Assembly: GCA_004431415.1 (NCBI GenBank)
Contig: QPMI01000313.1
Span: forward strand, 1 to 50,980
Source: Cyanophora paradoxa CCMP329
Taxonomy: Eukaryota; Plantae; Glaucophyta
Reading direction: 5' to 3'
Length of the DNA: 50,980 nt
In this document: positions 1 to 50,980 of the stretch, one piece after another
How positions within the stretch are numbered: position 1 is the stretch's first letter
Layout: the number at the start of each line of letters is the position of its first letter
Program-made: the position numbers and the translations under genes
Notes under the pieces: generated by a model
Told to the model about the DNA's origin: nothing
Database searches by the model: none
Seen by the model: the letters and a program-made list of their open reading frames with translations, nothing else

Positions 1-1566
1 AGAAAAAAGAAGAAAGATGCCCCCCAAATCTCTCTGGGGGAATATGCACAAGGTGCTAGCCTTAGGCAGATGACCCACCCACCCACAAGTCACTAAATCA
101 AAAGCCCCAGGTTTCCAATCTGCCAGAAAAAAGAAGAAAGATGCCCCCCAAACCTCTCTGGGGGAATATGCACAAAGCGCTAGCCTTAGGCAGATGACCC
201 ACCCACCCGCAAGTCACTCAGTCAAAGGCCCCAGGTTTCCAATCTGCCAGAAAAAAGAAGAAAGATGCCCCCCAAATCTCTCTGGGGGAATATGCACAAG
301 GTGCTAGCCTTAGGCTGATGACCCACCCACCCACAAGTCACTAATTCAAAAGCCCCAGGTTTCCAATCTGCCAGAAAAAAGAAGAAAGATGCACCCCAAA
401 TCTCTCTGGGGGAATATGCACAAGGCGCTAGCCTTAGGCAGATGACCCACCCACCCGCAAGTCACTCAGTCGGAGGCCCCAGGTTTCCAATCTGCCAGAA
501 AATAGAAGCAAGATGCACCCCAAATTTCTCTGGGGGAATATGCCCAAGGCGCTAGCCTTAGGCAGATGACCCACCCACCAGCAAGTCACTCAGTCGAAGG
601 CCCCAGGTTCAGGATCTGTGACAAAATCAAAGAGAGATGCACCCCAAATCTCTCTGGGGGAATATGCACAAGGCGCTAGCCTTAGGCAGATGACCCACCT
701 AAAAGCAAGTCACTCAGTCAAAGGCCCCAGGTTTCCAATCTGCCAGAAAAAAGAAGAAAGATGCACCCCAAATCTCTCTGGGGGAATATGCACAAGGCGC
801 TAGCCTTAGGCAGATGACCCACCCACCAGCAAGTCACTCAGTCAAAGGCCCCAGGTTTCCAATCTGCCAGAAAAAAGAAGAAAGATGCCCCCCAAATCTC
901 TCTGGGGAATATGCACAAGGCGCTAGCCTTAGGAAGATGACCCACCCACCCACAAGTCACTAATTCAAAAGCCCCAGGTTTCCAATCTGCCAGAAAAAAG
1001 AAGAAAGATGCACCCCAAATCTCTCTGGGGGAATATGCACAAGGCGCTAGCCTTAGGCAGATGACCCACCCACCCGCAAGTCACTCAGTCGAAGGCCCCA
1101 GGTTTCCAATCTGCCAGAAAATAGAAGCAAGATGCACCCCAAATTTCTCTGGGGGAATATGCCCAAGGCGCTAGCCTTAGGCAGATGACCCACCTAAAAG
1201 CAAGTCACTCAATCGAAGGCCCCAGGTTCAGGATCTGTGACAAAATCAAAGAGAGATGCACCCCAAATCTCTCTGGGGGAATATGCACAAGGTGCTAGCC
1301 TTAGGCAGATGACCCACCTAAAAGCAAGTCACTCAGTCAAAGGCCCCAGGTTTCCAATCTGCCAGAAAAAAGAAGAAGGATGCACCCCAAATCTCTCTGG
1401 GGAAATATGCCCAAGGCACTAGCCTTAGGATGATGACCCACCCACCAGCAAGTCACTCAGTCGAAGGCCCCAGGTTCAGGATCTGTGACACAATCAAAGA
1501 AAGATGCACCCCAAATCTCTCTGGGGGAATATGCACAAGGCGCTAGCCTTAGGCAGATGACCCACC
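1..1566 (+). repeat. 124-bp tandem satellite array (left block)
   Basis: Monomer GATGCACCCCAAATCTCTCTGGGGGAATATGCACAAGGCGCTAGCCTTAGGCAGATGACCCACCCACCAGCAAGTCACTCAGTCAAAGGCCCCAGGTTTCCAATCTGCCAGAAAAAAGAAGAAA. GATGC recurs at 16 and 140, giving period 124. Confidence 0.98.
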
Positions 1567-2074
1567 AGCTGAGCTTGGCGCGTTGTCTCCAACAATTAAA
1601 TCCGCGAATTCTTACGATTTACCGTAACAGCATCAAATCTAATCGAAAATCACCGTAAGGCTCAGTGTCACGATCGATTCATCTTCGATTCATCTTCGAT
1701 TCACTCGATTCATCTTCGATTCAATCGATTCAATTCAACTTTTTATGCGCGGCTTCTCCCACGATTCCGCACGATAGACAGTAAGGAGATCTATTGTACA
1801 ATCGATTCCGCAAGATAAGCGGCAATGTACAATAGATCTCGCACGATAAACAGTAACAATTCACCTTTTTTCGCGCGGTGTCTCCCACGATAACAACACG
1901 CTTCAATAAAAATAAATCTTACGTCGGGTTTCGCCCTTCCCCCGTCGTTTTCGGTGCAGCAAATGGTTGCGCAACCATTTTTTTTGGTTGCGCAACCACC
2001 GCAACCAGGTCGCGCAACCACCGCAACCAGGTCGCGCAACCATTTTTTTTGGTTGCGCAACCACCCCGCAACCA
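1567..2074 (+). repeat. Left terminal inverted repeat (508 bp)
   Basis: Reverse complement of 11902-12409; I found 4 substitutions by eye. Confidence 0.97.
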
Positions 2075-2221
2075 ACGCAACCACCCCGCAACCAACGCAA
2101 CCACCCCGCAACCCCCGCTAAACCGTTACAGTCGTGGGTTCATGACTAATGAACGCCGATTGTCTCTTTTTTATCGCTCTTCGTCTCATGAATTTCCTAA
2201 AACCTTTCACGTCATCTTCTG

Positions 2222-2874
2222 TTAAGATCGCGCGATCTGTGTAAGTCTTAATGTCATAACTTGCAAACTTGCGATTACAGTTTGGTAATTATGTCCCCAC
2301 AGGCGATGTAGTTCTTTGTAAGTTTTCTTATCCATTCCACCGTTGTATTCATCGTAAGCACAGTTAAACTCTTTTTCATTTCCTAAAATGTTAAAGAATA
2401 CCACGAATTCCACATTACGACGAATGGTAGTAGAAATAGAACAGATACGTTGGACATTAAAAATAACCGAAATCGAATAATGGCGTCCACTTGTAACCAA
2501 TTTAGATAACACAGCGTTATTATGCATGTCCAGAGTGGAACCTATCATGTCATCAAGAATCAAAACTAAATTGTGGCGTTTCTCGTTGTTCTCGATTCGT
2601 TTTTTTGCATGCTGATCAATCTTAAAACTAAATCATCATTCCATTCCTCGTAAATATTATCGGGATGGGTGATGTCTCTAAATTGACCAGTAAACGCAGT
2701 CGAACTAAAAACTACGATCTGATCGATTTTATCGCGTAGTTCGAAAAGTAAATATTTCGTGAACATTGTCTTACCAGTGTTCGAGCGTCCACAATTTAAG
2801 ATTCGCGTAGGTATTTTAATTGTTCTGTTCGGCTCGAATTCCGGTATATTGTTTAGGTCTACTGTGTTATCCAT
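2222..2874 (-). CDS. A32/FtsK-HerA-family DNA packaging ATPase (frameshifted at T7 run 2600-2606; C-terminus uncertain)
   Basis: Walker A GRSNTGKT, 'IVVFSST', Walker B (LVL)ILDD and A32 motif GRHYSISVIFNVQ. ORFs 2566-2874 and 2222-2563 join as MQKKRIENNEKRHNLVLILDD if one A is added. Confidence 0.92.
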
Positions 2875-2924
2875 TACAGTAATCCCATAAAAAAACGATT
2901 AAGCCAATAACCCACACCAATCGC

Positions 2925-4150
2925 TTAGAAGTTACTTACTTTAAGCGTAGAAATATTATAGCCGTTGAGAACGAGAACGTTGTGGCGAAGTGCGTAAATG
3001 TCAACAACAACAGGTGCAGCATCAGTGCAACCGGAAACTGTGAGATCCATGTAGGAACTCGAAGAATTGAAGAAATCTTGGTAACCCATGACAGAGTTGT
3101 GCAGGGAATCCTTACCGGACTTCGAAAGAACGATCCCGTAAACATTGCCGCCTTGGAATCCGAAGTTTACATTACCAACGGTAGTTCCCTTGTAATGCGA
3201 GGGGATGTGGTTCACAGCCGAAAGGAACCCACTAATCGGTCGGTTCGAGATGTCGAGAGAACGATTATTGTGGAAGATTTGGAACTGATCAATCTTAACA
3301 TTTCCTTCGTAGCCCTCGAAATCTGAATGCGTGTATTTGTTGAGTTTGTTAACTTCGCGCACCGTCATAAGAATGCTGTGAACGAGACCGGAAACATTCG
3401 CAAGCGAAACTTCGACAGATTCGCCCGCATCGGCGGTTTTCTGTGATCGAGTTCGCTTCTGAATCACTTCGGTAATCGGAATGCGAATTCCCCCCTGTTC
3501 GTTCGCCATTTTCAGTAGCGCTTCCGCCTCGGGGGAGGCGATGTTAACGAATTGACAGATCAGGGCGCAGTCGGTCATCGCCAAAGCTCCCCCAGAGGGA
3601 ACCTGAACTACCGCAGCTTCGCGGAAATCAACTTCAATCGTAGGCATATCGGCAAGAACGCAAAGTGGGAAATACGCATCATCCCAGAATTGCGCCGGAA
3701 TTTTAACAACATATTCCCAGGTCTTATCGGTGCTGTTTCGGTTGTTCTCTGAGTAGTAACCCAGCGAAACAAACATGCTCGCCATTGTGGCGTGGTCGTT
3801 ATCGACGAGCGCGTTTACAGTAATCCAATCGCCGGAATGATGTATTTGAACCCACCGTGAACGAAGCGGACTTCGGAAATAAACGACGAACCACCATTGG
3901 GCATTACGCATTGAACGGCGCCACCCGTTGTGACCTTAAAATTGAGACTAACGCCGCTAAGAAGTTGCTTACGCGGTAGATCAAAGTAAGCGGTTGTTTT
4001 GAATCCGAAAGTGTTACCACGAGGGCGGACTTGCTCTAAAAACGGTTTATACTTGGGATTGGTTCCGATTTGAAGACCAGGCGATAAATACACTTGATCC
4101 GAACCGGGAGTCACAAGTAGTTCTTTAAGAGTTGTTCCACTAAGCGCCAT
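2925..4150 (-). CDS. Major capsid protein, double jelly-roll (~408 aa; frameshifted near 3851-3853)
   Basis: The joined frame gives SEVRFVHGG-VQIHHSGDW (cf. the 'ELEIGGQRIDKHYGDW' pattern of DJR MCPs), YFPLCVL..IEVDFR and C-terminal DIYALRHNVLVLNG. Beta-rich, and located between the ATPase and the penton. Confidence 0.8.
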
Positions 4151-4202
4151 TTTCGCTGTTTACAATACAACAAGAAATTTTTAAATTACAATAATAAACA
4201 GA
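4151..4202. promoter_or_regulatory. Putative bidirectional promoter between the MCP and penton genes
   Basis: 52-bp AT-rich spacer between divergent ATGs; TAAACAG lies just upstream of both start codons on their respective strands. Confidence 0.5.
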
Positions 4203-5096
4203 ATGACGCGTTATTATATTAATATTGATTCGAGAGATCGCGAAAATGGAACACCTTCCGAATTTCTCTACAAACTTCCCCATGCAATTCAAAAGGTTAA
4301 AGCATGCAGAGTTACAAATTTCGAAATGTTTAACAATATTTACAACCTTGCAGAGGCAGGATCACTTACCACATCTACCAAAGATGCAGCAGGAAGCACA
4401 AAGAACAGACATAATATTATTGCAAAAGGTTCATACACAACAGACAGTTTAGTGAATTATCTAATTGCTAAGATTGGATCACAGAACTATTCCCAAAGTC
4501 CCAGTGGAACCTATACCAAACACTTCTATGTAACTTATGATCCTATCACAATGTTTTTGAGGTTCATTTGTGAATCTGAATTCAGCATCACTATGGGCAG
4601 TCAGATTCTTGCTAATTTTCTTGGGTTTAAAGATGCAAACAAAGTATACCCCTCAGCACTATTAGATGGGAGTGTTACCATTGGATCATACACATACACA
4701 CACTACATAGACAGTGAAATACCATTAGACCTTCTATTTAATTCCTACTTGCTTCTACACATTGCACAACTAAAAGGCAAGTATGTGAGCAATAACACCA
4801 AAGATAATAATGCTCTTGCTAAAATTGAGATTGACAAGACAGTTGGTAGTTTGCTAATATATGATTCTTCAAATAATGCAATGATCACCCATGAACAGAA
4901 TGGCTTGGTGGAACTTGAAGCAATGGATGTAAGACTTTCTTATTGGAATGGTAACACAGCAGACATCACAACTGATTGGAGTATGACATTAGAAGTTGTG
5001 ACTGAGGATGAGAAGGAACTAACCAAGAGATCACTTCAAAAGGTGATACAAGATTTCGAAGAGGCATTCATTCCATTTTGTAGGTCATATCTGTAA
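4203..5096 (+). CDS. Minor capsid protein (penton, single jelly-roll), 297 aa
   Basis: N-terminal YINIDSRDR...FLYKLP..IQKV and C-terminal LEAMDVRL...DWSMTLEV are typical of PLV/NCLDV pentons. Divergently transcribed from the MCP. Confidence 0.8.
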   Translation: MTRYYINIDSRDRENGTPSEFLYKLPHAIQKVKACRVTNFEMFNNIYNLAEAGSLTTSTKDAAGSTKNRHNIIAKGSYTTDSLVNYLIAKIGSQNYSQSPSGTYTKHFYVTYDPITMFLRFICESEFSITMGSQILANFLGFKDANKVYPSALLDGSVTIGSYTYTHYIDSEIPLDLLFNSYLLLHIAQLKGKYVSNNTKDNNALAKIEIDKTVGSLLIYDSSNNAMITHEQNGLVELEAMDVRLSYWNGNTADITTDWSMTLEVVTEDEKELTKRSLQKVIQDFEEAFIPFCRSYL

Positions 5097-5120
5097 AAAA
5101 TATATCTTTGCATATATCAA

Positions 5121-5879
5121 ATGTCAGGATCCAGGAAAACCCAACCCAAGAATTTCTTGTCGAAACCTGTTGCAGATGCCGATGGGATAACAGAGGGAAA
5201 GAAGGGAAGGAATTGGGACAAGAAACCCAAAGGAACAGCAGCACTTGGAACAGGTGATCTTGACAAGGACATCCACAAAATGATGAATCAGCACACAGCA
5301 ACACCAACTGATAATGCGAACGACGATAACGCTTTGATTGACCAAGTTCCACTGAATCGAATGCCTAAGAAGCGAAAGCATTTCAGAGAGAAGACCAAAG
5401 AGAAACTTTTACCATCCGCCACGCTTTTAAAGCTTCTTGATGGCGGCGAGCGACTTTATTCGACATACTCGGAGAAGGATAACCGCAATCGTTACTTTAT
5501 CCGCTTGAAAACGGGCGGTCTTAAATCGGTCAAATACCAGGACGCCAAAAAAATGGTTCAGGGGATTGCGAACGAGACCGCGTTAGAGAACAAGATTCTC
5601 GAACAGCAGATCACGAAAGAGAAGGTCGAAAAGAAACCGGATGTGACGTTCGACGTTCTTCCCGATCCAATCACAACCGCGAAGAATACGCCAATTGAAT
5701 TAATCGCTAAGACCATCGATTACGCGGAGAGTAACAAGACCGATTTACCGGTAATGAACAAGAGTTTACTTCGGGTCGCCACTTCGCAAGCCGACCCCAT
5801 TACATCGGTTCCCTCCGCCGCCCCCATGCTTTCGGGGTTCGCAAAACTTGGGATCCGCCCCGGTTACCGGAGGTTTTAA
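5121..5879 (+). CDS. Hypothetical Lys-rich protein, 252 aa
   Basis: Long ATG-initiated ORF 24 bp after the penton; NLS-like PKKRKH; no recognisable family. Confidence 0.7.
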   Translation: MSGSRKTQPKNFLSKPVADADGITEGKKGRNWDKKPKGTAALGTGDLDKDIHKMMNQHTATPTDNANDDNALIDQVPLNRMPKKRKHFREKTKEKLLPSATLLKLLDGGERLYSTYSEKDNRNRYFIRLKTGGLKSVKYQDAKKMVQGIANETALENKILEQQITKEKVEKKPDVTFDVLPDPITTAKNTPIELIAKTIDYAESNKTDLPVMNKSLLRVATSQADPITSVPSAAPMLSGFAKLGIRPGYRRF

Positions 5880-6235
5880 AACCGACCTTTGCGTAGCCCG
5901 ACGTTAATGATCATTTTGCCGTTAAAAAATTTCTTGTTCAAATGTAGCGCTACGTAAACAATCCATTCGCGTAGGCTCACGTTTACTCATTTTTATGGGT
6001 GGCGTTGTAGAAAGAAGTGATATCCATGTATATCGCGCTTTTATCACCTGTTCTACGGGGTTCATTCGTGGAAACTTGCGACCGACAAGTAGACAATCGG
6101 GGACACTTCGATTTATTTTCCGGCATCTTCTTTCAAAACGGTGCAAAAAAATGACGGCTTTTCAAGACAAGTATATACCAACAACAAAAAGGACTTAAAG
6201 ATTTCTTGTTATATATCAGAAGAGGACAAAGTACG

Positions 6236-6490
6236 ATGCCGATTAGCGAAGCACAGAAGCGCGCAATTTACCGTTACCGCAAGACCGAAAAGGGTCGTGA
6301 ATATCTTAAAAAGTACAGCAACAGACTGTCGAAACAAATGAAGGAATTATACGACACCGACGAGTGTTACCGAGCGATGAAGATAGTCGATAGTTCACAA
6401 CGCCAGTACGTCGCTAACGCCGTGTGTTACATTAAATACCTTTATGGGGTTCCGCACTCAAATCGGGGGCGCCCCTCGATCTACTTCTGA
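6236..6490 (+). CDS. Small basic hypothetical protein, 84 aa (MPISEAQKRAIYRYRK...), possible DNA-binding regulator
   Basis: ATG at 6236 downstream of an AT-rich motif that also precedes the polymerase gene; basic, probably helical N-terminus. Confidence 0.6.
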   Translation: MPISEAQKRAIYRYRKTEKGREYLKKYSNRLSKQMKELYDTDECYRAMKIVDSSQRQYVANAVCYIKYLYGVPHSNRGRPSIYF

Positions 6491-6725
6491 TCTTGTTTTT
6501 TCTCAGCGCGTTTGCCCTGAGAACCCAGCGCGAGCGCAACCGCGCTTAATCGTAATAAATCTTGTTTGTATTATTTTTAGAACCATTGTATGATGGTCGA
6601 CCCTTTGTTATTTTTCCTATTTGCTTGACCGATCGCTAAAATGCGCCGGTCAAAAAATGACGTCATAGAATAAAATCACTTAAAGAATAAATTTATTTGT
6701 ATAGAATAAGGAAAGCGCCAACAAA

Positions 6726-9700
6726 ATGCCTCGCGCAGTTAGTATCCAATCCGCTAAGAAGAGAGCGAGTATTCTTTCGAAGCTTGGTTATGCTCTTGGA
6801 AATGGGTTTATGAATGAAGAGCAATTTAACGCATTCGGTCACTTTGCCTTCGTCAGACGACCGAGACTAAGCGCACTGAACGACATCGAATACTCAATTG
6901 ATGATATCATTGCGAGAGGTGAGGCTCAGCAAAACACAGAAGACGAAATTAACCGCTTGGGTCGTATTGATGTTCCACAGGAGTTGGTGAATCAGCGACC
7001 AGAGAGAAACACAAAGACACACACGAATCCGTTCAATCGGATGAAAACCGATCTTGGCGAGTTCATTGCGAACTCGCCAGGCGACATGGTCACGCTGCAT
7101 GTTCGACTTTACAAAGAGGTCGCAGAGGACGAAATCGCGAATTTGCCCGCAAACGCTGTTGTGATTCAAGCGAACGGTTTGTATTACCGGGATCTGAAAA
7201 AGACCCGTAGTAATCAACCTCTTGCAATCCAATGTTCGAAAGAAGCGCTGCTTGCAAATCTCGAAAAAATAACGAACACATTCAATTCTTTCCCTGCTCT
7301 AACAACTGTCGAAGACATCCATCAATTCATGTTCGAAATCGTCCGCTTCAATCAGGAAAACCAGGACTTCCGATACTTGACGATTGTTCAAGAGGACATT
7401 TACGGTGAGATCATCACAATTGAACGAATCATCACCACCGACAACCAAACGTATACGCCGAGACAACAGCAAGCGCTACGCGATACGCAACATGCCCCGA
7501 TGATCATATCGAAGTATTTGCGCAATGAGACGAACCCAAAAGCCAAAACTTTGGGGGAACTGTTCATTAGGGGTGATAGATTTAAAGTGGGTCGGTGTGT
7601 TCCGGATGTGCTTGTGATGCATTTCGCACAGGCGTTTCAGAAAGCGCAAGCGAAAGGCAAGTATAAATCGGTCGATTGGACACACAGTGGAATATTTAAA
7701 ATGATTCGGGGTCGGGAACCCACAGAGGGGGACGATTGGGGCTTCACCTTTGAGGAAATCGTAGAAAAGGTTCTGACACCATACCGCATCGGAATGGTCA
7801 CGATCGATAAAGACGATAAGACCGAAATACCCGAACTCACTTTCAAACCGAAAACGAGAAATACACACCTCACGCCATCGGTTGCATACGTGAAAATCGA
7901 AAACGGTCACATGTATCTACTAAACGATAACCTGAAATCACTAACTCACTCTTTCAATGGGTCGAAGTCGAATTCTGACACGAATCTTTCGGTGGGTCGC
8001 GATTCAAGATTGTCAAGCAAAGAAAACATCGCGAATTTGCGGCAACTCCTGAGGATATCGTGAAAATCATCAATTCGGAGGAGATGAAGAACCAGAGCAA
8101 AATTTCGATCTGTTACAGTGGATACCTCGACGATCTTCTGAAAGAGTTCATTGTTGATGTGAATTACCAGGTGCATGCGGGGATTTCCCCAATGCGCAAG
8201 ATCACACACATTCATTTCACGTATGGTGAAAAGAGTATTACGATCACACCACCCGGTTCCGACACAGATGTGGAAACCGCTTACGAAGTGAAATTCAAAG
8301 ACGCAGAGTATCGTGATAAGTTCGAGCGGCTGAATCTGAAAATGTATCTGAGTCTCGTGAACAATGCAAACAAGAGTTCATACAACGATCAGACCATGAC
8401 AGCCTTCCGCCTTGGGTCACAGACCGCCCTTCGTGGGTTCTTCGACTTAGATACCGAAACCCGGGATGACCTCCATTGGAACGAAAACATTTACGAACAC
8501 GATGTGTGCAAGGCATACCCCGCAATCATCGCGAAACAGATCGAATTCGTTCCTGTCGTTAGTAAATTCGATTACTTCAAAAAGACGACTGTAACTTCCG
8601 CGGATCAGATCGAAAACTACAATTTCTATTACGTGAAGTTGCACTCGAAGTTTTTCAAACCAATGAAGAACCCCGACGGATCGACGTATTTTCTTAACAC
8701 GTATGATCGTCACAAGCGCATGCTAATTGATTCGGCTTACAATGTCATTCCGGGAATGGTTCTGAAAAAACACTACGATGCTCTGAAAGACGACATTACC
8801 ATAAAGGGAGTTCTCCGACCATTTAAGTTGGTTCCGAATTTCTCGGGCGATGTGATTCGGCAAATCATGCAAAGTGATCTTGACCCGAACGATAAAAAGC
8901 AAATGCTTGTCGCCAATATCGGACAGATTGGGAAACAGAAAAACCACAAAGTAAAGACCACGATCTTCAACAAGAGAGACGATGCGATCGAATTCCAAAA
9001 GCAATATGGCGGAGAAGTAAAGCTCTACGTGTTTGGTAAAGATCCAACATCGTATGACCCAACTTGTTACGTCATTAGCGAGGAAGAGATTACGGAACCG
9101 TGTATCTACTATGTGAATCAAGTAGCCGAAAGATATCTTACCGATGGGTTCATGCCGTTCCACAACCTGATGTATTCCCTAATGCGCATGAATCTATACG
9201 AGAAGTGCGTAGAACTCAGTGCAAAAGGGATTAATCCTGTTGCTGTGAATACCGATTGCGTCTACACTACCTCGTGCGACCCAATCCCCCTCGTTAGTTT
9301 CGACCGCCACGCCTACGAAAACATCGGGGGTTCAGTGTAAAGCATTGCCCCAATTTCATCAAGAAGTATATCGGCAAAGACAAGGTGCTAAACTTGCGGC
9401 GTATTCACTACGGCAAATTGGAGCGACAGGACGACTTCGTGAAATTAGAGAAGTTGAACTATTTCACTTTCTCAGCAGTTGATGAATTCGACACACCAGC
9501 GATTTGTCTAACTCTTGCGACTCAGAAAAGATGGATTATTCTTGGCGTTGTTCCCGGAGTGGGGAAAACTCACATGATGATGGAGTATTCGAAGCAATTC
9601 CAAAATCCACTTTTCATCGTTCCGACAAACAAGCGCATTCGAGACATGAAGTTGAAAGGCATAAAGAATGTCAAAACTATTTACGATGCGCTCCATCTCA

Positions 9701-10827
9701 AAGTTGACGATTCGAACATGGAAGAGATCGTAGGCGGGAACGCTTCCGGTTTGGCGGACTTTGATGGTATTTTCATTGACGAAATCTGTCAGTTCACAGT
9801 CCCCGAGTTGGGGGCGCTCGCCCACATTATGGGGGTTCTGTTCCCCGACAAGGTCTACGTGGCTACCGGCGACCCCTTTCAGAACCCACCGATACAGGAG
9901 ATGACCGTAAATCAGAAAGAGTATTACGCGTATATTCTTCGGCATCTTTTCGGAAACGAGTTAGTCCTGAAAGTTAACAAGCGCCACAAGACCCAGGAAG
10001 ATCGCGATACAGTCGAGTGTATACGCCGTGATCTTTTCGAAAACGGTTTGAGTGTTCCCGATGTAATTAATAAATACAAGTTTGAGACGGTGAACGCATT
10101 GGGAAAGGATGACCGCGCGATAGTTTACACCAACCGCAAAGCGGCGGAAGTAAATCTACAAATCCACAGGATGAATCACGGGGAAGATGTTCCTATTTAC
10201 GCGAAAGGCGTGGAAATTGTCGCGAAGCAAAGGATCGTGAAGAATGGCGTAACCATTCACAATGGGTTCAGCTACACGATTAAGGCGTTTAACGACACAG
10301 AATTCGTCATCGAGGACATCGCGACGAAGGAGGAAGTGAGGTTAGACCCGCCCGCAATGCGCTATTTCGCGCTCCCTTACGCTTACACTTGTCACGTCAT
10401 TCAGGGTGATACTATTGTGTGCAAGAATGGGAACGTCGTCATTTACGAAGCGGGCGCACCGTTTGTTTCGAGCGAATGGTTTTACACAGCGGTCACACGA
10501 ACTACTGAACTAAATCGGGTCAAAATTTACCATGATGGATTCGAGTGGGCAACACATGTCGTTGACAAGCGCAAGTTCAATGAGCGCATTGAACAGTATA
10601 AGGAACAGGATAAGAAGGCAAACCGACCATTTGACGAAAACGATTATGTGAATTGGGAGTGGTTCAAAAAACGCTACGGAAAACAATATGGTCATTGCCT
10701 TCGTTGCTATGGTGGTATGGATTTCGATCTTAATGTAATCTCGATCGATCGAGTGAATAACGCATTGCCCCATACAACCAAAAATTGTTTCCTGTCTCAT
10801 ATTAGGTGTAACTGTGCTGCTCAGTAA
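6726..10827 (+). CDS. Replication polyprotein: N-terminal/Cys-His protease-like region + protein-primed family B DNA polymerase + SF1 (RecD/Pif1-like) helicase + HNH-like Zn domain (~1367 aa after repairing two frameshifts)
   Basis: PolB-like motifs: A YEHDVCKAYP, B KQMLVANIGQIGK, C AVNTDCVY. SF1 motifs: GVVPGVGKT, VPTNK, IFIDE, GDPFQNPP, NKRH, YAYTCHVIQGDT, YTAVTR. C-terminal CLRC...SIDRVNN..H...NC...H..CN. Frames join at G runs 7994-7996 and 9326-9330. Confidence 0.85.
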
Positions 10828-12185
10828 TGGACAACGTTCTATCTTACAAGAAGTATCGACAGAAACTTATAAACGAAAATGTAACATTTGACGAAAAAGA
10901 ATTGAAAAAGCGATATTTAAATTCCGAAGTGCATCAGATTTTTAAGAAACCCCGAAAACCCACCACATTTTTAAGAATCGTCGCGAAACCGAATTCATTT
11001 CAGGTAGACATTATGTTTTTTAAAGGGTATCAGACAGCAAACAATGGTATTTACAAGATGATCAGTTTCGTTGACATTCTAAGTCGAAAGGCATTCGTGT
11101 ATCCTTTTAAGAACAACGAAGACATTCCGAATATTCTGAATAAATTCAAACAGGAAGCGGGTATGGTTGCTGCACTCTCAGGTGATAATGAATTCAGTAG
11201 CGCGATGTATAGAGATTGGTGTAATGCGAATGGTGTGAGGTTGTATACAGATGTCGCGAAAGAAGAACACATAACCGTAGGAAATAAACTTGGAATCATA
11301 GATAGATTTAAGCGCACTTTTAAACAGTATCTACGCAAGTCGATGACTTCGAAAGGGACAACGAAATGGATAGATATGGTTCCCGAAGTTCTATCGATTT
11401 ATAACAATAGCCCCCATAGTTCCTTAAAGAATGATTCGCCGAACGCCGTGTATGCAAACGTAGATAAACAACTTTTTGTGTATCTACGGGATACTGTTCA
11501 CAACGACAACGTGAAGGCGAATGAAACGAATCCCGTGAAACCGGGCGACACAGTGCGTGTTTTGGAGGGTCGCGTGGGTGCCTTCGACAAAGAGGGCGCC
11601 CGTTTTAGTCAAAAGGTCTACAAAGTGGGAAGGTCGGATGGGAACCGGTTCAAGATTTTAGAAGATAACGACGGAGACGAGAAGGAAGTAAAGCGGCGCT
11701 TTAAGAAGCAAGAATTACAGAAGGTGAATAAGGAAGAGATCATAAAGATCCCGTCGCAAAAGCGCATTGAACGCGTAAAGAAAACGAATAAGGTGAATCG
11801 GTTGGTCGCGAAGGAGGGCGTCAGACCCAATCGAAGTAGGGTCGTGAGGCGTCGGTACAATCTGAGGAGCGGCGTAACGAAGCGGGGGGATCATAAAAAA
11901 ATGGTTGCGGGGTGGTTGCGCAACCAAAAAAAATGGTTGCGCGACCTGGTTGCGGTGGTTGCGCGACCTGGTTGCGGTGGTTGCGCAACCAAAAAAAATG
12001 GTTGCGCAACCATTTGCTGCACCGAAAACGACGGGGGAAGGGCGAAACCCGACGTAAGATTTATTTTTATTGAAGCGTGTTGTTATCGTGGGAGACACCG
12101 CACGAAAAAAGGTGAATTGTTACTGTTTATCGTGCGAGATCTATTGTACATTGCCGCTTATCTTGCGGAATCGATTGTACAATAG
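10827..12185 (+). CDS. Retroviral-like (rve) integrase of Polinton type; true stop probably TAA at 11894-11896
   Basis: FQVDIMF, VDILSRKAFVYP, SGDNEF, GIIDRFKRTFK, YNNSPHSSL..SP and SH3-like PGDTVRV...FDK. Consistent with the 6-bp TSD. Confidence 0.92.
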   Translation: MDNVLSYKKYRQKLINENVTFDEKELKKRYLNSEVHQIFKKPRKPTTFLRIVAKPNSFQVDIMFFKGYQTANNGIYKMISFVDILSRKAFVYPFKNNEDIPNILNKFKQEAGMVAALSGDNEFSSAMYRDWCNANGVRLYTDVAKEEHITVGNKLGIIDRFKRTFKQYLRKSMTSKGTTKWIDMVPEVLSIYNNSPHSSLKNDSPNAVYANVDKQLFVYLRDTVHNDNVKANETNPVKPGDTVRVLEGRVGAFDKEGARFSQKVYKVGRSDGNRFKILEDNDGDEKEVKRRFKKQELQKVNKEEIIKIPSQKRIERVKKTNKVNRLVAKEGVRPNRSRVVRRRYNLRSGVTKRGDHKKMVAGWLRNQKKWLRDLVAVVARPGCGGCATKKNGCATICCTENDGGRAKPDVRFIFIEACCYRGRHRTKKGELLLFIVRDLLYIAAYLAESIVQ

Positions 12186-12409
12186 ATCTCCTTACTGTCT
12201 ATCGTGCGGAATCGTGGGAGAAGCCGCGCATAAAAAGTTGAATTGAATCGATTGAATCGAAGATGAATCGAGTGAATCGAAGATGAATCGAAGATGAATC
12301 GATCGTGACATTGAGCCTTACGGTGATTTTCGATTAGATTCGATGCTGTTACGGTAAATCGTAAGAATTCGCGGATTTAATTGTTGGAGACACCGCGCCA
12401 AGCTCAGCT
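11902..12409 (-). repeat. Right terminal inverted repeat (508 bp)
   Basis: Reverse complement of 1567-2074, followed directly by the TSD CCCACC. Confidence 0.97.
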
Positions 12410-15400
12410 CCCACCCACCCGCAAGTCACTCAGTCAAAGGCCCCAGGTTTCCAATCTGCCAGAAAAAAGAAGAAAGATGCACCCCAAATCTCTCTGGGGG
12501 AATATGCACAAGGCGCTAGCCTAAGGCAGATGACCCACCCACCAGCAAGTCACTCAGTCAAAGGCCCCAGGTTTCCAATCTGCCAGAAAAAAGAAGAAAG
12601 ATGCACCCCAAATCTCTCTGGGGAATATGCACAAGGCGCTAGCCTTAGGCAGATGACCCACCCACCCACAAGTCACTAAATCAAAAGCCCCAGGTTTCCA
12701 ATCTGCCAGAAAAAAGAAGAAAGATGCACCCCAAATCTCTCTGGGGGAATATGCACAAGGCGCTAGCCTTAGGCAGATGACCCACCCACCGCAAGTCACT
12801 CAGTCAAAGGCCCCAGGTTTCCAATCTGCCAGAAAAAAGAAGAAACATGCACCCCAAATCTCTCTGGGGGAATATGCCCAAGGCGCTAGCCTTAGGCAGA
12901 TGACCCACCCACCAGCAAGTCACTCAGTCAAAGGCCCCAGGTTTCCAATCTGCCAGAAAAAAGAAGAAAGACCCCAAATCTCTCTGGGGGAATATGCACA
13001 AGGTGCTAGCCTTAGGAAGATGACCCACCTAAAAGCAAGTCACTCAGTCAAAGGCCCCAGGTTTCCAATCTGCCAGAAAAAAGAAGAAGGATGCACCCCA
13101 AATCTCTCTGGGGAAATATGCCCAAGGCACTAGCCTTAGGATGATGACCCACCCACCAGCAAGTCACTCAGTCGAAGGCCCCAGGTTCAGGATCTGTGAC
13201 AAAATCAAAGAAAGATGCACCCCAAATCTCTCTGGGGGAATATGCACAAGGCGCTAGCCTTAGGCAGATGACCCACCCACCCGCAAGTCACTCAGTCAAA
13301 GGCCCCAGGTTTCCAATCTGCCAGAAAAAAGAAGAAAGATGCACCCCAAATCTCTCTGGGGGAATATGCACAAGGCGCTAGCCTTAGGCAGATGACCCAC
13401 CCACCAGCAAGTCACTCAGTCAAAGGCCCCAGGTTTCCAATCTGCCAGAAAAAAGAAGAAAGATGCACCCCAAATCTCTCTGGGGGAATATGCACAAGGC
13501 GCTAGCCTTAGGCAGATGACCCACCCACCAGCAAGTCACTCAGTCAAAGGCCCCAGGTTTCCAATCTGCCAGAAAAAAGAAGAAAGATGCCCCCCAAATC
13601 TCTCTGGGGGAATATGCACAAGGTGCTAGCCTTAGGCAGATGACCCACCCACCCACAAGTCACTAATTCAAAAGCCCCAGGTTTCCAATCTGCCAGAAAA
13701 AAGAAGAAAGATGCACCCCAAATCTCTCTGGGGGAATATGCACAAGGCGCTAGCCTTAGGCAGATGACCCACCCACCCGCAAGTCACTCAGTCAAAGGCC
13801 CCAGGTTTCCAATCTGCCAGAAAAAAGAAGAAACATGCACCCCAAATCTCTCTGGGGAATATGCCCAAGGCGCTAGCCTTAGGCAGATGACCCACCCACC
13901 AGCAAGTCACTCAGTCAAAGGCCCCAGGTTTCCAATCTGCCAGAAAAAAGAAGAAAGATGCACCCCAAATCTCTCTGGGGGAATATGCACAAGGCGCTAG
14001 CCTTAGGCAGATGACCCACCCACCAGCAAGTCACTCAGTCAAAGGCCCCAGGTTTCCAATCTGCCAGAAAAAAGAAGAAAGATGCACCCCAAATCTCTCT
14101 GTGGGAATATGCCCAAGGCGCTAGCCTTAGGCAGATGACCCACCCACCAGCAAGTCACTCAGTCAAAGGCCCCAGGTTTCCAGAAGAAGAAGAGTATGTA
14201 TAAGACAGGCCCAAGCCGGTTGTGCAAGGTTTCCAATCTGCCAGAAAAAAGAAGAAAGATGCACCCCAAATCTCTCTGGGGGAATATGCACAAGGCGCTA
14301 GCCTTAGGCAGATGACCCACCCACCAGCAAGTCACTCAGTCGAAGGCCCCAGGTTCAGGATCTGTGACAAAATCAAAGAGAGATGCACCCCAAATCTCTC
14401 TGGGGGAATATGCACAAGGTGCTAGCCTTAGGCAGATGACCCACCTAAAAGCAAGTCACTCAGTCAAAGGCCCCAGGTTTCCAATCTGCCAGAAAATAGA
14501 AGAAAGATGCACCCCAAATCTCTCTGGGGGAATATGCACAAGGCGCTAGCCTTAGGCAGATGACCCACCCAAATCTCTCTGGGGGAATATGCACAAGGCG
14601 CTAGCCTTAGGCAGATGACCCACCCACCAGCAAGTCACTCAGTCAAAGGCCCCAGGTTTCCAATCTGCCAGAAAAAAGAAGAAAGATGCACCCCAAATCT
14701 CTCTGTGGGAATATGCCCAAGGCGCTAGCCTTAGACAGATGACCCACCCACCAGCAAGTCACTCAGTCAAAGGCCCCAGGTTTCCAGAAGAAGAAGAGTA
14801 TGTATAAGACAGGCCCAAGCCGGTTGTGCAAGGTTTCCAATCTGCCAGAAAAAAGAAGAAAGATGCACCCCAAATCTCTCTGGGGGAATATGCACAAGGC
14901 GCTAGCCTTAGGCAGATGACCCACCCACCAGCAAGTCACTCAGTCGAAGGCCCCAGGTTCAGGATCTGTGACAAAATCAAAGAGAGATGCACCCCAAATC
15001 TCTCTGGGGGAATATGCACAAGGTGCTAGCCTTAGGCAGATGACCCACCTAAAAGCAAGTCACTCAGTCAAAGGCCCCAGGTTTCCAATCTGCCAGAAAA
15101 AAGAAGAAAGATGCACCCCAAATCTCTCTGGGGAAATATGCACAAGGCGCTAGCCTTAGGCAGATGACCCACCCAAATCTCTCTGGGGGAATATGCACAA
15201 GGCGCTAGCCTTAGGCAGATGACCCACCCACCCGCAAGTCACTCAGTCAAAGGCCCCAGGTTTCCAATCTGCCAGAAAAAAGAAGAAAGATGCACCCCAA
15301 ATCTCTCTGGGGGAATATGCCCAAGGCGCTAGCCTTAGGAAGATGACCCACCCACCAGCAAGTCACTCAGTCGAAGGCCCCAGGTTCAGGATCTGTGACA

Positions 15401-18400
15401 AAATCAAAGAAAGATGCACCCCAAATCTCTCTGGGGGAATATGCACAAGGCGCTAGCCTTAGGCAGATGACCCACCCACCCGCAAGTCACTCAGTCAAAG
15501 GCCCCAGGTTTCCAATCTGCCAGAAAAAAGAAGAAAGATGCACCCCAAATCTCTCTGGGGAATATGCACAAGGCGCTAGCCTTAGGCAGATGACCCACCC
15601 ACCAGCAAGTCACTCAGTCAAAGGCCCCAGGTTTCCAATCTGCCAGAAAAAGAAGAAAGATGCCCCCAAATCTCTCTGGGGGAATATGCACAAGGTGCTA
15701 GCCTTAGGCAGATGACCCACCCACCAGCAAGTCACTCAGTCAAAAGCCCCAGGTTTCCAATCTGCCAGAAAAAAGAAGAAAGATGCACCCCAAATCTCTC
15801 TGGGGGAATATGCACAAGTCACTAGCCTTAGGCAGATGACCCACCCACCCGCAAGTCACTCAGTCAAAGGCCCCAGGTTTCCAATCTGCCAGAAAAAAGA
15901 AGAAAGATGCACCCCAAATCTCTCTGGGGGAATATGCCCAGGGCACTAGCCTTCGGAAGATGACCCACCCACCAGCAAGTCACTCAATCGAAGGCCCCAG
16001 GTTCAGGATCTGTGACAAAATCAAAGAAAGATGCACCCCAAATCTCTCTGGGGGAATATGCACAAGGCGCTAGCCTTAGGCAGATGACCCACCCACCGCA
16101 AGTCACTCAGTCAAAGGCCCCAGGTTTCCAATCTGCCAGAAAAAAGAAGAAAGATGCACCCCAAATCTCTCTGGGGGAATATGCACAAGGCGCTAGCCTT
16201 AGGCAGATGACCCACCCACCAGCAAGTCACTCAGTCAAAGGCCCCAGGTTTCCAATCTGCCAGAAAAAAGAAGAAAGATGCACCCCAAATCTCTCTGGGG
16301 GAATATGCACAAGGTGCTAGCCTTAGGCAGATGACCCACCCACCCACAAGTCACTAATTCAAAAGCCCCAGGTTTCCAATCTGCCAGAAAAAAGAAGAAA
16401 GATGCACCCCAAATCTCTCTGGGGGAATATGCACAAGGCGCTAGCCTTAGGCAGATGACCCACCCACCCGCAAGTCACTCAGTCAAAGGCCCCAGGTTTC
16501 CAATCTGCCAGAAAAAAGAAGAAACATGCACCCCAAATCTCTCTGTGGGAATATGCACAAGGCGCTAGCCTTAGGCAGATGACCCACCCACCCGCAAGTC
16601 ACTCAGTCAAAGGCCCCAGGTTTCCAATCTGCCAGAAAAAAGAAGAAAGATGCACCCCAAATCTCTCTGGGGGAATATGCACAAGGCACTAGACTTAGGC
16701 AGATGACCCTCCCAAATGCAAGTCACTCAGTCCAACGCCCCAGGTTTCCGATCTGCCACAAAAAGAAGAAAGATGCACCCCAAATCTCTCTGGGGGAATA
16801 TGCACAAGGCGCTAGCCTTAGGCAGATGACCCATCCACCAGCAAGTCACTCAGTCAAAGGTCCCAGGTTTCCAATCTGCCAGAAAAAAGAAGAAAGATGC
16901 ACCCCAAATCTCTCTGGGGGAATATGCACAAGGCGCTAGCCTTAGGCAGATGACCCACCCATGTATGGGGGCTTGCCCCTCAGTTGGTGTGTTGGGTGGA
17001 AATACAGTGTGGTGTCCAGGAACTTGTCCTGGTACATCAGCGTGTGAACCCATAGTGTACTACGGGACAAGATGTACCCCAAATCCCTCTGGGGGGATAT
17101 GCACAAGGCGCTAGCCTTAGGCAGATGACCCACCCACCAGCAAGTCACTCAGTCGAGGGCCCCAGGTTTCCGATCTGCCAGAAAAAAGAAGAAAGATGCA
17201 CCCCAAATCTCTCTGGGGGAATATGCACAAGGCGCTAGCCTTAGGCAGATGACCCACCCACCAGCAAGTCACTCAGTCAAAGGCCCCAGGTTTCCAATCT
17301 GCCAGAAAAAAGAAGAAAGATGCCCCCAAATCTCTCTGGGGGAATATGCACAAGGCGCTAGCCTTAGGAAGATGACCCACCCACCCACAAGTCACTAATT
17401 CAAAAGCCCCAGGTTTCCAATCTGCCAGAAAAAAGAAGAAAGATGCACCCCAAATCTCTCTGGGGAATATGCACAAGGCGCTAGCCTTAGGCAGATGACC
17501 CACCCACCACTAAGTCACTCAGTCGAAGGCCCCAGGATAAGGATCTGTGACAAAATAGAAGCAAGATGCACCCCTAACCCTAACCAAAATCTCTCTGGGG
17601 GAATATGCACAAGGCGCTAGCCTTAGGCAGATGACCCACCCATGTATGGGGCTTGCCCCTCAGTTGGTGTGTGGGTGGAAATACAGTGTGGTGTCCAGGA
17701 ACTTGTCCTGGTACATCAGCGTGTGAACCCATAGTGTACTACGGACAAGATGTACCCCAAATCCCTCTGGGGGGATATGCACAAGGCGCTAGCCTTAGGC
17801 AGATGACCCACCCACCAGCAAGTCACTCAGTCAAAGGCCCCAGGTTTCCGATCTGCAACAAAAAGAAGAAAGATGCACCCCAAATCTCTCTGGGGAATAT
17901 GCACAAGGCGCTAGCCTTAGGTAAATGACCCTCCAAAAGCAAGTCACTCAGTCGAAGGCCCCAGGTTTCCGATCTGCAACAAAAAAGAAGAAAGATGCAC
18001 CCCAAATCCCTCTGGGGAATATGCACAGGGCGCTAGCCTTAGGCAGATGACCCTCCCACCAGCAAGTCACTCAGTCGAAGGCCCCAGGTTTCCAATCTGC
18101 CAGAAACTAGAAAAAGGATGCACTTCATATCCCTCTGGAGGAATATGCACAAGGCGCTAGCCTTAGGCAGATGAACCCACCCACCAGGAAGTCACTCAGT
18201 CGAGGGCCCCAGGTTTCCGATCTGCTTGAGAAAAGAAGAAAGATGCACCCCAAATCTCTCTGGGGGAACATGCACAAGGCGCTAGCCTTAGGCAGATGAC
18301 CCACCCACCACCAAGTCACTCAGTCGAAGGCCCCAGGATAAGGATTTGTGACAAAATACAAGCAAGTTGCACCCCTAACCCTAACCCAAAATCTCTCTGG

Positions 18401-21400
18401 GGGAATAAGTTCAAGGCGCTAGCCTTAGGCAGATGACCCACCAACCTGCAAGTCACTCAGTCGAAGGCCCCAGGTTTCCGATCTACCACAAAATCGAAGA
18501 AAGATGCACCCCAAATCCCTCTGGGGGAGTATGCACAAGGCGCTAGCCTTAGGAAGATGACCCACCTAAAAGCAAGTCACTCAGTTGAAGGCCCCAGATG
18601 TCCAATCTGCCAGAAAGAAGAAGAAAGATGCACCCCAAATCTTTCTGGGGGAATATGCACAAGGCGCTAGCTTTAGGCAAATGACCCACCCACCAGCAAG
18701 TCACTCAGTCGAAGGCCCCATATTTCCAATCTGCCAGAAAGAAGAAAAAAGATGCACCCCAAATCTCTCTGGGGGACTATGCACAAGGCGCTTGCTTTAG
18801 GAAGATGACCCAGCCACCTGCAAGTCACTCATTCGAAGGCCCCAGATTTCCAATCTGCCAGAAGAAAGCAGAAAGATGCACCCCAAATCTCTCTGGGGGA
18901 ATATGCACAAGGCGCTAGCCTTAGGAAGATGATCCACCCACCAGCAAGTCACTAATTCGAAGGCCCCAGGTTTCCAATCTGCCAGAAGAAAGAAGAAAGA
19001 TGTTTCCCAAATCTCTCTGGGGGAATATGCACAAGGCGCTAGCCTTAGGCAGATGACCCACCCACCAGCAAGTCACTCAGTCAAAGGCCCCAGGTTTCCA
19101 ATCTGCCAGAAAAAAGAAGAAAGATGCCCCCCAAATCTCTCTGGGGGAATATGCACAAGGCGCTAGCCTTAGGAAGATGACCCACCCACCCACAAGTCAC
19201 TAATTCAAAAGCCCCAGGTTTCCAATCTGCCAGAAAAAAGAAGAAAGATGCACCCCAAATCTCTCTGGGGGAATATGCACAAGGCGCTAGCCTTAGGCAG
19301 ATGACCCACCCACCACTAAGTCACTCAGTCGAAGGCCCCAGGATAAGGATCTGTGACAAAATAGAAGCAAGATGCACCCCTAACCCTAACCCAAAATCTC
19401 TCTGGGGGAATATGCACAAGGCGCTAGCCTTAGGCAGATGACCCACCCATGTATGGGGGCTTGCCCCTCAGTTGGTGTGTTGGGTGGAAATACAGTGTGG
19501 TGTCCAGGAACTTGTCCTGGTACATCAGCGTGTGAACCCATAGTGTACTACGGGACAAGATGTACCCCAAATCCCTCTGGGGGGATATGCACAAGGCGCT
19601 AGCCTTAGGCAGATGACCCACCCACCAGCAAGTCACTCAGTCAAAGGCCCCAGGTTTCCGATCTGCAACAAAAAAGAAGAAAGATGCACCCCAAATCTCT
19701 CTGGGGGAATATGCACAAGGCGCTAGCCTTAGGTAGATGACCCTCCCAAAAGCAAGTCACTCAGTCGAAGGCCCCAGGTTTCCGATCTGCAACAAAAAAG
19801 AAGAAAGATGCACCCCAAATCCCTCTGGGGGAATATGCACAGGGCGCTAGCCTTAGGCAGATGACCCTCCCACCAGCAAGTCACTCAGTCGAAGGCCCCA
19901 GGTTTCCAATCTGCCAGAAACTAGAAAAAGGATGCACTTCATATCCCTCTGGAGGAATATGCACAAGGCGCTAGCCTTAGGCAGATGAACCCACCCACCA
20001 GGAAGTCACTCAGTCGAGGGCCCCAGGTTTCCGATCTGCTTGAGAAAAGAAGAAAGATGCACCCCAAATCTCTCTGGGGGAACATGCACAAGGCGCTAGC
20101 CTTAGGCAGATGACCCACCCACCACCAAGTCACTCAGTCGAAGGCCCCAGGATAAGGATTTGTGACAAAATACAAGCAAGTTGCACCCCTAACCCTAACC
20201 CAAAATCTCTCTGGGGAATAAGTTCAAGGCGCTAGCCTTAGGCAGATGACCCACCAACCTGCAAGTCACTCAGTCGAAGGCCCCAGGTTTCCGATCTACC
20301 ACAAAATCGAAGAAAGATGCACCCCAAATCCCTCTGGGGAGTATGCACAAGGCGCTAGCCTTAGGAAGATGACCCACCTAAAAGCAAGTCACTCAGTTGA
20401 AGGCCCCAGATGTCCAATCTGCCAGAAAGAAGAAGAAAGATGCACCCCAAATCTTTCTGGGGAATATGCACAAGGCGCTAGCTTTAGGCAAATGACCCAC
20501 CCACCAGCAAGTCACTCAGTCGAAGGCCCCATATTTCCAATCTGCCAGAAAGAAGAAAAAGATGCACCCCAAATCTCTCTGGGGGACTATGCACAAGGCG
20601 CTTGCTTTAGGAAGATGACCCAGCCACCTGCAAGTCACTCATTCGAAGGCCCCAGATTTCCAATCTGCCAGAAGAAAGCAGAAAGATGCACCCCAAATCT
20701 CTCTGGGGGAATATGCACAAGGCGCTAGCCTTAGGAAGATGATCCACCCACCAGCAAGTCACTAATTCGAAGGCCCCAGGTTTCCAATCTGCCAGAAGAA
20801 AGAAGAAAGATGTTTCCCAAATCTCTCTGGGGGAATATGCACAAGGCGCTAGCCTTAGGAAGATGACCCACCCACCCACAAGTCACTAATTCAAAAGCCC
20901 CAGGTTTCCAATCTGCCAGAAAAAAGAAGAAAGATGCACCCCAAATCTCTCTGGGGGAATATGCACAAGGCGCTAGCCTTAGGAAGATGATCCACCCACC
21001 AGCAAGTCACTAATTCGAAGGCCCCAGGTTTCCAATCTGCCAGAAGAAAGAAGAAAGATGTTTCCCAAATCTCTCTGGGGGAATATGCACAAGGCGCTAG
21101 CCTTAGGCAGATGACCCTCCCAAAAGCAAGACACTCAGTCAAAGGCCCCAGGTTTCCGATCTGCCACAAAATAGAAGAAAGATGCACCCCAAATCTCTTT
21201 GGGGGAATATGCACAAGGCGCTTGCCTTACACAGATGACCCACCCACCAGCAAGTCACTCAGTCATAGGCCCCAGGTTTCCAATCTGCCAGAAAATAGAA
21301 AAAGGATGCACTTCAAATCTCTTTGGAGGAATATGCACAAGGCGCTAGCGTTAGGCAGATGACCCACCCACCAGCAAGTCACTCAATCGAAGGCCCCATA

Positions 21401-22129
21401 TTTCCAATCTGCCAGAAAGAAGAAAAATGCACCCCAAATCTCTCTGGGGGAATATGCACAAGGCGCTAGCCTTAGGCAGATGACCCAGCCACCTGCAAGT
21501 CACTCATTCGAAGGCCCCATATTTCCAATCTGCCAGAAAGAAGAAGAAAGATGCACCCCAAATCTCTCTGGGGGACTATGCACAAGGCGCTTGCTTTAGG
21601 AAGATGACCCAGCCACCTGCAAGTCACTCATTCGAAGGCCCCAGATTTCCAATCTGCCAGAAGAAAGAAGAAAGATGCACCCCAAATCTCTCTGGGGGAA
21701 TATGCACAAGGCGCTAGCCTTAGGAAGATGACCCAGCCACCTGCAAGTCACTCATTCGAAGGCCCCAGATTTCCAATCTGCCAGAAGAAAGAAGAAAGAT
21801 GTTTCCCAAATCTCTCTGGGGGAATATGCACAAGGCGCTAGCCTTAGGAAGATTACCCACCCACCAGCAAGTCACTCAGTCAGAGGCCCCAGGTTTCTGA
21901 TCTGTGACAAAAAAAAGCAAGATGCACCCCGAATCTCTCTGGGGGAAGATGCACAAGGCGCTAGCCTTAGGAAGATGACCCACCCACCAGCAAGTCACTC
22001 AGTTGAATGCAGTAGGTTTTTGATCCGCCACAAAATAGAAGAAGGATACACCCCAAATCTCTCTGGGGGAATATGCACAAGGTGCTAGCCTTAGGCAGAT
22101 GACCCACCCACCAGCAAGTCACCAGCAAG
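12410..22129 (+). repeat. 124-bp satellite array (middle block) with higher-order repeats and small insertions
   Basis: Same monomer as the left block; divergence rises toward 22 kb. Confidence 0.98.
14183..14226 (-). mobile_element. 44-bp insertion with 9-bp TSD (second copy at 14787-14830); possible 5'-truncated non-LTR retroelement end
   Basis: AGGTTTCCA is duplicated at 14174-14182 and 14227-14235; on the minus strand the insert ends in TTC repeats. Confidence 0.55.
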
Positions 22130-22440
22130 CATCCTTCTTCTATTTTGTGGCAGATCCTTATCCTGGGGCCTTTGACTGAGTGACTTGGTGGTGGGTGGGT
22201 TTTCTTCGTAAGGCTAGCGCCTTGTTCAAATTCCCCCAGAGAGATTTGGGGTGCATCTTTCTTCTATTTTGTGGCTGATTGGAAACCTGGGGCCCTCGAC
22301 TGAGTGACTTGCTGGTGGGTGGGTTCATCTTCCTAAGGCCAGGGACTTGTGCATATTCCCCCAGAGAGATTTGGGGTGCATATTCTTCTATTTTGTGGCG
22401 GATCCCAAACCTGTGGCCTTCGACAGAGTGACTTGCTGGC
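22129..22440 (-). repeat. Satellite monomers in inverted orientation
   Basis: CCCCCAGAGAGATTTGGGGTGCATC and neighbouring sequence are the reverse complement of the monomer. Confidence 0.95.
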
Positions 22441-22692
22441 CCCTATATTGGCACTTCGTGTCTTCAGCAAACCTTTCATTCTGAAGACCGACGCCTCAAA
22501 AGTTGGAGTAGGGGCGGTGCTTTCTCAATTGGATAATGATGGAAATGAAAAGTTTGTATCTTTTGCCTCCCACAAATTTACATCTGCGGAGAAGAATTGG
22601 AGTCGAGAAATTGTTGTTGAGTATGCAGCTGAACCACTAACTGAGGAGCAGCAAAAATGGACTGTCACGGAGCAGGAGTTGTATGCGATTTG
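22437..22692 (+). pseudogene. Two fused Ty3/gypsy RNase H fragments
   Basis: APILAL..FSKPFILKTDASKVGVGAVLSQ...FASHKFTSAEKNWS followed by EIVVEYAAEPLTEEQQKWTVTEQELYAI. Confidence 0.8.
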
Positions 22693-22998
22693 GTGGCCAC
22701 CAGCAAGTCCCTCAGTGGAAGGCCCCAGCACCGGTCCTGGGGGCTATCACTGCGAGTTTGGAGAATTCAACGTCTGGGTTCATTCCCCCTCCCACAGGGA
22801 GCAAGGAGTTCCCAGGGGGCTCAAAACAGCAATTCAGGTGCACACAAAAACTTTTCAGGGGGAAAATGTACAGGGCCCTAGCCAGAGGGAGTAGCACCCA
22901 GCCCAGCTGCGGCCCCTGTGAGAGGCTCAGCAATTGCGAGCGGGACCCCTACTGCGTGTTTAGGGAATTCAACGTTTTCTGGGGCTAGCAAGCACTTT

Positions 22999-23000
<2 letters not shown>

Positions 23001-23076
<76 letters not shown>
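23001..23076. repeat. (TG)34(CG)4 microsatellite
   Basis: Directly visible in the sequence. Confidence 0.97.
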
Positions 23077-23233
23077 AAAAAAGAGTGCGTGTGCACCCAA
23101 TTTGGACTCAATTTGGGAGGCCCGTTGCAGAATTGGTTTTTGAACTGAGCACCTTGGAAAAAAACTGGATATGCTCGGAATTCACGACCCTCTACACATG
23201 CTCTGAGATTGTTGATTAGACATCCTACCAACC

Positions 23234-24442
23234 ATGAAAGCAATAAAATGGAAAGCATGTTTGATTGTCCTATTTACCAGCACATTTCTCTTCTTCCGAC
23301 TGACATGTGTCAAAGTGAAACAGCAACAAATTTTGGATTTCGCCACAATTTCTGGAAGTGCAGAAGAAGTTTCAGCTGCTTGGGAAGTCCTCGTGACGGA
23401 CGATCTAACGAGACACCAGCAAATCAATCACGCATGCCCAAAGTTTCTGTATCAGCCTCTCGCCGAAGGAGCTGGAATAGGACATCGCCTGGGTCAGTGG
23501 ATGACTGCTCTTACTGCAGCGCGTGCATTGAACCTCACTTTTGTTCATCAGTCCCTGGATTCCGAAAGGGGTGCGTTGCTTACTGCGTTTCATCTGTGCT
23601 GTGAATAACACTTCGAAGATGGTGTGCACGGAGTTTACCGGCAATGGGACGAGTTCTTGAACCTAGGTTCTGGCGAACTTAAAGTTCGAGATATCCAGCC
23701 CATGCAGGTCTCGCGAACTAGACTTCCAAAAGTTCCTAACATTGAAAACACAGCCGCAATGTGGAATCAACTAAAATCCCATGTTTCGGACCAACGTCTC
23801 TGCAATGTCGTTTATGAGCTGCCTGTACGTTCGGTTTTTCCGTAAATTCTTTTGCACTCGTGTTTTACAAATGCGCAGGAAATGTGGTCGTATGATTACG
23901 GGCTTGACATTAAAAAGATAACAAGCTCGAAGTTTCAGCGTAGTGAGATGCGGAAACGTCAGTTTCCCCTTTCTTGGTCCAATGAAAGGAATAAGCTCCA
24001 CGTAGCTATCCATGTCCGGATGGGCGACATTGTTCCAACACCCGAGGAGTTTTTCCTGGGGGTAATACATGCAATCATTTCCGTTTTAGGAAGGCAAAAT
24101 GTGCATTTCTGGATTTTTTCAGAAGGGGACATACATCATAAGTATCCCAACATGGTTTCCATGCTGACGAATTTCACTGTACTGAACAAACTTTCAGCAA
24201 TGAGTGCATTTGTTCATCTCACCGAAGCAGACATACTGATTATATCTCAAAGTGGATTTTCTGAGTTTGCATCATTCTTATCAACGAAGCCATTGGTTTT
24301 CTCCCCTCCTTCTCGAGAGAGCTTCCCGTACAGATTTTGCCACGACCCTGCAATCTGTTGTACCATTTCTGGTGACTGCAGATTTGAAGGCTTCCAGCGC
24401 TTGGCTGTTCTTAAACTTCTTTTTCATGGCAAACATCAATGA
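23234..24442 (+). CDS. Spliced fucosyltransferase-superfamily (GT11/GT23-like) glycosyltransferase, ~368 aa; exons 23234-23570, 23619-23824, 23879-24442
   Basis: N-terminal signal-anchor, GAGIGHRL, VAIHVRMGD (motif I), WIFSE, and HLTEADILIISQSGFS (motif III). Two GT..AG introns of 48 and 54 bp join the three ORF pieces in frame. Confidence 0.75.
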
Positions 24443-24726
24443 GCATGTTGCCCAAGACTGAACTCACTCGGCGTAATATCTCGCTCTGGCTCAATCAGGG
24501 ATGTATGCTAAGATATCTGATCGTGATCGTGATTTCGAATATACTGCCGGCCGCACATTCTAGTTGACTACAATTGAATGCCTGCTTAGCGATCAGGGGG
24601 CTGCAAACGAGGCTAAGGTCTATGTCCAGACCGACAGCTAGGCTCTGTCATTCGGAATGGGACCCCCACCGAGTGTTTGGGAACTTCAATGTATCCTGGG
24701 TACACTCCCTTTCCACCCTGGTGAGT

Positions 24727-24933
24727 TTGAATTCCTGTCGGGCCCACAACAGGAAGTCAGGTGCACACAAATACTTTCCAGGGGGAACACGCACAAGGCG
24801 CTAGCCTTCGGCAGGTGCACCCAGGAAACATTCAAGTCCCAGGGGGACGAAGTCCCAAGCGCCTTGTGCATGTTCCCCCTGGAAAGTTTTTGAGTGCACC
24901 TGACTTCCTGTTGTGGGCCCGACAGGAATTCAA
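24727..24933. repeat. Inverted repeat (~76-bp arms, ~55-bp spacer) of satellite-related sequence
   Basis: TTGAATTCCTGTCGGGCCCACAACAGGAAGTCAGGTGCAC...GCACAAGGCGCT pairs with its reverse complement at 24858-24933. Confidence 0.85.
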
Positions 24934-26689
24934 TTGAAACTGACGACGGCCGAGAAGGAGTGAACCCAGGAATGATAGCCCCCAGCTGCTAGGATGTGTG
25001 GGGTGATGGGGGAAGTTAATCTTGGGTTCTGATAATTAAAACCAAAGTCTACCACTGCATAAGCCCTTGCGCTTGCAGTTAGTAGCATCGGAGTGAACAA
25101 ATCAAACCGATCATATCTCATATGCCAAAAGAACTCTAGCAATTGCTACAAATTCAAATCACAGAGCCGTGGCCTGGAATAGGCTCGGTCACAGGCTCAT
25201 CAGGACGGACTCTATTGTAGAAATAGAACCCGAAGTCGAAAATATTCTTGAGGAAGAGGATTTAAGAACGATGGCTGCCGCCCAGAAGATCGACATCATT
25301 TCCCGTCTTAACACGAGCAGTCAAAATCAGTATGATGGCACTAGCCCTTCGTTCACATATGACAATTTTCTAGCTGAAGTGAATTTTAATTTTAGCATGG
25401 AACTTCCATGGACCAACAACGATAAATTTCAGATCATACAGGCTATTACTACTGGAGCGGTCAAACTATTTGTTGATGGGAAGAAGCCTAATGGGGCGAT
25501 CCCTGATGGCTTTATTGCATCTCTGTTGAATGATATTAAAATGCAATTCGATTTCAGTGAAACGGACTACCGGAAGGAAATCGAAAATTTGAATCCTCGT
25601 AATCCACTAACCAATGAGTTTGATCTCCGAGTATTTTTGTCTCGAGTGGCCTTGATTGCTCCGAAAGCGTAGGCAAATGAATTTGCACACACCGAGACAA
25701 ATGGCTAGGGATATGACTGCATTGTCCATCTGTGTCAAGTCGAGAGATGAGCCTACGGGAACAAGCCTCTCGGACATCGGACGGGGTGGAGCTATTGTAC
25801 TGGAGAAAGGGGCCTATACCTGCCTAGAAACACTGCCTACACCTGCCTACAGAGCCGAAGCAGAGCAGAGCTACTATAACCCCCCTCAGGACAAGGGTGC
25901 CTACAAAGAGGACCGATGTATAAGCGAGGATGAGGTCGAAGCGGCTGAGCCTGAACTATTGTCCTCAATTTGGCAGGGAAGAAGCGCACTAAGAGAGCAA
26001 AGCCGACTAACCGCAGGGAGGGCCGGAAACCGGAGCCCGTGAGAGCCCAGGTGAAAACCGAAGGGCGCACAGCATCGCCGGCCGCAGCCGGGAACCTGTG
26101 CTCCTCGGCCAAGAGATACCTCCTCCAGCTGGCGCGTGCACGCACGCGGAGTCCGCTGCGGCGGGGGTTGGGAGGCCCCGGGCCGCCCGAGTGCTCAGAA
26201 GCACGTCGCCTCGCCAGGAATCCAAACATCTGTGCGGCCGCGACGCCCACAGCCACGACGCGGGCGTGCACTCACACGACCAACGATCATCTGCGTGGAC
26301 GCAGCGCAGGTTGCCGGCTCCATAGCCGTGGGCAGCCGATCGCTGCCGCAGAGAAGTGCTTGGGCTGAACCAGAGAGCAGCTGCTGAAGCCGCTGCTGGT
26401 GTCCGCCGGAGTAGCTCGCCGAACCGACCCTGACAGGCTCCCGCCTGCAGGCTCTCTCTCTCGTTTCCCCCCCCCCAGTCGGGGTAAGGAGCTAATCTTG
26501 TATGCACGGGTGAACAATAAGAAGACAAAATCTAGCGCTGCCAACAGATTGGTAGCATCCTCAGCACGGCAAAAGGTGGCCGCAGCAACGTTGTGGCAGC
26601 GTAGAGGCAGGAGGTTAGAAAGAAGAGACACAGAACCGGAATCTGAAAGCGAAGGGAGTCCAATTATATCTATCTCCAGTGGAGGCGAC

Positions 26690-27030
26690 ATGGCCGACGA
26701 TATCGCAACTAATCTTATGATCAAAATCTTGACTACTGACGACAAGAAAAAGTTTTCGGGCACCAATGCCGACTATGCATTTTCTAGTTTTCACACACAA
26801 GTGCAGGGCATTTTCGATCTTGGAATTTTAAATAACACGCAGAAATATACGGCGCTCATGTGCTTAACGTCGGAAGCGGCCCACGAACTCGTTAGAGATG
26901 CCGGGCCGCTACCGCAGCAGGTTCCGCCAGACTTTTTCAATAATATTTTCACAAAGCTGAAGGACCGTTTCGATCGCACTCATTTTGACTATCGTGATTC
27001 GTTTAGGGCCTTGCGTTTGGAATTCATAAA
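26690..27030 (+). pseudogene. Family B gag N-terminus (truncated by deletion/inversion)
   Basis: MADDIATNLMIKILTTDDKKKFSG...QKYTALMCLTSEAA...KLKDRF, located downstream of the PBS. Confidence 0.75.
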
Positions 27031-27476
27031 GGAGTGGGAAATGTCAATCATATTCTTTTCACAATAATCTCTTCCAAGAATCACATCGTGGGAAAGCTTA
27101 TCCATCACCACCACTCGTTCAACTGTCTGCAAACTTCCTAGTTCTATTCTCAAATTTGTTGATCCAACAGCAGGGACCATTTCTTTTGTAAAACCTCGAA
27201 GCTTGGGTGCAGCTTTTACAACTTCAGGCTGCACTGGCAACTTGTTTAGCAATTTTTGTGAGGCCAAAGAAACGTCTGCTCCTGTGTCCAATAAGGCGCA
27301 GGTGGGAACTTCCTGTACCTTTACAGGTACTGTCCCTGCCCGGCCCTGCTCATGGACAGTTGGCTTTAGTGCTAGAATTTCCTTGGGGGTAAAGACTATT
27401 TTGGACGTGGTGTACACAATGCGATCCTTTATATTTTCATCATGCTGCACATCATAATCCTGAACTGCTTTATCTC
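27031..27476 (-). pseudogene. Inverted aspartic protease segment of family B
   Basis: Minus-strand ALLDTGA...DVILGRD; nearly identical to plus-strand 34286-34730. Confidence 0.9.
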
Positions 27477-27503
27477 CATTCCAAAGGGATTGTACACTCC
27501 TTT

Positions 27504-30500
27504 GTGAACCCCTCATTGCAAGTCCCATTGTCACTTGGAACAACCAAATCTGAGTCAAGTGTTGCTCTTGCTGAAGATGTGAAAATTCCTGAAAACACAG
27601 GTGTTAAAGTAGTACTTCGAGTAGATAGTAATGGAGAAGGAGTAATAATTTTTCCTGAATGCGAAATTGTCCCTGGAGTTTATGGACTCTCCACTGTTCA
27701 GCAAGTTTCGAATGGCCTCACTTCATCTGTTTTGTACAACTTGAACGATTTTCCTGTAATTTTGAACAAAGGGCTAACGTGTGGAGAATGGTGGCCTAAA
27801 ACGGACTGTGAAATCATGTCTTTGGATATTGGTCAAAAAGAGATTCCTGGAAAGTCCTTTGAAGTCTCTACAATTGCACCTTCATTCGATAAAGGGTACT
27901 TCGAAAAGATCAAGTCGCAAATTGATTATGGATTTTCAGGAGCTACAGCTGATCAGAAGGAAAAGATAGAGGCTTTGTTGCGAAACAATTGTGATGTGTT
28001 TGTAGAAAAATTTGTTTTTGATCCCAAGGCTTGTTTACCAGGTGAGCATTCTATCAACACTGGATCTTCACTTCCCATTAATTCAAGGCCTATGCACTGG
28101 TCTCCTAAGGATAGAGCACTTTTCAAAACAACACTGGAAGATTTGATTTCCAGAAATATTGCTGAGCCTTCGCAGAGTCCTTGGTCAGCACCAGCTTTCT
28201 TTGTTACAAAGCAAGGCACAGATGAAATGCGGCTAGTCACTGATTATCGCAAGTTGAATGCAATTACAAAGAAGAATGTGTATCCTCTTCCCAAGATTCA
28301 GGACATGTTGGATGCCCTCCAAGGCAACCAGTTTTTCTCCACAATGGACTTTTCAAGTAGGTTCTGGCAAGTTAAGATGAAGGATCAAGACAAAGAAAAG
28401 ACAGCATTCAAAACGCCGTTTGGATTATTTCAGCTAAAAGTGATGGCGATGGGGCTCACTAATGCACCCCCAACCTTTCAGTCTATAATGGAAGGAATGT
28501 TGAAAGATTATCTGTGGATATTTGTGCTTGTTTTTATTGACGATTTGATTACTTTCTCAAAGTCTTTTGAAGAACATTGCACCCATTTGCAGAAAGTGTT
28601 CAACAGGCTGCGGAAAAACCACGCGAAGTTAAAACCTAGTAAGTGTCACCTATTCAAAAAGGAGTTGAAATTTCTTGGGCATATTGTTGATGGAACTGGA
28701 AGGAGTCCCGATCCAGCAAAGTTAAAGGCCATTGCCGAGTTTCCACAGCCAACAGATGTATCCAGTTTGCGATCCTTCTTGGGAACTTGCAACTATTATA
28801 GGGACAATGTCCAAAATTTCTCGCAAATCACATCTGATTTATATGAATTGACACAGAAGAATATTGAATGGAAGTGGACAGACCACCATCAGCAACTCTT
28901 TGAGCAGGTGAAGCAAGAGTTATTGAAAAAGACTGTTCTCCACTTCCCTGATTTCAACAAGCGTTTCATTCTTGAAACTGATGCCAGTGATAAAGGCATT
29001 GGAGGTATACTATCGCAGGAGAAGGATGGAAAAATCATGCCAGTTTACTTCTATAGCAGAAAATGGAGAAAAGAAGAAAGAAATATGCCAGCTTCGGAGG
29101 CTGAATGTGCAGCTGTTGTTGATTGTCTCAATACTTGGAGTCACTACATCAAAGGTGCCCCCAAATCGATTCTCTACACTGACTGCAAGGCATTGGAATG
29201 GCTGTTTTCTTTGAAACCCGAAAAGGGAAAGCTCGCTCGATGGGCAGCTCTGATTCAGCAATATGACATTGACATTCAGTATCGGAGAGGACTATTGAAC
29301 AAGGCTGATGGCCCATCACGTTACCCAGTGGCTCCTGATATCAGCAAAAGCGTGGAAGATGTTTTAGATATTTTGCATCTTGAGATGATATTTGGAGATG
29401 ATAAGTTCGAGGAATTGTTCGAGGCCCAACGCCAAGATGAGTTCTGTAGATCACTTATTGACATTTTGGAAGGCAACAACTCACACAATGAAAAGCTTTT
29501 ACGCACATCCCAGTTTTTCGGCTTGGACAAGAATGGGATTCTGGTTTTCAAGCCTTCCAATCTGCAGCACAGAGTGGTTATTCCTAAGTCTTTACAGCAT
29601 GAGTTGATTTCGAAATCTCATGATCACCCCATGTCTGGACACTTTGGACATGAGAAAATTTTATTTGATTTGAAACGGAAGTATTTCTGGAAATCCATGA
29701 ATGAAGATGTGAAAAAGTTCGTTTCTAACTGCATCAAGTGTCAATATCGGAAACCTCTGACAGGTCGTTCACAAGCGCCTCAGCAAATGGTAGAAGCTTC
29801 AAGGCCTTTTGAGGTTGTTGAACTGGATTTTATCGGCCCTCTACCTACTACAAACCGAGGCAATCGCTTTATTTGTACAGCTATATGTGTCTATACTGCA
29901 TCAATGTCGGCCAAGGCTGCTTGCAACATGCTTTATGAGGACATCATATGCCGGCATGGAGTTCCAAAAATGATTTACACTGATCAAGGTGGAGCATTTG
30001 CTAGTGGAGTAACAAAACGACTTTGTAGCAAGTTCGGAATTAAATCCGTGCTCAACTCTGGATACCGACCTCAGGCGACTGGCAAGGTCGAACGGCTCAA
30101 CCAAACTCTCAAGGATATTATTTACAATTACATAAATGACGAGCACTCGGATTGGGATAAGTATATTTCGTCAGCATTGTTTGCGATTCGAAGCCACGTA
30201 AACAAGACAATGGGTGTATCGCCGTTCTTTCTCGTCTACGGGCGCGATGCGGTCTTTCCTTACGATTTATCTCTTTCTCACGAGTCGGAACAGCCGAACT
30301 ACTTGGAACATATGCTTACTCGATTGAATGATGCCAAGCAGCGAGTTGACAGTATTTTCGCAAAGCGCAAGGAGGAAGTGATGGCAGAGAATGCTAAAGA
30401 TGATTGGACACGTTTTGAGATTGACGACATGGTCCTAGTTCGTGACCTTGGGGCGAAAGGTTTACAACCCCGGTTTACTGGACCTTACGCTGTTTTGAAG

Positions 30501-30602
30501 CAGACGTCCGCGGTCAACTATCTCTTATGGGACCCAGAGCGGCCCAAGTTTCCTTTCGTTACCCACGTTGACCGGATGCGTCCTTCCGTAGCACAGAGCT
30601 AG
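27504..30602 (+). CDS. Ty3/gypsy pol (RT-RNase H-integrase), with an 8-codon deletion in the integrase
   Basis: RLVTDYRKLN, MGLTNAP, FIDD, ETDAS, HDHPMSGH..CIKC, LDFIGP, TDQG, VERLN, GPY. Lacks GYGEARAT, which is present in the second copy. Confidence 0.93.
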   Translation: MNPSLQVPLSLGTTKSESSVALAEDVKIPENTGVKVVLRVDSNGEGVIIFPECEIVPGVYGLSTVQQVSNGLTSSVLYNLNDFPVILNKGLTCGEWWPKTDCEIMSLDIGQKEIPGKSFEVSTIAPSFDKGYFEKIKSQIDYGFSGATADQKEKIEALLRNNCDVFVEKFVFDPKACLPGEHSINTGSSLPINSRPMHWSPKDRALFKTTLEDLISRNIAEPSQSPWSAPAFFVTKQGTDEMRLVTDYRKLNAITKKNVYPLPKIQDMLDALQGNQFFSTMDFSSRFWQVKMKDQDKEKTAFKTPFGLFQLKVMAMGLTNAPPTFQSIMEGMLKDYLWIFVLVFIDDLITFSKSFEEHCTHLQKVFNRLRKNHAKLKPSKCHLFKKELKFLGHIVDGTGRSPDPAKLKAIAEFPQPTDVSSLRSFLGTCNYYRDNVQNFSQITSDLYELTQKNIEWKWTDHHQQLFEQVKQELLKKTVLHFPDFNKRFILETDASDKGIGGILSQEKDGKIMPVYFYSRKWRKEERNMPASEAECAAVVDCLNTWSHYIKGAPKSILYTDCKALEWLFSLKPEKGKLARWAALIQQYDIDIQYRRGLLNKADGPSRYPVAPDISKSVEDVLDILHLEMIFGDDKFEELFEAQRQDEFCRSLIDILEGNNSHNEKLLRTSQFFGLDKNGILVFKPSNLQHRVVIPKSLQHELISKSHDHPMSGHFGHEKILFDLKRKYFWKSMNEDVKKFVSNCIKCQYRKPLTGRSQAPQQMVEASRPFEVVELDFIGPLPTTNRGNRFICTAICVYTASMSAKAACNMLYEDIICRHGVPKMIYTDQGGAFASGVTKRLCSKFGIKSVLNSGYRPQATGKVERLNQTLKDIIYNYINDEHSDWDKYISSALFAIRSHVNKTMGVSPFFLVYGRDAVFPYDLSLSHESEQPNYLEHMLTRLNDAKQRVDSIFAKRKEEVMAENAKDDWTRFEIDDMVLVRDLGAKGLQPRFTGPYAVLKQTSAVNYLLWDPERPKFPFVTHVDRMRPSVAQS

Positions 30603-31494
30603 CGGAGAGGGGATGACAGGCTCCCGCCTGCAGGCTCTCTCTCTCGTTTCCCCCCCCCAGTCGGGGTAAGGAGCTAATCTTGTATGCACGGGTGAACAAT
30701 AAGAAGACAAAATCTAGCGCTGCCAACAACCCACCGAGCGGATTCCTAATGGACGCGCGGCTAACCGGCTAGAGAAGGGCTAAAGGCACCGCCGAGGCCA
30801 TTTGCGGCAGCCGGAGAGGCGCCCAGCGGGCAGGAGCCCGCTACCTACTTTCTCTCCAGGTTGGGGTACGCGAATCATTGCTCCGAAAGCGTGGCCCAAC
30901 GAATCGGACAGTAACTGTGTAAACAAAATCAATGAAATTTTGGTTGCGCGTGGCTTTCCGCACTTTGGGTTGAATATAAGAATGGGAGAAATCCGATCTG
31001 TTGATGATTTTCTCAGAGTTCGTGAAAAGGTGAAAAAGAAGAAAAATGTGCCTCTGGTTCTTGAACAGCCAAAAGGCGATCAACCTGTTATGTCAGCTGC
31101 CGCAAACTCTTCATCCAATTCTTCTTCTAATGCTGCTAATCTTCTAGGCAATGTTGGAAATGTAGGAATTAAAATTGGAAATGTTCCTTCTGGATTTGTT
31201 GGCTCTAGGCCTGGGTGCCAGCATTGTGGACTGTTTTTGGATTTGTTTCCCCAACATGATCCGGACCAGTGTCAGAATAGACCTGGGGCACCGCCTCGAG
31301 CACCTTTTTATGGATCTTGCGGGTATTCTGGACCCAATCGAGGCAGTTTTCAGCAGAGAGGCTCTGATCGTCCCCAGATTGTAAATCAGCGCCCTCCCCG
31401 CCAAGTAAATAATGTTCAGGAAGATGTTGAGGAAAATGTGTCTAATGAAACCAACTCTGGGTACTTGGCTAGGGATAAAAGAGTGTATATGTGC

Positions 31495-34400
31495 GCATGA
31501 TGAAAATATAAAGGATCGCATTGTGTACACCACGTCCAAAATAGTCTTTACCCCCAAGGAAATTCTAGCACTCAAGCCAACTGTCCATGAGCAGGGCCGG
31601 GCAGGGACAGTACCTGTAAAGGTACAGGAAGTTCCCACCTGGGCCTTATTGGACACAGGAGCAGACGTTTCTTTGGCCTCACAAAAATTGCTAAACAAGT
31701 TGCCAGTGCAGCCTGAAGTTGTAAAAGCTGCACCCAAGCTTCGAGGTTTTACAAAAGAAATGGTCCCTGCTGTTGGATCAACAAATTTGAGAATAGAACT
31801 AGGAAGTTTGCAGACAGTTGAACGAGTGGCGGTGATGGATAAGCTTTCCCACGATGTGATTCTTGGAAGAGATTATTGTGAAAAGAATATGATTGACATT
31901 TCCCATTCCAAAGGGATTGTACACTCCTTTGTGAACCCCTCATTGCAAGTCCCATTGTCACTTGGAACAACCAAATCTGAGTCAAGTGTTGCTCTTGCTG
32001 AAGATGTGAAAATTCCTGAAAACACAGGTGTTAAAGTAGTACTTCGAGTAGATAGTAATGGAGAAGGAGTAATAATTTTTCCTGAATGCGAAATTGTCCC
32101 TGGAGTTTATGGACTCTCCACTGTTCAGCAAGTTTCGAATGGCCTCACTTCATCTGTTTTGTACAACTTGAACGATTTTCCTGTAATTTTGAACAAAGGG
32201 CTAACGTGTGGAGAATGGTGGCCTAAAACGGACTGTGAAATCATGTCTTTGGATATTGGTCAAAAAGAGATTCCTGGAAAGTCCTTTGAAGTCTCTACAA
32301 TTGCACCTTCATTCGATAAAGGGTACTTCGAAAAGATCAAGTCGCAAATTGATTATGGATTTTCAGGAGCTACAGCTGATCAGAAGGAAAAGATAGAGGC
32401 TTCTCAAAAAGTTCCTAGATAATGCAGTTTATCTCGCACCGAAGGCGTGGCCTGCTTATCCGGTTGAGCACTATGTGCGAGAAATCCGGGAGCTCATGTG
32501 CCAGCAGGACTTTCATTATTTCGAGACGGTGTTCAACCACAGTGCCATTCAAACCCTAGCCGATTTCGAAAAGCATCGGCGTGGGATTGAAGAGATGTTT
32601 GAGCGGGAACAGATGAAGAAAAAGCCGGTTAAGTGCCGCTTTTGTGAAATGATCAACCCCAATCATTCGGAGATTGAATGCTACGATAACAAAGATGGCC
32701 CGAATTACTGGCCCGACCGTCGGAATGGAGGATACAGTCGCGGAGGTTTTGGGCGCGGCGGTTTTGGGCGTGGAGGTTTTGGTCGTGGTGGCTCTGGAAG
32801 GGGTGGGCCGCCTACACAAAATTTTGGAAATAATCGGTCTGGACCACCTTTTCGAAATGTTCGAAATGTTGAGGAAGATAAAGCAGTTCAGGATTATGAT
32901 GTGCAGCATGATGAAAATATAAAGGATCGCATTGTGTACACCACGTCCAAAATAGTCTTTACCCCCAAGGAAATTCTAGCACTAAAGCCAACTGTCCATG
33001 AGCAGGGCCGGGCAGGGACAGTACCTGTAAAGGTACAGGAAGTTCCCACCTGGGCCTTATTGGACACAGGAGCAGACGTTTCTTTGGCCTCACAAAATTG
33101 CTAAACAAGTTGCCAGTGCAGCCTGAAGTTGTAAAAGCTGCACCCAAGCTTCGAGGTTTTACAAAAGAAATGGTCCCTGCTGTTGGATCAACAAATTTGA
33201 GAATAGAACTAGGAAGTTTGCAGACAGTTGAACGAGTGGCGGTGATGGATAAGCTTTCCCACGATGTGATTCTTGGAAGAGATTATTGTGAAAAGAATAT
33301 GATTGACATTTCCCATTCCAAAGGGATTGTACACTCCTTTGTGAACCCCTCATTGCAAGTCCCATTGTCACTTGGAACAACCAAATCTGAGTCAAGTGTT
33401 GCTCTTGCTGAAGATGTGAAAATTCCTGAAAACACAGGTGTTAAAGTAGTACTTCGAGTAGATAGTAATGGAGAAGGAGTAATAATTTTTCCTGAATGCG
33501 AAATTGTCCCTGGAGTTTATGGACTCTCCACTGTTCAGCAAGTTTCGAATGGCCTCACTTCATCTGTTTTGTACAACTTGAACGATTTTCCTGTAATTTT
33601 GAACAAAGGGCTAACGTGTGGAGAATGGTGGCCTAAAACGGACTGTGAAATCATGTCTTTGGATATTGGTCAAAAAGAGATTCCTGGAAAGTCCTTTGAA
33701 GTCTCTACAATTGCACCTTCATTCGATAAAGGGTACTTCGAAAAGATCAAGTCGCAAATTGATTATGGATTTTCAGGAGCTACAGCTGATCAGAAGGAAA
33801 AGATAGAGGCTTCTCAAAAAGTTCCTAGATAATGCAGTTTATCTCGCACCGAAGGCGTGGCCTGCTTATCCGGTTGAGCACTATGTGCGAGAAATCCGGG
33901 AGCTCATGTGCCAGCAGGACTTTCATTATTTCGAGACGGTGTTCAACCACAGTGCCATTCAAACCCTAGCCGATTTCGAAAAGCATCGGCGTGGGATTGA
34001 AGAGATGTTTGAGCGGGAACAGATGAAGAAAAAGCCGGTTAAGTGCCGCTTTTGTGAAATGATCAACCCCAATCATTCGGAGATTGAATGCTACGATAAC
34101 AAAGATGGCCCGAATTACTGGCCCGACCGTCGGAATGGAGGATACAGTCGCGGAGGTTTTGGGCGCGGCGGTTTTGGGCGTGGAGGTTTTGGTCGTGGTG
34201 GCTCTGGAAGGGGTGGGCCGCCTACACAAAATTTTGGAAATAATCGGTCTGGACCACCTTTTCGAAATGTTCGAAATGTTGAGGAAGATAAAGCAGTTCA
34301 GGATTATGATGTGCAGCATGATGAAAATATAAAGGATCGCATTGTGTACACCACGTCCAAAATAGTCTTTACCCCCAAGGAAATTCTAGCACTAAAGCCA

Positions 34401-35222
34401 ACTGTCCATGAGCAGGGCCGGGCAGGGACAGTACCTGTAAAGGTACAGGAAGTTCCCACCTGGGCCTTATTGGACACAGGAGCAGACGTTTCTTTGGCCT
34501 CACAAAAATTGCTAAACAAGTTGCCAGTGCAGCCTGAAGTTGTAAAAGCTGCACCCAAGCTTCGAGGTTTTACAAAAGAAATGGTCCCTGCTGTTGGATC
34601 AACAAATTTGAGAATAGAACTAGGAAGTTTGCAGACAGTTGAACGAGTGGCGGTGATGGATAAGCTTTCCCACGATGTGATTCTTGGAAGAGATTATTGT
34701 GAAAAGAATATGATTGACATTTCCCATTCCAAAGGGATTGTACACTCCTTTGTGAACCCCTCATTGCAAGTCCCATTGTCACTTGGAACAACCAAATCTG
34801 AGTCAAGTGTTGCTCTTGCTGAAGATGTGAAAATTCCTGAAAACACAGGTGTTAAAGTAGTACTTCGAGTAGATAGTAATGGAGAAGGAGTAATAATTTT
34901 TCCTGAATGCGAAATTGTCCCTGGAGTTTATGGACTCTCCACTGTTCAGCAAGTTTCGAATGGCCTCACTTCATCTGTTTTGTACAACTTGAACGATTTT
35001 CCTGTAATTTTGAACAAAGGGCTAACGTGTGGAGAATGGTGGCCTAAAACGGACTGTGAAATCATGTCTTTGGATATTGGTCAAAAAGAGATTCCTGGAA
35101 AGTCCTTTGAAGTCTCTACAATTGCACCTTCATTCGATAAAGGGTACTTCGAAAAGATCAAGTCGCAAATTGATTATGGATTTTCAGGAGCTACAGCTGA
35201 TCAGAAGGAAAAGATAGAGGCT
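31495..35222 (+). repeat. Tandem amplification (period ~1410 bp, ~2.6 copies) of the family B gag-C/protease segment
   Basis: Identical ORF starts at 32475 and 33885; identical junction GAGGCTTCTCAAAAAG near 32400 and 33810. Confidence 0.93.
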
Positions 35223-35906
35223 TTGTTGCGAAACAATTGTGATGTGTTTGTAGAAAAATTTGTTTTTGATCCCAAGGCTTGTTTACCAGGTGAGCATTCT
35301 ATCAACACTGGATCTTCACTTCCCATTTATTCAAGGCCTTTGCACTGGTCTCCTAAGGATAGAGCACTTTTCAAAACAACACTGGAAGATTTGATTTCCA
35401 GGTCACTTTTACACATATCCAAGTTTTTCGGCTTGGACATGAATGGGATTCTAGTTTTCAAGCCTTCCAATCTGCAGCAGAGAGTGGTTATTCCTAAATC
35501 TTTACAGCATGAGTTGATTTCGAAATCTCATGATCACCCTATGTCTGGACACTTTGGACATGAGAAAATGTTATTCGATTTGAAACGGAAGTATTTCTGG
35601 AAATCCATGAATGAGGATGTGAAGAAGTTCGTTTCTAACTGCGTCAAGTGCCAATATCAGAAGCCCCTGACAGGTCGTTCACAAGCGCCTCAGCAAATGG
35701 TAGAAGCTTCTTCAAGGCCTTTTGTGGTTGTCGAACTGGATTTTATCGGCCCTCTGCCGACCACAAACCGAGGAAATCGCTTTATATGTACAGCTTTATG
35801 TGTCTACACTGGATATGGCGAAGCTCGAGCAACTGCGTCCATGTCGGCTAAGGCTGCTTGCAACATGCTTTATGAGGAGATCATATGTCGGCATGGATTG
35901 GTATAA
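33885..35906 (+). pseudogene. Chimeric gag-C (Zn knuckle, RGG repeats)-protease-integrase fragment ORF
   Basis: CRFC-x6-H-x4-C, RGGFG repeats and LDTGA; jumps from the RT start (LEDLISR) to a diverged integrase piece at ~35402-35898. Confidence 0.85.
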
Positions 35907-35914
35907 GTATATTC

Positions 35915-38491
35915 TCCATTGACACTGGATCTGCACTTCCCATTAATTCAAGGCCTTTGCACTGGTCTCCTAAGGATAGAGCACTTTTCAAAACAACATT
36001 GGAAGATTTGATTTCCAGAAACATTGCTGAGCCTTCGCAGAGTCCATGGTCAGCACCAGCTTTCTTTGTTACAAAGCAAGGCACAGATGAAATGCGGCTA
36101 GTCACTGATTATCGCAAGTTGAATGCAATTACAAAGAAGAATGTGTATCCTCTTCCCAAGATTCAGGACATGTTGGATGCCCTCCAAGGCAACCAGTTTT
36201 TCTCCACAATGGACTTTTCAAGTGGGTTCTGGCAAGTTAAGATGAAGGATCAAGACAAAGAAAAGACAGCATTCAAAACGCCGTTTGGATTATTTCAGCT
36301 AAAAGTGATGGCGATGGGGCTCACTAATGCACCCCCAACCTTTCAGTCTATAATGGAAGGAATGTTGAACGATTATCTGTGGATATTTGTGCTTGTTTTT
36401 ATTGACGATTTGATTACTTTCTCAAAGTCTTTTGAAGAACATTGCACCCATTTGCAGAAAGTGTTCAACAGGCTGCGGAAAAACCACGCGAAGTTAAAAC
36501 CTAGTAAGTGTCACCTATTCAAAAAGGAGTTGCAATTTCTTGGGCATATTGTTGATGGAACTGGAAGGAGTCCCGATCCAGCGAAGTTAAAGGCCATTGC
36601 CGAGTTTCAACAGCCAACAGATGTATCCAGTTTGCGATCCTTCTTGGGAACTTGCAACTATTATAGGGACAATGTCCAAAATTTCTCGCAAATCACATCT
36701 GATTTATATGAATTGACACAGAAGAATATTGAATGGAAGTGGACAGACCACCATCAGCAACTCTTTGAGCAGGTGAAGCAAGAGTTATTGAAAAAGACTG
36801 TTCTCCACTTCCCTGATTTCAACAAGCGTTTCATTCTTGAAACTGATGCCAGTGATAAAGGCATTGGAGGTATACTATCGCAGGAGAAGGATGGAAAAAT
36901 CATGCCAGTTTACTTCTATAGCAGAAAATGGAGAAAAGAAGAAAGAAATATGCCAGCTTCGGAGGCTGAATGTGCAGCTGTTGTTGATTGTCTCAATACT
37001 TGGAGTCACTACATCAAAGGTGCCCCCAAATCGATTCTCTACACTGACTGCAAGGCATTAGAATGGCTGTTTTCTTTGAAACCCGAAAAGGGAAAGCTCG
37101 CTCGATGGGCAGCTCTGATTCAGCAATATGACATTGACATTCAGTATCGGAGAGGACTATTGAACAAGGCTGATGGCCCATCACGTTACCCAGTGGCTCC
37201 TGATATCAGCAAAAGCGCGGAAGATGTTTTAGATATTTTGCATCTTGAGATGATATTTGGAGATGATAAGTTCGAGGAATTGTTCGAGGCCCAACGCCGA
37301 GATGAGTTCTGTAGATCACTTATTGACATTTTGGAAGGCAACAACTCACACAATGAAAAGCTTTTACGCACATCCCAGTTTTTCGGCTTGGACAAGAATG
37401 GGATTCTGGTTTTCAAGCCTTCCAATCTGCAGCACAGAGTGGTTATTCCTAAGTCTTTACAGCATGAGTTGATTTCGAAATCTCATGATCACCCCATGTC
37501 TGGACACTTTGGACATGAGAAAATTTTATTTGATTTGAAACGGAAGTATTTCTGGAAATCCATGAATGAAGATGTGAAAAAGTTCGTTTCTAACTGCATC
37601 AAGTGTCAATATCGGAAACCTCTGACAGGTCGTTCACAAGCGCCTCAGCAAATGGTAGAAGCTTCAAGGCCTTTTGAGGTTGTTGAACTGGATTTTATCG
37701 GCCCTCTACCTACTACAAACCGAGGCAATCGCTTTATTTGTACAGCTATATGTGTCTATACTGGATATGGCGAAGCTCGTGCAACTGCATCAATGTCAGC
37801 CAAGGCTGCTTGCAACATGCTTTATGAGGACATCATATGCCGGCATGGAGTTCCAAAAATGATTTACACTGATCAAGGTGGAGCATTTGCTAGTGGAGTA
37901 ACAAAACGACTTTGTAGCAAGTTCGGAATTAAATCCGTGCTCAACTCTGGATACCGACCTCAGGCGACTGGCAAGGTCGAACGGCTCAACCAAACTCTCA
38001 AGGATATTATTTACAATTACATAAATGACGAGCACTCGGATTGGGATAAGTATATTTCGTCAGCATTGTTTGCGATTCGAAGCCACGTAAACAAGACAAT
38101 GGGCGTATCGCCGTTCTTTCCCGTCTACGGGCGCGATGCGGTCTTTCCTTACGATTTATCTCTTTCTCACGAGTCGGAACAGCCGAACTACTTGGAACAT
38201 ATGCTTACTCGATTGAATGATGCCAAGCAGCGAGTTGACAGTATTTTCGCAAAGCGCAAGGAGGAAGTGATGGCAGAGAATGCTAAAGATGATTGGACAC
38301 GTTTTGAGATTGACGACATGGTCCTAGTTCGTGACCTTGGGGCGAAAGGTTTACAACCCCGGTTTACTGGACCTTACGCTGTTTTGAAGCGGACGTCCGC
38401 GGTCAACTATCTCTTATGGGACCCAGAGCGGCCCAAGTTTCCTTTCGTTAGCCACGTTGACCGGATGCGTCCTTTCGTAGCACAGAGCTAG
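35915..38491 (+). CDS. Ty3/gypsy pol (RT-RNase H-integrase), family B copy 2
   Basis: Uninterrupted RT, RH and IN motifs as in copy 1, followed by a PPT and LTR. Confidence 0.93.
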   Translation, partial: SIDTGSALPINSRPLHWSPKDRALFKTTLEDLISRNIAEPSQSPWSAPAFFVTKQGTDEMRLVTDYRKLNAITKKNVYPLPKIQDMLDALQGNQFFSTMDFSSGFWQVKMKDQDKEKTAFKTPFGLFQLKVMAMGLTNAPPTFQSIMEGMLNDYLWIFVLVFIDDLITFSKSFEEHCTHLQKVFNRLRKNHAKLKPSKCHLFKKELQFLGHIVDGTGRSPDPAKLKAIAEFQQPTDVSSLRSFLGTCNYYRDNVQNFSQITSDLYELTQKNIEWKWTDHHQQLFEQVKQELLKKTVLHFPDFNKRFILETDASDKGIGGILSQEKDGKIMPVYFYSRKWRKEERNMPASEAECAAVVDCLNTWSHYIKGAPKSILYTDCKALEWLFSLKPEKGKLARWAALIQQYDIDIQYRRGLLNKADGPSRYPVAPDISKSAEDVLDILHLEMIFGDDKFEELFEAQRRDEFCRSLIDILEGNNSHNEKLLRTSQFFGLDKNGILVFKPSNLQHRVVIPKSLQHELISKSHDHPMSGHFGHEKILFDLKRKYFWKSMNEDVKKFVSNCIKCQYRKPLTGRSQAPQQMVEASRPFEVVELDFIGPLPTTNRGNRFICTAICVYTGYGEARATASMSAKAACNMLYEDIICRHGVPKMIYTDQGGAFASGVTKRLCSKFGIKSVLNSGYRPQATGKVERLNQTLKDIIYNYINDEHSDWDKYISSALFAIRSHVNKTMGVSPFFPVYGRDAVFPYDLSLSHESEQPNYLEHMLTRLNDAKQRVDSIFAKRKEEVMAENAKDDWTRFEIDDMVLVRDLGAKGLQPRFTGPYAVLKRTSAVNYLLWDPERPKFPFVSHVDRMRPFVAQS

Positions 38492-38502
38492 CGGAGAGGG
38501 GA

Positions 38503-38618
38503 TGACAGGCTCCCGCCTGCAGGCTCTCTCTCTCGTTTCCCCCCCCCCAGTCGGGGTAAGGAGCTTATCTTGTATGCACGGGTGAACAATAAGAAGACAA
38601 AATCTAGCGCTGCCAACA
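38503..38618 (+). repeat. 3' LTR of family B copy 2 (116 bp)
   Basis: Nearly identical to 26431-26546; abuts the inverted satellite. Confidence 0.95.
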
Positions 38619-39684
38619 GTGCATATTCCCCCAGAGAGGTTTGGGGTGAATCTTCTTCTTTTTTGTGGCAGATCGGAAACCGGGGGCCTTCAACTGAGTG
38701 ACTTGCTGGTGGGTGGGTCATTTGCCTGAGGCTAGAGCCTTGTGCATATTCCCCCAGAGAGATTTGAAGTGCATCTTTCTTCTATTTTGTGGCGGATCGG
38801 AAACCTGCGGCCTCTGAATGGGTGACTTGCTGGTGGGTGGGTCATTTACCTAAGGCTAGCGCCTTGTGCATATTCCCCCAGAGAGATTTGAAGTGCATCT
38901 TTCTTCTATTTTCTGGCAGATCGGAAACCAGGGGCCTTCAACTGAGTGACTTGCTGGTGCGTGGGTCATTTGCCTGAGGCTAGAGCCTTGTGCATATTCC
39001 CCCAGAGAGATTTGGGGTGCATCTTTCTTCTATTTTCTGGCAGATTGGAAACCCGGGGCGTTCCACTGGGTGAGTTGCTGGTGGGTGGGTCATCTGCCTA
39101 AGGCTAGCGCCTTGTGCATATTCCCCCAGAGAGATTTGGGGTGCATCCTTTTTCTATTTTCTGGGAGATCGGAAACCTGGGGCTTCGACTGAGTGACTTG
39201 CTGGTGGGTGGGTCATCTGTGTAAGGCTAGCGCCTTGTGCATATTCCCCCAGAGAGATTTGGGGTGCATCTTTCTTCTATTTTGTGGCAGATCGGAAACC
39301 GGGGGCCTTCAACTGAGTGACTTGCTGGTGGGTGGGTCATTTGCCTGAGGCTAGAGCCTTGTGCATATTCCCCCAGAGAGATTTGGGGTGAATCTTCTTC
39401 TTTTTTGTGGTGGGTCATCTGCCTAAGGCTAGCGCCTTGTGCATATTCCCCCAGAGAGATTTGGGGTGCATCTTTCTTCTATTTTGTGGCAGATCGGAAA
39501 CCCGGGGCCTTCGACTGAGTGACTTGCTGGTGGGTGGGGCATTTGCCTAAGGCTAGAGCCTCGTGCATATTCACCCAGAGAGATTTGGGGTGCATCCTTC
39601 TTCTATTTTGTGGCAGATCAGAAACCTGCAGCCTCTGACTGGGTGACTTGCTTGTTGGAAGAGATTTGGGGTACATCTTTCTTC
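38619..39684 (-). repeat. Satellite monomers in inverted orientation (diverged)
   Basis: Reverse-complement monomers; orientation switches at ~39684. Confidence 0.95.
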
Positions 39685-42600
39685 CCAGGTTTCGGATCTG
39701 TGGCAAAATAGAAGAAAGATGCACCCCAAATCTCTCGGGGGGAATATGCACAAGGCGCTAACCTCTGGCAGATGACCCACCCACCCAGAAGTCACTCAGT
39801 CAAAGGCCCCAAGTTTCCGATCTGCCACAAAATAGAAGAAAGATGCACCCAAAATCTCTCTGGGGGAACATGCACAAGGTGCTAGCTTTAGGCAGATGAC
39901 CCACCCACCAGCAAGTCACTCAGTCGAAGGCCCCAGGTTTCCGATCTGCCACAAAATAGAAGACAGATGCACCCCAAATCTCTCTGGGGGGATATGCACA
40001 AGGCGCTAGCCTTAGGCAGATGACCCACTCAACAGCAAGTCACTCAGTCAAAGGCCCCAGGTTTCTGATCTGCCACAAAAAGAAAGAAAGATGCACCCCA
40101 AATCTCTCTGGGGGGATATGCACAAGGTGCTAGCCTTAGGCAGATGACCCACCCACCAGCAAGTCACTCAGTCGAACACCCCAGGTTTCTGATCCGCCAC
40201 AAAATAGAAGAATAATGCACCCCTCTCTGGGGGGATATGCATCAGGCGCTAGCCTTAGGCAGATGACCCACCCACCAGCAAGTCACTCAGTCAAAGGCCC
40301 CAGGTTTCCGATCTGCCAGAAAATAGAAGAAAGATGCACCCAAAATCTCTCTGGGGAACATGCACCAGGTGCTAGCCTTAGGCAGATGATCCACCCACCA
40401 ACAAGTCACTCAGTCGAAGCCCCAGGTTTCCGATCTGCCACAAAATAGAAGAAAGATGCACCCCAAATCTCTCTGGGGATATGCACAGGCGCTGCCTTAG
40501 GCAGATGACCCACCCACCAGCAAGCACTCAGTCAAGGCCCCAGGTTTCCGATCGCCACAAAATAGAAGAAAGATGCACCCCAAATCTCTCTGGGGGAATA
40601 TGCACAAGGCGCTAGCCTTAGGCAGATGACCCACCCACCAGCAAGTCACTCAGTCGAAGGCCCCAGGTTTCCAATCTGCCACAAAAAGAAGAAAGATGCA
40701 CCCCAAATCTCTCTGGGGGAATATGCACAAGGCGCTAGCCTTAGGCAGATGACCCACCCACCAGCAAGTCACTCAGTCAACGCCCCAGGTTTCCGATCTG
40801 CCACAAAATAGAAGAAAGATGCACCCAAATCTCTCTGGGGGAATATGCACAAGGCGCTAGCCTTAGGCAGATGACCCACCCACCAGCAAGTCACTCAGTC
40901 GAAGGCCCCAGGTTTCCGATCTGCCACAAAATAGAAGAAAGATGCACTCCAAATCTCTCTGGGGGAATATGCACAAGGCGCTAGCCTTAGGCAGATGACC
41001 CACCCACCAGCAAGTCACTCAGTCGAAGGCCCCAGGTTTCCGATCTGCCACAAAATAGAAGAAAGATGCACCCCAAATCTCTCTGGGGGAATATGCACAA
41101 GGCGCTAGCCTTAGGCAGATGACCCACCCACCAGCAAGTCACTCAGTGAAGGCCCCAGGTTTCCGATCTGCCACAAAATAGAAGAAAGATGCACCCAAAT
41201 CTCTCTGGGGGAATATGCACAAGGCGCTAGCCTTAGGCAGATGACCCACCCACAGCAAGTCACTCAGTCAAGGCCCCAGGTTTCGATCTGCCACAAAAAG
41301 AAGAAGATGCACCCAAATCTCTCTGGGGGAATATGCACAAGGCGCTAGCCTTAGGCAGATGACCCACCCACCAGCAAGTCACTCAGTCAGAGGCCCCAGG
41401 TTTCCGATCTGCCACAAAATAGAAGAAAGATGCACCCAAATCTCTCTGGGGGAATATGCACAAGGCGCTAGCCTTAGGCAGATGACCCACCCACCAGCAA
41501 GTCACTCAGTCAAGGCCCCAGGTTTCCGATCTGCCACAAAATAGAAGAAAGATGCACCCCAAATCTCTCTGGGGGAATATGCACAAGGCGCTAGCCTTAG
41601 GCAGATGACCCACCCACCAGCAAGTCACTCAGTCAAAGGCCCCAGGTTTCCGATCTGCCACAAAATAGAAGAAAGATGCACCCCAAATCTCTCTGGGGGA
41701 ATATGCACAAGGCGCTAGCCTTAGGCAGATGACCCACCCACCAGCAAGTCACTCAGTCGAAGGCCCAGGTTTCCGATCTGCCACAAAATAGAAGAAAGAT
41801 GCACCCCAAATCTCTCTGGGGGAATATGCACAAGGCGCTAGCCTTAGGCAGATGACCCACCCACCAGCAAGTCACTCAGTCAAGGCCCCAGGTTTCCGAT
41901 CTGCCACAAAATAGAAGAAAGATGCACCCAAATCTCTCTGGGGAATATGCACAAGGCGCTAGCCTTAGGCAGATGACCCACCCACCAGCAAGTCACTCAG
42001 TCAAGGCCCAGGTTTCCGATCTGCCACAAAATAGAAGAAAGATGCACCCAAATCTCTCTGGGGGAATATGCACAAGGCGCTAGCCTTAGGCAGATGACCC
42101 ACCCACCAGCAAGTCACTCAGTCAAGGCCCCAGGTTTCCGATCTGCCACAAAATAGAAGAAGATGCACCCAAATCTCTCTGGGGGAATATGCACAAGGCG
42201 CTAGCCTTAGGCAGATGACCCACCCACCAGCAAGTCACTCAGTCAAGGCCCCAGGTTTCCGATCTGCCACAAAATAGAAGAAAGATGCACCCCAAATCTC
42301 TCTGGGGAATATGCACAAGGCGCTAGCCTTAGGCAGATGACCCACCCACCAGCAAGTCACTCAGTCAAAGGCCCCAGGTTTCCGATCTGCCACAAAATAG
42401 AAGAAAGATGCACCCCAAATCTCTCTGGGGAATATGCACAAGGCGCTAGCCTTAGGCAGATGACCCACCCACCAGCAAGTCACTCAGTCAAGGCCCCAGG
42501 TTTCCGATCTGCCACAAAATAGAAGAAAGATGCACCCAAATCTCTCTGGGGAATATGCACAAGGCGCTAGCCTTAGGCAGATGACCCACCCACCAGCAAG

Positions 42601-45600
42601 TCACTCAGTCAAGGCCCCAGGTTTCCGATCTGCCACAAAATAGAAGAAAGATGCACCCAAATCTCTCTGGGGAATATGCACAAGGCGCTAGCCTTAGGCA
42701 GATGACCCACCCACCAGCAAGTCACTCAGTCAAGGCCCCAGGTTTCCGATCTGCCACAAAATAGAAGAAAGATGCACCCAAATCTCTCTGGGGAATATGC
42801 ACAAGGCGCTAGCCTTAGGCAGATGACCCACCCACCAGCAAGTCACTCAGTCAAGGCCCCAGGTTTCCGATCTGCCACAAAATAGAAGAAAGATGCACCC
42901 AAATCTCTCTGGGGAATATGCACAAGGCGCTAGCCTTAGGCAGATGACCCACCCACCAGCAAGTCACTCAGTCAAGGCCCCAGGTTTCCGATCTGCCACA
43001 AAATAGAAGAAGATGCACCCAAATCTCTCTGGGGAATATGCACAAGGCGCTAGCCTTAGGCAGATGACCCACCCACCAGCAAGTCACTCAGTCAAGGCCC
43101 CAGGTTTCCGATCTGCCACAAAATAGAAGAAGATGCACCCAAATCTCTCTGGGGAATATGCACAAGGCGCTAGCCTTAGGCAGATGACCCACCCACCAGC
43201 AAGTCACTCAGTCAAGGCCCCAGGTTTCCGATCTGCCACAAAATAGAAGAAAGATGCACCCAAATCTCTCTGGGGAATATGCACAAGGCGCTAGCCTTAG
43301 GCAGATGACCCACCCACCAGCAAGTCACTCAGTCAAGGCCCCAGGTTTCCGATCTGCCACAAAATAGAAGAAAGATGCACCCAAATCTCTCTGGGGGAAT
43401 ATGCACAAGGCGCTAGCCTTAGGCAGATGACCCACCCACCAGCAAGTCACTCAGTCAAGGCCCCAGGTTTCCGATCTGCCACAAAATAGAAGAAGATGCA
43501 CCCAAATCTCTCTGGGGAATATGCACAAGGCGCTAGCCTTAGGCAGATGACCCACCCACCAGCAAGTCACTCAGTCAAGGCCCCAGGTTTCCGATCTGCC
43601 ACAAAATAGAAGAAAGATGCACCCAAATCTCTCTGGGGAATATGCACAAGGCGCTAGCCTTAGGCAGATGACCCACCCACCAGCAAGTCACTCAGTCAAG
43701 GCCCCAGGTTTCCGATCTGCCACAAAATAGAAGAAGATGCACCCAAATCTCTCTGGGGAATATGCACAAGGCGCTAGCCTTAGGCAGATGACCCACCCAC
43801 CAGCAAGTCACTCAGTCAAGGCCCCAGGTTTCCGATCTGCCACAAAATAGAAGAAAGATGCACCCAAATCTCTCTGGGGGAATATGCACAAGGCGCTAGC
43901 CTTAGGCAGATGACCCACCCACCAGCAAGTCACTCAGTCAAGGCCCCAGGTTTCCGATCTGCCACAAAATAGAAGAAGATGCACCCAAATCTCTCTGGGG
44001 AATATGCACAAGGCGCTAGCCTTAGGCAGATGACCCACCCACCAGCAAGTCACTCAGTCAAGGCCCCAGGTTTCCGATCTGCCACAAAATAGAAGAAAGA
44101 TGCACCCCAAATCTCTCTGGGGGAATATGCACAAGGCGCTAGCCTTAGGCAGATGACCCACCCACCAGCAAGTCACTCAGTCAAAGGCCCCAGGTTTCCG
44201 ATCTGCCACAAAATAGAAGAAGATGCACCCAAATCTCTCTGGGGGAATATGCACAAGGCGCTAGCCTTAGGCAGATGACCCACCCACCAGCAAGTCACTC
44301 AGTCGAAGGCCCCAGGTTTCCGATCTGCCACAAAATAGAAGAAAGATGCACCCCAAATCTCTCTGGGGGAATATGCACAAGGCGCTAGCCTTAGGCAGAT
44401 GACCCACCCACCAGCAAGTCACTCAGTCAAAGGCCCCAGGTTTCCGATCTGCCACAAAATAGAAGAAGATGCACCCAAATCTCTCTGGGGGAATATGCAC
44501 AAGGCGCTAGCCTTAGGCAGATGACCCACCCACCAGCAAGTCACTCAGTCAAAGGCCCCAGGTTTCCGATCTGCCACAAAATAGAAGAAAGATGCACCCA
44601 AATCTCTCTGGGGAATATGCACAAGGCGCTAGCCTTAGGCAGATGACCCACCCACCAGCAAGTCACTCAGTCAAGGCCCCAGGTTTCCGATCTGCCACAA
44701 AATAGAAGAAAGATGCACCCAAATCTCTCTGGGGAATATGCACAAGGCGCTAGCCTTAGGCAGATGACCCACCCACCAGCAAGTCACTCAGTCAAGGCCC
44801 CAGGTTTCCGATCTGCCACAAAATAGAAGAAAGATGCACCCAAATCTCTCTGGGGGAATATGCACAAGGCGCTAGCCTTAGGCAGATGACCCACCCACCA
44901 GCAAGTCACTCAGTCAAGGCCCCAGGTTTCCGATCTGCCACAAAATAGAAGAAAGATGCACCCAAATCTCTCTGGGGAATATGCACAAGGCGCTAGCCTT
45001 AGGCAGATGACCCACCCACCAGCAAGTCACTCAGTCGAAGGCCCCAGGTTTCCGATCTGCCACAAAATAGAAGAAAGATGCACCCAAATCTCTCTGGGGA
45101 ATATGCACAAGGCGCTAGCCTTAGGCAGATGACCCACCCACCAGCAAGTCACTCAGTCAAAGGCCCCAGGTTTCCGATCTGCCACAAAATAGAAGAAAGA
45201 TGCACCCCAAATCTCTCTGGGGAATATGCACAAGGCGCTAGCCTTAGGCAGATGACCCACCCACCAGCAAGTCACTCAGTCGAAGGCCCCAGGTTTCCGA
45301 TCTGCCACAAAATAGAAGGAAGATGCACCCCAAATCTCTCTGGGGGAATATGCACAAGGCGCTAGCCTTAGGCAGATGACCCACCCACCAGCAAGTCACT
45401 CAGTCAAGGCCCCAGGTTTCCGATCTGCCACAAAATAGAAGAAAGATGCACCCCAAATCTCTCTGGGGGAATATGCACAAGGCGCTAGCCTTAGGCAGAT
45501 GACCCACCCACCAGCAAGTCACTCAGTCAAGGCCCCAGGTTTCCGATCTGCCACAAAATAGAAGAAGATGCACCCAAATCTCTCTGGGGGAATATGCACA

Positions 45601-48600
45601 AGGCGCTAGCCTTAGGCAGATGACCCACCCACCAGCAAGTCACTCAGTCGAAGGCCCCAGGTTTCCGATCTGCCACAAAATAGAAGAAAGATGCACCCAA
45701 ATCTCTCTGGGGGAATATGCACAAGGCGCTAGCCTTAGGCAGATGACCCACCCACCAGCAAGTCACTCAGTCAAAGGCCCCAGGTTTCCGATCTGCCACA
45801 AAATAGAAGAAGATGCACCCCAAATCTCTCTGGGGGAATATGCACAAGGCGCTAGCCTTAGGCAGATGACCCACCCACCAGCAAGTCACTCAGTCGAAGG
45901 CCCCAGGTTTCCGATCTGCCACAAAATAGAAGAAAGATGCACCCCAAATCTCTCTGGGGGAATATGCACAAGGCGCTAGCCTTAGGCAGATGACCCACCC
46001 ACCAGCAAGTCACTCAGTCAAAGGCCCCAGGTTTCCGATCTGCCACAAAATAGAAGAAAGATGCACCCAAATCTCTCTGGGGGAATATGCACAAGGCGCT
46101 AGCCTTAGGCAGATGACCCACCCACCAGCAAGTCACTCAGTCAAGGCCCCAGGTTTCCGATCTGCCACAAAATAGAAGAAGATGCACCCAAATCTCTCTG
46201 GGGAATATGCACAAGGCGCTAGCCTTAGGCAGATGACCCACCCACCAGCAAGTCACTCAGTCAAGGCCCCAGGTTTCCGATCTGCCACAAAATAGAAGAA
46301 AGATGCACCCAAATCTCTCTGGGGGAATATGCACAAGGCGCTAGCCTTAGGCAGATGACCCACCCACCAGCAAGTCACTCAGTCAAGGCCCCAGGTTTCC
46401 GATCTGCCACAAAATAGAAGAAAGATGCACCCAAATCTCTCTGGGGAATATGCACAAGGCGCTAGCCTTAGGCAGATGACCCACCCACCAGCAAGTCACT
46501 CAGTCAAGGCCCCAGGTTTCCGATCTGCCACAAAATAGAAGAAAGATGCACCCAAATCTCTCTGGGGAATATGCACAAGGCGCTAGCCTTAGGCAGATGA
46601 CCCACCCACCAGCAAGTCACTCAGTCAAGGCCCCAGGTTTCCGATCTGCCACAAAATAGAAGAAAGATGCACCCCAAATCTCTCTGGGGGAATATGCACA
46701 AGGCGCTAGCCTTAGGCAGATGACCCACCCACCAGCAAGTCACTCAGTCAAAGGCCCCAGGTTTCCGATCTGCCACAAAATAGAAGAAAGATGCACCCCA
46801 AATCTCTCTGGGGGAATATGCACAAGGCGCTAGCCTTAGGCAGATGACCCACCCACCAGCAAGTCACTCAGTCGAAGGCCCCAGGTTTCCGATCTGCCAC
46901 AAAATAGAAGAAAGATGCACCCAAATCTCTCTGGGGGAATATGCACAAGGCGCTAGCCTTAGGCAGATGACCCACCCACCAGCAAGTCACTCAGTCAAAG
47001 GCCCCAGGTTTCCGATCTGCCACAAAATAGAAGAAAGATGCACCCAAATCTCTCTGGGGAATATGCACAAGGCGCTAGCCTTAGGCAGATGACCCACCCA
47101 CCAGCAAGTCACTCAGTCAAGGCCCCAGGTTTCCGATCTGCCACAAAATAGAAGAAAGATGCACCCCAAATCTCTCTGGGGAATATGCACAAGGCGCTAG
47201 CCTTAGGCAGATGACCCACCCACCAGCAAGTCACTCAGTCAAAGGCCCCAGGTTTCCGATCTGCCACAAAATAGAAGAAAGATGCACCCCAAATCTCTCT
47301 GGGGGAATATGCACAAGGCGCTAGCCTTAGGCAGATGACCCACCCACCAGCAAGTCACTCAGTCAGAGGCCCCAGGTTTCCGATCTGCCACAAAATAGAA
47401 GAAAGATGCACCCCAAATCTCTCTGGGGGAATATGCACAAGGCGCTAGCCTTAGGCAGATGACCCACCCACCAGCAAGTCACTCAGTCAAGGCCCCAGGT
47501 TTCCGATCTGCCACAAAATAGAAGAAAGATGCACCCAAATCTCTCTGGGGAATATGCACAAGGCGCTAGCCTTAGGCAGATGACCCACCCACCAGCAAGT
47601 CACTCAGTCAAGGCCCCAGGTTTCCGATCTGCCACAAAATAGAAGAAGATGCACCCAAATCTCTCTGGGGAATATGCACAAGGCGCTAGCCTTAGGCAGA
47701 TGACCCACCCACCAGCAAGTCACTCAGTCAAGGCCCCAGGTTTCCGATCTGCCACAAAATAGAAGAAGATGCACCCCAAATCTCTCTGGGGAATATGCAC
47801 AAGGCGCTAGCCTTAGGCAGATGACCCACCCACCAGCAAGTCACTCAGTCAAGGCCCCAGGTTTCCGATCTGCCACAAAATAGAAGAAGATGCACCCAAA
47901 TCTCTCTGGGGGAATATGCACAAGGCGCTAGCCTTAGGCAGATGACCCACCCACCAGCAAGTCACTCAGTCAAGGCCCCAGGTTTCCGATCTGCCACAAA
48001 ATAGAAGAAGATGCACCCCAAATCTCTCTGGGGAATATGCACAAGGCGCTAGCCTTAGGCAGATGACCCACCCACCAGCAAGTCACTCAGTCAAGGCCCC
48101 AGGTTTCCGATCTGCCACAAAATAGAAGAAAGATGCACCCAAATCTCTCTGGGGAATATGCACAAGGCGCTAGCCTTAGGCAGATGACCCACCCACCAGC
48201 AAGTCACTCAGTCAAGGCCCCAGGTTTCCGATCTGCCACAAAATAGAAGAAGATGCACTCCAAATCTCTCTGGGGGAATATGCACAAGGCGCTAGCCTTA
48301 GGCAGATGACCCACCCACCAGCAAGTCACTCAGTCGAAGGCCCCAGGTTTCCGATCTGCCACAAAATAGAAGAAAGATGCACTCCAAATCTCTCTGGGGG
48401 AATATGCACAAGGCGCTAGCCTTAGGCAGATGACCCACCCACCAGCAAGTCACTCAGTCAGAGGCCCCAGGTTTCCGATCTGCCACAAAATAGAAGAAAG
48501 ATGCACCCAAATCTCTCTGGGGAATATGCACAAGGCGCTAGCCTTAGGCAGATGACCCACCCACCAGCAAGTCACTCAGTCAAGGCCCCAGGTTTCCGAT

Positions 48601-50980
48601 CTGCCACAAAATAGAAGAAAGATGCACCCAAATCTCTCTGGGGAATATGCACAAGGCGCTAGCCTTAGGCAGATGACCCACCACCAGCAAGTCACTCAGT
48701 CAAGGCCCCAGGTTTCCGATCTGCCACAAAATAGAAGAAAGATGCACCCCAAATCTCTCTGGGGAATATGCACAAGGCGCTAGCCTTAGGCAGATGACCC
48801 ACCCACCAGCAAGTCACTCAGTCAGAGGCCCCAGGTTTCCGATCTGCCACAAAATAGAAGAAAGATGCACCCCAAATCTCTCTGGGGAATATGCACAAGG
48901 CGCTAGCCTTAGGCAGATGACCCACCCACCAGCAAGTCACTCAGTCGAAGGCCCCAGGTTTCCGATCTGCCACAAAATAGAAGAAAGATGCACCCCAAAT
49001 CTCTCTGGGGAATATGCACAAGGCGCTAGCCTTAGGCAGATGACCCACCCACCAGCAAGTCACTCAGTCGAAGGCCCCAGGTTTCCGATCTGCCACAAAA
49101 TAGAAGAAAGATGCACCCAAATCTCTCTGGGGGAATATGCACAAGGCGCTAGCCTTAGGCAGATGACCCACCCACCAGCAAGTCACTCAGTCAAGGCCCC
49201 AGGTTTCCGATCTGCCACAAAATAGAAGAAGATGCACCCAAATCTCTCTGGGGAATATGCACAAGGCGCTAGCCTTAGGCAGATGACCCACCCACCAGCA
49301 AGTCACTCAGTCGAAGGCCCAGGTTTCCGATCTGCCACAAAATAGAAGAAGATGCACCCAAATCTCTCTGGGGAATATGCACAAGGCGCTAGCCTTAGGC
49401 AGATGACCCACCCACCAGCAAGTCACTCAGTCAAGGCCCCAGGTTTCCGATCTGCCACAAAATAGAAGAAGATGCACCCCAAATCTCTCTGGGGAATATG
49501 CACAAGGCGCTAGCCTTAGGCAGATGACCCACCCACCAGCAAGTCACTCAGTCAAGGCCCCAGGTTTCCGATCTGCCACAAAATAGAAGAAAGATGCACC
49601 CCAAATCTCTCTGGGGAATATGCACAAGGCGCTAGCCTTAGGCAGATGACCCACCCACCAGCAAGTCACTCAGTCAAGGCCCCAGGTTTCCGATCTGCCA
49701 CAAAATAGAAGAAAGATGCACCCAAATCTCTCTGGGGAATATGCACAAGGCGCTAGCCTTAGGCAGATGACCCACCCACCAGCAAGTCACTCAGTCAAGG
49801 CCCCAGGTTTCCGATCTGCCACAAAATAGAAGAAGATGCACCCCAAATCTCTCTGGGGAATATGCACAAGGCGCTAGCCTTAGGCAGATGACCCACCCAC
49901 CAGCAAGTCACTCAGTCAAGGCCCAGGTTTCCGATCTGCCACAAAATAGAAGAAAGATGCACCCAAATCTCTCTGGGGAATATGCACAAGGCGCTAGCCT
50001 TAGGCAGATGACCCACCCACCAGCAAGTCACTCAGTCAAGGCCCCAGGTTTCCGATCTGCCACAAAATAGAAGAAAGATGCACCCCAAATCTCTCTGGGG
50101 GAATATGCACAAGGCGCTAGCCTTAGGCAGATGACCCACCCACCAGCAAGTCACTCAGTCGAAGGCCCCAGGTTTCCGATCTGCCACAAAATAGAAGAAA
50201 GATGCACCCCAAATCTCTCTGGGGAATATGCACAAGGCGCTAGCCTTAGGCAGATGACCCACCCACCAGCAAGTCACTCAGTCGAAGGCCCCAGGTTTCC
50301 GATCTGCCACAAAATAGAAGAAAGATGCACCCCAAATCTCTCTGGGGGAATATGCACAAGGCGCTAGCCTTAGGCAGATGACCCACCCACCAGCAAGTCA
50401 CTCAGTCAAGGCCGCAGGTTTCCGATCTGCCACAAAATAGAAGAAGATGCACCCCAAATCTCTCTGGGGAATATGCACAAGGCGCTAGCCTTAGGCAGAT
50501 GACCCACCACCAGCAAGTCACTCAGTCAAGGCCCCAGGTTTCCGATCTGCCACAAAATAGAAGAAGATGCACCCCAAATCTCTCTGGGGAATATGCACAA
50601 GGCGCTAGCCTTAGGCAGATGACCCACCCACCAGCAAGTCACTCAGTCAAGGCCCCAGGTTTCCGATCTGCCACAAAATAGAAGAAGATGCACCCAAATC
50701 TCTCTGGGGAATATGCACAAGGCGCTAGCCTTAGGCAGATGACCCACCCACCAGCAAGTCACTCAGTCGAAGGCCCCAGGTTTCCGATCTGCCACAAAAT
50801 AGAAGAAAGATGCACCCCAAATCTCTCTGGGGAATATGCACAAGGCGCTAGCCTTAGGCAGATGACCCACCCACCAGCAAGTCACTCAGTCAAGGCCCCA
50901 GGTTTCCGATCTGCCACAAATAGAAGAAGATGCACCCCAAATCTCTCTGGGGAATATGCACAAGGCGCTAGCCTTAGGCA
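39685..50980 (+). repeat. ~121-124-bp satellite array (right block), highly homogeneous variant
   Basis: Diagnostic CCGATCTGCCACAAAATAG, versus CCAATCTGCCAGAAAAAAG in the left blocks; differences between monomers are mostly homopolymer length. Confidence 0.98.

Follow-up and report, generated by a model that had tools for sequence, protein, structure and literature searches.

A 10.8-kb endogenous polinton-like virus in a satellite array, with a transcribed and spliced family of copies

The window, that is, the whole stretch of 50,980 nucleotides analysed here, contains a real, young, integrase-inserted endogenous polinton-like virus (PLV) in what is likely the genome of a glaucophyte-like alga. 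On balance, we consider it probable that the element represents a small, multi-copy PLV family with a Tlr1-type gene set that is transcribed and spliced in culture and is likely latent and dependent on a helper. What is new here are the window-specific frame breaks, the synonymous bias among the copies, the apparently cryptic splicing, the satellite junctions and a CpG-depleted tract.

Results

The element and its insertion site

The element occupies 10,843 bp (1567-12409), starts with AG, finishes with CT and is bounded by terminal inverted repeats (TIRs) of 508 nt, of which the left arm (1567-2074, plus strand) contains short tandem repeats. The two arms are 99% complementary, with exactly four mismatches to the right arm (11902-12409, minus strand), and the complementarity ends at base 509. 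Hexamer comparison identified CCCACC on the plus strand at both 1561-1566 and 12410-12415 as a 6-bp target-site duplication (TSD). On both sides the element is flanked by a 124-bp satellite delineated by repeat analysis, with the left array at 1-1566 (CpG observed/expected ratio, o/e, 0.17) and the right array at 12410-22122. Tandem 6-mer duplicates are rare in the flanking array (17 of 9,701 positions), and the reconstructed empty site is a satellite variant found 10 times elsewhere within the window. These observations bear out the original prediction of a compact 10.8-kb element with 508-bp TIRs, AG...CT ends and a 6-bp TSD inserted in a satellite monomer; its claim of a young insertion is supported by the 4 mismatches among 508 TIR positions and the perfect TSD. 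The GC content of the flanks is 45-52%, compared with 67.6% for C. paradoxa (PMC6704402), and an Rfam scan of positions 1-40,000 of the window gave no match. A search for the lineage of the host with the flanking gene had no match either.

Twenty runs of one organism (organism A), from 17 studies, contain 80-88% of the sampled words. Further junctions occur in the same satellite, and a second TIR-satellite junction, besides that of the window, is present in two runs. It is extremely improbable that the window is an assembly chimera, with a free virus or a contaminant contig joined into the satellite array: although no single run contig spans the window's junction among the matches listed, the TSD restores a normal satellite monomer, the second junction recurs, the element is present in 17 studies, and its RNA carries short introns of the host type (see below).

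Gene content

The element encodes seven genes, the number originally predicted to cover packaging, capsid, replication and integration; a role can be assigned to five of them but not to the other two. On the minus strand, an A32-type packaging ATPase (2222-2874), with a frame break near 2.6 kb and an uncertain exact C-terminus, matched Pfam Pox_A32 in two pieces, with E-values of 1.3e-8 (C-terminal piece, above the cut-off) and 0.004; length differences in other runs lie near 2259 and 2599. The major capsid protein (MCP; 2925-4150, minus strand), identified by its homologues and a modelled C-terminal jelly roll, has a frame break near 3.83 kb. Adjoining the MCP gene, an open frame of 297 aa on the plus strand (4203-5096) presumably encodes a minor capsid (penton)-like protein; its look-alikes in the Atlas are viral hypothetical proteins (0.97), one cluster having DUF5901 in 17% of its members, and its single-sequence fold model was unusable (pLDDT 32). 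Two basic open reading frames (ORFs) on the plus strand, of 252 aa (5121-5879) and 84 aa (6236-6490), have no significant family match in Pfam or PHROG. The variant sites in the former (7 synonymous, 1 non-synonymous) indicate that it is under purifying selection.

The replicase (6726-10827, plus strand) is in three pieces, with breaks near 8.0 and 9.3 kb. Its SF1 helicase was identified by profile (PHROG Dda-like, E-value 7.7e-14), whereas the other parts are predicted by motif only, namely, the palm motifs A-C of a pPolB, Cys/His motifs of a vOTU-like kind and a C-terminal HNH-like end. The palm motifs were spotted by eye; motif C has another residue in place of its first Asp, a replacement known from this class (PMC11161782). 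Pfam and PDB searches with the palm gave no match, including none to DNA_pol_B_2, and the HNH-like end matched neither HNH nor GIY-YIG in Pfam. In the predicted pPolB-SF1 helicase fusion, the helicase is upheld by a profile and the palm is predicted from motifs. A retroviral-type integrase (10827-12185, plus strand), with a Y-N-L-R motif at 11850 in its basic tail, matched Pfam rve (E-value 0.0095, below the curated cut-off) and a foamy-virus integrase (E-value 0.003); in the window copy, its frame extends 94 codons into the right TIR. RecA matches of the tail were discarded as summed repeats in fusion constructs.

An adenain-type maturation protease, which could not be found in the original prediction, is likewise missing from the 11 frames scanned, none of which matched a protease family in Pfam or PHROG, the two small ORFs remaining without an assigned role. 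There was also no Pfam or PHROG match to Mriya48, HUH endonuclease or VLTF2/3, and no methylases were recognised in the element. A phage search with the element gave no match, six element proteins had no exact sequence match in a collection of 15 billion sequences, and the helicase, integrase, polymerase and ATPase pieces gave no usable locus in viral contigs, with one 26-residue match. The shared upstream motif AAATTTCTTGTT is not significant (3 matches, a number reached by 13 of 100 shuffles).

Fold and relatives of the major capsid protein

The modelled C-terminal domain of the MCP gave 123 Foldseek matches in BFVD at E<=0.001 (best E-value 3e-10), with NCLDV MCPs ranking top and the adintovirus capsid at rank 44 among the best 50 listed. 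Against the PDB, the best match was EhV-201 (Z 11.6, rmsd 3.6, 146 aligned), and other Z-scores were 10.5 for PBCV-1, 10.4 for faustovirus, 7.4 for Sputnik and 6.4 for mavirus. The model of the C-terminal roll matches double jelly-roll capsids, in keeping with a double jelly-roll MCP of which the N-terminal roll is a prediction. Fold and feature searches both favour NCLDV: among the structures searched, in libraries poor in PLV capsids, the modelled fold is closest to NCLDV capsids, in agreement with the NCLDV-like motifs originally predicted.

A phmmer search with an MCP piece against 1.84 billion representatives retrieved four matches at 25-30% identity, including a protein of C. paradoxa, and a profile search added three relatives; the full-length relatives align across both window pieces. 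The MCP piece had no match by word search, in viral contigs or among PDB sequences, and pattern scans of the gene context of the relatives gave nothing. Among the C. paradoxa EVEs, the MCP gene_49165 (QPMI01000512.1), for which HHpred gave ascovirus MCP at 97% (PMC10120064), shares 93 of 106 residues with one window piece and 159 of 193 with the other, or 252 of 299 (~84%), as counted by eye, and is a relative rather than an identical protein. The window MCP falls within one of the two 25%-identity clusters of Cyanophora EVE MCPs (PMC10120064). In that survey, the MCP hits in C. paradoxa number 366 and form two 'new' clusters, of 272 and 94 (PMC10120064, Bellas et al. 2023, Tables S2, S4). The PLV lineage was originally suggested to be possibly undescribed; its MCP lineage has already been picked up in this organism (PMC10120064 Table S2).

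Copies, frame breaks and selection

The window copy contains four frame breaks, near 2.6 kb (ATPase), 3.83 kb (MCP), and 8.0 and 9.3 kb (replicase). At six sites, four of which are these breaks, the contigs of seven of seven organism-A runs differ from the window by one base in length, and all six differences fall at stretches of 2-7 identical bases; the monomers of the distal satellite array show a similar scatter in length, over 120-124; the main contigs share no stop or frame break at the window's break sites. The frame breaks are window-specific and are likely assembly errors. The predicted completeness of the element stands with regard to its seven genes, but the window copy is not 'clean', with breaks in the ATPase, MCP and replicase.

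The runs are represented by contigs that pool all copies, and the variants and RNA described here belong to the family, not specifically to the window locus. Of the 51 classified variant sites, 42 are synonymous and 9 non-synonymous (32 versus 7 in the virion genes), which indicates purifying selection on the variant copies. In their replication half, the copies are nearly identical to one another. Dinucleotide counts delineate a CpG-depleted tract (4323-5316) that spans the penton gene, with 3 CpG in ~1 kb (o/e 0.14, versus 1.4-1.5 in the rest) and raised TpG and CpA; it is not aligned with gene borders.

Transcription and splicing

Short GT..AG joints were found in all four RNA-type runs (four studies) and had depth 0 in all three DNA runs; no run is recorded as RNA, and the run type was deduced from the splice joints. 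On the plus strand, two joints lie inside the penton frame, one of 58 nt (4296-4353; runs X19, X15 and X18) and one of 56 nt (4429-4484; X19, X15, X17 and X18), and a third, of 64 nt, lies within the replicase (10341-10404; X19, X15, X17 and X18), where it deletes the conserved helicase motif V and shifts the frame; each of the three had depth 0 in three DNA runs. On the minus strand, in X18 only, a 56-nt joint (2719-2774) starts inside the ATPase Walker A motif and a 78-nt joint (2862-2939) reaches from the end of the MCP gene over the start codon of the ATPase, which implies one RNA across both genes. The penton joints were considered as true introns and rejected as such: they remove residues of an open, selected frame, shifting it between them. 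Because the joints cut conserved motifs (in the penton, helicase motif V and the ATPase Walker A), the splicing of the family RNA is likely cryptic. Unspliced contigs are also present in the RNA-type runs, so that intact mRNA may also be made. A survey states that PLV-type elements are without introns (PMC10120064), and our literature search on PLVs with spliceosomal introns or cryptic splicing found nothing relevant; the spliced family RNA breaks the working assumption of no splicing in PLV surveys.

All element genes are covered by contigs in the four RNA-type runs, with no known induction. This coverage fits the possible, although in our estimate less probable, alternative that the same element acts as a self-synthesising transposon or as a nuclear virus in its own right, is expressed by host RNA polymerase II with some cryptic splicing, which it tolerates, and spreads within the genome, perhaps also as particles, without a helper. 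Such a life style would also agree with the encoded replicase and integrase, the multiple variants and the young insertion, with the description of TsV as a nuclear lytic PLV, and with the overlapping, bidirectional transcription that is common in C. paradoxa (PMC6704402). However, X15 and X19 retain the spliced path at the first penton joint, and the joints cut the Walker A and helicase motifs, sites that a long-adapted nuclear virus would be expected to have lost.

The RNA also bears on a quite unlikely explanation, under which a recently arrived family is now non-mobile, its copies being fixed relics, its RNA read-through noise from the TIRs and satellite, and its synonymous bias older than endogenisation. 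Spliced RNA antisense to the ATPase gene (X15, X17), a diverged, gapped fragment with a junction to satellite (record 14 of X17), the breaks in the window copy itself and the recurrence of the same variants in runs dated 2012 to 2024 would all be accommodated, whereas the mere four mismatches in 508 TIR bases, a perfect TSD, the near-identity of the replication half and the fact that, where the window is broken, the main contigs of the runs have no stop or frame break in common are hard to reconcile with relics.

Relationship to known elements

The element displays the PLV features of a double jelly-roll MCP (C-terminal roll) and an A32-like ATPase without a maturation protease. Its size is below the 14-40 kb usually quoted for PLVs, size not being a strict criterion; elements bounded by TIRs and measuring 10.4 and 12.2 kb have been listed by their length (PMC12220804). 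In our reading of the columns of that survey, 156 glaucophyte elements include 139 with A32, 85 with rve, 34 with SF1 helicase, 40 with HNH and 0 with protease (PMC12220804 Table S6), and 2 of the 156 match the polinton MCP profile (Table S6, Bulzu et al. 2025). Term searches of the main texts of PMC10120064 and PMC12220804 found no description of the MCP cluster, a 10.8-kb genome, transcription, splicing or insertion sites.

The gene combination, thought at first to be possibly undescribed, appears not to be novel. Tlr1 of Tetrahymena thermophila has an MCP, mCP, packaging ATPase, RVE integrase and pPolB-SF1 helicase fusion, the mCP and the fusion being predictions in the element, and likewise lacks a protease (PMC5499653, PMC11161782), and this absence, originally taken as unusual, is the rule for PLVs (PMC5499653). 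The Tlr1 replicase ends in GIY-YIG, whereas that of the element has an HNH-like end (motif only), as in other PLVs, for which pPolB-SF1H-HNH fusions have been described (PMC11161782). Tlr elements are larger (15-20 kb), and the likeness to Tlr1 concerns the gene set. The NCLDV-related PLVs (Zoravirus/VC102, VC218, Zephyrvirus, VC40) have an NCLDV-like capsid, as the element appears to have, which also combines the RVE common in Zora and VC218 with a predicted counterpart of the polB-SF1 fusion found in Zephyr (bioRxiv 10.64898/2026.06.19.733378); these PLVs are, however, 15-30 kb in size, and the element has no recognised Mriya48, HUH, VLTF3 or methylases. OmPLV departs from the element in the N-terminal position of its helicase and in having a tyrosine recombinase and a full exonuclease (PMC12721341).

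With Maverick/Polinton elements (Polintoviricetes), the element shares TIRs with AG...CT ends, the 6-bp TSD, the rve integrase and the A32 ATPase, but it lacks a Ulp1/adenain protease gene, has no recognised stand-alone full pPolB, is much smaller, and has a modelled capsid fold that in BFVD appears to resemble NCLDV more closely than the adintovirus capsid. It differs from virophages (Virophaviricetes) in having no cysteine protease, and the Z-scores of the Sputnik and mavirus MCPs are below those of NCLDV MCPs.

Discussion

By analogy with known families, the rve integrase would have made the TSD, the fused pPolB-SF1 helicase would copy the linear genome from the TIR ends by protein priming, and the A32 ATPase would fill an icosahedral capsid of MCP and penton, for which a maturation protease is not required. 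In the latent, helper-dependent life style that we favour, the host would leakily transcribe the PLV, and the spliceosome would remove cryptic introns of 56-78 nt that cut essential motifs. Because of this removal, the genes would seem not to be adapted to nuclear expression, and productive expression would, for that reason, occur in a giant-virus factory, as for Tetraselmis PLVs and mavirus. We give about even chances to productive growth needing a helper giant virus. The study 10.1101/2025.10.09.676808 provides a precedent for helper-dependent reactivation of integrated PLVs and describes helper-dependent integrated PLVs and virophages as transcriptionally silent. The family is transcribed in uninduced cultures, which counts against a helper-dependent latent state. 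The element is known from sequence; a virion, free linear DNA and a helper virus are not among the observations.

A broader reading has four parts that, taken together, we regard as doubtful: with seven genes in 10.8 kb, the element would rank among the smallest polintovirus-like genomes that are complete and encode a capsid; it would typify a lineage of glaucophytes whose capsids are NCLDV-like; it would home to a satellite, possibly centromeric, array via a nucleosome-binding integrase tail; and it would stay transcribed, with cryptic introns destroying the ATPase, helicase and penton messages and this restriction lifted only in the factory of a helper giant virus.

Our literature searches found no description of the element under Cyanophora and Polinton, and nothing relevant on glaucophytes and giant viruses, on a Polinton insertion preference for satellites or centromeres, or on Cyanophora centromeres and satellites. 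Sequence-specific integration was not found for endogenous virophages (PMC8547959); should a genome-wide survey confirm that junctions recur in one satellite, the element would differ from them in this respect. The element also extends the complete PLV gene set to a smaller genome size. Through cryptic splicing, it can be tested directly where expression of PLVs truly takes place and whether splicing restrains endogenous DNA viruses. Provided that the host is a cultured alga of the glaucophyte type, the family would provide a small, intact, expressed virus for bench study and would also point to a helper giant virus that is yet to be isolated.

Integration of a polinton-like virus in a satellite array

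The element (1567-12409; 10,843 bp, starting with AG and ending with CT) is bounded by terminal inverted repeats (TIRs) of 508 bp each (1567-2074 and 11902-12409) that are 99% complementary, with exactly 4 mismatches and a sharp inner border. It is flanked by a 124-bp satellite, with the hexamer CCCACC on either side, and excision of the element with one hexamer yields a satellite variant that occurs 10 times in the window; tandem 6-mer duplicates are rare in the satellite array (17 of 9,701 positions). These features bear out the original prediction of 508-bp TIRs with about 4 mismatches, AG...CT ends, a 6-bp target site duplication (TSD) and insertion in a satellite; in the accessible part of PMC12220804, rve integrases are described as generating such TSDs. 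The CpG observed/expected ratio is 1.41 in the element vs 0.17-0.21 in the satellite, and the window contains no second copy. This is almost certainly a real, young, endogenous polinton-like virus (PLV).

In two public sequencing runs (X15 and X17), the TIR end (window 1567) adjoins the same satellite at a monomer position 27 bases beyond that in the window, which would reflect another insertion or else loss of part of the flank. X17 also has satellite attached to a diverged piece of the element's interior (8241-8706; 38 differences, 35 gaps). Satellite targeting is suggested by these sequences but not more, because the satellite is very abundant and the junctions come only from loose ends among the matches listed, with at least 300 and at least 71 further loose ends, possibly outside satellite. 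A literature search on satellite targeting by Polintons returned nothing relevant. The satellite itself (12410-22439 and 38619-50980) has a 372-bp higher-order period, interruptions of about 105 bp (16961-17069, 17642-17747 and 19449-19557) and orientation switches (22122/22129 and 38619-39684).

Gene content

Between the TIRs, seven genes take up about 91% of the 9.8 kb. The minus strand encodes an A32 ATPase (two pieces; Pfam Pox_A32, E 1.3e-8 and 0.004) and the major capsid protein (MCP; two pieces, identified by C-terminal fold match and distant relatives). The plus strand encodes a penton-like protein (297 aa, assigned by position and look-alikes in the Atlas library), products of 252 aa and 84 aa, a replicase and an integrase. 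The predicted layout stands, with roles in packaging, capsid, replication and integration assignable to five genes; the 252-aa and 84-aa ORFs lack a family match. The absence of an adenain-type maturation protease also held, no protease family being matched in any of 11 frames. The gap at 5880-6235 (355 bp) contains only short ORFs (42-67 aa) and, near 6115, a one-base length difference in seven of the runs compared below. An eighth small gene may be present; a 25-bp inverted pair lies at 4161-4185 and 5922-5946.

Within the proposed pPolB-SF1 helicase fusion, the SF1 helicase is recovered by a PHROG match (Dda-like, E 7.7e-14), whereas the palm is a motif reading: family-B motifs A, B and C, with Cys/His motifs at the expected vOTU place, precede the helicase and an HNH-like end follows it, all three readings being without a Pfam or PDB match. 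The integrase matches Pfam rve below the cut-off (E 0.0095) and the foamy-virus integrase (E 0.003), and its third catalytic position is Asp in place of the usual Glu. Its basic tail (11850-11870) includes Y-N-L-R, with the Y-x-L-R spacing of foamy-virus Gag Y537/L539/R540, identified in the accessible text of PMC9040877 as the nucleosome acidic-patch anchor; this is no more than a resemblance.

Frame breaks in the window copy

The window copy contains four frame breaks across the ATPase, MCP and replicase, and the integrase frame runs on into the right TIR. Between 80 and 88% of sampled words are present in 20 runs of one organism from 17 studies (one run without a study). We compared 8 of 24 listed runs with the window, up to position 11850: three DNA and four RNA-type runs of this organism and one of another. 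All seven runs of the former differ in length from the window by one base at 2259, 2599, 3833, 6115, 7993 and 9325; four of these sites are the frame breaks, and each lies at 2-7 identical bases in a row. Monomer lengths in the distal satellite array are scattered over 120-124, a sign of base-deletion errors in the assembly, and published surveys met the same frame-break artefact, as described in part of PMC10120064. The frame breaks are probably assembly errors; damage specific to the window copy is possible because the contigs pool all copies.

Capsid protein

Folding of the C-terminal MCP piece together with four of its distant relatives gave a model of mean pLDDT 46, with higher values at residues 105-290. 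The model has 123 matches in BFVD at E<=0.001, with NCLDV MCPs on top, and among 48,161 chains it matches double jelly-roll capsids, as the prediction anticipated: EhV-201 (Z 11.6, rmsd 3.6, 146 aligned), PBCV-1 (10.5) and faustovirus (10.4), against 7.4 for Sputnik and 6.4 for mavirus. The jelly roll was modelled for the C-terminal piece; the N-terminal piece aligns with the beginning of these relatives' full-length sequences. Capsid_NCLDV clusters also come first in the Atlas, at 0.98 but with a low recognition value. The predicted NCLDV-like character thus holds for the nearest modelled folds, but it is a lead rather than a placement because the searched libraries contain few PLV capsids.

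Sequence databases yielded only seven MCP relatives (16-30% identity), one of them from Cyanophora paradoxa. The C. paradoxa protein gene_49165 (PMC10120064 Table S2) shares 93 of 106 residues with one window piece and 159 of 193 with the other, counted by eye, and by this identity the element is a member of a C. paradoxa MCP cluster. The same table includes a second, more distant C. paradoxa MCP, and Table S4 reports 366 MCP hits in this genome, with two clusters marked 'new'.

Selection and variation in the family

We classified variants among the best 40 of 404 and best 40 of 240 substitutions, chosen by support and not by codon effect. Among 53 distinct listed genic sites, 51 were classed (42 synonymous, 9 not), and 42 are at third codon positions; the ATPase, MCP and penton together account for 32 synonymous vs 7 non-synonymous listed sites. 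Given this synonymous excess at sites chosen regardless of codon effect, the virion module was under purifying selection during the divergence of these variants. That the family is a transcribed relic seems quite improbable.

Most of the variation falls in the left half, which carries the structural genes; in several runs, long parts of the replicase show no difference from the window. A CpG-poor tract of about 1 kb (4323-5316; 3 CpG, observed/expected 0.14, TpG/CpA raised, against 1.4-1.5 elsewhere in the element), common to the runs, extends over most of the penton gene into the following ORF, of which it takes up the first third, and includes the two splice joints seen most consistently; it likely entered by recombination from a lineage with a long history of CpG methylation. 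Some members of the family may exceed 10.8 kb.

At 2022-2164, the left TIR is separated from the ATPase by other sequence: X17 and, at about half depth, X1 have a joint there, and X15 and X19 have long loose ends. An alternative 186-base helicase stretch (9636-9823) is present in all seven runs, and at 10747 a relative shares the integrase side only (X17, X19). The run from the other organism (X24) contributed a single 323-nt contig (3725-4046; depth 4.7, 8 differences), which could come from cross-contamination or from a close relative that this organism carries.

Transcription and splicing

X15, X17, X18 and X19, each from a different study, were read as RNA from their joints, that is, contigs skipping window stretches with GT..AG ends, and not from run records. 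Among the matches listed, joints of 56 nt (4429-4484) and 64 nt (10341-10404) occur in all four RNA-type runs and a 58-nt joint (4296-4353) in at least three, each with depth 0 in the three DNA runs. X18 has minus-strand joints of 56 nt (2719-2774) and 78 nt (2862-2939), X15 and X17 share a 62-nt joint antisense to the ATPase (2241-2302), and a seventh, uncertain joint starts with GG. The two penton joints delete 38 codons, with the intervening stretch read in another frame; 10341-10404 causes a frameshift and eliminates a conserved helicase motif; 2719-2774 starts within the ATPase Walker A motif, and 2862-2939 takes out the ATPase start codon. Because the joints cut open frames, the most plausible reading is cryptic introns, spliced by a host with short introns. 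Unspliced contigs are present too, and the contigs give no spliced fraction, strand or level. A literature search on splicing of PLV RNA found nothing relevant.

The short joints fit the introns of C. paradoxa (mean 86 bp, genome GC 67.6%, from the accessible part of PMC6704402). A glaucophyte-like host is likely given the C. paradoxa MCP relatives and the tallies of glaucophyte elements, but it is not established, because the window flanks have 45-52% GC vs 67.6%. Between the satellite arrays lies a glycosyltransferase family 11-like gene (23235-24442; Pfam E 2e-4, below cut-off; 45% GC), probably interrupted by two introns of about 50 nt, for which a database search found no homologue. Ty3/Gypsy LTR-retrotransposon pieces cluster at 25000-38500, with long RT-RNase H-integrase frames (27393-30602, 35876-38491), gag-protease segments duplicated in tandem (period about 1.4 kb, 32.4-35.2 kb) and an inverted protease piece (26989-27603).

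Relation to known elements

The suggestion of an undescribed lineage, based on gene combination, is not supported by comparison: the Tlr1 elements of Tetrahymena thermophila have what appears to be the same gene set, albeit with a GIY-YIG rather than HNH-like replicase end, and the capsid is already catalogued in C. paradoxa. Polintons and virophages carry a protease, of which no family was matched in this element, and this sets it apart from both; it is a PLV in the operational sense. As far as the accessible parts of the sources go, OmPLV has a different replicase order (PMC12721341), NCLDV-related PLV groups with RVE or polB-SF1 span 15-30 kb, in contrast to 10.8 kb here (bioRxiv 10.64898/2026.06.19.733378), the main texts of that preprint and of 10.64898/2026.10.13.758929 do not mention Cyanophora or glaucophytes, and PMC8502044 contains one mention of a C. 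paradoxa contig, which is a different one. As we read the columns of PMC12220804 Table S6, the 156 glaucophyte elements include 139 with A32, 85 with rve, 34 with SF1 helicase, 40 with HNH and 0 with protease, and only 2 match the polinton MCP profile. The element may already be drawn among the five C. paradoxa loci maps of PMC10120064 Dataset S1 or listed in Table S5. Its predicted compactness holds against the usually quoted PLV range (14-40 kb), but we claim no size record, given TIR-bounded cryptophyte elements of 10.4-12.2 kb (PMC12220804) and complete EMALEs down to 5.5 kb (accessible part of PMC8547959), both known by size and not by gene content.

A possible life cycle

The fused replicase would copy a linear, TIR-ended genome; this would then be packaged by the ATPase and integrate anew. 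In the accessible parts of the sources, pPolB-SF1H fusions without exonuclease are predicted to be active protein-primed replicases (PMC11161782), and PLVs assemble without a maturation protease (PMC5499653). An autonomous nuclear cycle appears less likely: nucleus-adapted genes should not keep splice sites that cut catalytic motifs. This consideration favors a latent state, with leaky transcription by the host and growth that depends on a helper, as does the awakening of integrated Tetraselmis PLVs by a giant virus, reported in the accessible part of 10.1101/2025.10.09.676808; the same text describes these PLVs as silent when uninfected, in contrast to the spliced RNA of the present family, which counts against helper dependence. 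We hold helper-dependent latency with about even confidence, perhaps slightly better. A doubtful alternative, which would combine the satellite junctions with the cryptic introns, is a minimal virus that homes to the satellite and is held back by host splicing.

The architecture, apparently shared with Tlr1, and the capsid were already known, and what sets this element apart is its compactness together with the selection, transcription and probable cryptic splicing of its family.

Follow-up and report, generated by a model that had tools for sequence, protein, structure and literature searches.

A compact Polinton-like provirus in satellite DNA of Cyanophora paradoxa, with frame breaks that are very probably consensus errors

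We found that the window, the whole 50,980-nt stretch of DNA analysed here, carries a Polinton-like provirus (1567–12409) that has terminal repeats and is flanked by a target duplication. Its genes are interrupted by six frame breaks, which are very probably consensus errors left in multi-copy DNA. The predominant alleles in the organism are intact, as short-read contigs prove, and this particular copy is probably intact too.

The window is eukaryotic repeat DNA, in which a 124-nt satellite array (plus strand; 1–1566 on the left flank, continuing at 12410–22122) is interrupted by the 10,843-nt element. The element is bounded by terminal inverted repeats of 508 nt each (1567–2074 and 11902–12409), whose left and right arms differ by 4 substitutions and no indels. 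The arms start with AG and finish with CT, as Polinton termini do. A 6-nt target-site duplication (1561–1566, within a satellite monomer, and 12410–12415) is perfect on both sides. Terminal repeats, target duplication and an integrase, the latter assigned from an rve match below cut-off, place the element among Polinton-like viruses (PLVs) in the broad sense. Integration was likely recent, and the CpG excess of the element fits such an arrival (observed/expected 1.4–1.5, versus 0.21 in the satellite). The 4 differing sites among the 508 of the arms count against the reading of a young element with error-made breaks. The stretch 4267–5166 holds 3 CpG per 900 nt, versus 13–31 per 300 nt elsewhere in the element, and this CpG-poor module was possibly acquired from a long-resident copy. 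Contigs have loose ends beside it, at 4195 and 4231, a sign that related elements may carry the CpG-poor gene in a different form.

The gene set of the element begins with an A32-like packaging ATPase (2118–2874, minus strand); in the window, breaks near 2260 and at 2600–2606 divide it into pieces of 89, 113 and 46 codons. Pfam Pox_A32 matched two colinear pieces (profile 3–66 and 93–163), one above the cut-off (32.5 bits) and the other weakly, which identifies the protein as A32-like. The major capsid protein (2925–4150, minus strand) is broken at 3834–3835; its pieces cover one profile end to end (columns 12–122 and 123–448), and the profile matched A1 at 99.4%. The predicted model of its homologue P0004 matched PBCV-1 Vp54 (E 1e-16), which identifies a double jelly-roll fold. 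In the nearest Atlas cluster 18% of members carried Capsid_NCLDV, and the window's own capsid piece folded poorly as a single sequence (pLDDT 33). Among 1.84 billion representatives, four capsid relatives were recovered at E ≤ 0.001 (P0001–P0004, one of them from Cyanophora paradoxa), with 25–30% identity and colinear over the whole length. A word-based search returned no homologue of the capsid piece. Five query pieces found no related locus in viral contigs, and neither the capsid piece nor the terminal-repeat motif found one in metagenome contigs; of 10 window proteins, 0 had an exact counterpart in the protein collection.

The other genes lie on the plus strand. An intact 297-codon ORF at 4203–5096 gave no match in Pfam, PHROGs, PDB or phages; from its position and an N-terminal motif, we take its product to be the minor capsid protein (penton), and this assignment is likely. 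Two unnamed ORFs follow, one intact with 252 codons (5121–5879) and one small and basic with 84 codons (6236–6490), neither with a family match. The putative replicase (6726–10827), a PolB-like/SF1 helicase/HNH-like fusion, is broken in the window at 7994–7996 and 9326–9330 into pieces of 422, 443 and 498 codons. The clusters nearest to the middle piece in the Atlas were DNA_pol_B_2, a lead with a score of 0.95 and 32% of the top cluster, and the last piece matched a Dda-like helicase (E 6.5e-14). A PolB-like domain is joined to a C-terminal SF1 helicase as in the Tlr1-like replicase, the fusion resting on contigs without both breaks. Motif C of the polymerase departs from the canonical form, and the tail is presumably HNH-like, judged by its motif. 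An rve-type integrase (10827–11896; Pfam rve, E 0.006, below cut-off) closes the set, and its frame in the window runs into the terminal repeat from 11884–11889. A protease family was matched by no ORF of the element, although a very divergent protease could escape among the two unnamed ORFs.

Twenty sequencing runs of one organism contain at least 79% of the words sampled from the element, and the Logan short-read contigs of four of them (X1, X7, X14 and X15) were compared with the window; such contigs drop minority alleles. A one-base length difference from the window appeared at seven sites, of which six are coding. Eight indel sites were seen in the contigs, two of which were minority variants and six of which were one-base differences common to all four runs: near 2260 and at 2600–2606, 3834–3835, 6116–6119 (non-coding), 7994–7996 and 9326–9330. 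At these six sites the length difference stood at full depth in 23 of 24 combinations of site and run, the remaining one being X7 at the ATPase run 2600–2606 (130/175). The evidence at the integrase site, 11884–11889, was indirect: the longest X1, X7 and X14 pieces halt at 11889 in a compared stretch that reaches 11895, and a contig of X15 ends loosely there.

The original prediction had counted five breaks, all by loss of a base from a homopolymer. The five runs exist, and the split frames overlap at them; each overlap zone holds 3–6 runs of at least 3 bases, however, so that the sequence alone cannot choose the break site. In the contigs the window's breaks were absent in the predicted sense at 2600–2606, 7994–7996 and 9326–9330, and indirectly so at 11884–11889. 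No length difference was found at 3851–3853 in the contigs of the four runs, and this placement of the capsid break was rejected, since contigs and homologue profile both put the switch at 3834–3835, about 18 nt away. In the four-relative capsid profile the upstream piece runs to column 122–124 and the downstream piece starts from 123, which places the switch at 3834 independently of reads. The count of five fell short of the six coding sites, with the break near 2260 and the non-coding difference at 6116–6119 both missed, and two of the sites are not runs worth the name. Near 2260, in the 3' part of the ATPase, the difference is a single base in the window. Past it another frame is open for 46 codons to 2118, adjoining the terminal repeat, and copy differences there are synonymous in 2 of 3 cases in this alternative frame versus 1 of 3 in the window's frame, where one would be a stop. 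This break shortens the ATPase of the window.

Substitutions between copies showed purifying selection on the element's genes. We classified the best 40 of 233 substitution sites by support, excluding 2 non-coding sites and 3 beyond the ATPase break and classing singly two sites that share one codon; 29 of 35 coding substitutions were synonymous, versus 21% expected. Many substitution sites vary between runs, unlike the six length-difference sites. The length differences also occurred in contigs that carry the window's nearby alleles (X7 at 2739–2782; X1 and X14 at 3750 and 3959). Over 7404–11889, the four longest X14 pieces matched the window through 4,109 bases with 0 substitutions, although they showed 2 gaps and broke off at 11889. 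Six frameshifts are unlikely to have accumulated in a copy so poor in neutral changes.

Could this one copy nevertheless have truly decayed by one-base deletions after insertion, with intact sister copies dominating the contigs? Depth over the element exceeded that over the host gene by 2.7, 4.1 and 3.4 times, a rough ratio that is not itself a copy number and that implies roughly 3–4 copies. The window's copy is therefore a minority and, as contigs drop minority alleles, is not proven intact; contig alleles are pooled over copies, with no read tying this insertion's junction to the break sites. Such decay would accommodate this, the one X7 combination below full depth, and a control stretch without such losses. 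Against it stand the three losses versus at most 2 substitutions in the right 4.5 kb, private substitutions that are mostly synonymous (6 of the 9 separating the window from all four runs; P 0.004), CpG that is not lost outside one gene, and a satellite with the same one-way loss. We consider decay of this copy improbable. Programmed frameshift or slippage sites of the virus are scarcely credible and close to refuted: several sites do lie in G or T runs, but the breaks are already missing from the contigs of DNA runs, one of the sites is outside coding sequence and another is a single base, and homologues run straight through the capsid break, all four being single open proteins. Consensus error, which the original prediction had favoured over decay, is well supported by the contigs, the synonymous copy differences and the satellite. 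The virus is likely intact as a family, and this copy probably so, short of proof.

The control stretch (23075–30605, 7.5 kb, same runs) consists mostly of multi-copy retrotransposon together with a host gene. Among 12 of 14 indel sites listed there, no one-base loss was common to all runs, whereas the rate seen in the element predicts about 5 (P 0.005), and the host gene matched exactly over 1,542 nt. The assembly is thus not error-prone everywhere; the errors are located in the virus and the satellite. In the far array (41000–50980), comparison of 81 monomers within the assembly sequence gave 181 losses of one base (18 per kb) and 23 substitutions (2.3 per kb), with 0 gains. This highly homogeneous array, with no clear higher-order period, is probably an unpolished collapsed array. 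The predicted shortening of the satellite thus held strongly there and mildly in the arrays flanking the virus, where 10 of 69 monomers had a shortened G5. The location of the errors is explained by polishing that fails on multi-copy DNA, though the multi-copy retrotransposon in the control escaped. Passages of PMC10120064 describe failed polishing of multi-copy DNA and split genes of protist PLVs that vanished on resequencing, and in the part seen of PMC8547959 Sanger sequencing confirmed no split virophage gene in EMALEs; the frame-break artefact is already known for such viruses.

Other copies may have left traces in the contigs. Over 5300–7070, depth is higher by roughly a third to a half, probably owing to an additional partial copy, and a 50-nt deletion variant (6511–6562) occurs in all four runs. 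X15 contigs pass from the element into satellite-like sequence at 8739 and 11356, which hints at truncated copies in the same satellite or at chimeric RNA. Elsewhere in the window, an expressed host gene between satellite arrays (23075–24616; glycosyltransferase family 11-like by a weak Pfam match, introns of 48 and 54 nt) was exact in three DNA runs, and a word-based search returned no homologue of its exon. A rearranged Ty3/Gypsy nest occupies 26431–38619; it includes tandem duplications of 1,410 nt and an inversion, and two of its Pol frames are long and open. Of the best 120 relatives listed for the Pol, no full-length one exceeded 37% identity. Contigs of three runs join the right end back to 26431, and a short repeat at 25595–26600 is very high-copy, with X15 depth up to 48,000.

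Transcripts of the provirus are spliced. X15 was taken as RNA from GT..AG joints in the virus and the host gene, none of the twenty runs being registered as RNA. Five GT..AG joints of 56–64 nt, all on the plus strand, were found in X15 and were absent from the three DNA runs; a random joint of such size would be GT..AG in 0.4% of cases. They lie at 2241–2302, antisense to the ATPase; at 3665–3720, antisense to the capsid gene and at low depth (4.7); at 4296–4353 and 4429–4484 in the putative penton ORF; and at 10341–10404 in the helicase part. Host introns in X15 measure 48, 54 and 60 nt, and 2 other long skips, X15-only or shared, were not GT..AG. The three joints within sense frames each singly truncate their frame. 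In the penton region either intron alone truncates the 297-codon frame (to 63 or 93 codons), whereas with both removed 259 codons stay open; in the helicase part, splicing takes out a conserved-looking motif as well as truncating the frame. These data show nuclear transcription and host splicing of the provirus in one run, in contigs that carry no strand, level or spliced fraction of the joints.

Most simply, the joints would come from read-through RNA in which splice sites occur by chance, the genes never having been under selection to avoid them. A bolder and rather doubtful reading is that a provirus intact in its DNA is disabled in its RNA: host splicing of a read-through transcript from the plus strand, antisense to capsid and ATPase, would use cryptic short introns and so disrupt the minor capsid and helicase frames, a latch that would hold until the spliceosome-free transcription of a helper. 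A silencing role for host splicing is speculation. Viral genes are assumed intronless in passages of PMC9356565; transposon-made introns are described in dinoflagellate proviruses (PMC12166617, in part) and group I introns in some PLVs (PMC12220804, in part). We found no report of cryptic host splicing of PLV transcripts in the literature searched, a partial coverage of main texts without supplements.

We propose that the 6-nt duplication arose when a linear genome entered the satellite through the action of the rve integrase. With about 3–4 near-identical copies, short reads could not have been placed on any one of them, and the long-read losses would have remained. Since the element has no protease and no evidently complete polymerase, and since the host splices its coding sequence, productive expression would most likely need a helper. 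Replication and late expression would then depend on a hypothetical helper, for example a giant virus transcribing outside the nucleus. Helper dependence of Gezel and of reactivated Tetraselmis PLVs is described in passages of 10.64898/2026.06.19.733378, a precedent for that proposed here. Intact frames are necessary for reactivation yet are no demonstration of it, and the competence of this copy is putative.

These results again indicate that a pseudogenised look in a long-read assembly can hide an intact endogenous DNA virus, and that such errors gather in multi-copy DNA while neighbouring single-copy genes are exact. They also add a very compact Polinton-like virus whose capsid has almost no sampled relatives. 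The many public runs of the organism open its copies and transcripts to study with existing data, and the spliced transcripts offer a testable reason for the silence of intact copies, the lead most worth following.

Among known systems, the element differs from Mavericks/Polintons (Polintoviricetes group 1): no capsid maturation cysteine protease was found, and its PolB-like domain forms the central part of a fusion with a helicase rather than a stand-alone protein-primed PolB. EMALEs of Cafeteria burkhardae, as described in part of PMC8547959, are likewise endogenous capsid-coding elements with target duplications whose split genes are assembly errors; they are mavirus-like virophages, however, and nothing links the element's capsid to them. 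The account seen in PMC5499653 includes PLVs with a pDNAP-SF1 helicase fusion and a C-terminal HNH domain. Like the element, these have a capsid, an ATPase, an altered polymerase motif C and no protease, and their protein of 1,000–1,400 residues, with PolB motifs, C-terminal SF1 helicase and HNH-like tail, compares with pieces of about 1,360 codons here; in contrast to them, the element has an rve integrase and a 6-nt duplication, not a tyrosine recombinase. Tlr1 of Tetrahymena, compared by its description in the same account, shares MCP, minor capsid protein (putative here), ATPase, rve integrase, SF1 helicase fusion, terminal inverted repeats and the lack of a protease, whereas it has a GIY-YIG tail and the element an HNH-like tail and the standard code. 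We found no report of PLVs in protist satellites in the literature searched, a partial coverage that excluded supplements. Passages of PMC12220804 report 6-nt duplications with rve integrases and PLVs in Cyanophora, and part of PMC8502044 reports related elements there. At 10.8 kb and seven genes, versus 14–40 kb for PLVs in the parts seen of PMC12220804 and PMC10120064, the element, likened to them by gene content and not by a tree, may be an unusually small addition to a known kind of PLV, one that could already figure in a supplementary table.

Follow-up and report, generated by a model that had tools for sequence, protein, structure and literature searches.

A patch of 1056 nt that has lost almost all of its CpG dinucleotides lies within an otherwise CpG-rich endogenous Polinton-like virus in the window, by which we mean the whole stretch of 50,980 nt of DNA that was analysed. 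The composition of the patch supports its reading as a methylation scar, left by the decay of CG to TG or CA on viral-type DNA. As to its origin, we consider it probable, though far from assured, that the patch is a penton module which homologous recombination brought in from a sister lineage with a long history of methylation by the host, in which case it would be a scar of ancestry rather than a regulatory device. The coordinates of the features are given in Table 1.

Table 1. Features of the Polinton-like virus and of its CpG-poor patch (window coordinates; o/e, observed/expected).
Feature	Coordinates	Strand	Remarks
Whole endogenous Polinton-like virus	1567..12409	.	10,843 bp; ends AG...CT; CpG o/e ~1.5 outside the patch
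Target-site duplication (TSD), 6 bp	left 1561..1566, right 12410-12415	+ (left)	inside a 124-bp satellite array
Left terminal inverted repeat (TIR)	1567..2074	+	508 nt; 4 differences from the right TIR, 2 of them CpG transitions
A32-like packaging ATPase	2222..2874	-	two ORFs; Pox_A32 E=1e-4 and 3e-3, below the Pfam cut-off
Likely major capsid protein (MCP) gene	2925..4150	-	two ORFs, 3815-4150 and 2925-3911; frame break near 3830; CpG-rich
Divergent MCP/penton gap, likely promoter	4151..4202	.	52 nt; AT-rich; outside the patch
Penton (minor capsid protein) gene	4203..5096	+	297 aa, intact; codons 20-297 in the patch
CpG desert (the patch)	4261..5316	.	4 CG per 1056 nt; TpG/CpA excess
Intergenic gap	5097..5120	+	within the patch; putative diverged promoter-like motif
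Basic 252-aa ORF	5121..5879	+	no Pfam match; codons 1-65 in the patch, remainder CpG-rich
Likely PolB-like/SF1 helicase replicase	6726..10827	+	three ORFs; UvrD_C_2 E=0.009 for 9574-10827
rve-type integrase	10827..12185	+	rve E=0.0095; ORF extends into the right TIR
Right TIR	11902..12409	-	

The integrase, the 508-nt TIRs, the 6-bp TSD and the AG...CT ends are all present in the element. It adds a new member to the Polinton-like viruses, and searches of protein, viral and metagenome collections yielded no close relative of it. The integrase had 108 homologs, the best of them 34–42% identical and many of them carrying PF00665, and the two adjacent ATPase ORFs matched successive parts of Pox_A32, each just below the cut-off. 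The ORFs at 2925–4150, which by their position and sequence motifs would encode the MCP, gave no match in Pfam, the PDB or protein databases, and their single-sequence model reached a pLDDT of 33. Presumably the ORF at 8084–9340 carries PolB-like motifs and the ORF next to it encodes an SF1 helicase; the Pfam and database searches with the polymerase ORFs returned no match to PolB. A cysteine maturation protease had no Pfam match among the 11 ORFs of the element, where a divergent one could escape detection. Each of the genes for ATPase, MCP and replicase is interrupted in the window. The MCP frame break near 3830 was absent from the contigs of the four sequencing runs compared below, so that some of the breaks may have arisen in assembly or occur in this copy alone. 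Both TIRs are built from short internal repeats (11/20-nt and 22/65-nt units; 1674–2113, mirrored at 11863–12302), and these repeat regions are rich in CpG (o/e 1.4–2.3). A 6-bp TSD is described as typical of rve elements in the available part of PMC12220804. As far as the Polinton-like viruses and Polisuviricotina with a polB-SF1 helicase replicase and an rve integrase are described in the available part of bioRxiv 10.64898/2026.06.19.733378, our element resembles them in its TIRs, 6-bp TSD, rve integrase, A32-like ATPase, penton and SF1 helicase, and alike in both are many copies in a eukaryotic genome and frequent modular exchange. It differs in being smaller (10.8 kb vs. the 15–20 kb given there for Maverick-Polintons) and in having no recognised protease, methyltransferase or Tet-like gene.

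The gene at 4203–5096 was confirmed as the penton by its predicted structure. Its protein had 15 homologs at E ≤ 1e-3, five of which matched DUF5901, and was modelled with a pLDDT of 85. The top Foldseek match of the model was the mavirus penton (E=4.5e-8); it also matched a protein of Tetraselmis virus S1 (E=4.6e-14), and its best PDB matches were the pentons of mavirus, PBCV-1, Sputnik and adenovirus. In the gap between the MCP and penton genes, an A-tract/TTTCTTGT motif lies on the minus strand at 4170–4182. Further copies occur at 5098–5118, 5150–5162, 5924–5937, 6197–6210 and 6554–6566; the motif precedes several viral ORFs, one copy falls within the ORF at 5121, and the copy in the intergenic gap of the patch is the most diverged. 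The motif is likely a viral promoter element.

The sequence-only reading had described a sharp CpG desert of about 1 kb in an otherwise CpG-rich viral genome, beginning inside the penton gene and ending inside the next one. Direct counting reproduced its figures exactly: CG occurs in the patch at 4322, 5057, 5161 and 5180, is absent from the 733 nt of 4324–5056, and occurs seven times in 5461–5520. The CpG o/e was 0.11 in the patch and 0.00 in its core, compared with 1.50 and 1.47 in the left and right flanks within the element, while TpG (1.41) and CpA (1.52) were raised over a value of ~0.94 outside. Change-points located independently by maximum likelihood fell at 4261 and 5316, with 2-lnL support intervals of 4243–4329 and 5290–5316, respectively. 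At the flank o/e, the patch's own C and G would give 55 CG (Poisson P 6e-19), and at an o/e of 1 they would give 37 (P 7e-12). The deficit persisted with the amino acids held fixed: resampling codons with flank usage gave 59.7±5.6 CG and shuffling the patch's own codons gave 15.7±2.7, and in neither case did any of 5000 draws reach as few as 4. Even the poorest 300-nt window of the element outside the patch still held 11 CG. The sharpness of the desert stood in part, in that a step was the best-fitting edge shape but logistic edges up to ~440 nt wide came within 2.6 lnL of it; widths of at least 660 nt fitted worse by at least 6.9 lnL. Both ends proved to lie in coding sequence as described, since the patch spans 94% of the penton gene (codons 20–297), the 24-nt gap and 65 codons of the following ORF. 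The first 65 codons of that ORF contain 2 CG in 196 nt, where ~14 would be expected at the flank rate, whereas penton codons 1–20 contain 6 CG in 58 nt; the CpG-poor stretch thus reaches the next ORF and spares the CG-rich start of the penton gene, so that the codon bias of a single gene, as the earlier reading had argued, does not account for it. Three of the four surviving CG (4322, 5057 and 5161) stand within TCGA, a context with an 11% share in the flanks, but four sites are too few for interpretation.

To characterise the patch further, we compared it with a decay simulation in which 94% of the CG in 133 overlapping flank segments was converted to TG or CA. The results showed that the decayed flanks closely resembled the patch in GC content (0.377 vs. 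0.375) and in all 10 dinucleotide odds (|z| ≤ 2.0). The trinucleotide chi2 of the patch was 48 against the decayed flanks and 252 against the raw flanks, and the former value falls inside the range of 27–82 obtained when each of 8 flank blocks was left out in turn. The largest trinucleotide residual was CTA/TAG (26 vs. 15; z 2.9 among 32 classes), and codon choices without CpG involvement differed between patch and flanks in one of 22 tests. The loss of CpG was offset by the gain of TpG and CpA and by a matching drop in GC, as expected of 5mC deamination. Because the composition of the patch matches that of decayed flanks, its source is viral-type DNA and neither host DNA nor AT-rich foreign DNA; blastn found no match to the patch elsewhere in the 50,980-nt window. 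CpG decay is also evident in the surrounding host DNA: two copies of a retrotransposon pol region differed by transitions at 6 of 188 CpG sites and at 6 of 2450 other sites, a ~13-fold raised rate, and the CG columns of the satellite monomers are polymorphic with TG and CA. The methylation origin proposed for the CpG loss is therefore backed by the simulation, the trinucleotide fit and the host CpG transitions.

The TpG and CpA values bear on a further possibility, namely that CpG was removed by selection, either in a cis element that avoids host silencing next to the capsid promoter, as the earlier reading had proposed, or in escape from a CpG-sensing RNA factor. Both dinucleotides are over-represented on a single strand, which is what deamination acting symmetrically on DNA would produce, and the MCP/penton gap that would hold the promoter lies outside the patch, with CG retained on either side of it (4145, 4154, 4207 and 4209). 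This position and the mutational signature leave the silencing-avoidance element poorly supported. The adjoining major capsid gene, moreover, is CpG-rich, and a CpG-sensing factor is not known for the host. In favour of selection, the absence of CG over 733 nt exceeds the depletion of the host retrotransposons (o/e 0.66–0.74), and the CpG suppression of the human cytomegalovirus (HCMV) IE1 gene is interpreted as evasion of ZAP in the available part of PMC7911179. Taken together, we regard selection against CpG as very unlikely.

Whether the penton gene was under selection while it was losing CpG received modest and mixed support from its codons. Four measures favoured a synonymous route (lnLR +1.6, +2.2, +0.5 and +3.9) and two further measures favoured neutral decay (lnLR −2.5 and −3.1); under neutral decay the 342 codons remained free of stops in 666 of 3000 trials. 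The absence of CGN among 8 Arg codons (P 5e-6) was dropped as proof of long selection, because CGN codons also vanish by neutral decay and the 8 AGR codons fall between the neutral and the selection models.

The element was then followed in public sequencing data. Its words were present at 79–88% in 20 of the 24 listed runs, which come from 17 studies of one organism, and four of these 20 runs were compared over 3300–6300, where each covered 30 of 30 bins. Near-identical contigs covered the patch in all four runs, with no single listed piece spanning the whole of it, and a contig of 309–525 nt with 0–3 differences crossed the left border in each. The patch is thus no assembly artefact, and this copy is not alone in carrying it. 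The insertion itself is young, as its TIRs are 0.8% apart and its TSD is intact; combined with the presence of the patch in all four runs, this indicates that the CpG loss predates the insertion and belongs to the subfamily. Decay of a single copy after insertion, an assembly chimera, capture of host DNA or a codon or amino-acid bias might be suggested by the position of this copy in CpG-poor satellite and by its several frame breaks, but each listed near-identical contig departs from the window by only 0–3 differences, the penton fold is intact and the codon-controlled nulls never reached the observed count, so that we give these explanations hardly any credence. Contig depth to the right of the patch was 1.5–1.9 times that inside it in three of the four runs and equal in the fourth, depth not being equivalent to copy number.

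Related families are present in the host at ~80–85% identity, one of them at severalfold the contig depth of this subfamily, and they appear from their loose ends to be poorer in CpG than the backbone of the element. The 24 loose-end rows listed out of 134 represent 12 distinct places; at the 10 outside the patch, the relatives had 8–9 CG by eye, compared with 20 in the window over the same 230 nt. At the two inside the patch, a deep sibling family had no CG in 60 nt (~2 expected, P ~0.1), a hint that the desert may be shared with relatives. With no more than 81% identity inside the patch, this family is not the donor. Among the 40 differences listed out of 231, two of the 28 outside the patch remove a CG and one of the 12 inside creates a CG in a sibling. 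At 3477, one run has a CpG transition as its predominant allele. Searches for the donor or for a CpG-rich parent allele were negative in the protein, viral-contig and metagenome collections, and the 32 pieces listed out of 480 included no copy that is identical in the flanks and different in the patch. Protein searches gave no close relative among 703 penton and 829 MCP candidates, nor did locus scans that used penton, MCP and helicase on viral contigs and penton on metagenomes. A degenerate pattern for the start of the penton found 5 viral loci, of which 3 were penton-like and none was related by blastp, as well as 17 metagenomic loci without a penton-like one among them; a stricter pattern found no viral locus.

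Under the recombination model that we favour, integrated viral copies would be methylated by the host, and lineages persisting mainly as integrated copies would in consequence be depleted of CpG, with their reading frames kept open by selection. A first crossover may have occurred at about codon 20, just past the conserved start motif of the penton, and a second at about codon 65 of the next ORF, which would have brought the penton of a CpG-poor lineage into a CpG-rich backbone; the recombinant would then have spread as a young subfamily before CpG was regained. This model accords with the location of both borders in coding sequence, the left one immediately after a motif shared with relatives at 80–85%, and with the CpG-poorer relatives found outside the patch in the same runs. 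Outside the patch the element has undergone no net CpG loss, though integrated copies seem CpG-mutable there too: methylation seems not to be confined to the patch, as two of the four TIR differences and site 3477 are CpG transitions. Mosaicism, both at the genome level and within genes, is reported for Polinton-like viruses in the available parts of bioRxiv 10.64898/2026.10.13.758929 and 10.64898/2026.06.19.733378. The first of these, as far as its available part goes, documents replicase swaps and finds the pairing of MCP and penton stable at the family level, which speaks against the exchange of a penton module. Further points against the model are that no donor or parent allele was found, that the patch has no foreign signature apart from CpG, that graded edges are allowed by the fit, that the sibling loose ends inside the patch hold no CG, and that the measures of selection during the loss are mixed.

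Several of these points suit instead a lasting, position-specific methylation of the penton transcription unit by the host, gene-body-like or small-RNA-guided and sparing the first 60 nt, by which CpG would have been removed in place and kept low. The patch is flank-type DNA plus CpG decay; it runs like a transcript body from 58 nt past the penton ATG to 220 nt past the stop; and the siblings' 0 CG in 60 nt inside it, compared with 8–9 in 230 nt outside, together with the graded edges allowed, would fit decay in place. Gene-confined CpG suppression also has a precedent in cytomegalovirus IE1, according to the available part of PMC7911179. However, such targeting must spare the other 9.8 kb, yet the TIR and MCP-region variants include CpG transitions; its right border would lie midway in the next ORF; and one of the 12 listed patch differences creates a CG in a sibling. 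Nor do three distant viral minor-capsid genes, drawn from the five pattern loci of which three were penton-like, show a comparable desert: their o/e values are 1.02, 1.12 and 0.53, compared with 1.03, 1.03 and 0.92 in their flanks, which argues against a general penton desert. We consider local methylation unlikely, if a serious contender. Slightly less likely still is its strict form, in which the host methylates the penton unit alone in an otherwise unmethylated integrating lineage and the same desert recurs in several diverged families. Of the two origins that the earlier reading had derived from methylation, the recombined module is thus favoured, and the evidence does not separate them decisively. 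Both readings are directly testable in the 20 public runs that carry most of the element's words.

On CpG suppression of betaherpesvirus immediate-early genes, the review PMC7911179 cites Honess 1989 and Lin 2020. Its available part presents HCMV IE1 as gene-confined suppression of this kind, and the patch resembles it in being one gene-sized CpG-suppressed region in a DNA virus genome that is otherwise unsuppressed. The IE1 region coincides, by that account, with a class of regulatory genes throughout a virus subfamily and is linked to latency or ZAP, whereas the patch covers a structural gene, has both borders inside ORFs and is seen in one subfamily. Methylated endogenous viruses are described in the available parts of PMC11244446 (adintoviruses and GEVEs of Amoebidium) and bioRxiv 10.64898/2026.10.09.758095 (a punuivirus of Chlamydomonas); in both systems the host places 5mC on integrated DNA viruses, and the state varies by copy and region. 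Those studies measured methylation, and their available text describes neither gene-confined CpG loss at the sequence level nor exchange between methylated and unmethylated lineages. For Halocafeteria, the available part of the report states that host methylation of integrated DNA viruses was not found. Among the openly accessible papers that the literature searches listed, none reports such a local desert of CpG for a Polinton-like virus. If the recombination model is true, CpG content would be a built-in label of lineage, old methylated endogenous copies could supply a functional capsid gene to a lineage that is rich in CpG and was active recently, and module swaps could be mapped from single genomes with no donor in hand. 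If local methylation is true, the patch would point to a host that methylates a latent Polinton-like virus in a gene-specific manner, and the strict form would make it a counterpart of herpesvirus immediate-early CpG suppression that marks a gene handled differently in latency.

The virus was inserted within one monomer of a satellite. Satellite arrays occupy 1–1566, 12410–22122 and 38619–50980, with a 124-bp unit (121-bp on the right), higher-order periods and a CpG o/e of 0.13–0.3, and their orientation switches near 22125; the setting may be centromere-like. Nested and partly tandem-duplicated Ty3/Gypsy-type retrotransposons (protease, RT, RNase H and integrase; CpG o/e ~0.7) fill 25097–38491, with repeated gag-protease blocks. 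Between satellite and retrotransposons, beside a (TG)34 repeat, one or more gene fragments resembling glycosyltransferase family 11 (E=2e-4) lie at 23216–24442.

Follow-up and report, generated by a model that had tools for sequence, protein, structure and literature searches.

The locus examined here lies within a stretch of 50,980 nucleotides of the Cyanophora paradoxa CCMP329 genome (contig QPMI01000313.1), hereafter referred to as the window, and raises the question of whether a family B DNA polymerase of the protein-primed type (pPolB) fused to a superfamily 1 (SF1) helicase is an active enzyme or a catalytically dead one. In the present study, the span 6726-10827 was found to be the replication gene of an integrated Polinton-like element. 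We favor, with good confidence, the explanation that one gene of an integrated Polinton-like virus (PLV) encodes a pPolB-S1H ("Tlr1-like helicase") replicase, for which polymerase activity in the absence of proofreading is predicted. The domains are arranged in the order of variable N-domain, OTU protease, exonuclease remnant, phi29-like palm, SF1B helicase and HNH-like zinc module. A first-pass annotation of this DNA had suggested that the protein may be an active, proofreading-less all-in-one replicase. A single chain that keeps both catalytic aspartates, lacks proofreading and is probably active is supported, with activity as a prediction.

Borders, gene content and setting of the element

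A complete integrated Polinton-like element was delimited at 1567..12409 (10,843 bp), with AG...CT ends and a 6-bp target duplication (CCCACC), and its insertion site is a 124-bp satellite. The left (1567..2074) and right (11902..12409) terminal inverted repeats are each 508 bp in length and differ from one another at 4 mismatches. On the minus strand, an A32-like packaging ATPase at 2222..2874 is split into two frames in the window sequence (Pfam Pox_A32 matches at E 3e-3 and 8e-6). Next to it, on the same strand, is a likely major capsid gene at 2925..4150; its Atlas features reach 0.97 to clusters in which 13-18% of members carry Capsid_NCLDV, and since recognition is below threshold, this counts as a lead only. 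On the plus strand, the ORF at 4203..5096 encodes a probable minor capsid protein, assigned from its position and from a motif associated with such proteins, database searches having returned no match. The following 252-aa ORF (5121..5879, plus strand) has no Pfam match, and 7 of its 8 listed variants fall on codon position 3. A small basic 83-aa ORF (6239..6490, plus strand) precedes the replicase, and an RVE (retrovirus-like) integrase (10827..12185, plus strand) follows it, the ORF of which extends in the window into the right inverted repeat. The Pfam match of the integrase to rve (E 0.0095) is below the cut-off, and phmmer matched it to the integrases of related loci with E down to 2e-23.

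Neither the ORF list nor Pfam revealed a second polymerase among the ORFs of the element, in agreement with the earlier remark that this is its only polymerase, and Pfam gave no match to a Ulp1-like maturation protease among these ORFs. The tested traits of Polinton-like viruses of the Tlr1 type, namely inverted ends, target duplication, RVE integrase and ATPase, are present. As to the surroundings, a glycosyltransferase-like ORF flanks the element, and the neighboring Gypsy ORFs are frame-broken, as are genes of the element itself.

Probably one gene in three frames

In the window, the replicase span contains no single ORF and is read in three overlapping plus-strand frames, 6726-8063, 7979-9340 and 9298-10827. 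Among 24 listed runs, 20 contain 92-94% of the sampled words; these 20 belong to 15 studies, all under the same organism label. Eight of them, from at least 7 studies, were compared with the window, and one of the 8 could be the window's own source. In 8/8 runs, the contigs depart from the window by an indel inside each of the two replicase overlaps, and the indel has the full depth of the contig that covers it. The breaks in the ATPase and in the capsid gene (2925..4150) likewise show an indel in 8/8 runs, and across all four coding breaks of the element the indel is nearly always present at the covering contig's full depth. These indels are located in single-letter runs, and indels of this kind are a typical error of long reads. 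From 7404 to 10178, the listed contigs are otherwise nearly letter-for-letter identical to the window. The three replicase pieces are colinear with four single proteins of 1,299-1,368 aa, and the 100 homologues of at least 1,150 aa are single chains. Given the indels at both breaks in all 8 runs and the 100 single-chain homologues, a single gene is therefore very likely, its three frames in the window being due to indels of the assembly. Differences between the copies of the element fall on codon position 3 at 55 of 66 listed coding sites, a count over the 67 places listed of tables that have 66 and 62 further rows, and we therefore regard the element as a family of copies under selection; only 4 of the listed coding sites lie in the replicase, all of them at the third position.

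Two other readings of the breaks were considered. First, the breaks might be genuine in the window copy, which would then be a young pseudogene among intact sister copies, and fragmented fusions are reported from Oxyrrhis PLVs (PMC12721341). The contigs merge several copies, with many variant sites, such that a truly broken copy at this locus is possible, and 4 of the 508 positions are mismatched between the inverted repeats. This reading is nevertheless unlikely in view of the indel at every one of the four coding breaks in all 8 runs, nearly always at full contig depth, of the position of these indels in single-letter runs, as in long-read error, of the otherwise almost exact identity between 7404 and 10178, and of the neighboring Gypsy ORFs, which are broken too. 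Second, the three frames could be separate genes or be joined by programmed frameshifting, in accordance with their overlaps in the window and with some metagenome loci that are split as well (L005, L021, L027, L033). This reading is hardly credible, as those loci split at differing points and the homologues are 100 single chains, and it is largely refuted by the indels in 8/8 runs.

The polymerase palm

The second piece (7979..9340, plus strand) comprises the exonuclease remnant and the protein-primed PolB palm and fingers with TPR1- and TPR2-like insertions. The motifs named in the first-pass annotation, HDVCKAYP with the motif A Asp (8501-8503) and NTDC with the motif C Asp (9254-9256), are present in the sequence; motif B has its Lys at 8897-8899 and a Val at the Asn column (8909-8911). 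The palm piece alone gave no match by word search, in viral contigs, in PDB sequences or in Pfam. A five-row palm profile matched 1,653 clusters at E<=1e-3 and 396 at 1e-30; the best 150 of those clusters and the earlier matches made up a set of 152 proteins, 100 of which are at least 1,150 aa long, and the closest homologue shows 29% identity in the palm. Among the homologues covering the respective column, to which all column counts refer, the motif A Asp was found in 147/147 and the motif C Asp in 135/144 (8 gaps, 1 Met), and these counts lean high as the homologues are top scorers to a profile that itself holds both Asp. Both are kept at 20-30% overall identity. Conservation among homologues had been proposed as a check of the two residues, and it is borne out; judged from the alignments, keeping both aspartates is the family norm and unremarkable for this protein.

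For motif B, the earlier reading stands in part. The Lys (149/150 homologues) and the Gly (148/150) are kept, but the Asn had been misread: that of "VANIG" in the window is two residues past the motif B Asn column, at a place where 31/150 homologues have Asn, and the conserved column, with Asn in 143/150 homologues, holds Val in the window protein. No other letter was observed at this Val in the listed X1 and X8 contigs covering the site. The motif B Tyr position is occupied by Thr, Ile or Leu across the family. KxY was found in 6 of 72 testable homologues, 28 of the 100 long proteins being left out for want of the anchor, and the KKY after the second break in the window is not a family feature; KxY and the thumb appear to be absent family-wide.

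The model of the palm piece, built on a 53-row alignment, reached a pLDDT of 87.7 and a pTM of 0.83. Foldseek returned nine matches at E<=0.001, all of them phi29 polymerase (best E 1.3e-9), and VIA aligned 328 residues with phi29 polymerase at Z 13.5 and rmsd 4.4, placing model residues 1-422 on phi29 46-480. Phi29 polymerase was also the sole chain at Z>=8 among 48,161 (Z 12.6, rmsd 4.4, 327 aligned), and about 150 residues align with Pol alpha as against the 328 for phi29. In the viral library, the best match was an unnamed 999-aa protein, H6WBE3 (E 4e-13). In view of the palm fold at this pLDDT and the phi29 match, the motifs are therefore not chance occurrences. In the model secondary structure, the two Asp lie at the end of strand 147-151 and in the turn between strands 395-400 and 403-407, and they would be placed as in a palm, a placement read from secondary structure rather than from residue-level superposition. 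Beta-rich insertions follow motif A and motif B, as seen in the model as a whole rather than by superposing single subdomains.

The palm, fingers and TPR-like insertions are common to the window protein and phi29 DNA polymerase, whereas Exo I, KxY and the thumb of the latter are outside the match, residues 46-480 presumably starting after Exo I and ending before KxY and the thumb in phi29 numbering. Because the model aligns to phi29 from residue 46, its first ~100 residues are read as a degenerate exonuclease remnant. This region is covered in about 130-144 homologues, with no acidic column above about 83%. The statement of the first-pass annotation that no exonuclease motifs are evident holds, as the match begins at phi29 residue 46 and no acidic column is invariant; a degenerate remnant of ~100 residues is present all the same. 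Of the superposition on phi29 proposed at that time, the palm fold and TPR-like insertions were matched, and the exonuclease domain was recovered only as this remnant. A canonical Polinton/Maverick pPolB was rejected as a description, as the intact exonuclease and thumb are absent in the window protein.

Domains on either side of the palm

The first piece (6726..8063, plus strand) comprises the variable N-domain, an alpha/beta middle domain as candidate terminal protein, and the OTU protease. Its model (21 rows) has a pLDDT of 65 overall and of about 90 in the OTU part, and the middle domain, at about residues 100-240, shows values of about 55-85. The OTU-like cysteine protease domain was located at 7488..7931 on the plus strand (residues 255-402), with Cys291 (7596-7598) and His395 (7908-7910). 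The top 11 VIA rows for this piece are unanimously OTU domains, the best Z of 7.3 (rmsd 3.7, 114 aligned) being middling when taken alone, and the dyad is kept in the homologues (Cys 89/91, His 91/91). Foldseek gave no match at E<=0.001 for the N-terminal model, and a terminal-protein fold was not among the Foldseek or VIA matches of this model, which does not thereby settle its absence. The OTU domain in the first frame had been overlooked in the first-pass annotation.

The third piece (9298..10827, plus strand) consists of an SF1B helicase (RecD2/Dda/Pif1-like) and an HNH-like zinc module (10696-10827, plus strand) with Arg at the usual catalytic His position. The helicase motifs in the window are Walker A GVGKT (9556-9570), Walker B DE, motif V QG and motif VI TR; the helicase profile matched RecD2 at E 3e-12, followed by Dda and Pif1-like chains, and Walker A is present in all 100 homologues of at least 1,150 aa. 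The helicase starts about 100 codons past motif C, compared with a median of 86 in homologues. At the C-terminus, the pattern CxxC...DR...H...N...HxxCN, in which the second CxxC is HxxC in the window protein, confirms the Cys/His cluster noticed earlier. In the 100 long homologues, the tail keeps the first CxxC in 90-91, the His in 88, the Asn in 93 and the Arg in 87. HNH nucleases have their catalytic His at the column of this Arg. An active HNH homing endonuclease was considered and rejected, as Arg replaces the catalytic His in the window and in 87/100 long homologues, a judgment made from residues and not from a folded module. The tail is likely a non-cutting zinc DNA-binding module. The module is not an addition to this protein, as had been supposed: its first CxxC is shared by most of the long homologues, and it is already contained in the 2016 paper (PMC5499653).

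Relation to known systems

The fusion was described in 2016 with the exonuclease and motif 4 missing and an HNH tail, and was called probably inactive (PMC5499653); in 2024, the architecture was given as TP-vOTU-palm-S1H, the inactivation of 2016 was withdrawn, and all such fusions were predicted active (PMC11161782, Krupovic). Both the fusion architecture and its predicted activity without an exonuclease are already published. As described there, the pPolB-S1H fusions of Polinton-like viruses and transpovirons share with the window protein the variable N-domain, the alpha/beta middle domain and the vOTU Cys/His, the palm with TPR1/2 and motifs A-C with a single motif C Asp, the lack of a working exonuclease and of motif 4, the SF1B helicase, the C-terminal HNH and the predicted activity. 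What sets the window protein apart from them is the Val at the motif B Asn column and an HxxC in place of the second CxxC. Its model also shows a structural exonuclease remnant, a feature reported, in the literature consulted, for mavirus and not for pPolB-S1H fusions.

Among whole elements, Tlr1 of Tetrahymena shares the inverted ends, RVE integrase, capsid proteins, ATPase and fusion protein, with no maturation protease found; its fusion ends in GIY-YIG instead of HNH, Tlr1 being compared by its published description and not by sequence. Many endogenous elements with a palm-SF1 helicase fusion, and pMVREs from at least 97 eukaryote genomes, are reported in PMC13215967. The pMVRE groups 2 and 3 described there are likewise endogenous, with inverted repeats, a palm-retaining truncated pPolB-SF1 helicase and often RVE, and the window element may already be among the elements of that paper. 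The metagenomic relatives (L001-L040, of which L001 and L003 are one contig) have the same fusion, directly followed by an integrase in 16/40 loci, but show only 25-34% helicase identity to the window protein; in L004, the fusion is carried by a Sputnik-type virophage. The helicase-pPolB of the Oxyrrhis OmPLV (PMC12721341) likewise joins an SF1 helicase to pPolB in a PLV that is endogenous, and it is a different, reversed fusion, with the opposite order, a full exonuclease and no vOTU found; its origin is independent of the window-type fusion.

Predicted activity

Herein, we propose the following replication scheme. Cleavage by the OTU protease would release the N-terminal part as terminal protein, from which the palm would begin DNA synthesis at the inverted ends. 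The SF1B helicase, located at the usual place of KxY and the thumb, would travel 5'-3' along the displaced strand and thus with the fork, thereby providing strand displacement and grip. The HNH-like tail would bind DNA without cutting it, and the RVE integrase would insert the copies with a 6-bp duplication. As a prediction, we consider polymerase activity highly probable for the pPolB-S1H family, and we place that of the window enzyme somewhat lower because of the Val in motif B. No in vitro polymerase assay of the fusion family was found in the literature searched.

According to the view of 2016, the palm would be catalytically dead and serve as a DNA-binding scaffold for the helicase, and a host or helper-virus polymerase would copy the element. 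The loss of Exo I, KxY, the thumb and the motif B Tyr, as well as Val for Asn in the window protein, speak for this view, which is argued in PMC5499653. However, the retention of the motif A and motif C Asp in 147/147 and 135/144 homologues at 20-30% identity is hard to explain without metal binding, active PolBs without the same first motif C Asp are described in PMC11161782, and the OTU dyad has been retained, in line with the release of a terminal protein; we consider a dead palm quite unlikely. The first-pass annotation had suggested that the protein may stand between Polinton pPolB and the inactivated fusions, which would make it a rare intermediate in evolution, and an exonuclease remnant is indeed still visible in the model. 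This placement is not supported, because both Asp are the family norm and such fusions were predicted active in 2024, when the label "inactivated" was withdrawn by its authors (PMC11161782). Moreover, the remnant region lacks an acidic column above about 83% across its about 130-144 homologues, and only the motif B Val and the His for one zinc Cys set the protein apart from the family, making an intermediate very improbable.

What the present study adds to the predicted active replicase is, first, the Asp counts, which back the published prediction of activity; second, the exonuclease remnant and the helicase in the place of the thumb; and third, the view of the HNH tail as a fixed module that likely does not cut DNA, as opposed to a passing homing endonuclease.

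Splice-like joints in RNA-like runs

Four of the 8 compared runs are RNA-like (X2, X11, X19 and X7, from four studies) and four are DNA-like (X1, X8, X12 and X16). The RNA label is a tool's guess for three runs and our own for X7, no listed run being recorded as RNA; it is backed by the joints described below and by the outer repeat, where X19 and X7 show a depth of zero and two DNA-like runs are deep. GT..AG joints of 64 nt in the helicase and of 58 and 56 nt in the probable minor capsid gene were observed in 4/4 RNA-like and 0/4 DNA-like runs. A CT..AC joint, in the sense direction for the minus-strand ATPase, was observed in 2/4 RNA-like runs and removes the Walker A GKT. The 64-nt stretch skipped in the helicase (10341..10404, plus strand) contains most of motif V, the pattern of which is found in 89/100 homologues, and its joint shifts the frame, leading to a stop 36 codons on. 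As they delete motif V and the Walker A GKT, these two joints are therefore not normal introns of their genes. Some observations speak against a simple account: once both stretches of the minor capsid gene are taken out, its frame still runs to the natural stop; one of the joints, a weak one, is antisense; and of 105 GT..YAG pairs of 50-80 nt in the replicase gene, only one was seen used. A joint at 11507/11643 was set aside as its ends are not GT-AG.

In the four RNA-like runs, and in no others, a rise in contig depth to about twice its value follows the helicase joint, contigs being a source that yields no spliced fraction, starts or levels. An internal integrase transcript with a leader intron would be another reading of this joint; its leader would hold 12 ATGs, and the contigs neither show nor exclude it. 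In Neurospora, splicing at chance sites has been shown for sequences that do not belong to the nucleus (PMC4408805), and true introns are reported in latency genes of an endogenous giant virus (10.64898/2026.10.09.758095). Splicing of integrated PLV or virophage transcripts was not found in the literature searched, including the accessible parts of PMC12220804 and 10.64898/2026.07.28.741278, which does not prove its absence.

The joints are likely cryptic splicing of a helper-dependent virus that is not adapted to nuclear transcription. Tentatively, we further picture an intact, selected multi-copy provirus from which the spliceosome cuts chance introns of 56-64 nt, the genes being built for splice-free transcription such as that of a giant-virus factory, and which might thereby be locked in dormancy until a helper virus arrives; the lock function of cryptic splicing is speculative. 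If upheld in raw reads, the splicing would provide a cheap test of the intended transcription site of an integrated Polinton-like virus.

Genomic setting of the element

Large arrays of a 121-124-bp satellite with changes of orientation were observed in the window (1-1566, 12410-22439, and 38619-50980), and these arrays, which are possibly centromeric, carry the Polinton-like element and Gypsy copies as insertions. The Ty3/Gypsy retrotransposon copies (26369-38491; protease, RT, RNase H, and integrase) are nested or tandem, and several are frame-broken. Among satellite and retroelement pieces, a Glycosyltransferase-11-like ORF (Pfam E 2e-4, below the cut-off) lies downstream of a second ORF (23216-24442), and a search for a longer homologue found none.

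Skipped stretches and a candidate promoter

When contigs were compared with the window, six short GT-AG stretches within open frames (2719-2774, 2862-2939, 3665-3720, 4296-4353, 4429-4484, and 10341-10404) were absent from the RNA-like contigs only. Catalytic motifs are lost through two of the six, one covers both the capsid stop and the ATPase start, and one is in antisense orientation. In addition, an AT-rich motif, TTAAA..TTCTTGT, is common to the regions upstream of several element genes (4170-4184 on the minus strand; 5922, 6195, and approximately 6681) and is a candidate viral promoter.

Copies and relatives of the element

First, in the DNA-like runs X1 and X8, a contig departs from the integrase gene at 11358 and then runs on in the same satellite, which suggests a truncated sister copy within that satellite. 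Second, a deeper contig at 6723-6851 was observed in all four DNA-like runs; it has the replicase start in common, skips 67 nt, and continues differently, and it probably represents a related or non-autonomous element. Third, among the listed sites differing between copies, many fall in the capsid and ATPase genes (2874-5096) and few in the replicase (7404-10178), hinting at module exchange among element copies. The metagenomic relative L004 (92-9626) carries capsid genes of the Sputnik virophage type alongside a pPolB-S1H-HNH fusion, and is a Sputnik-type virophage in which the replication module has probably been swapped.
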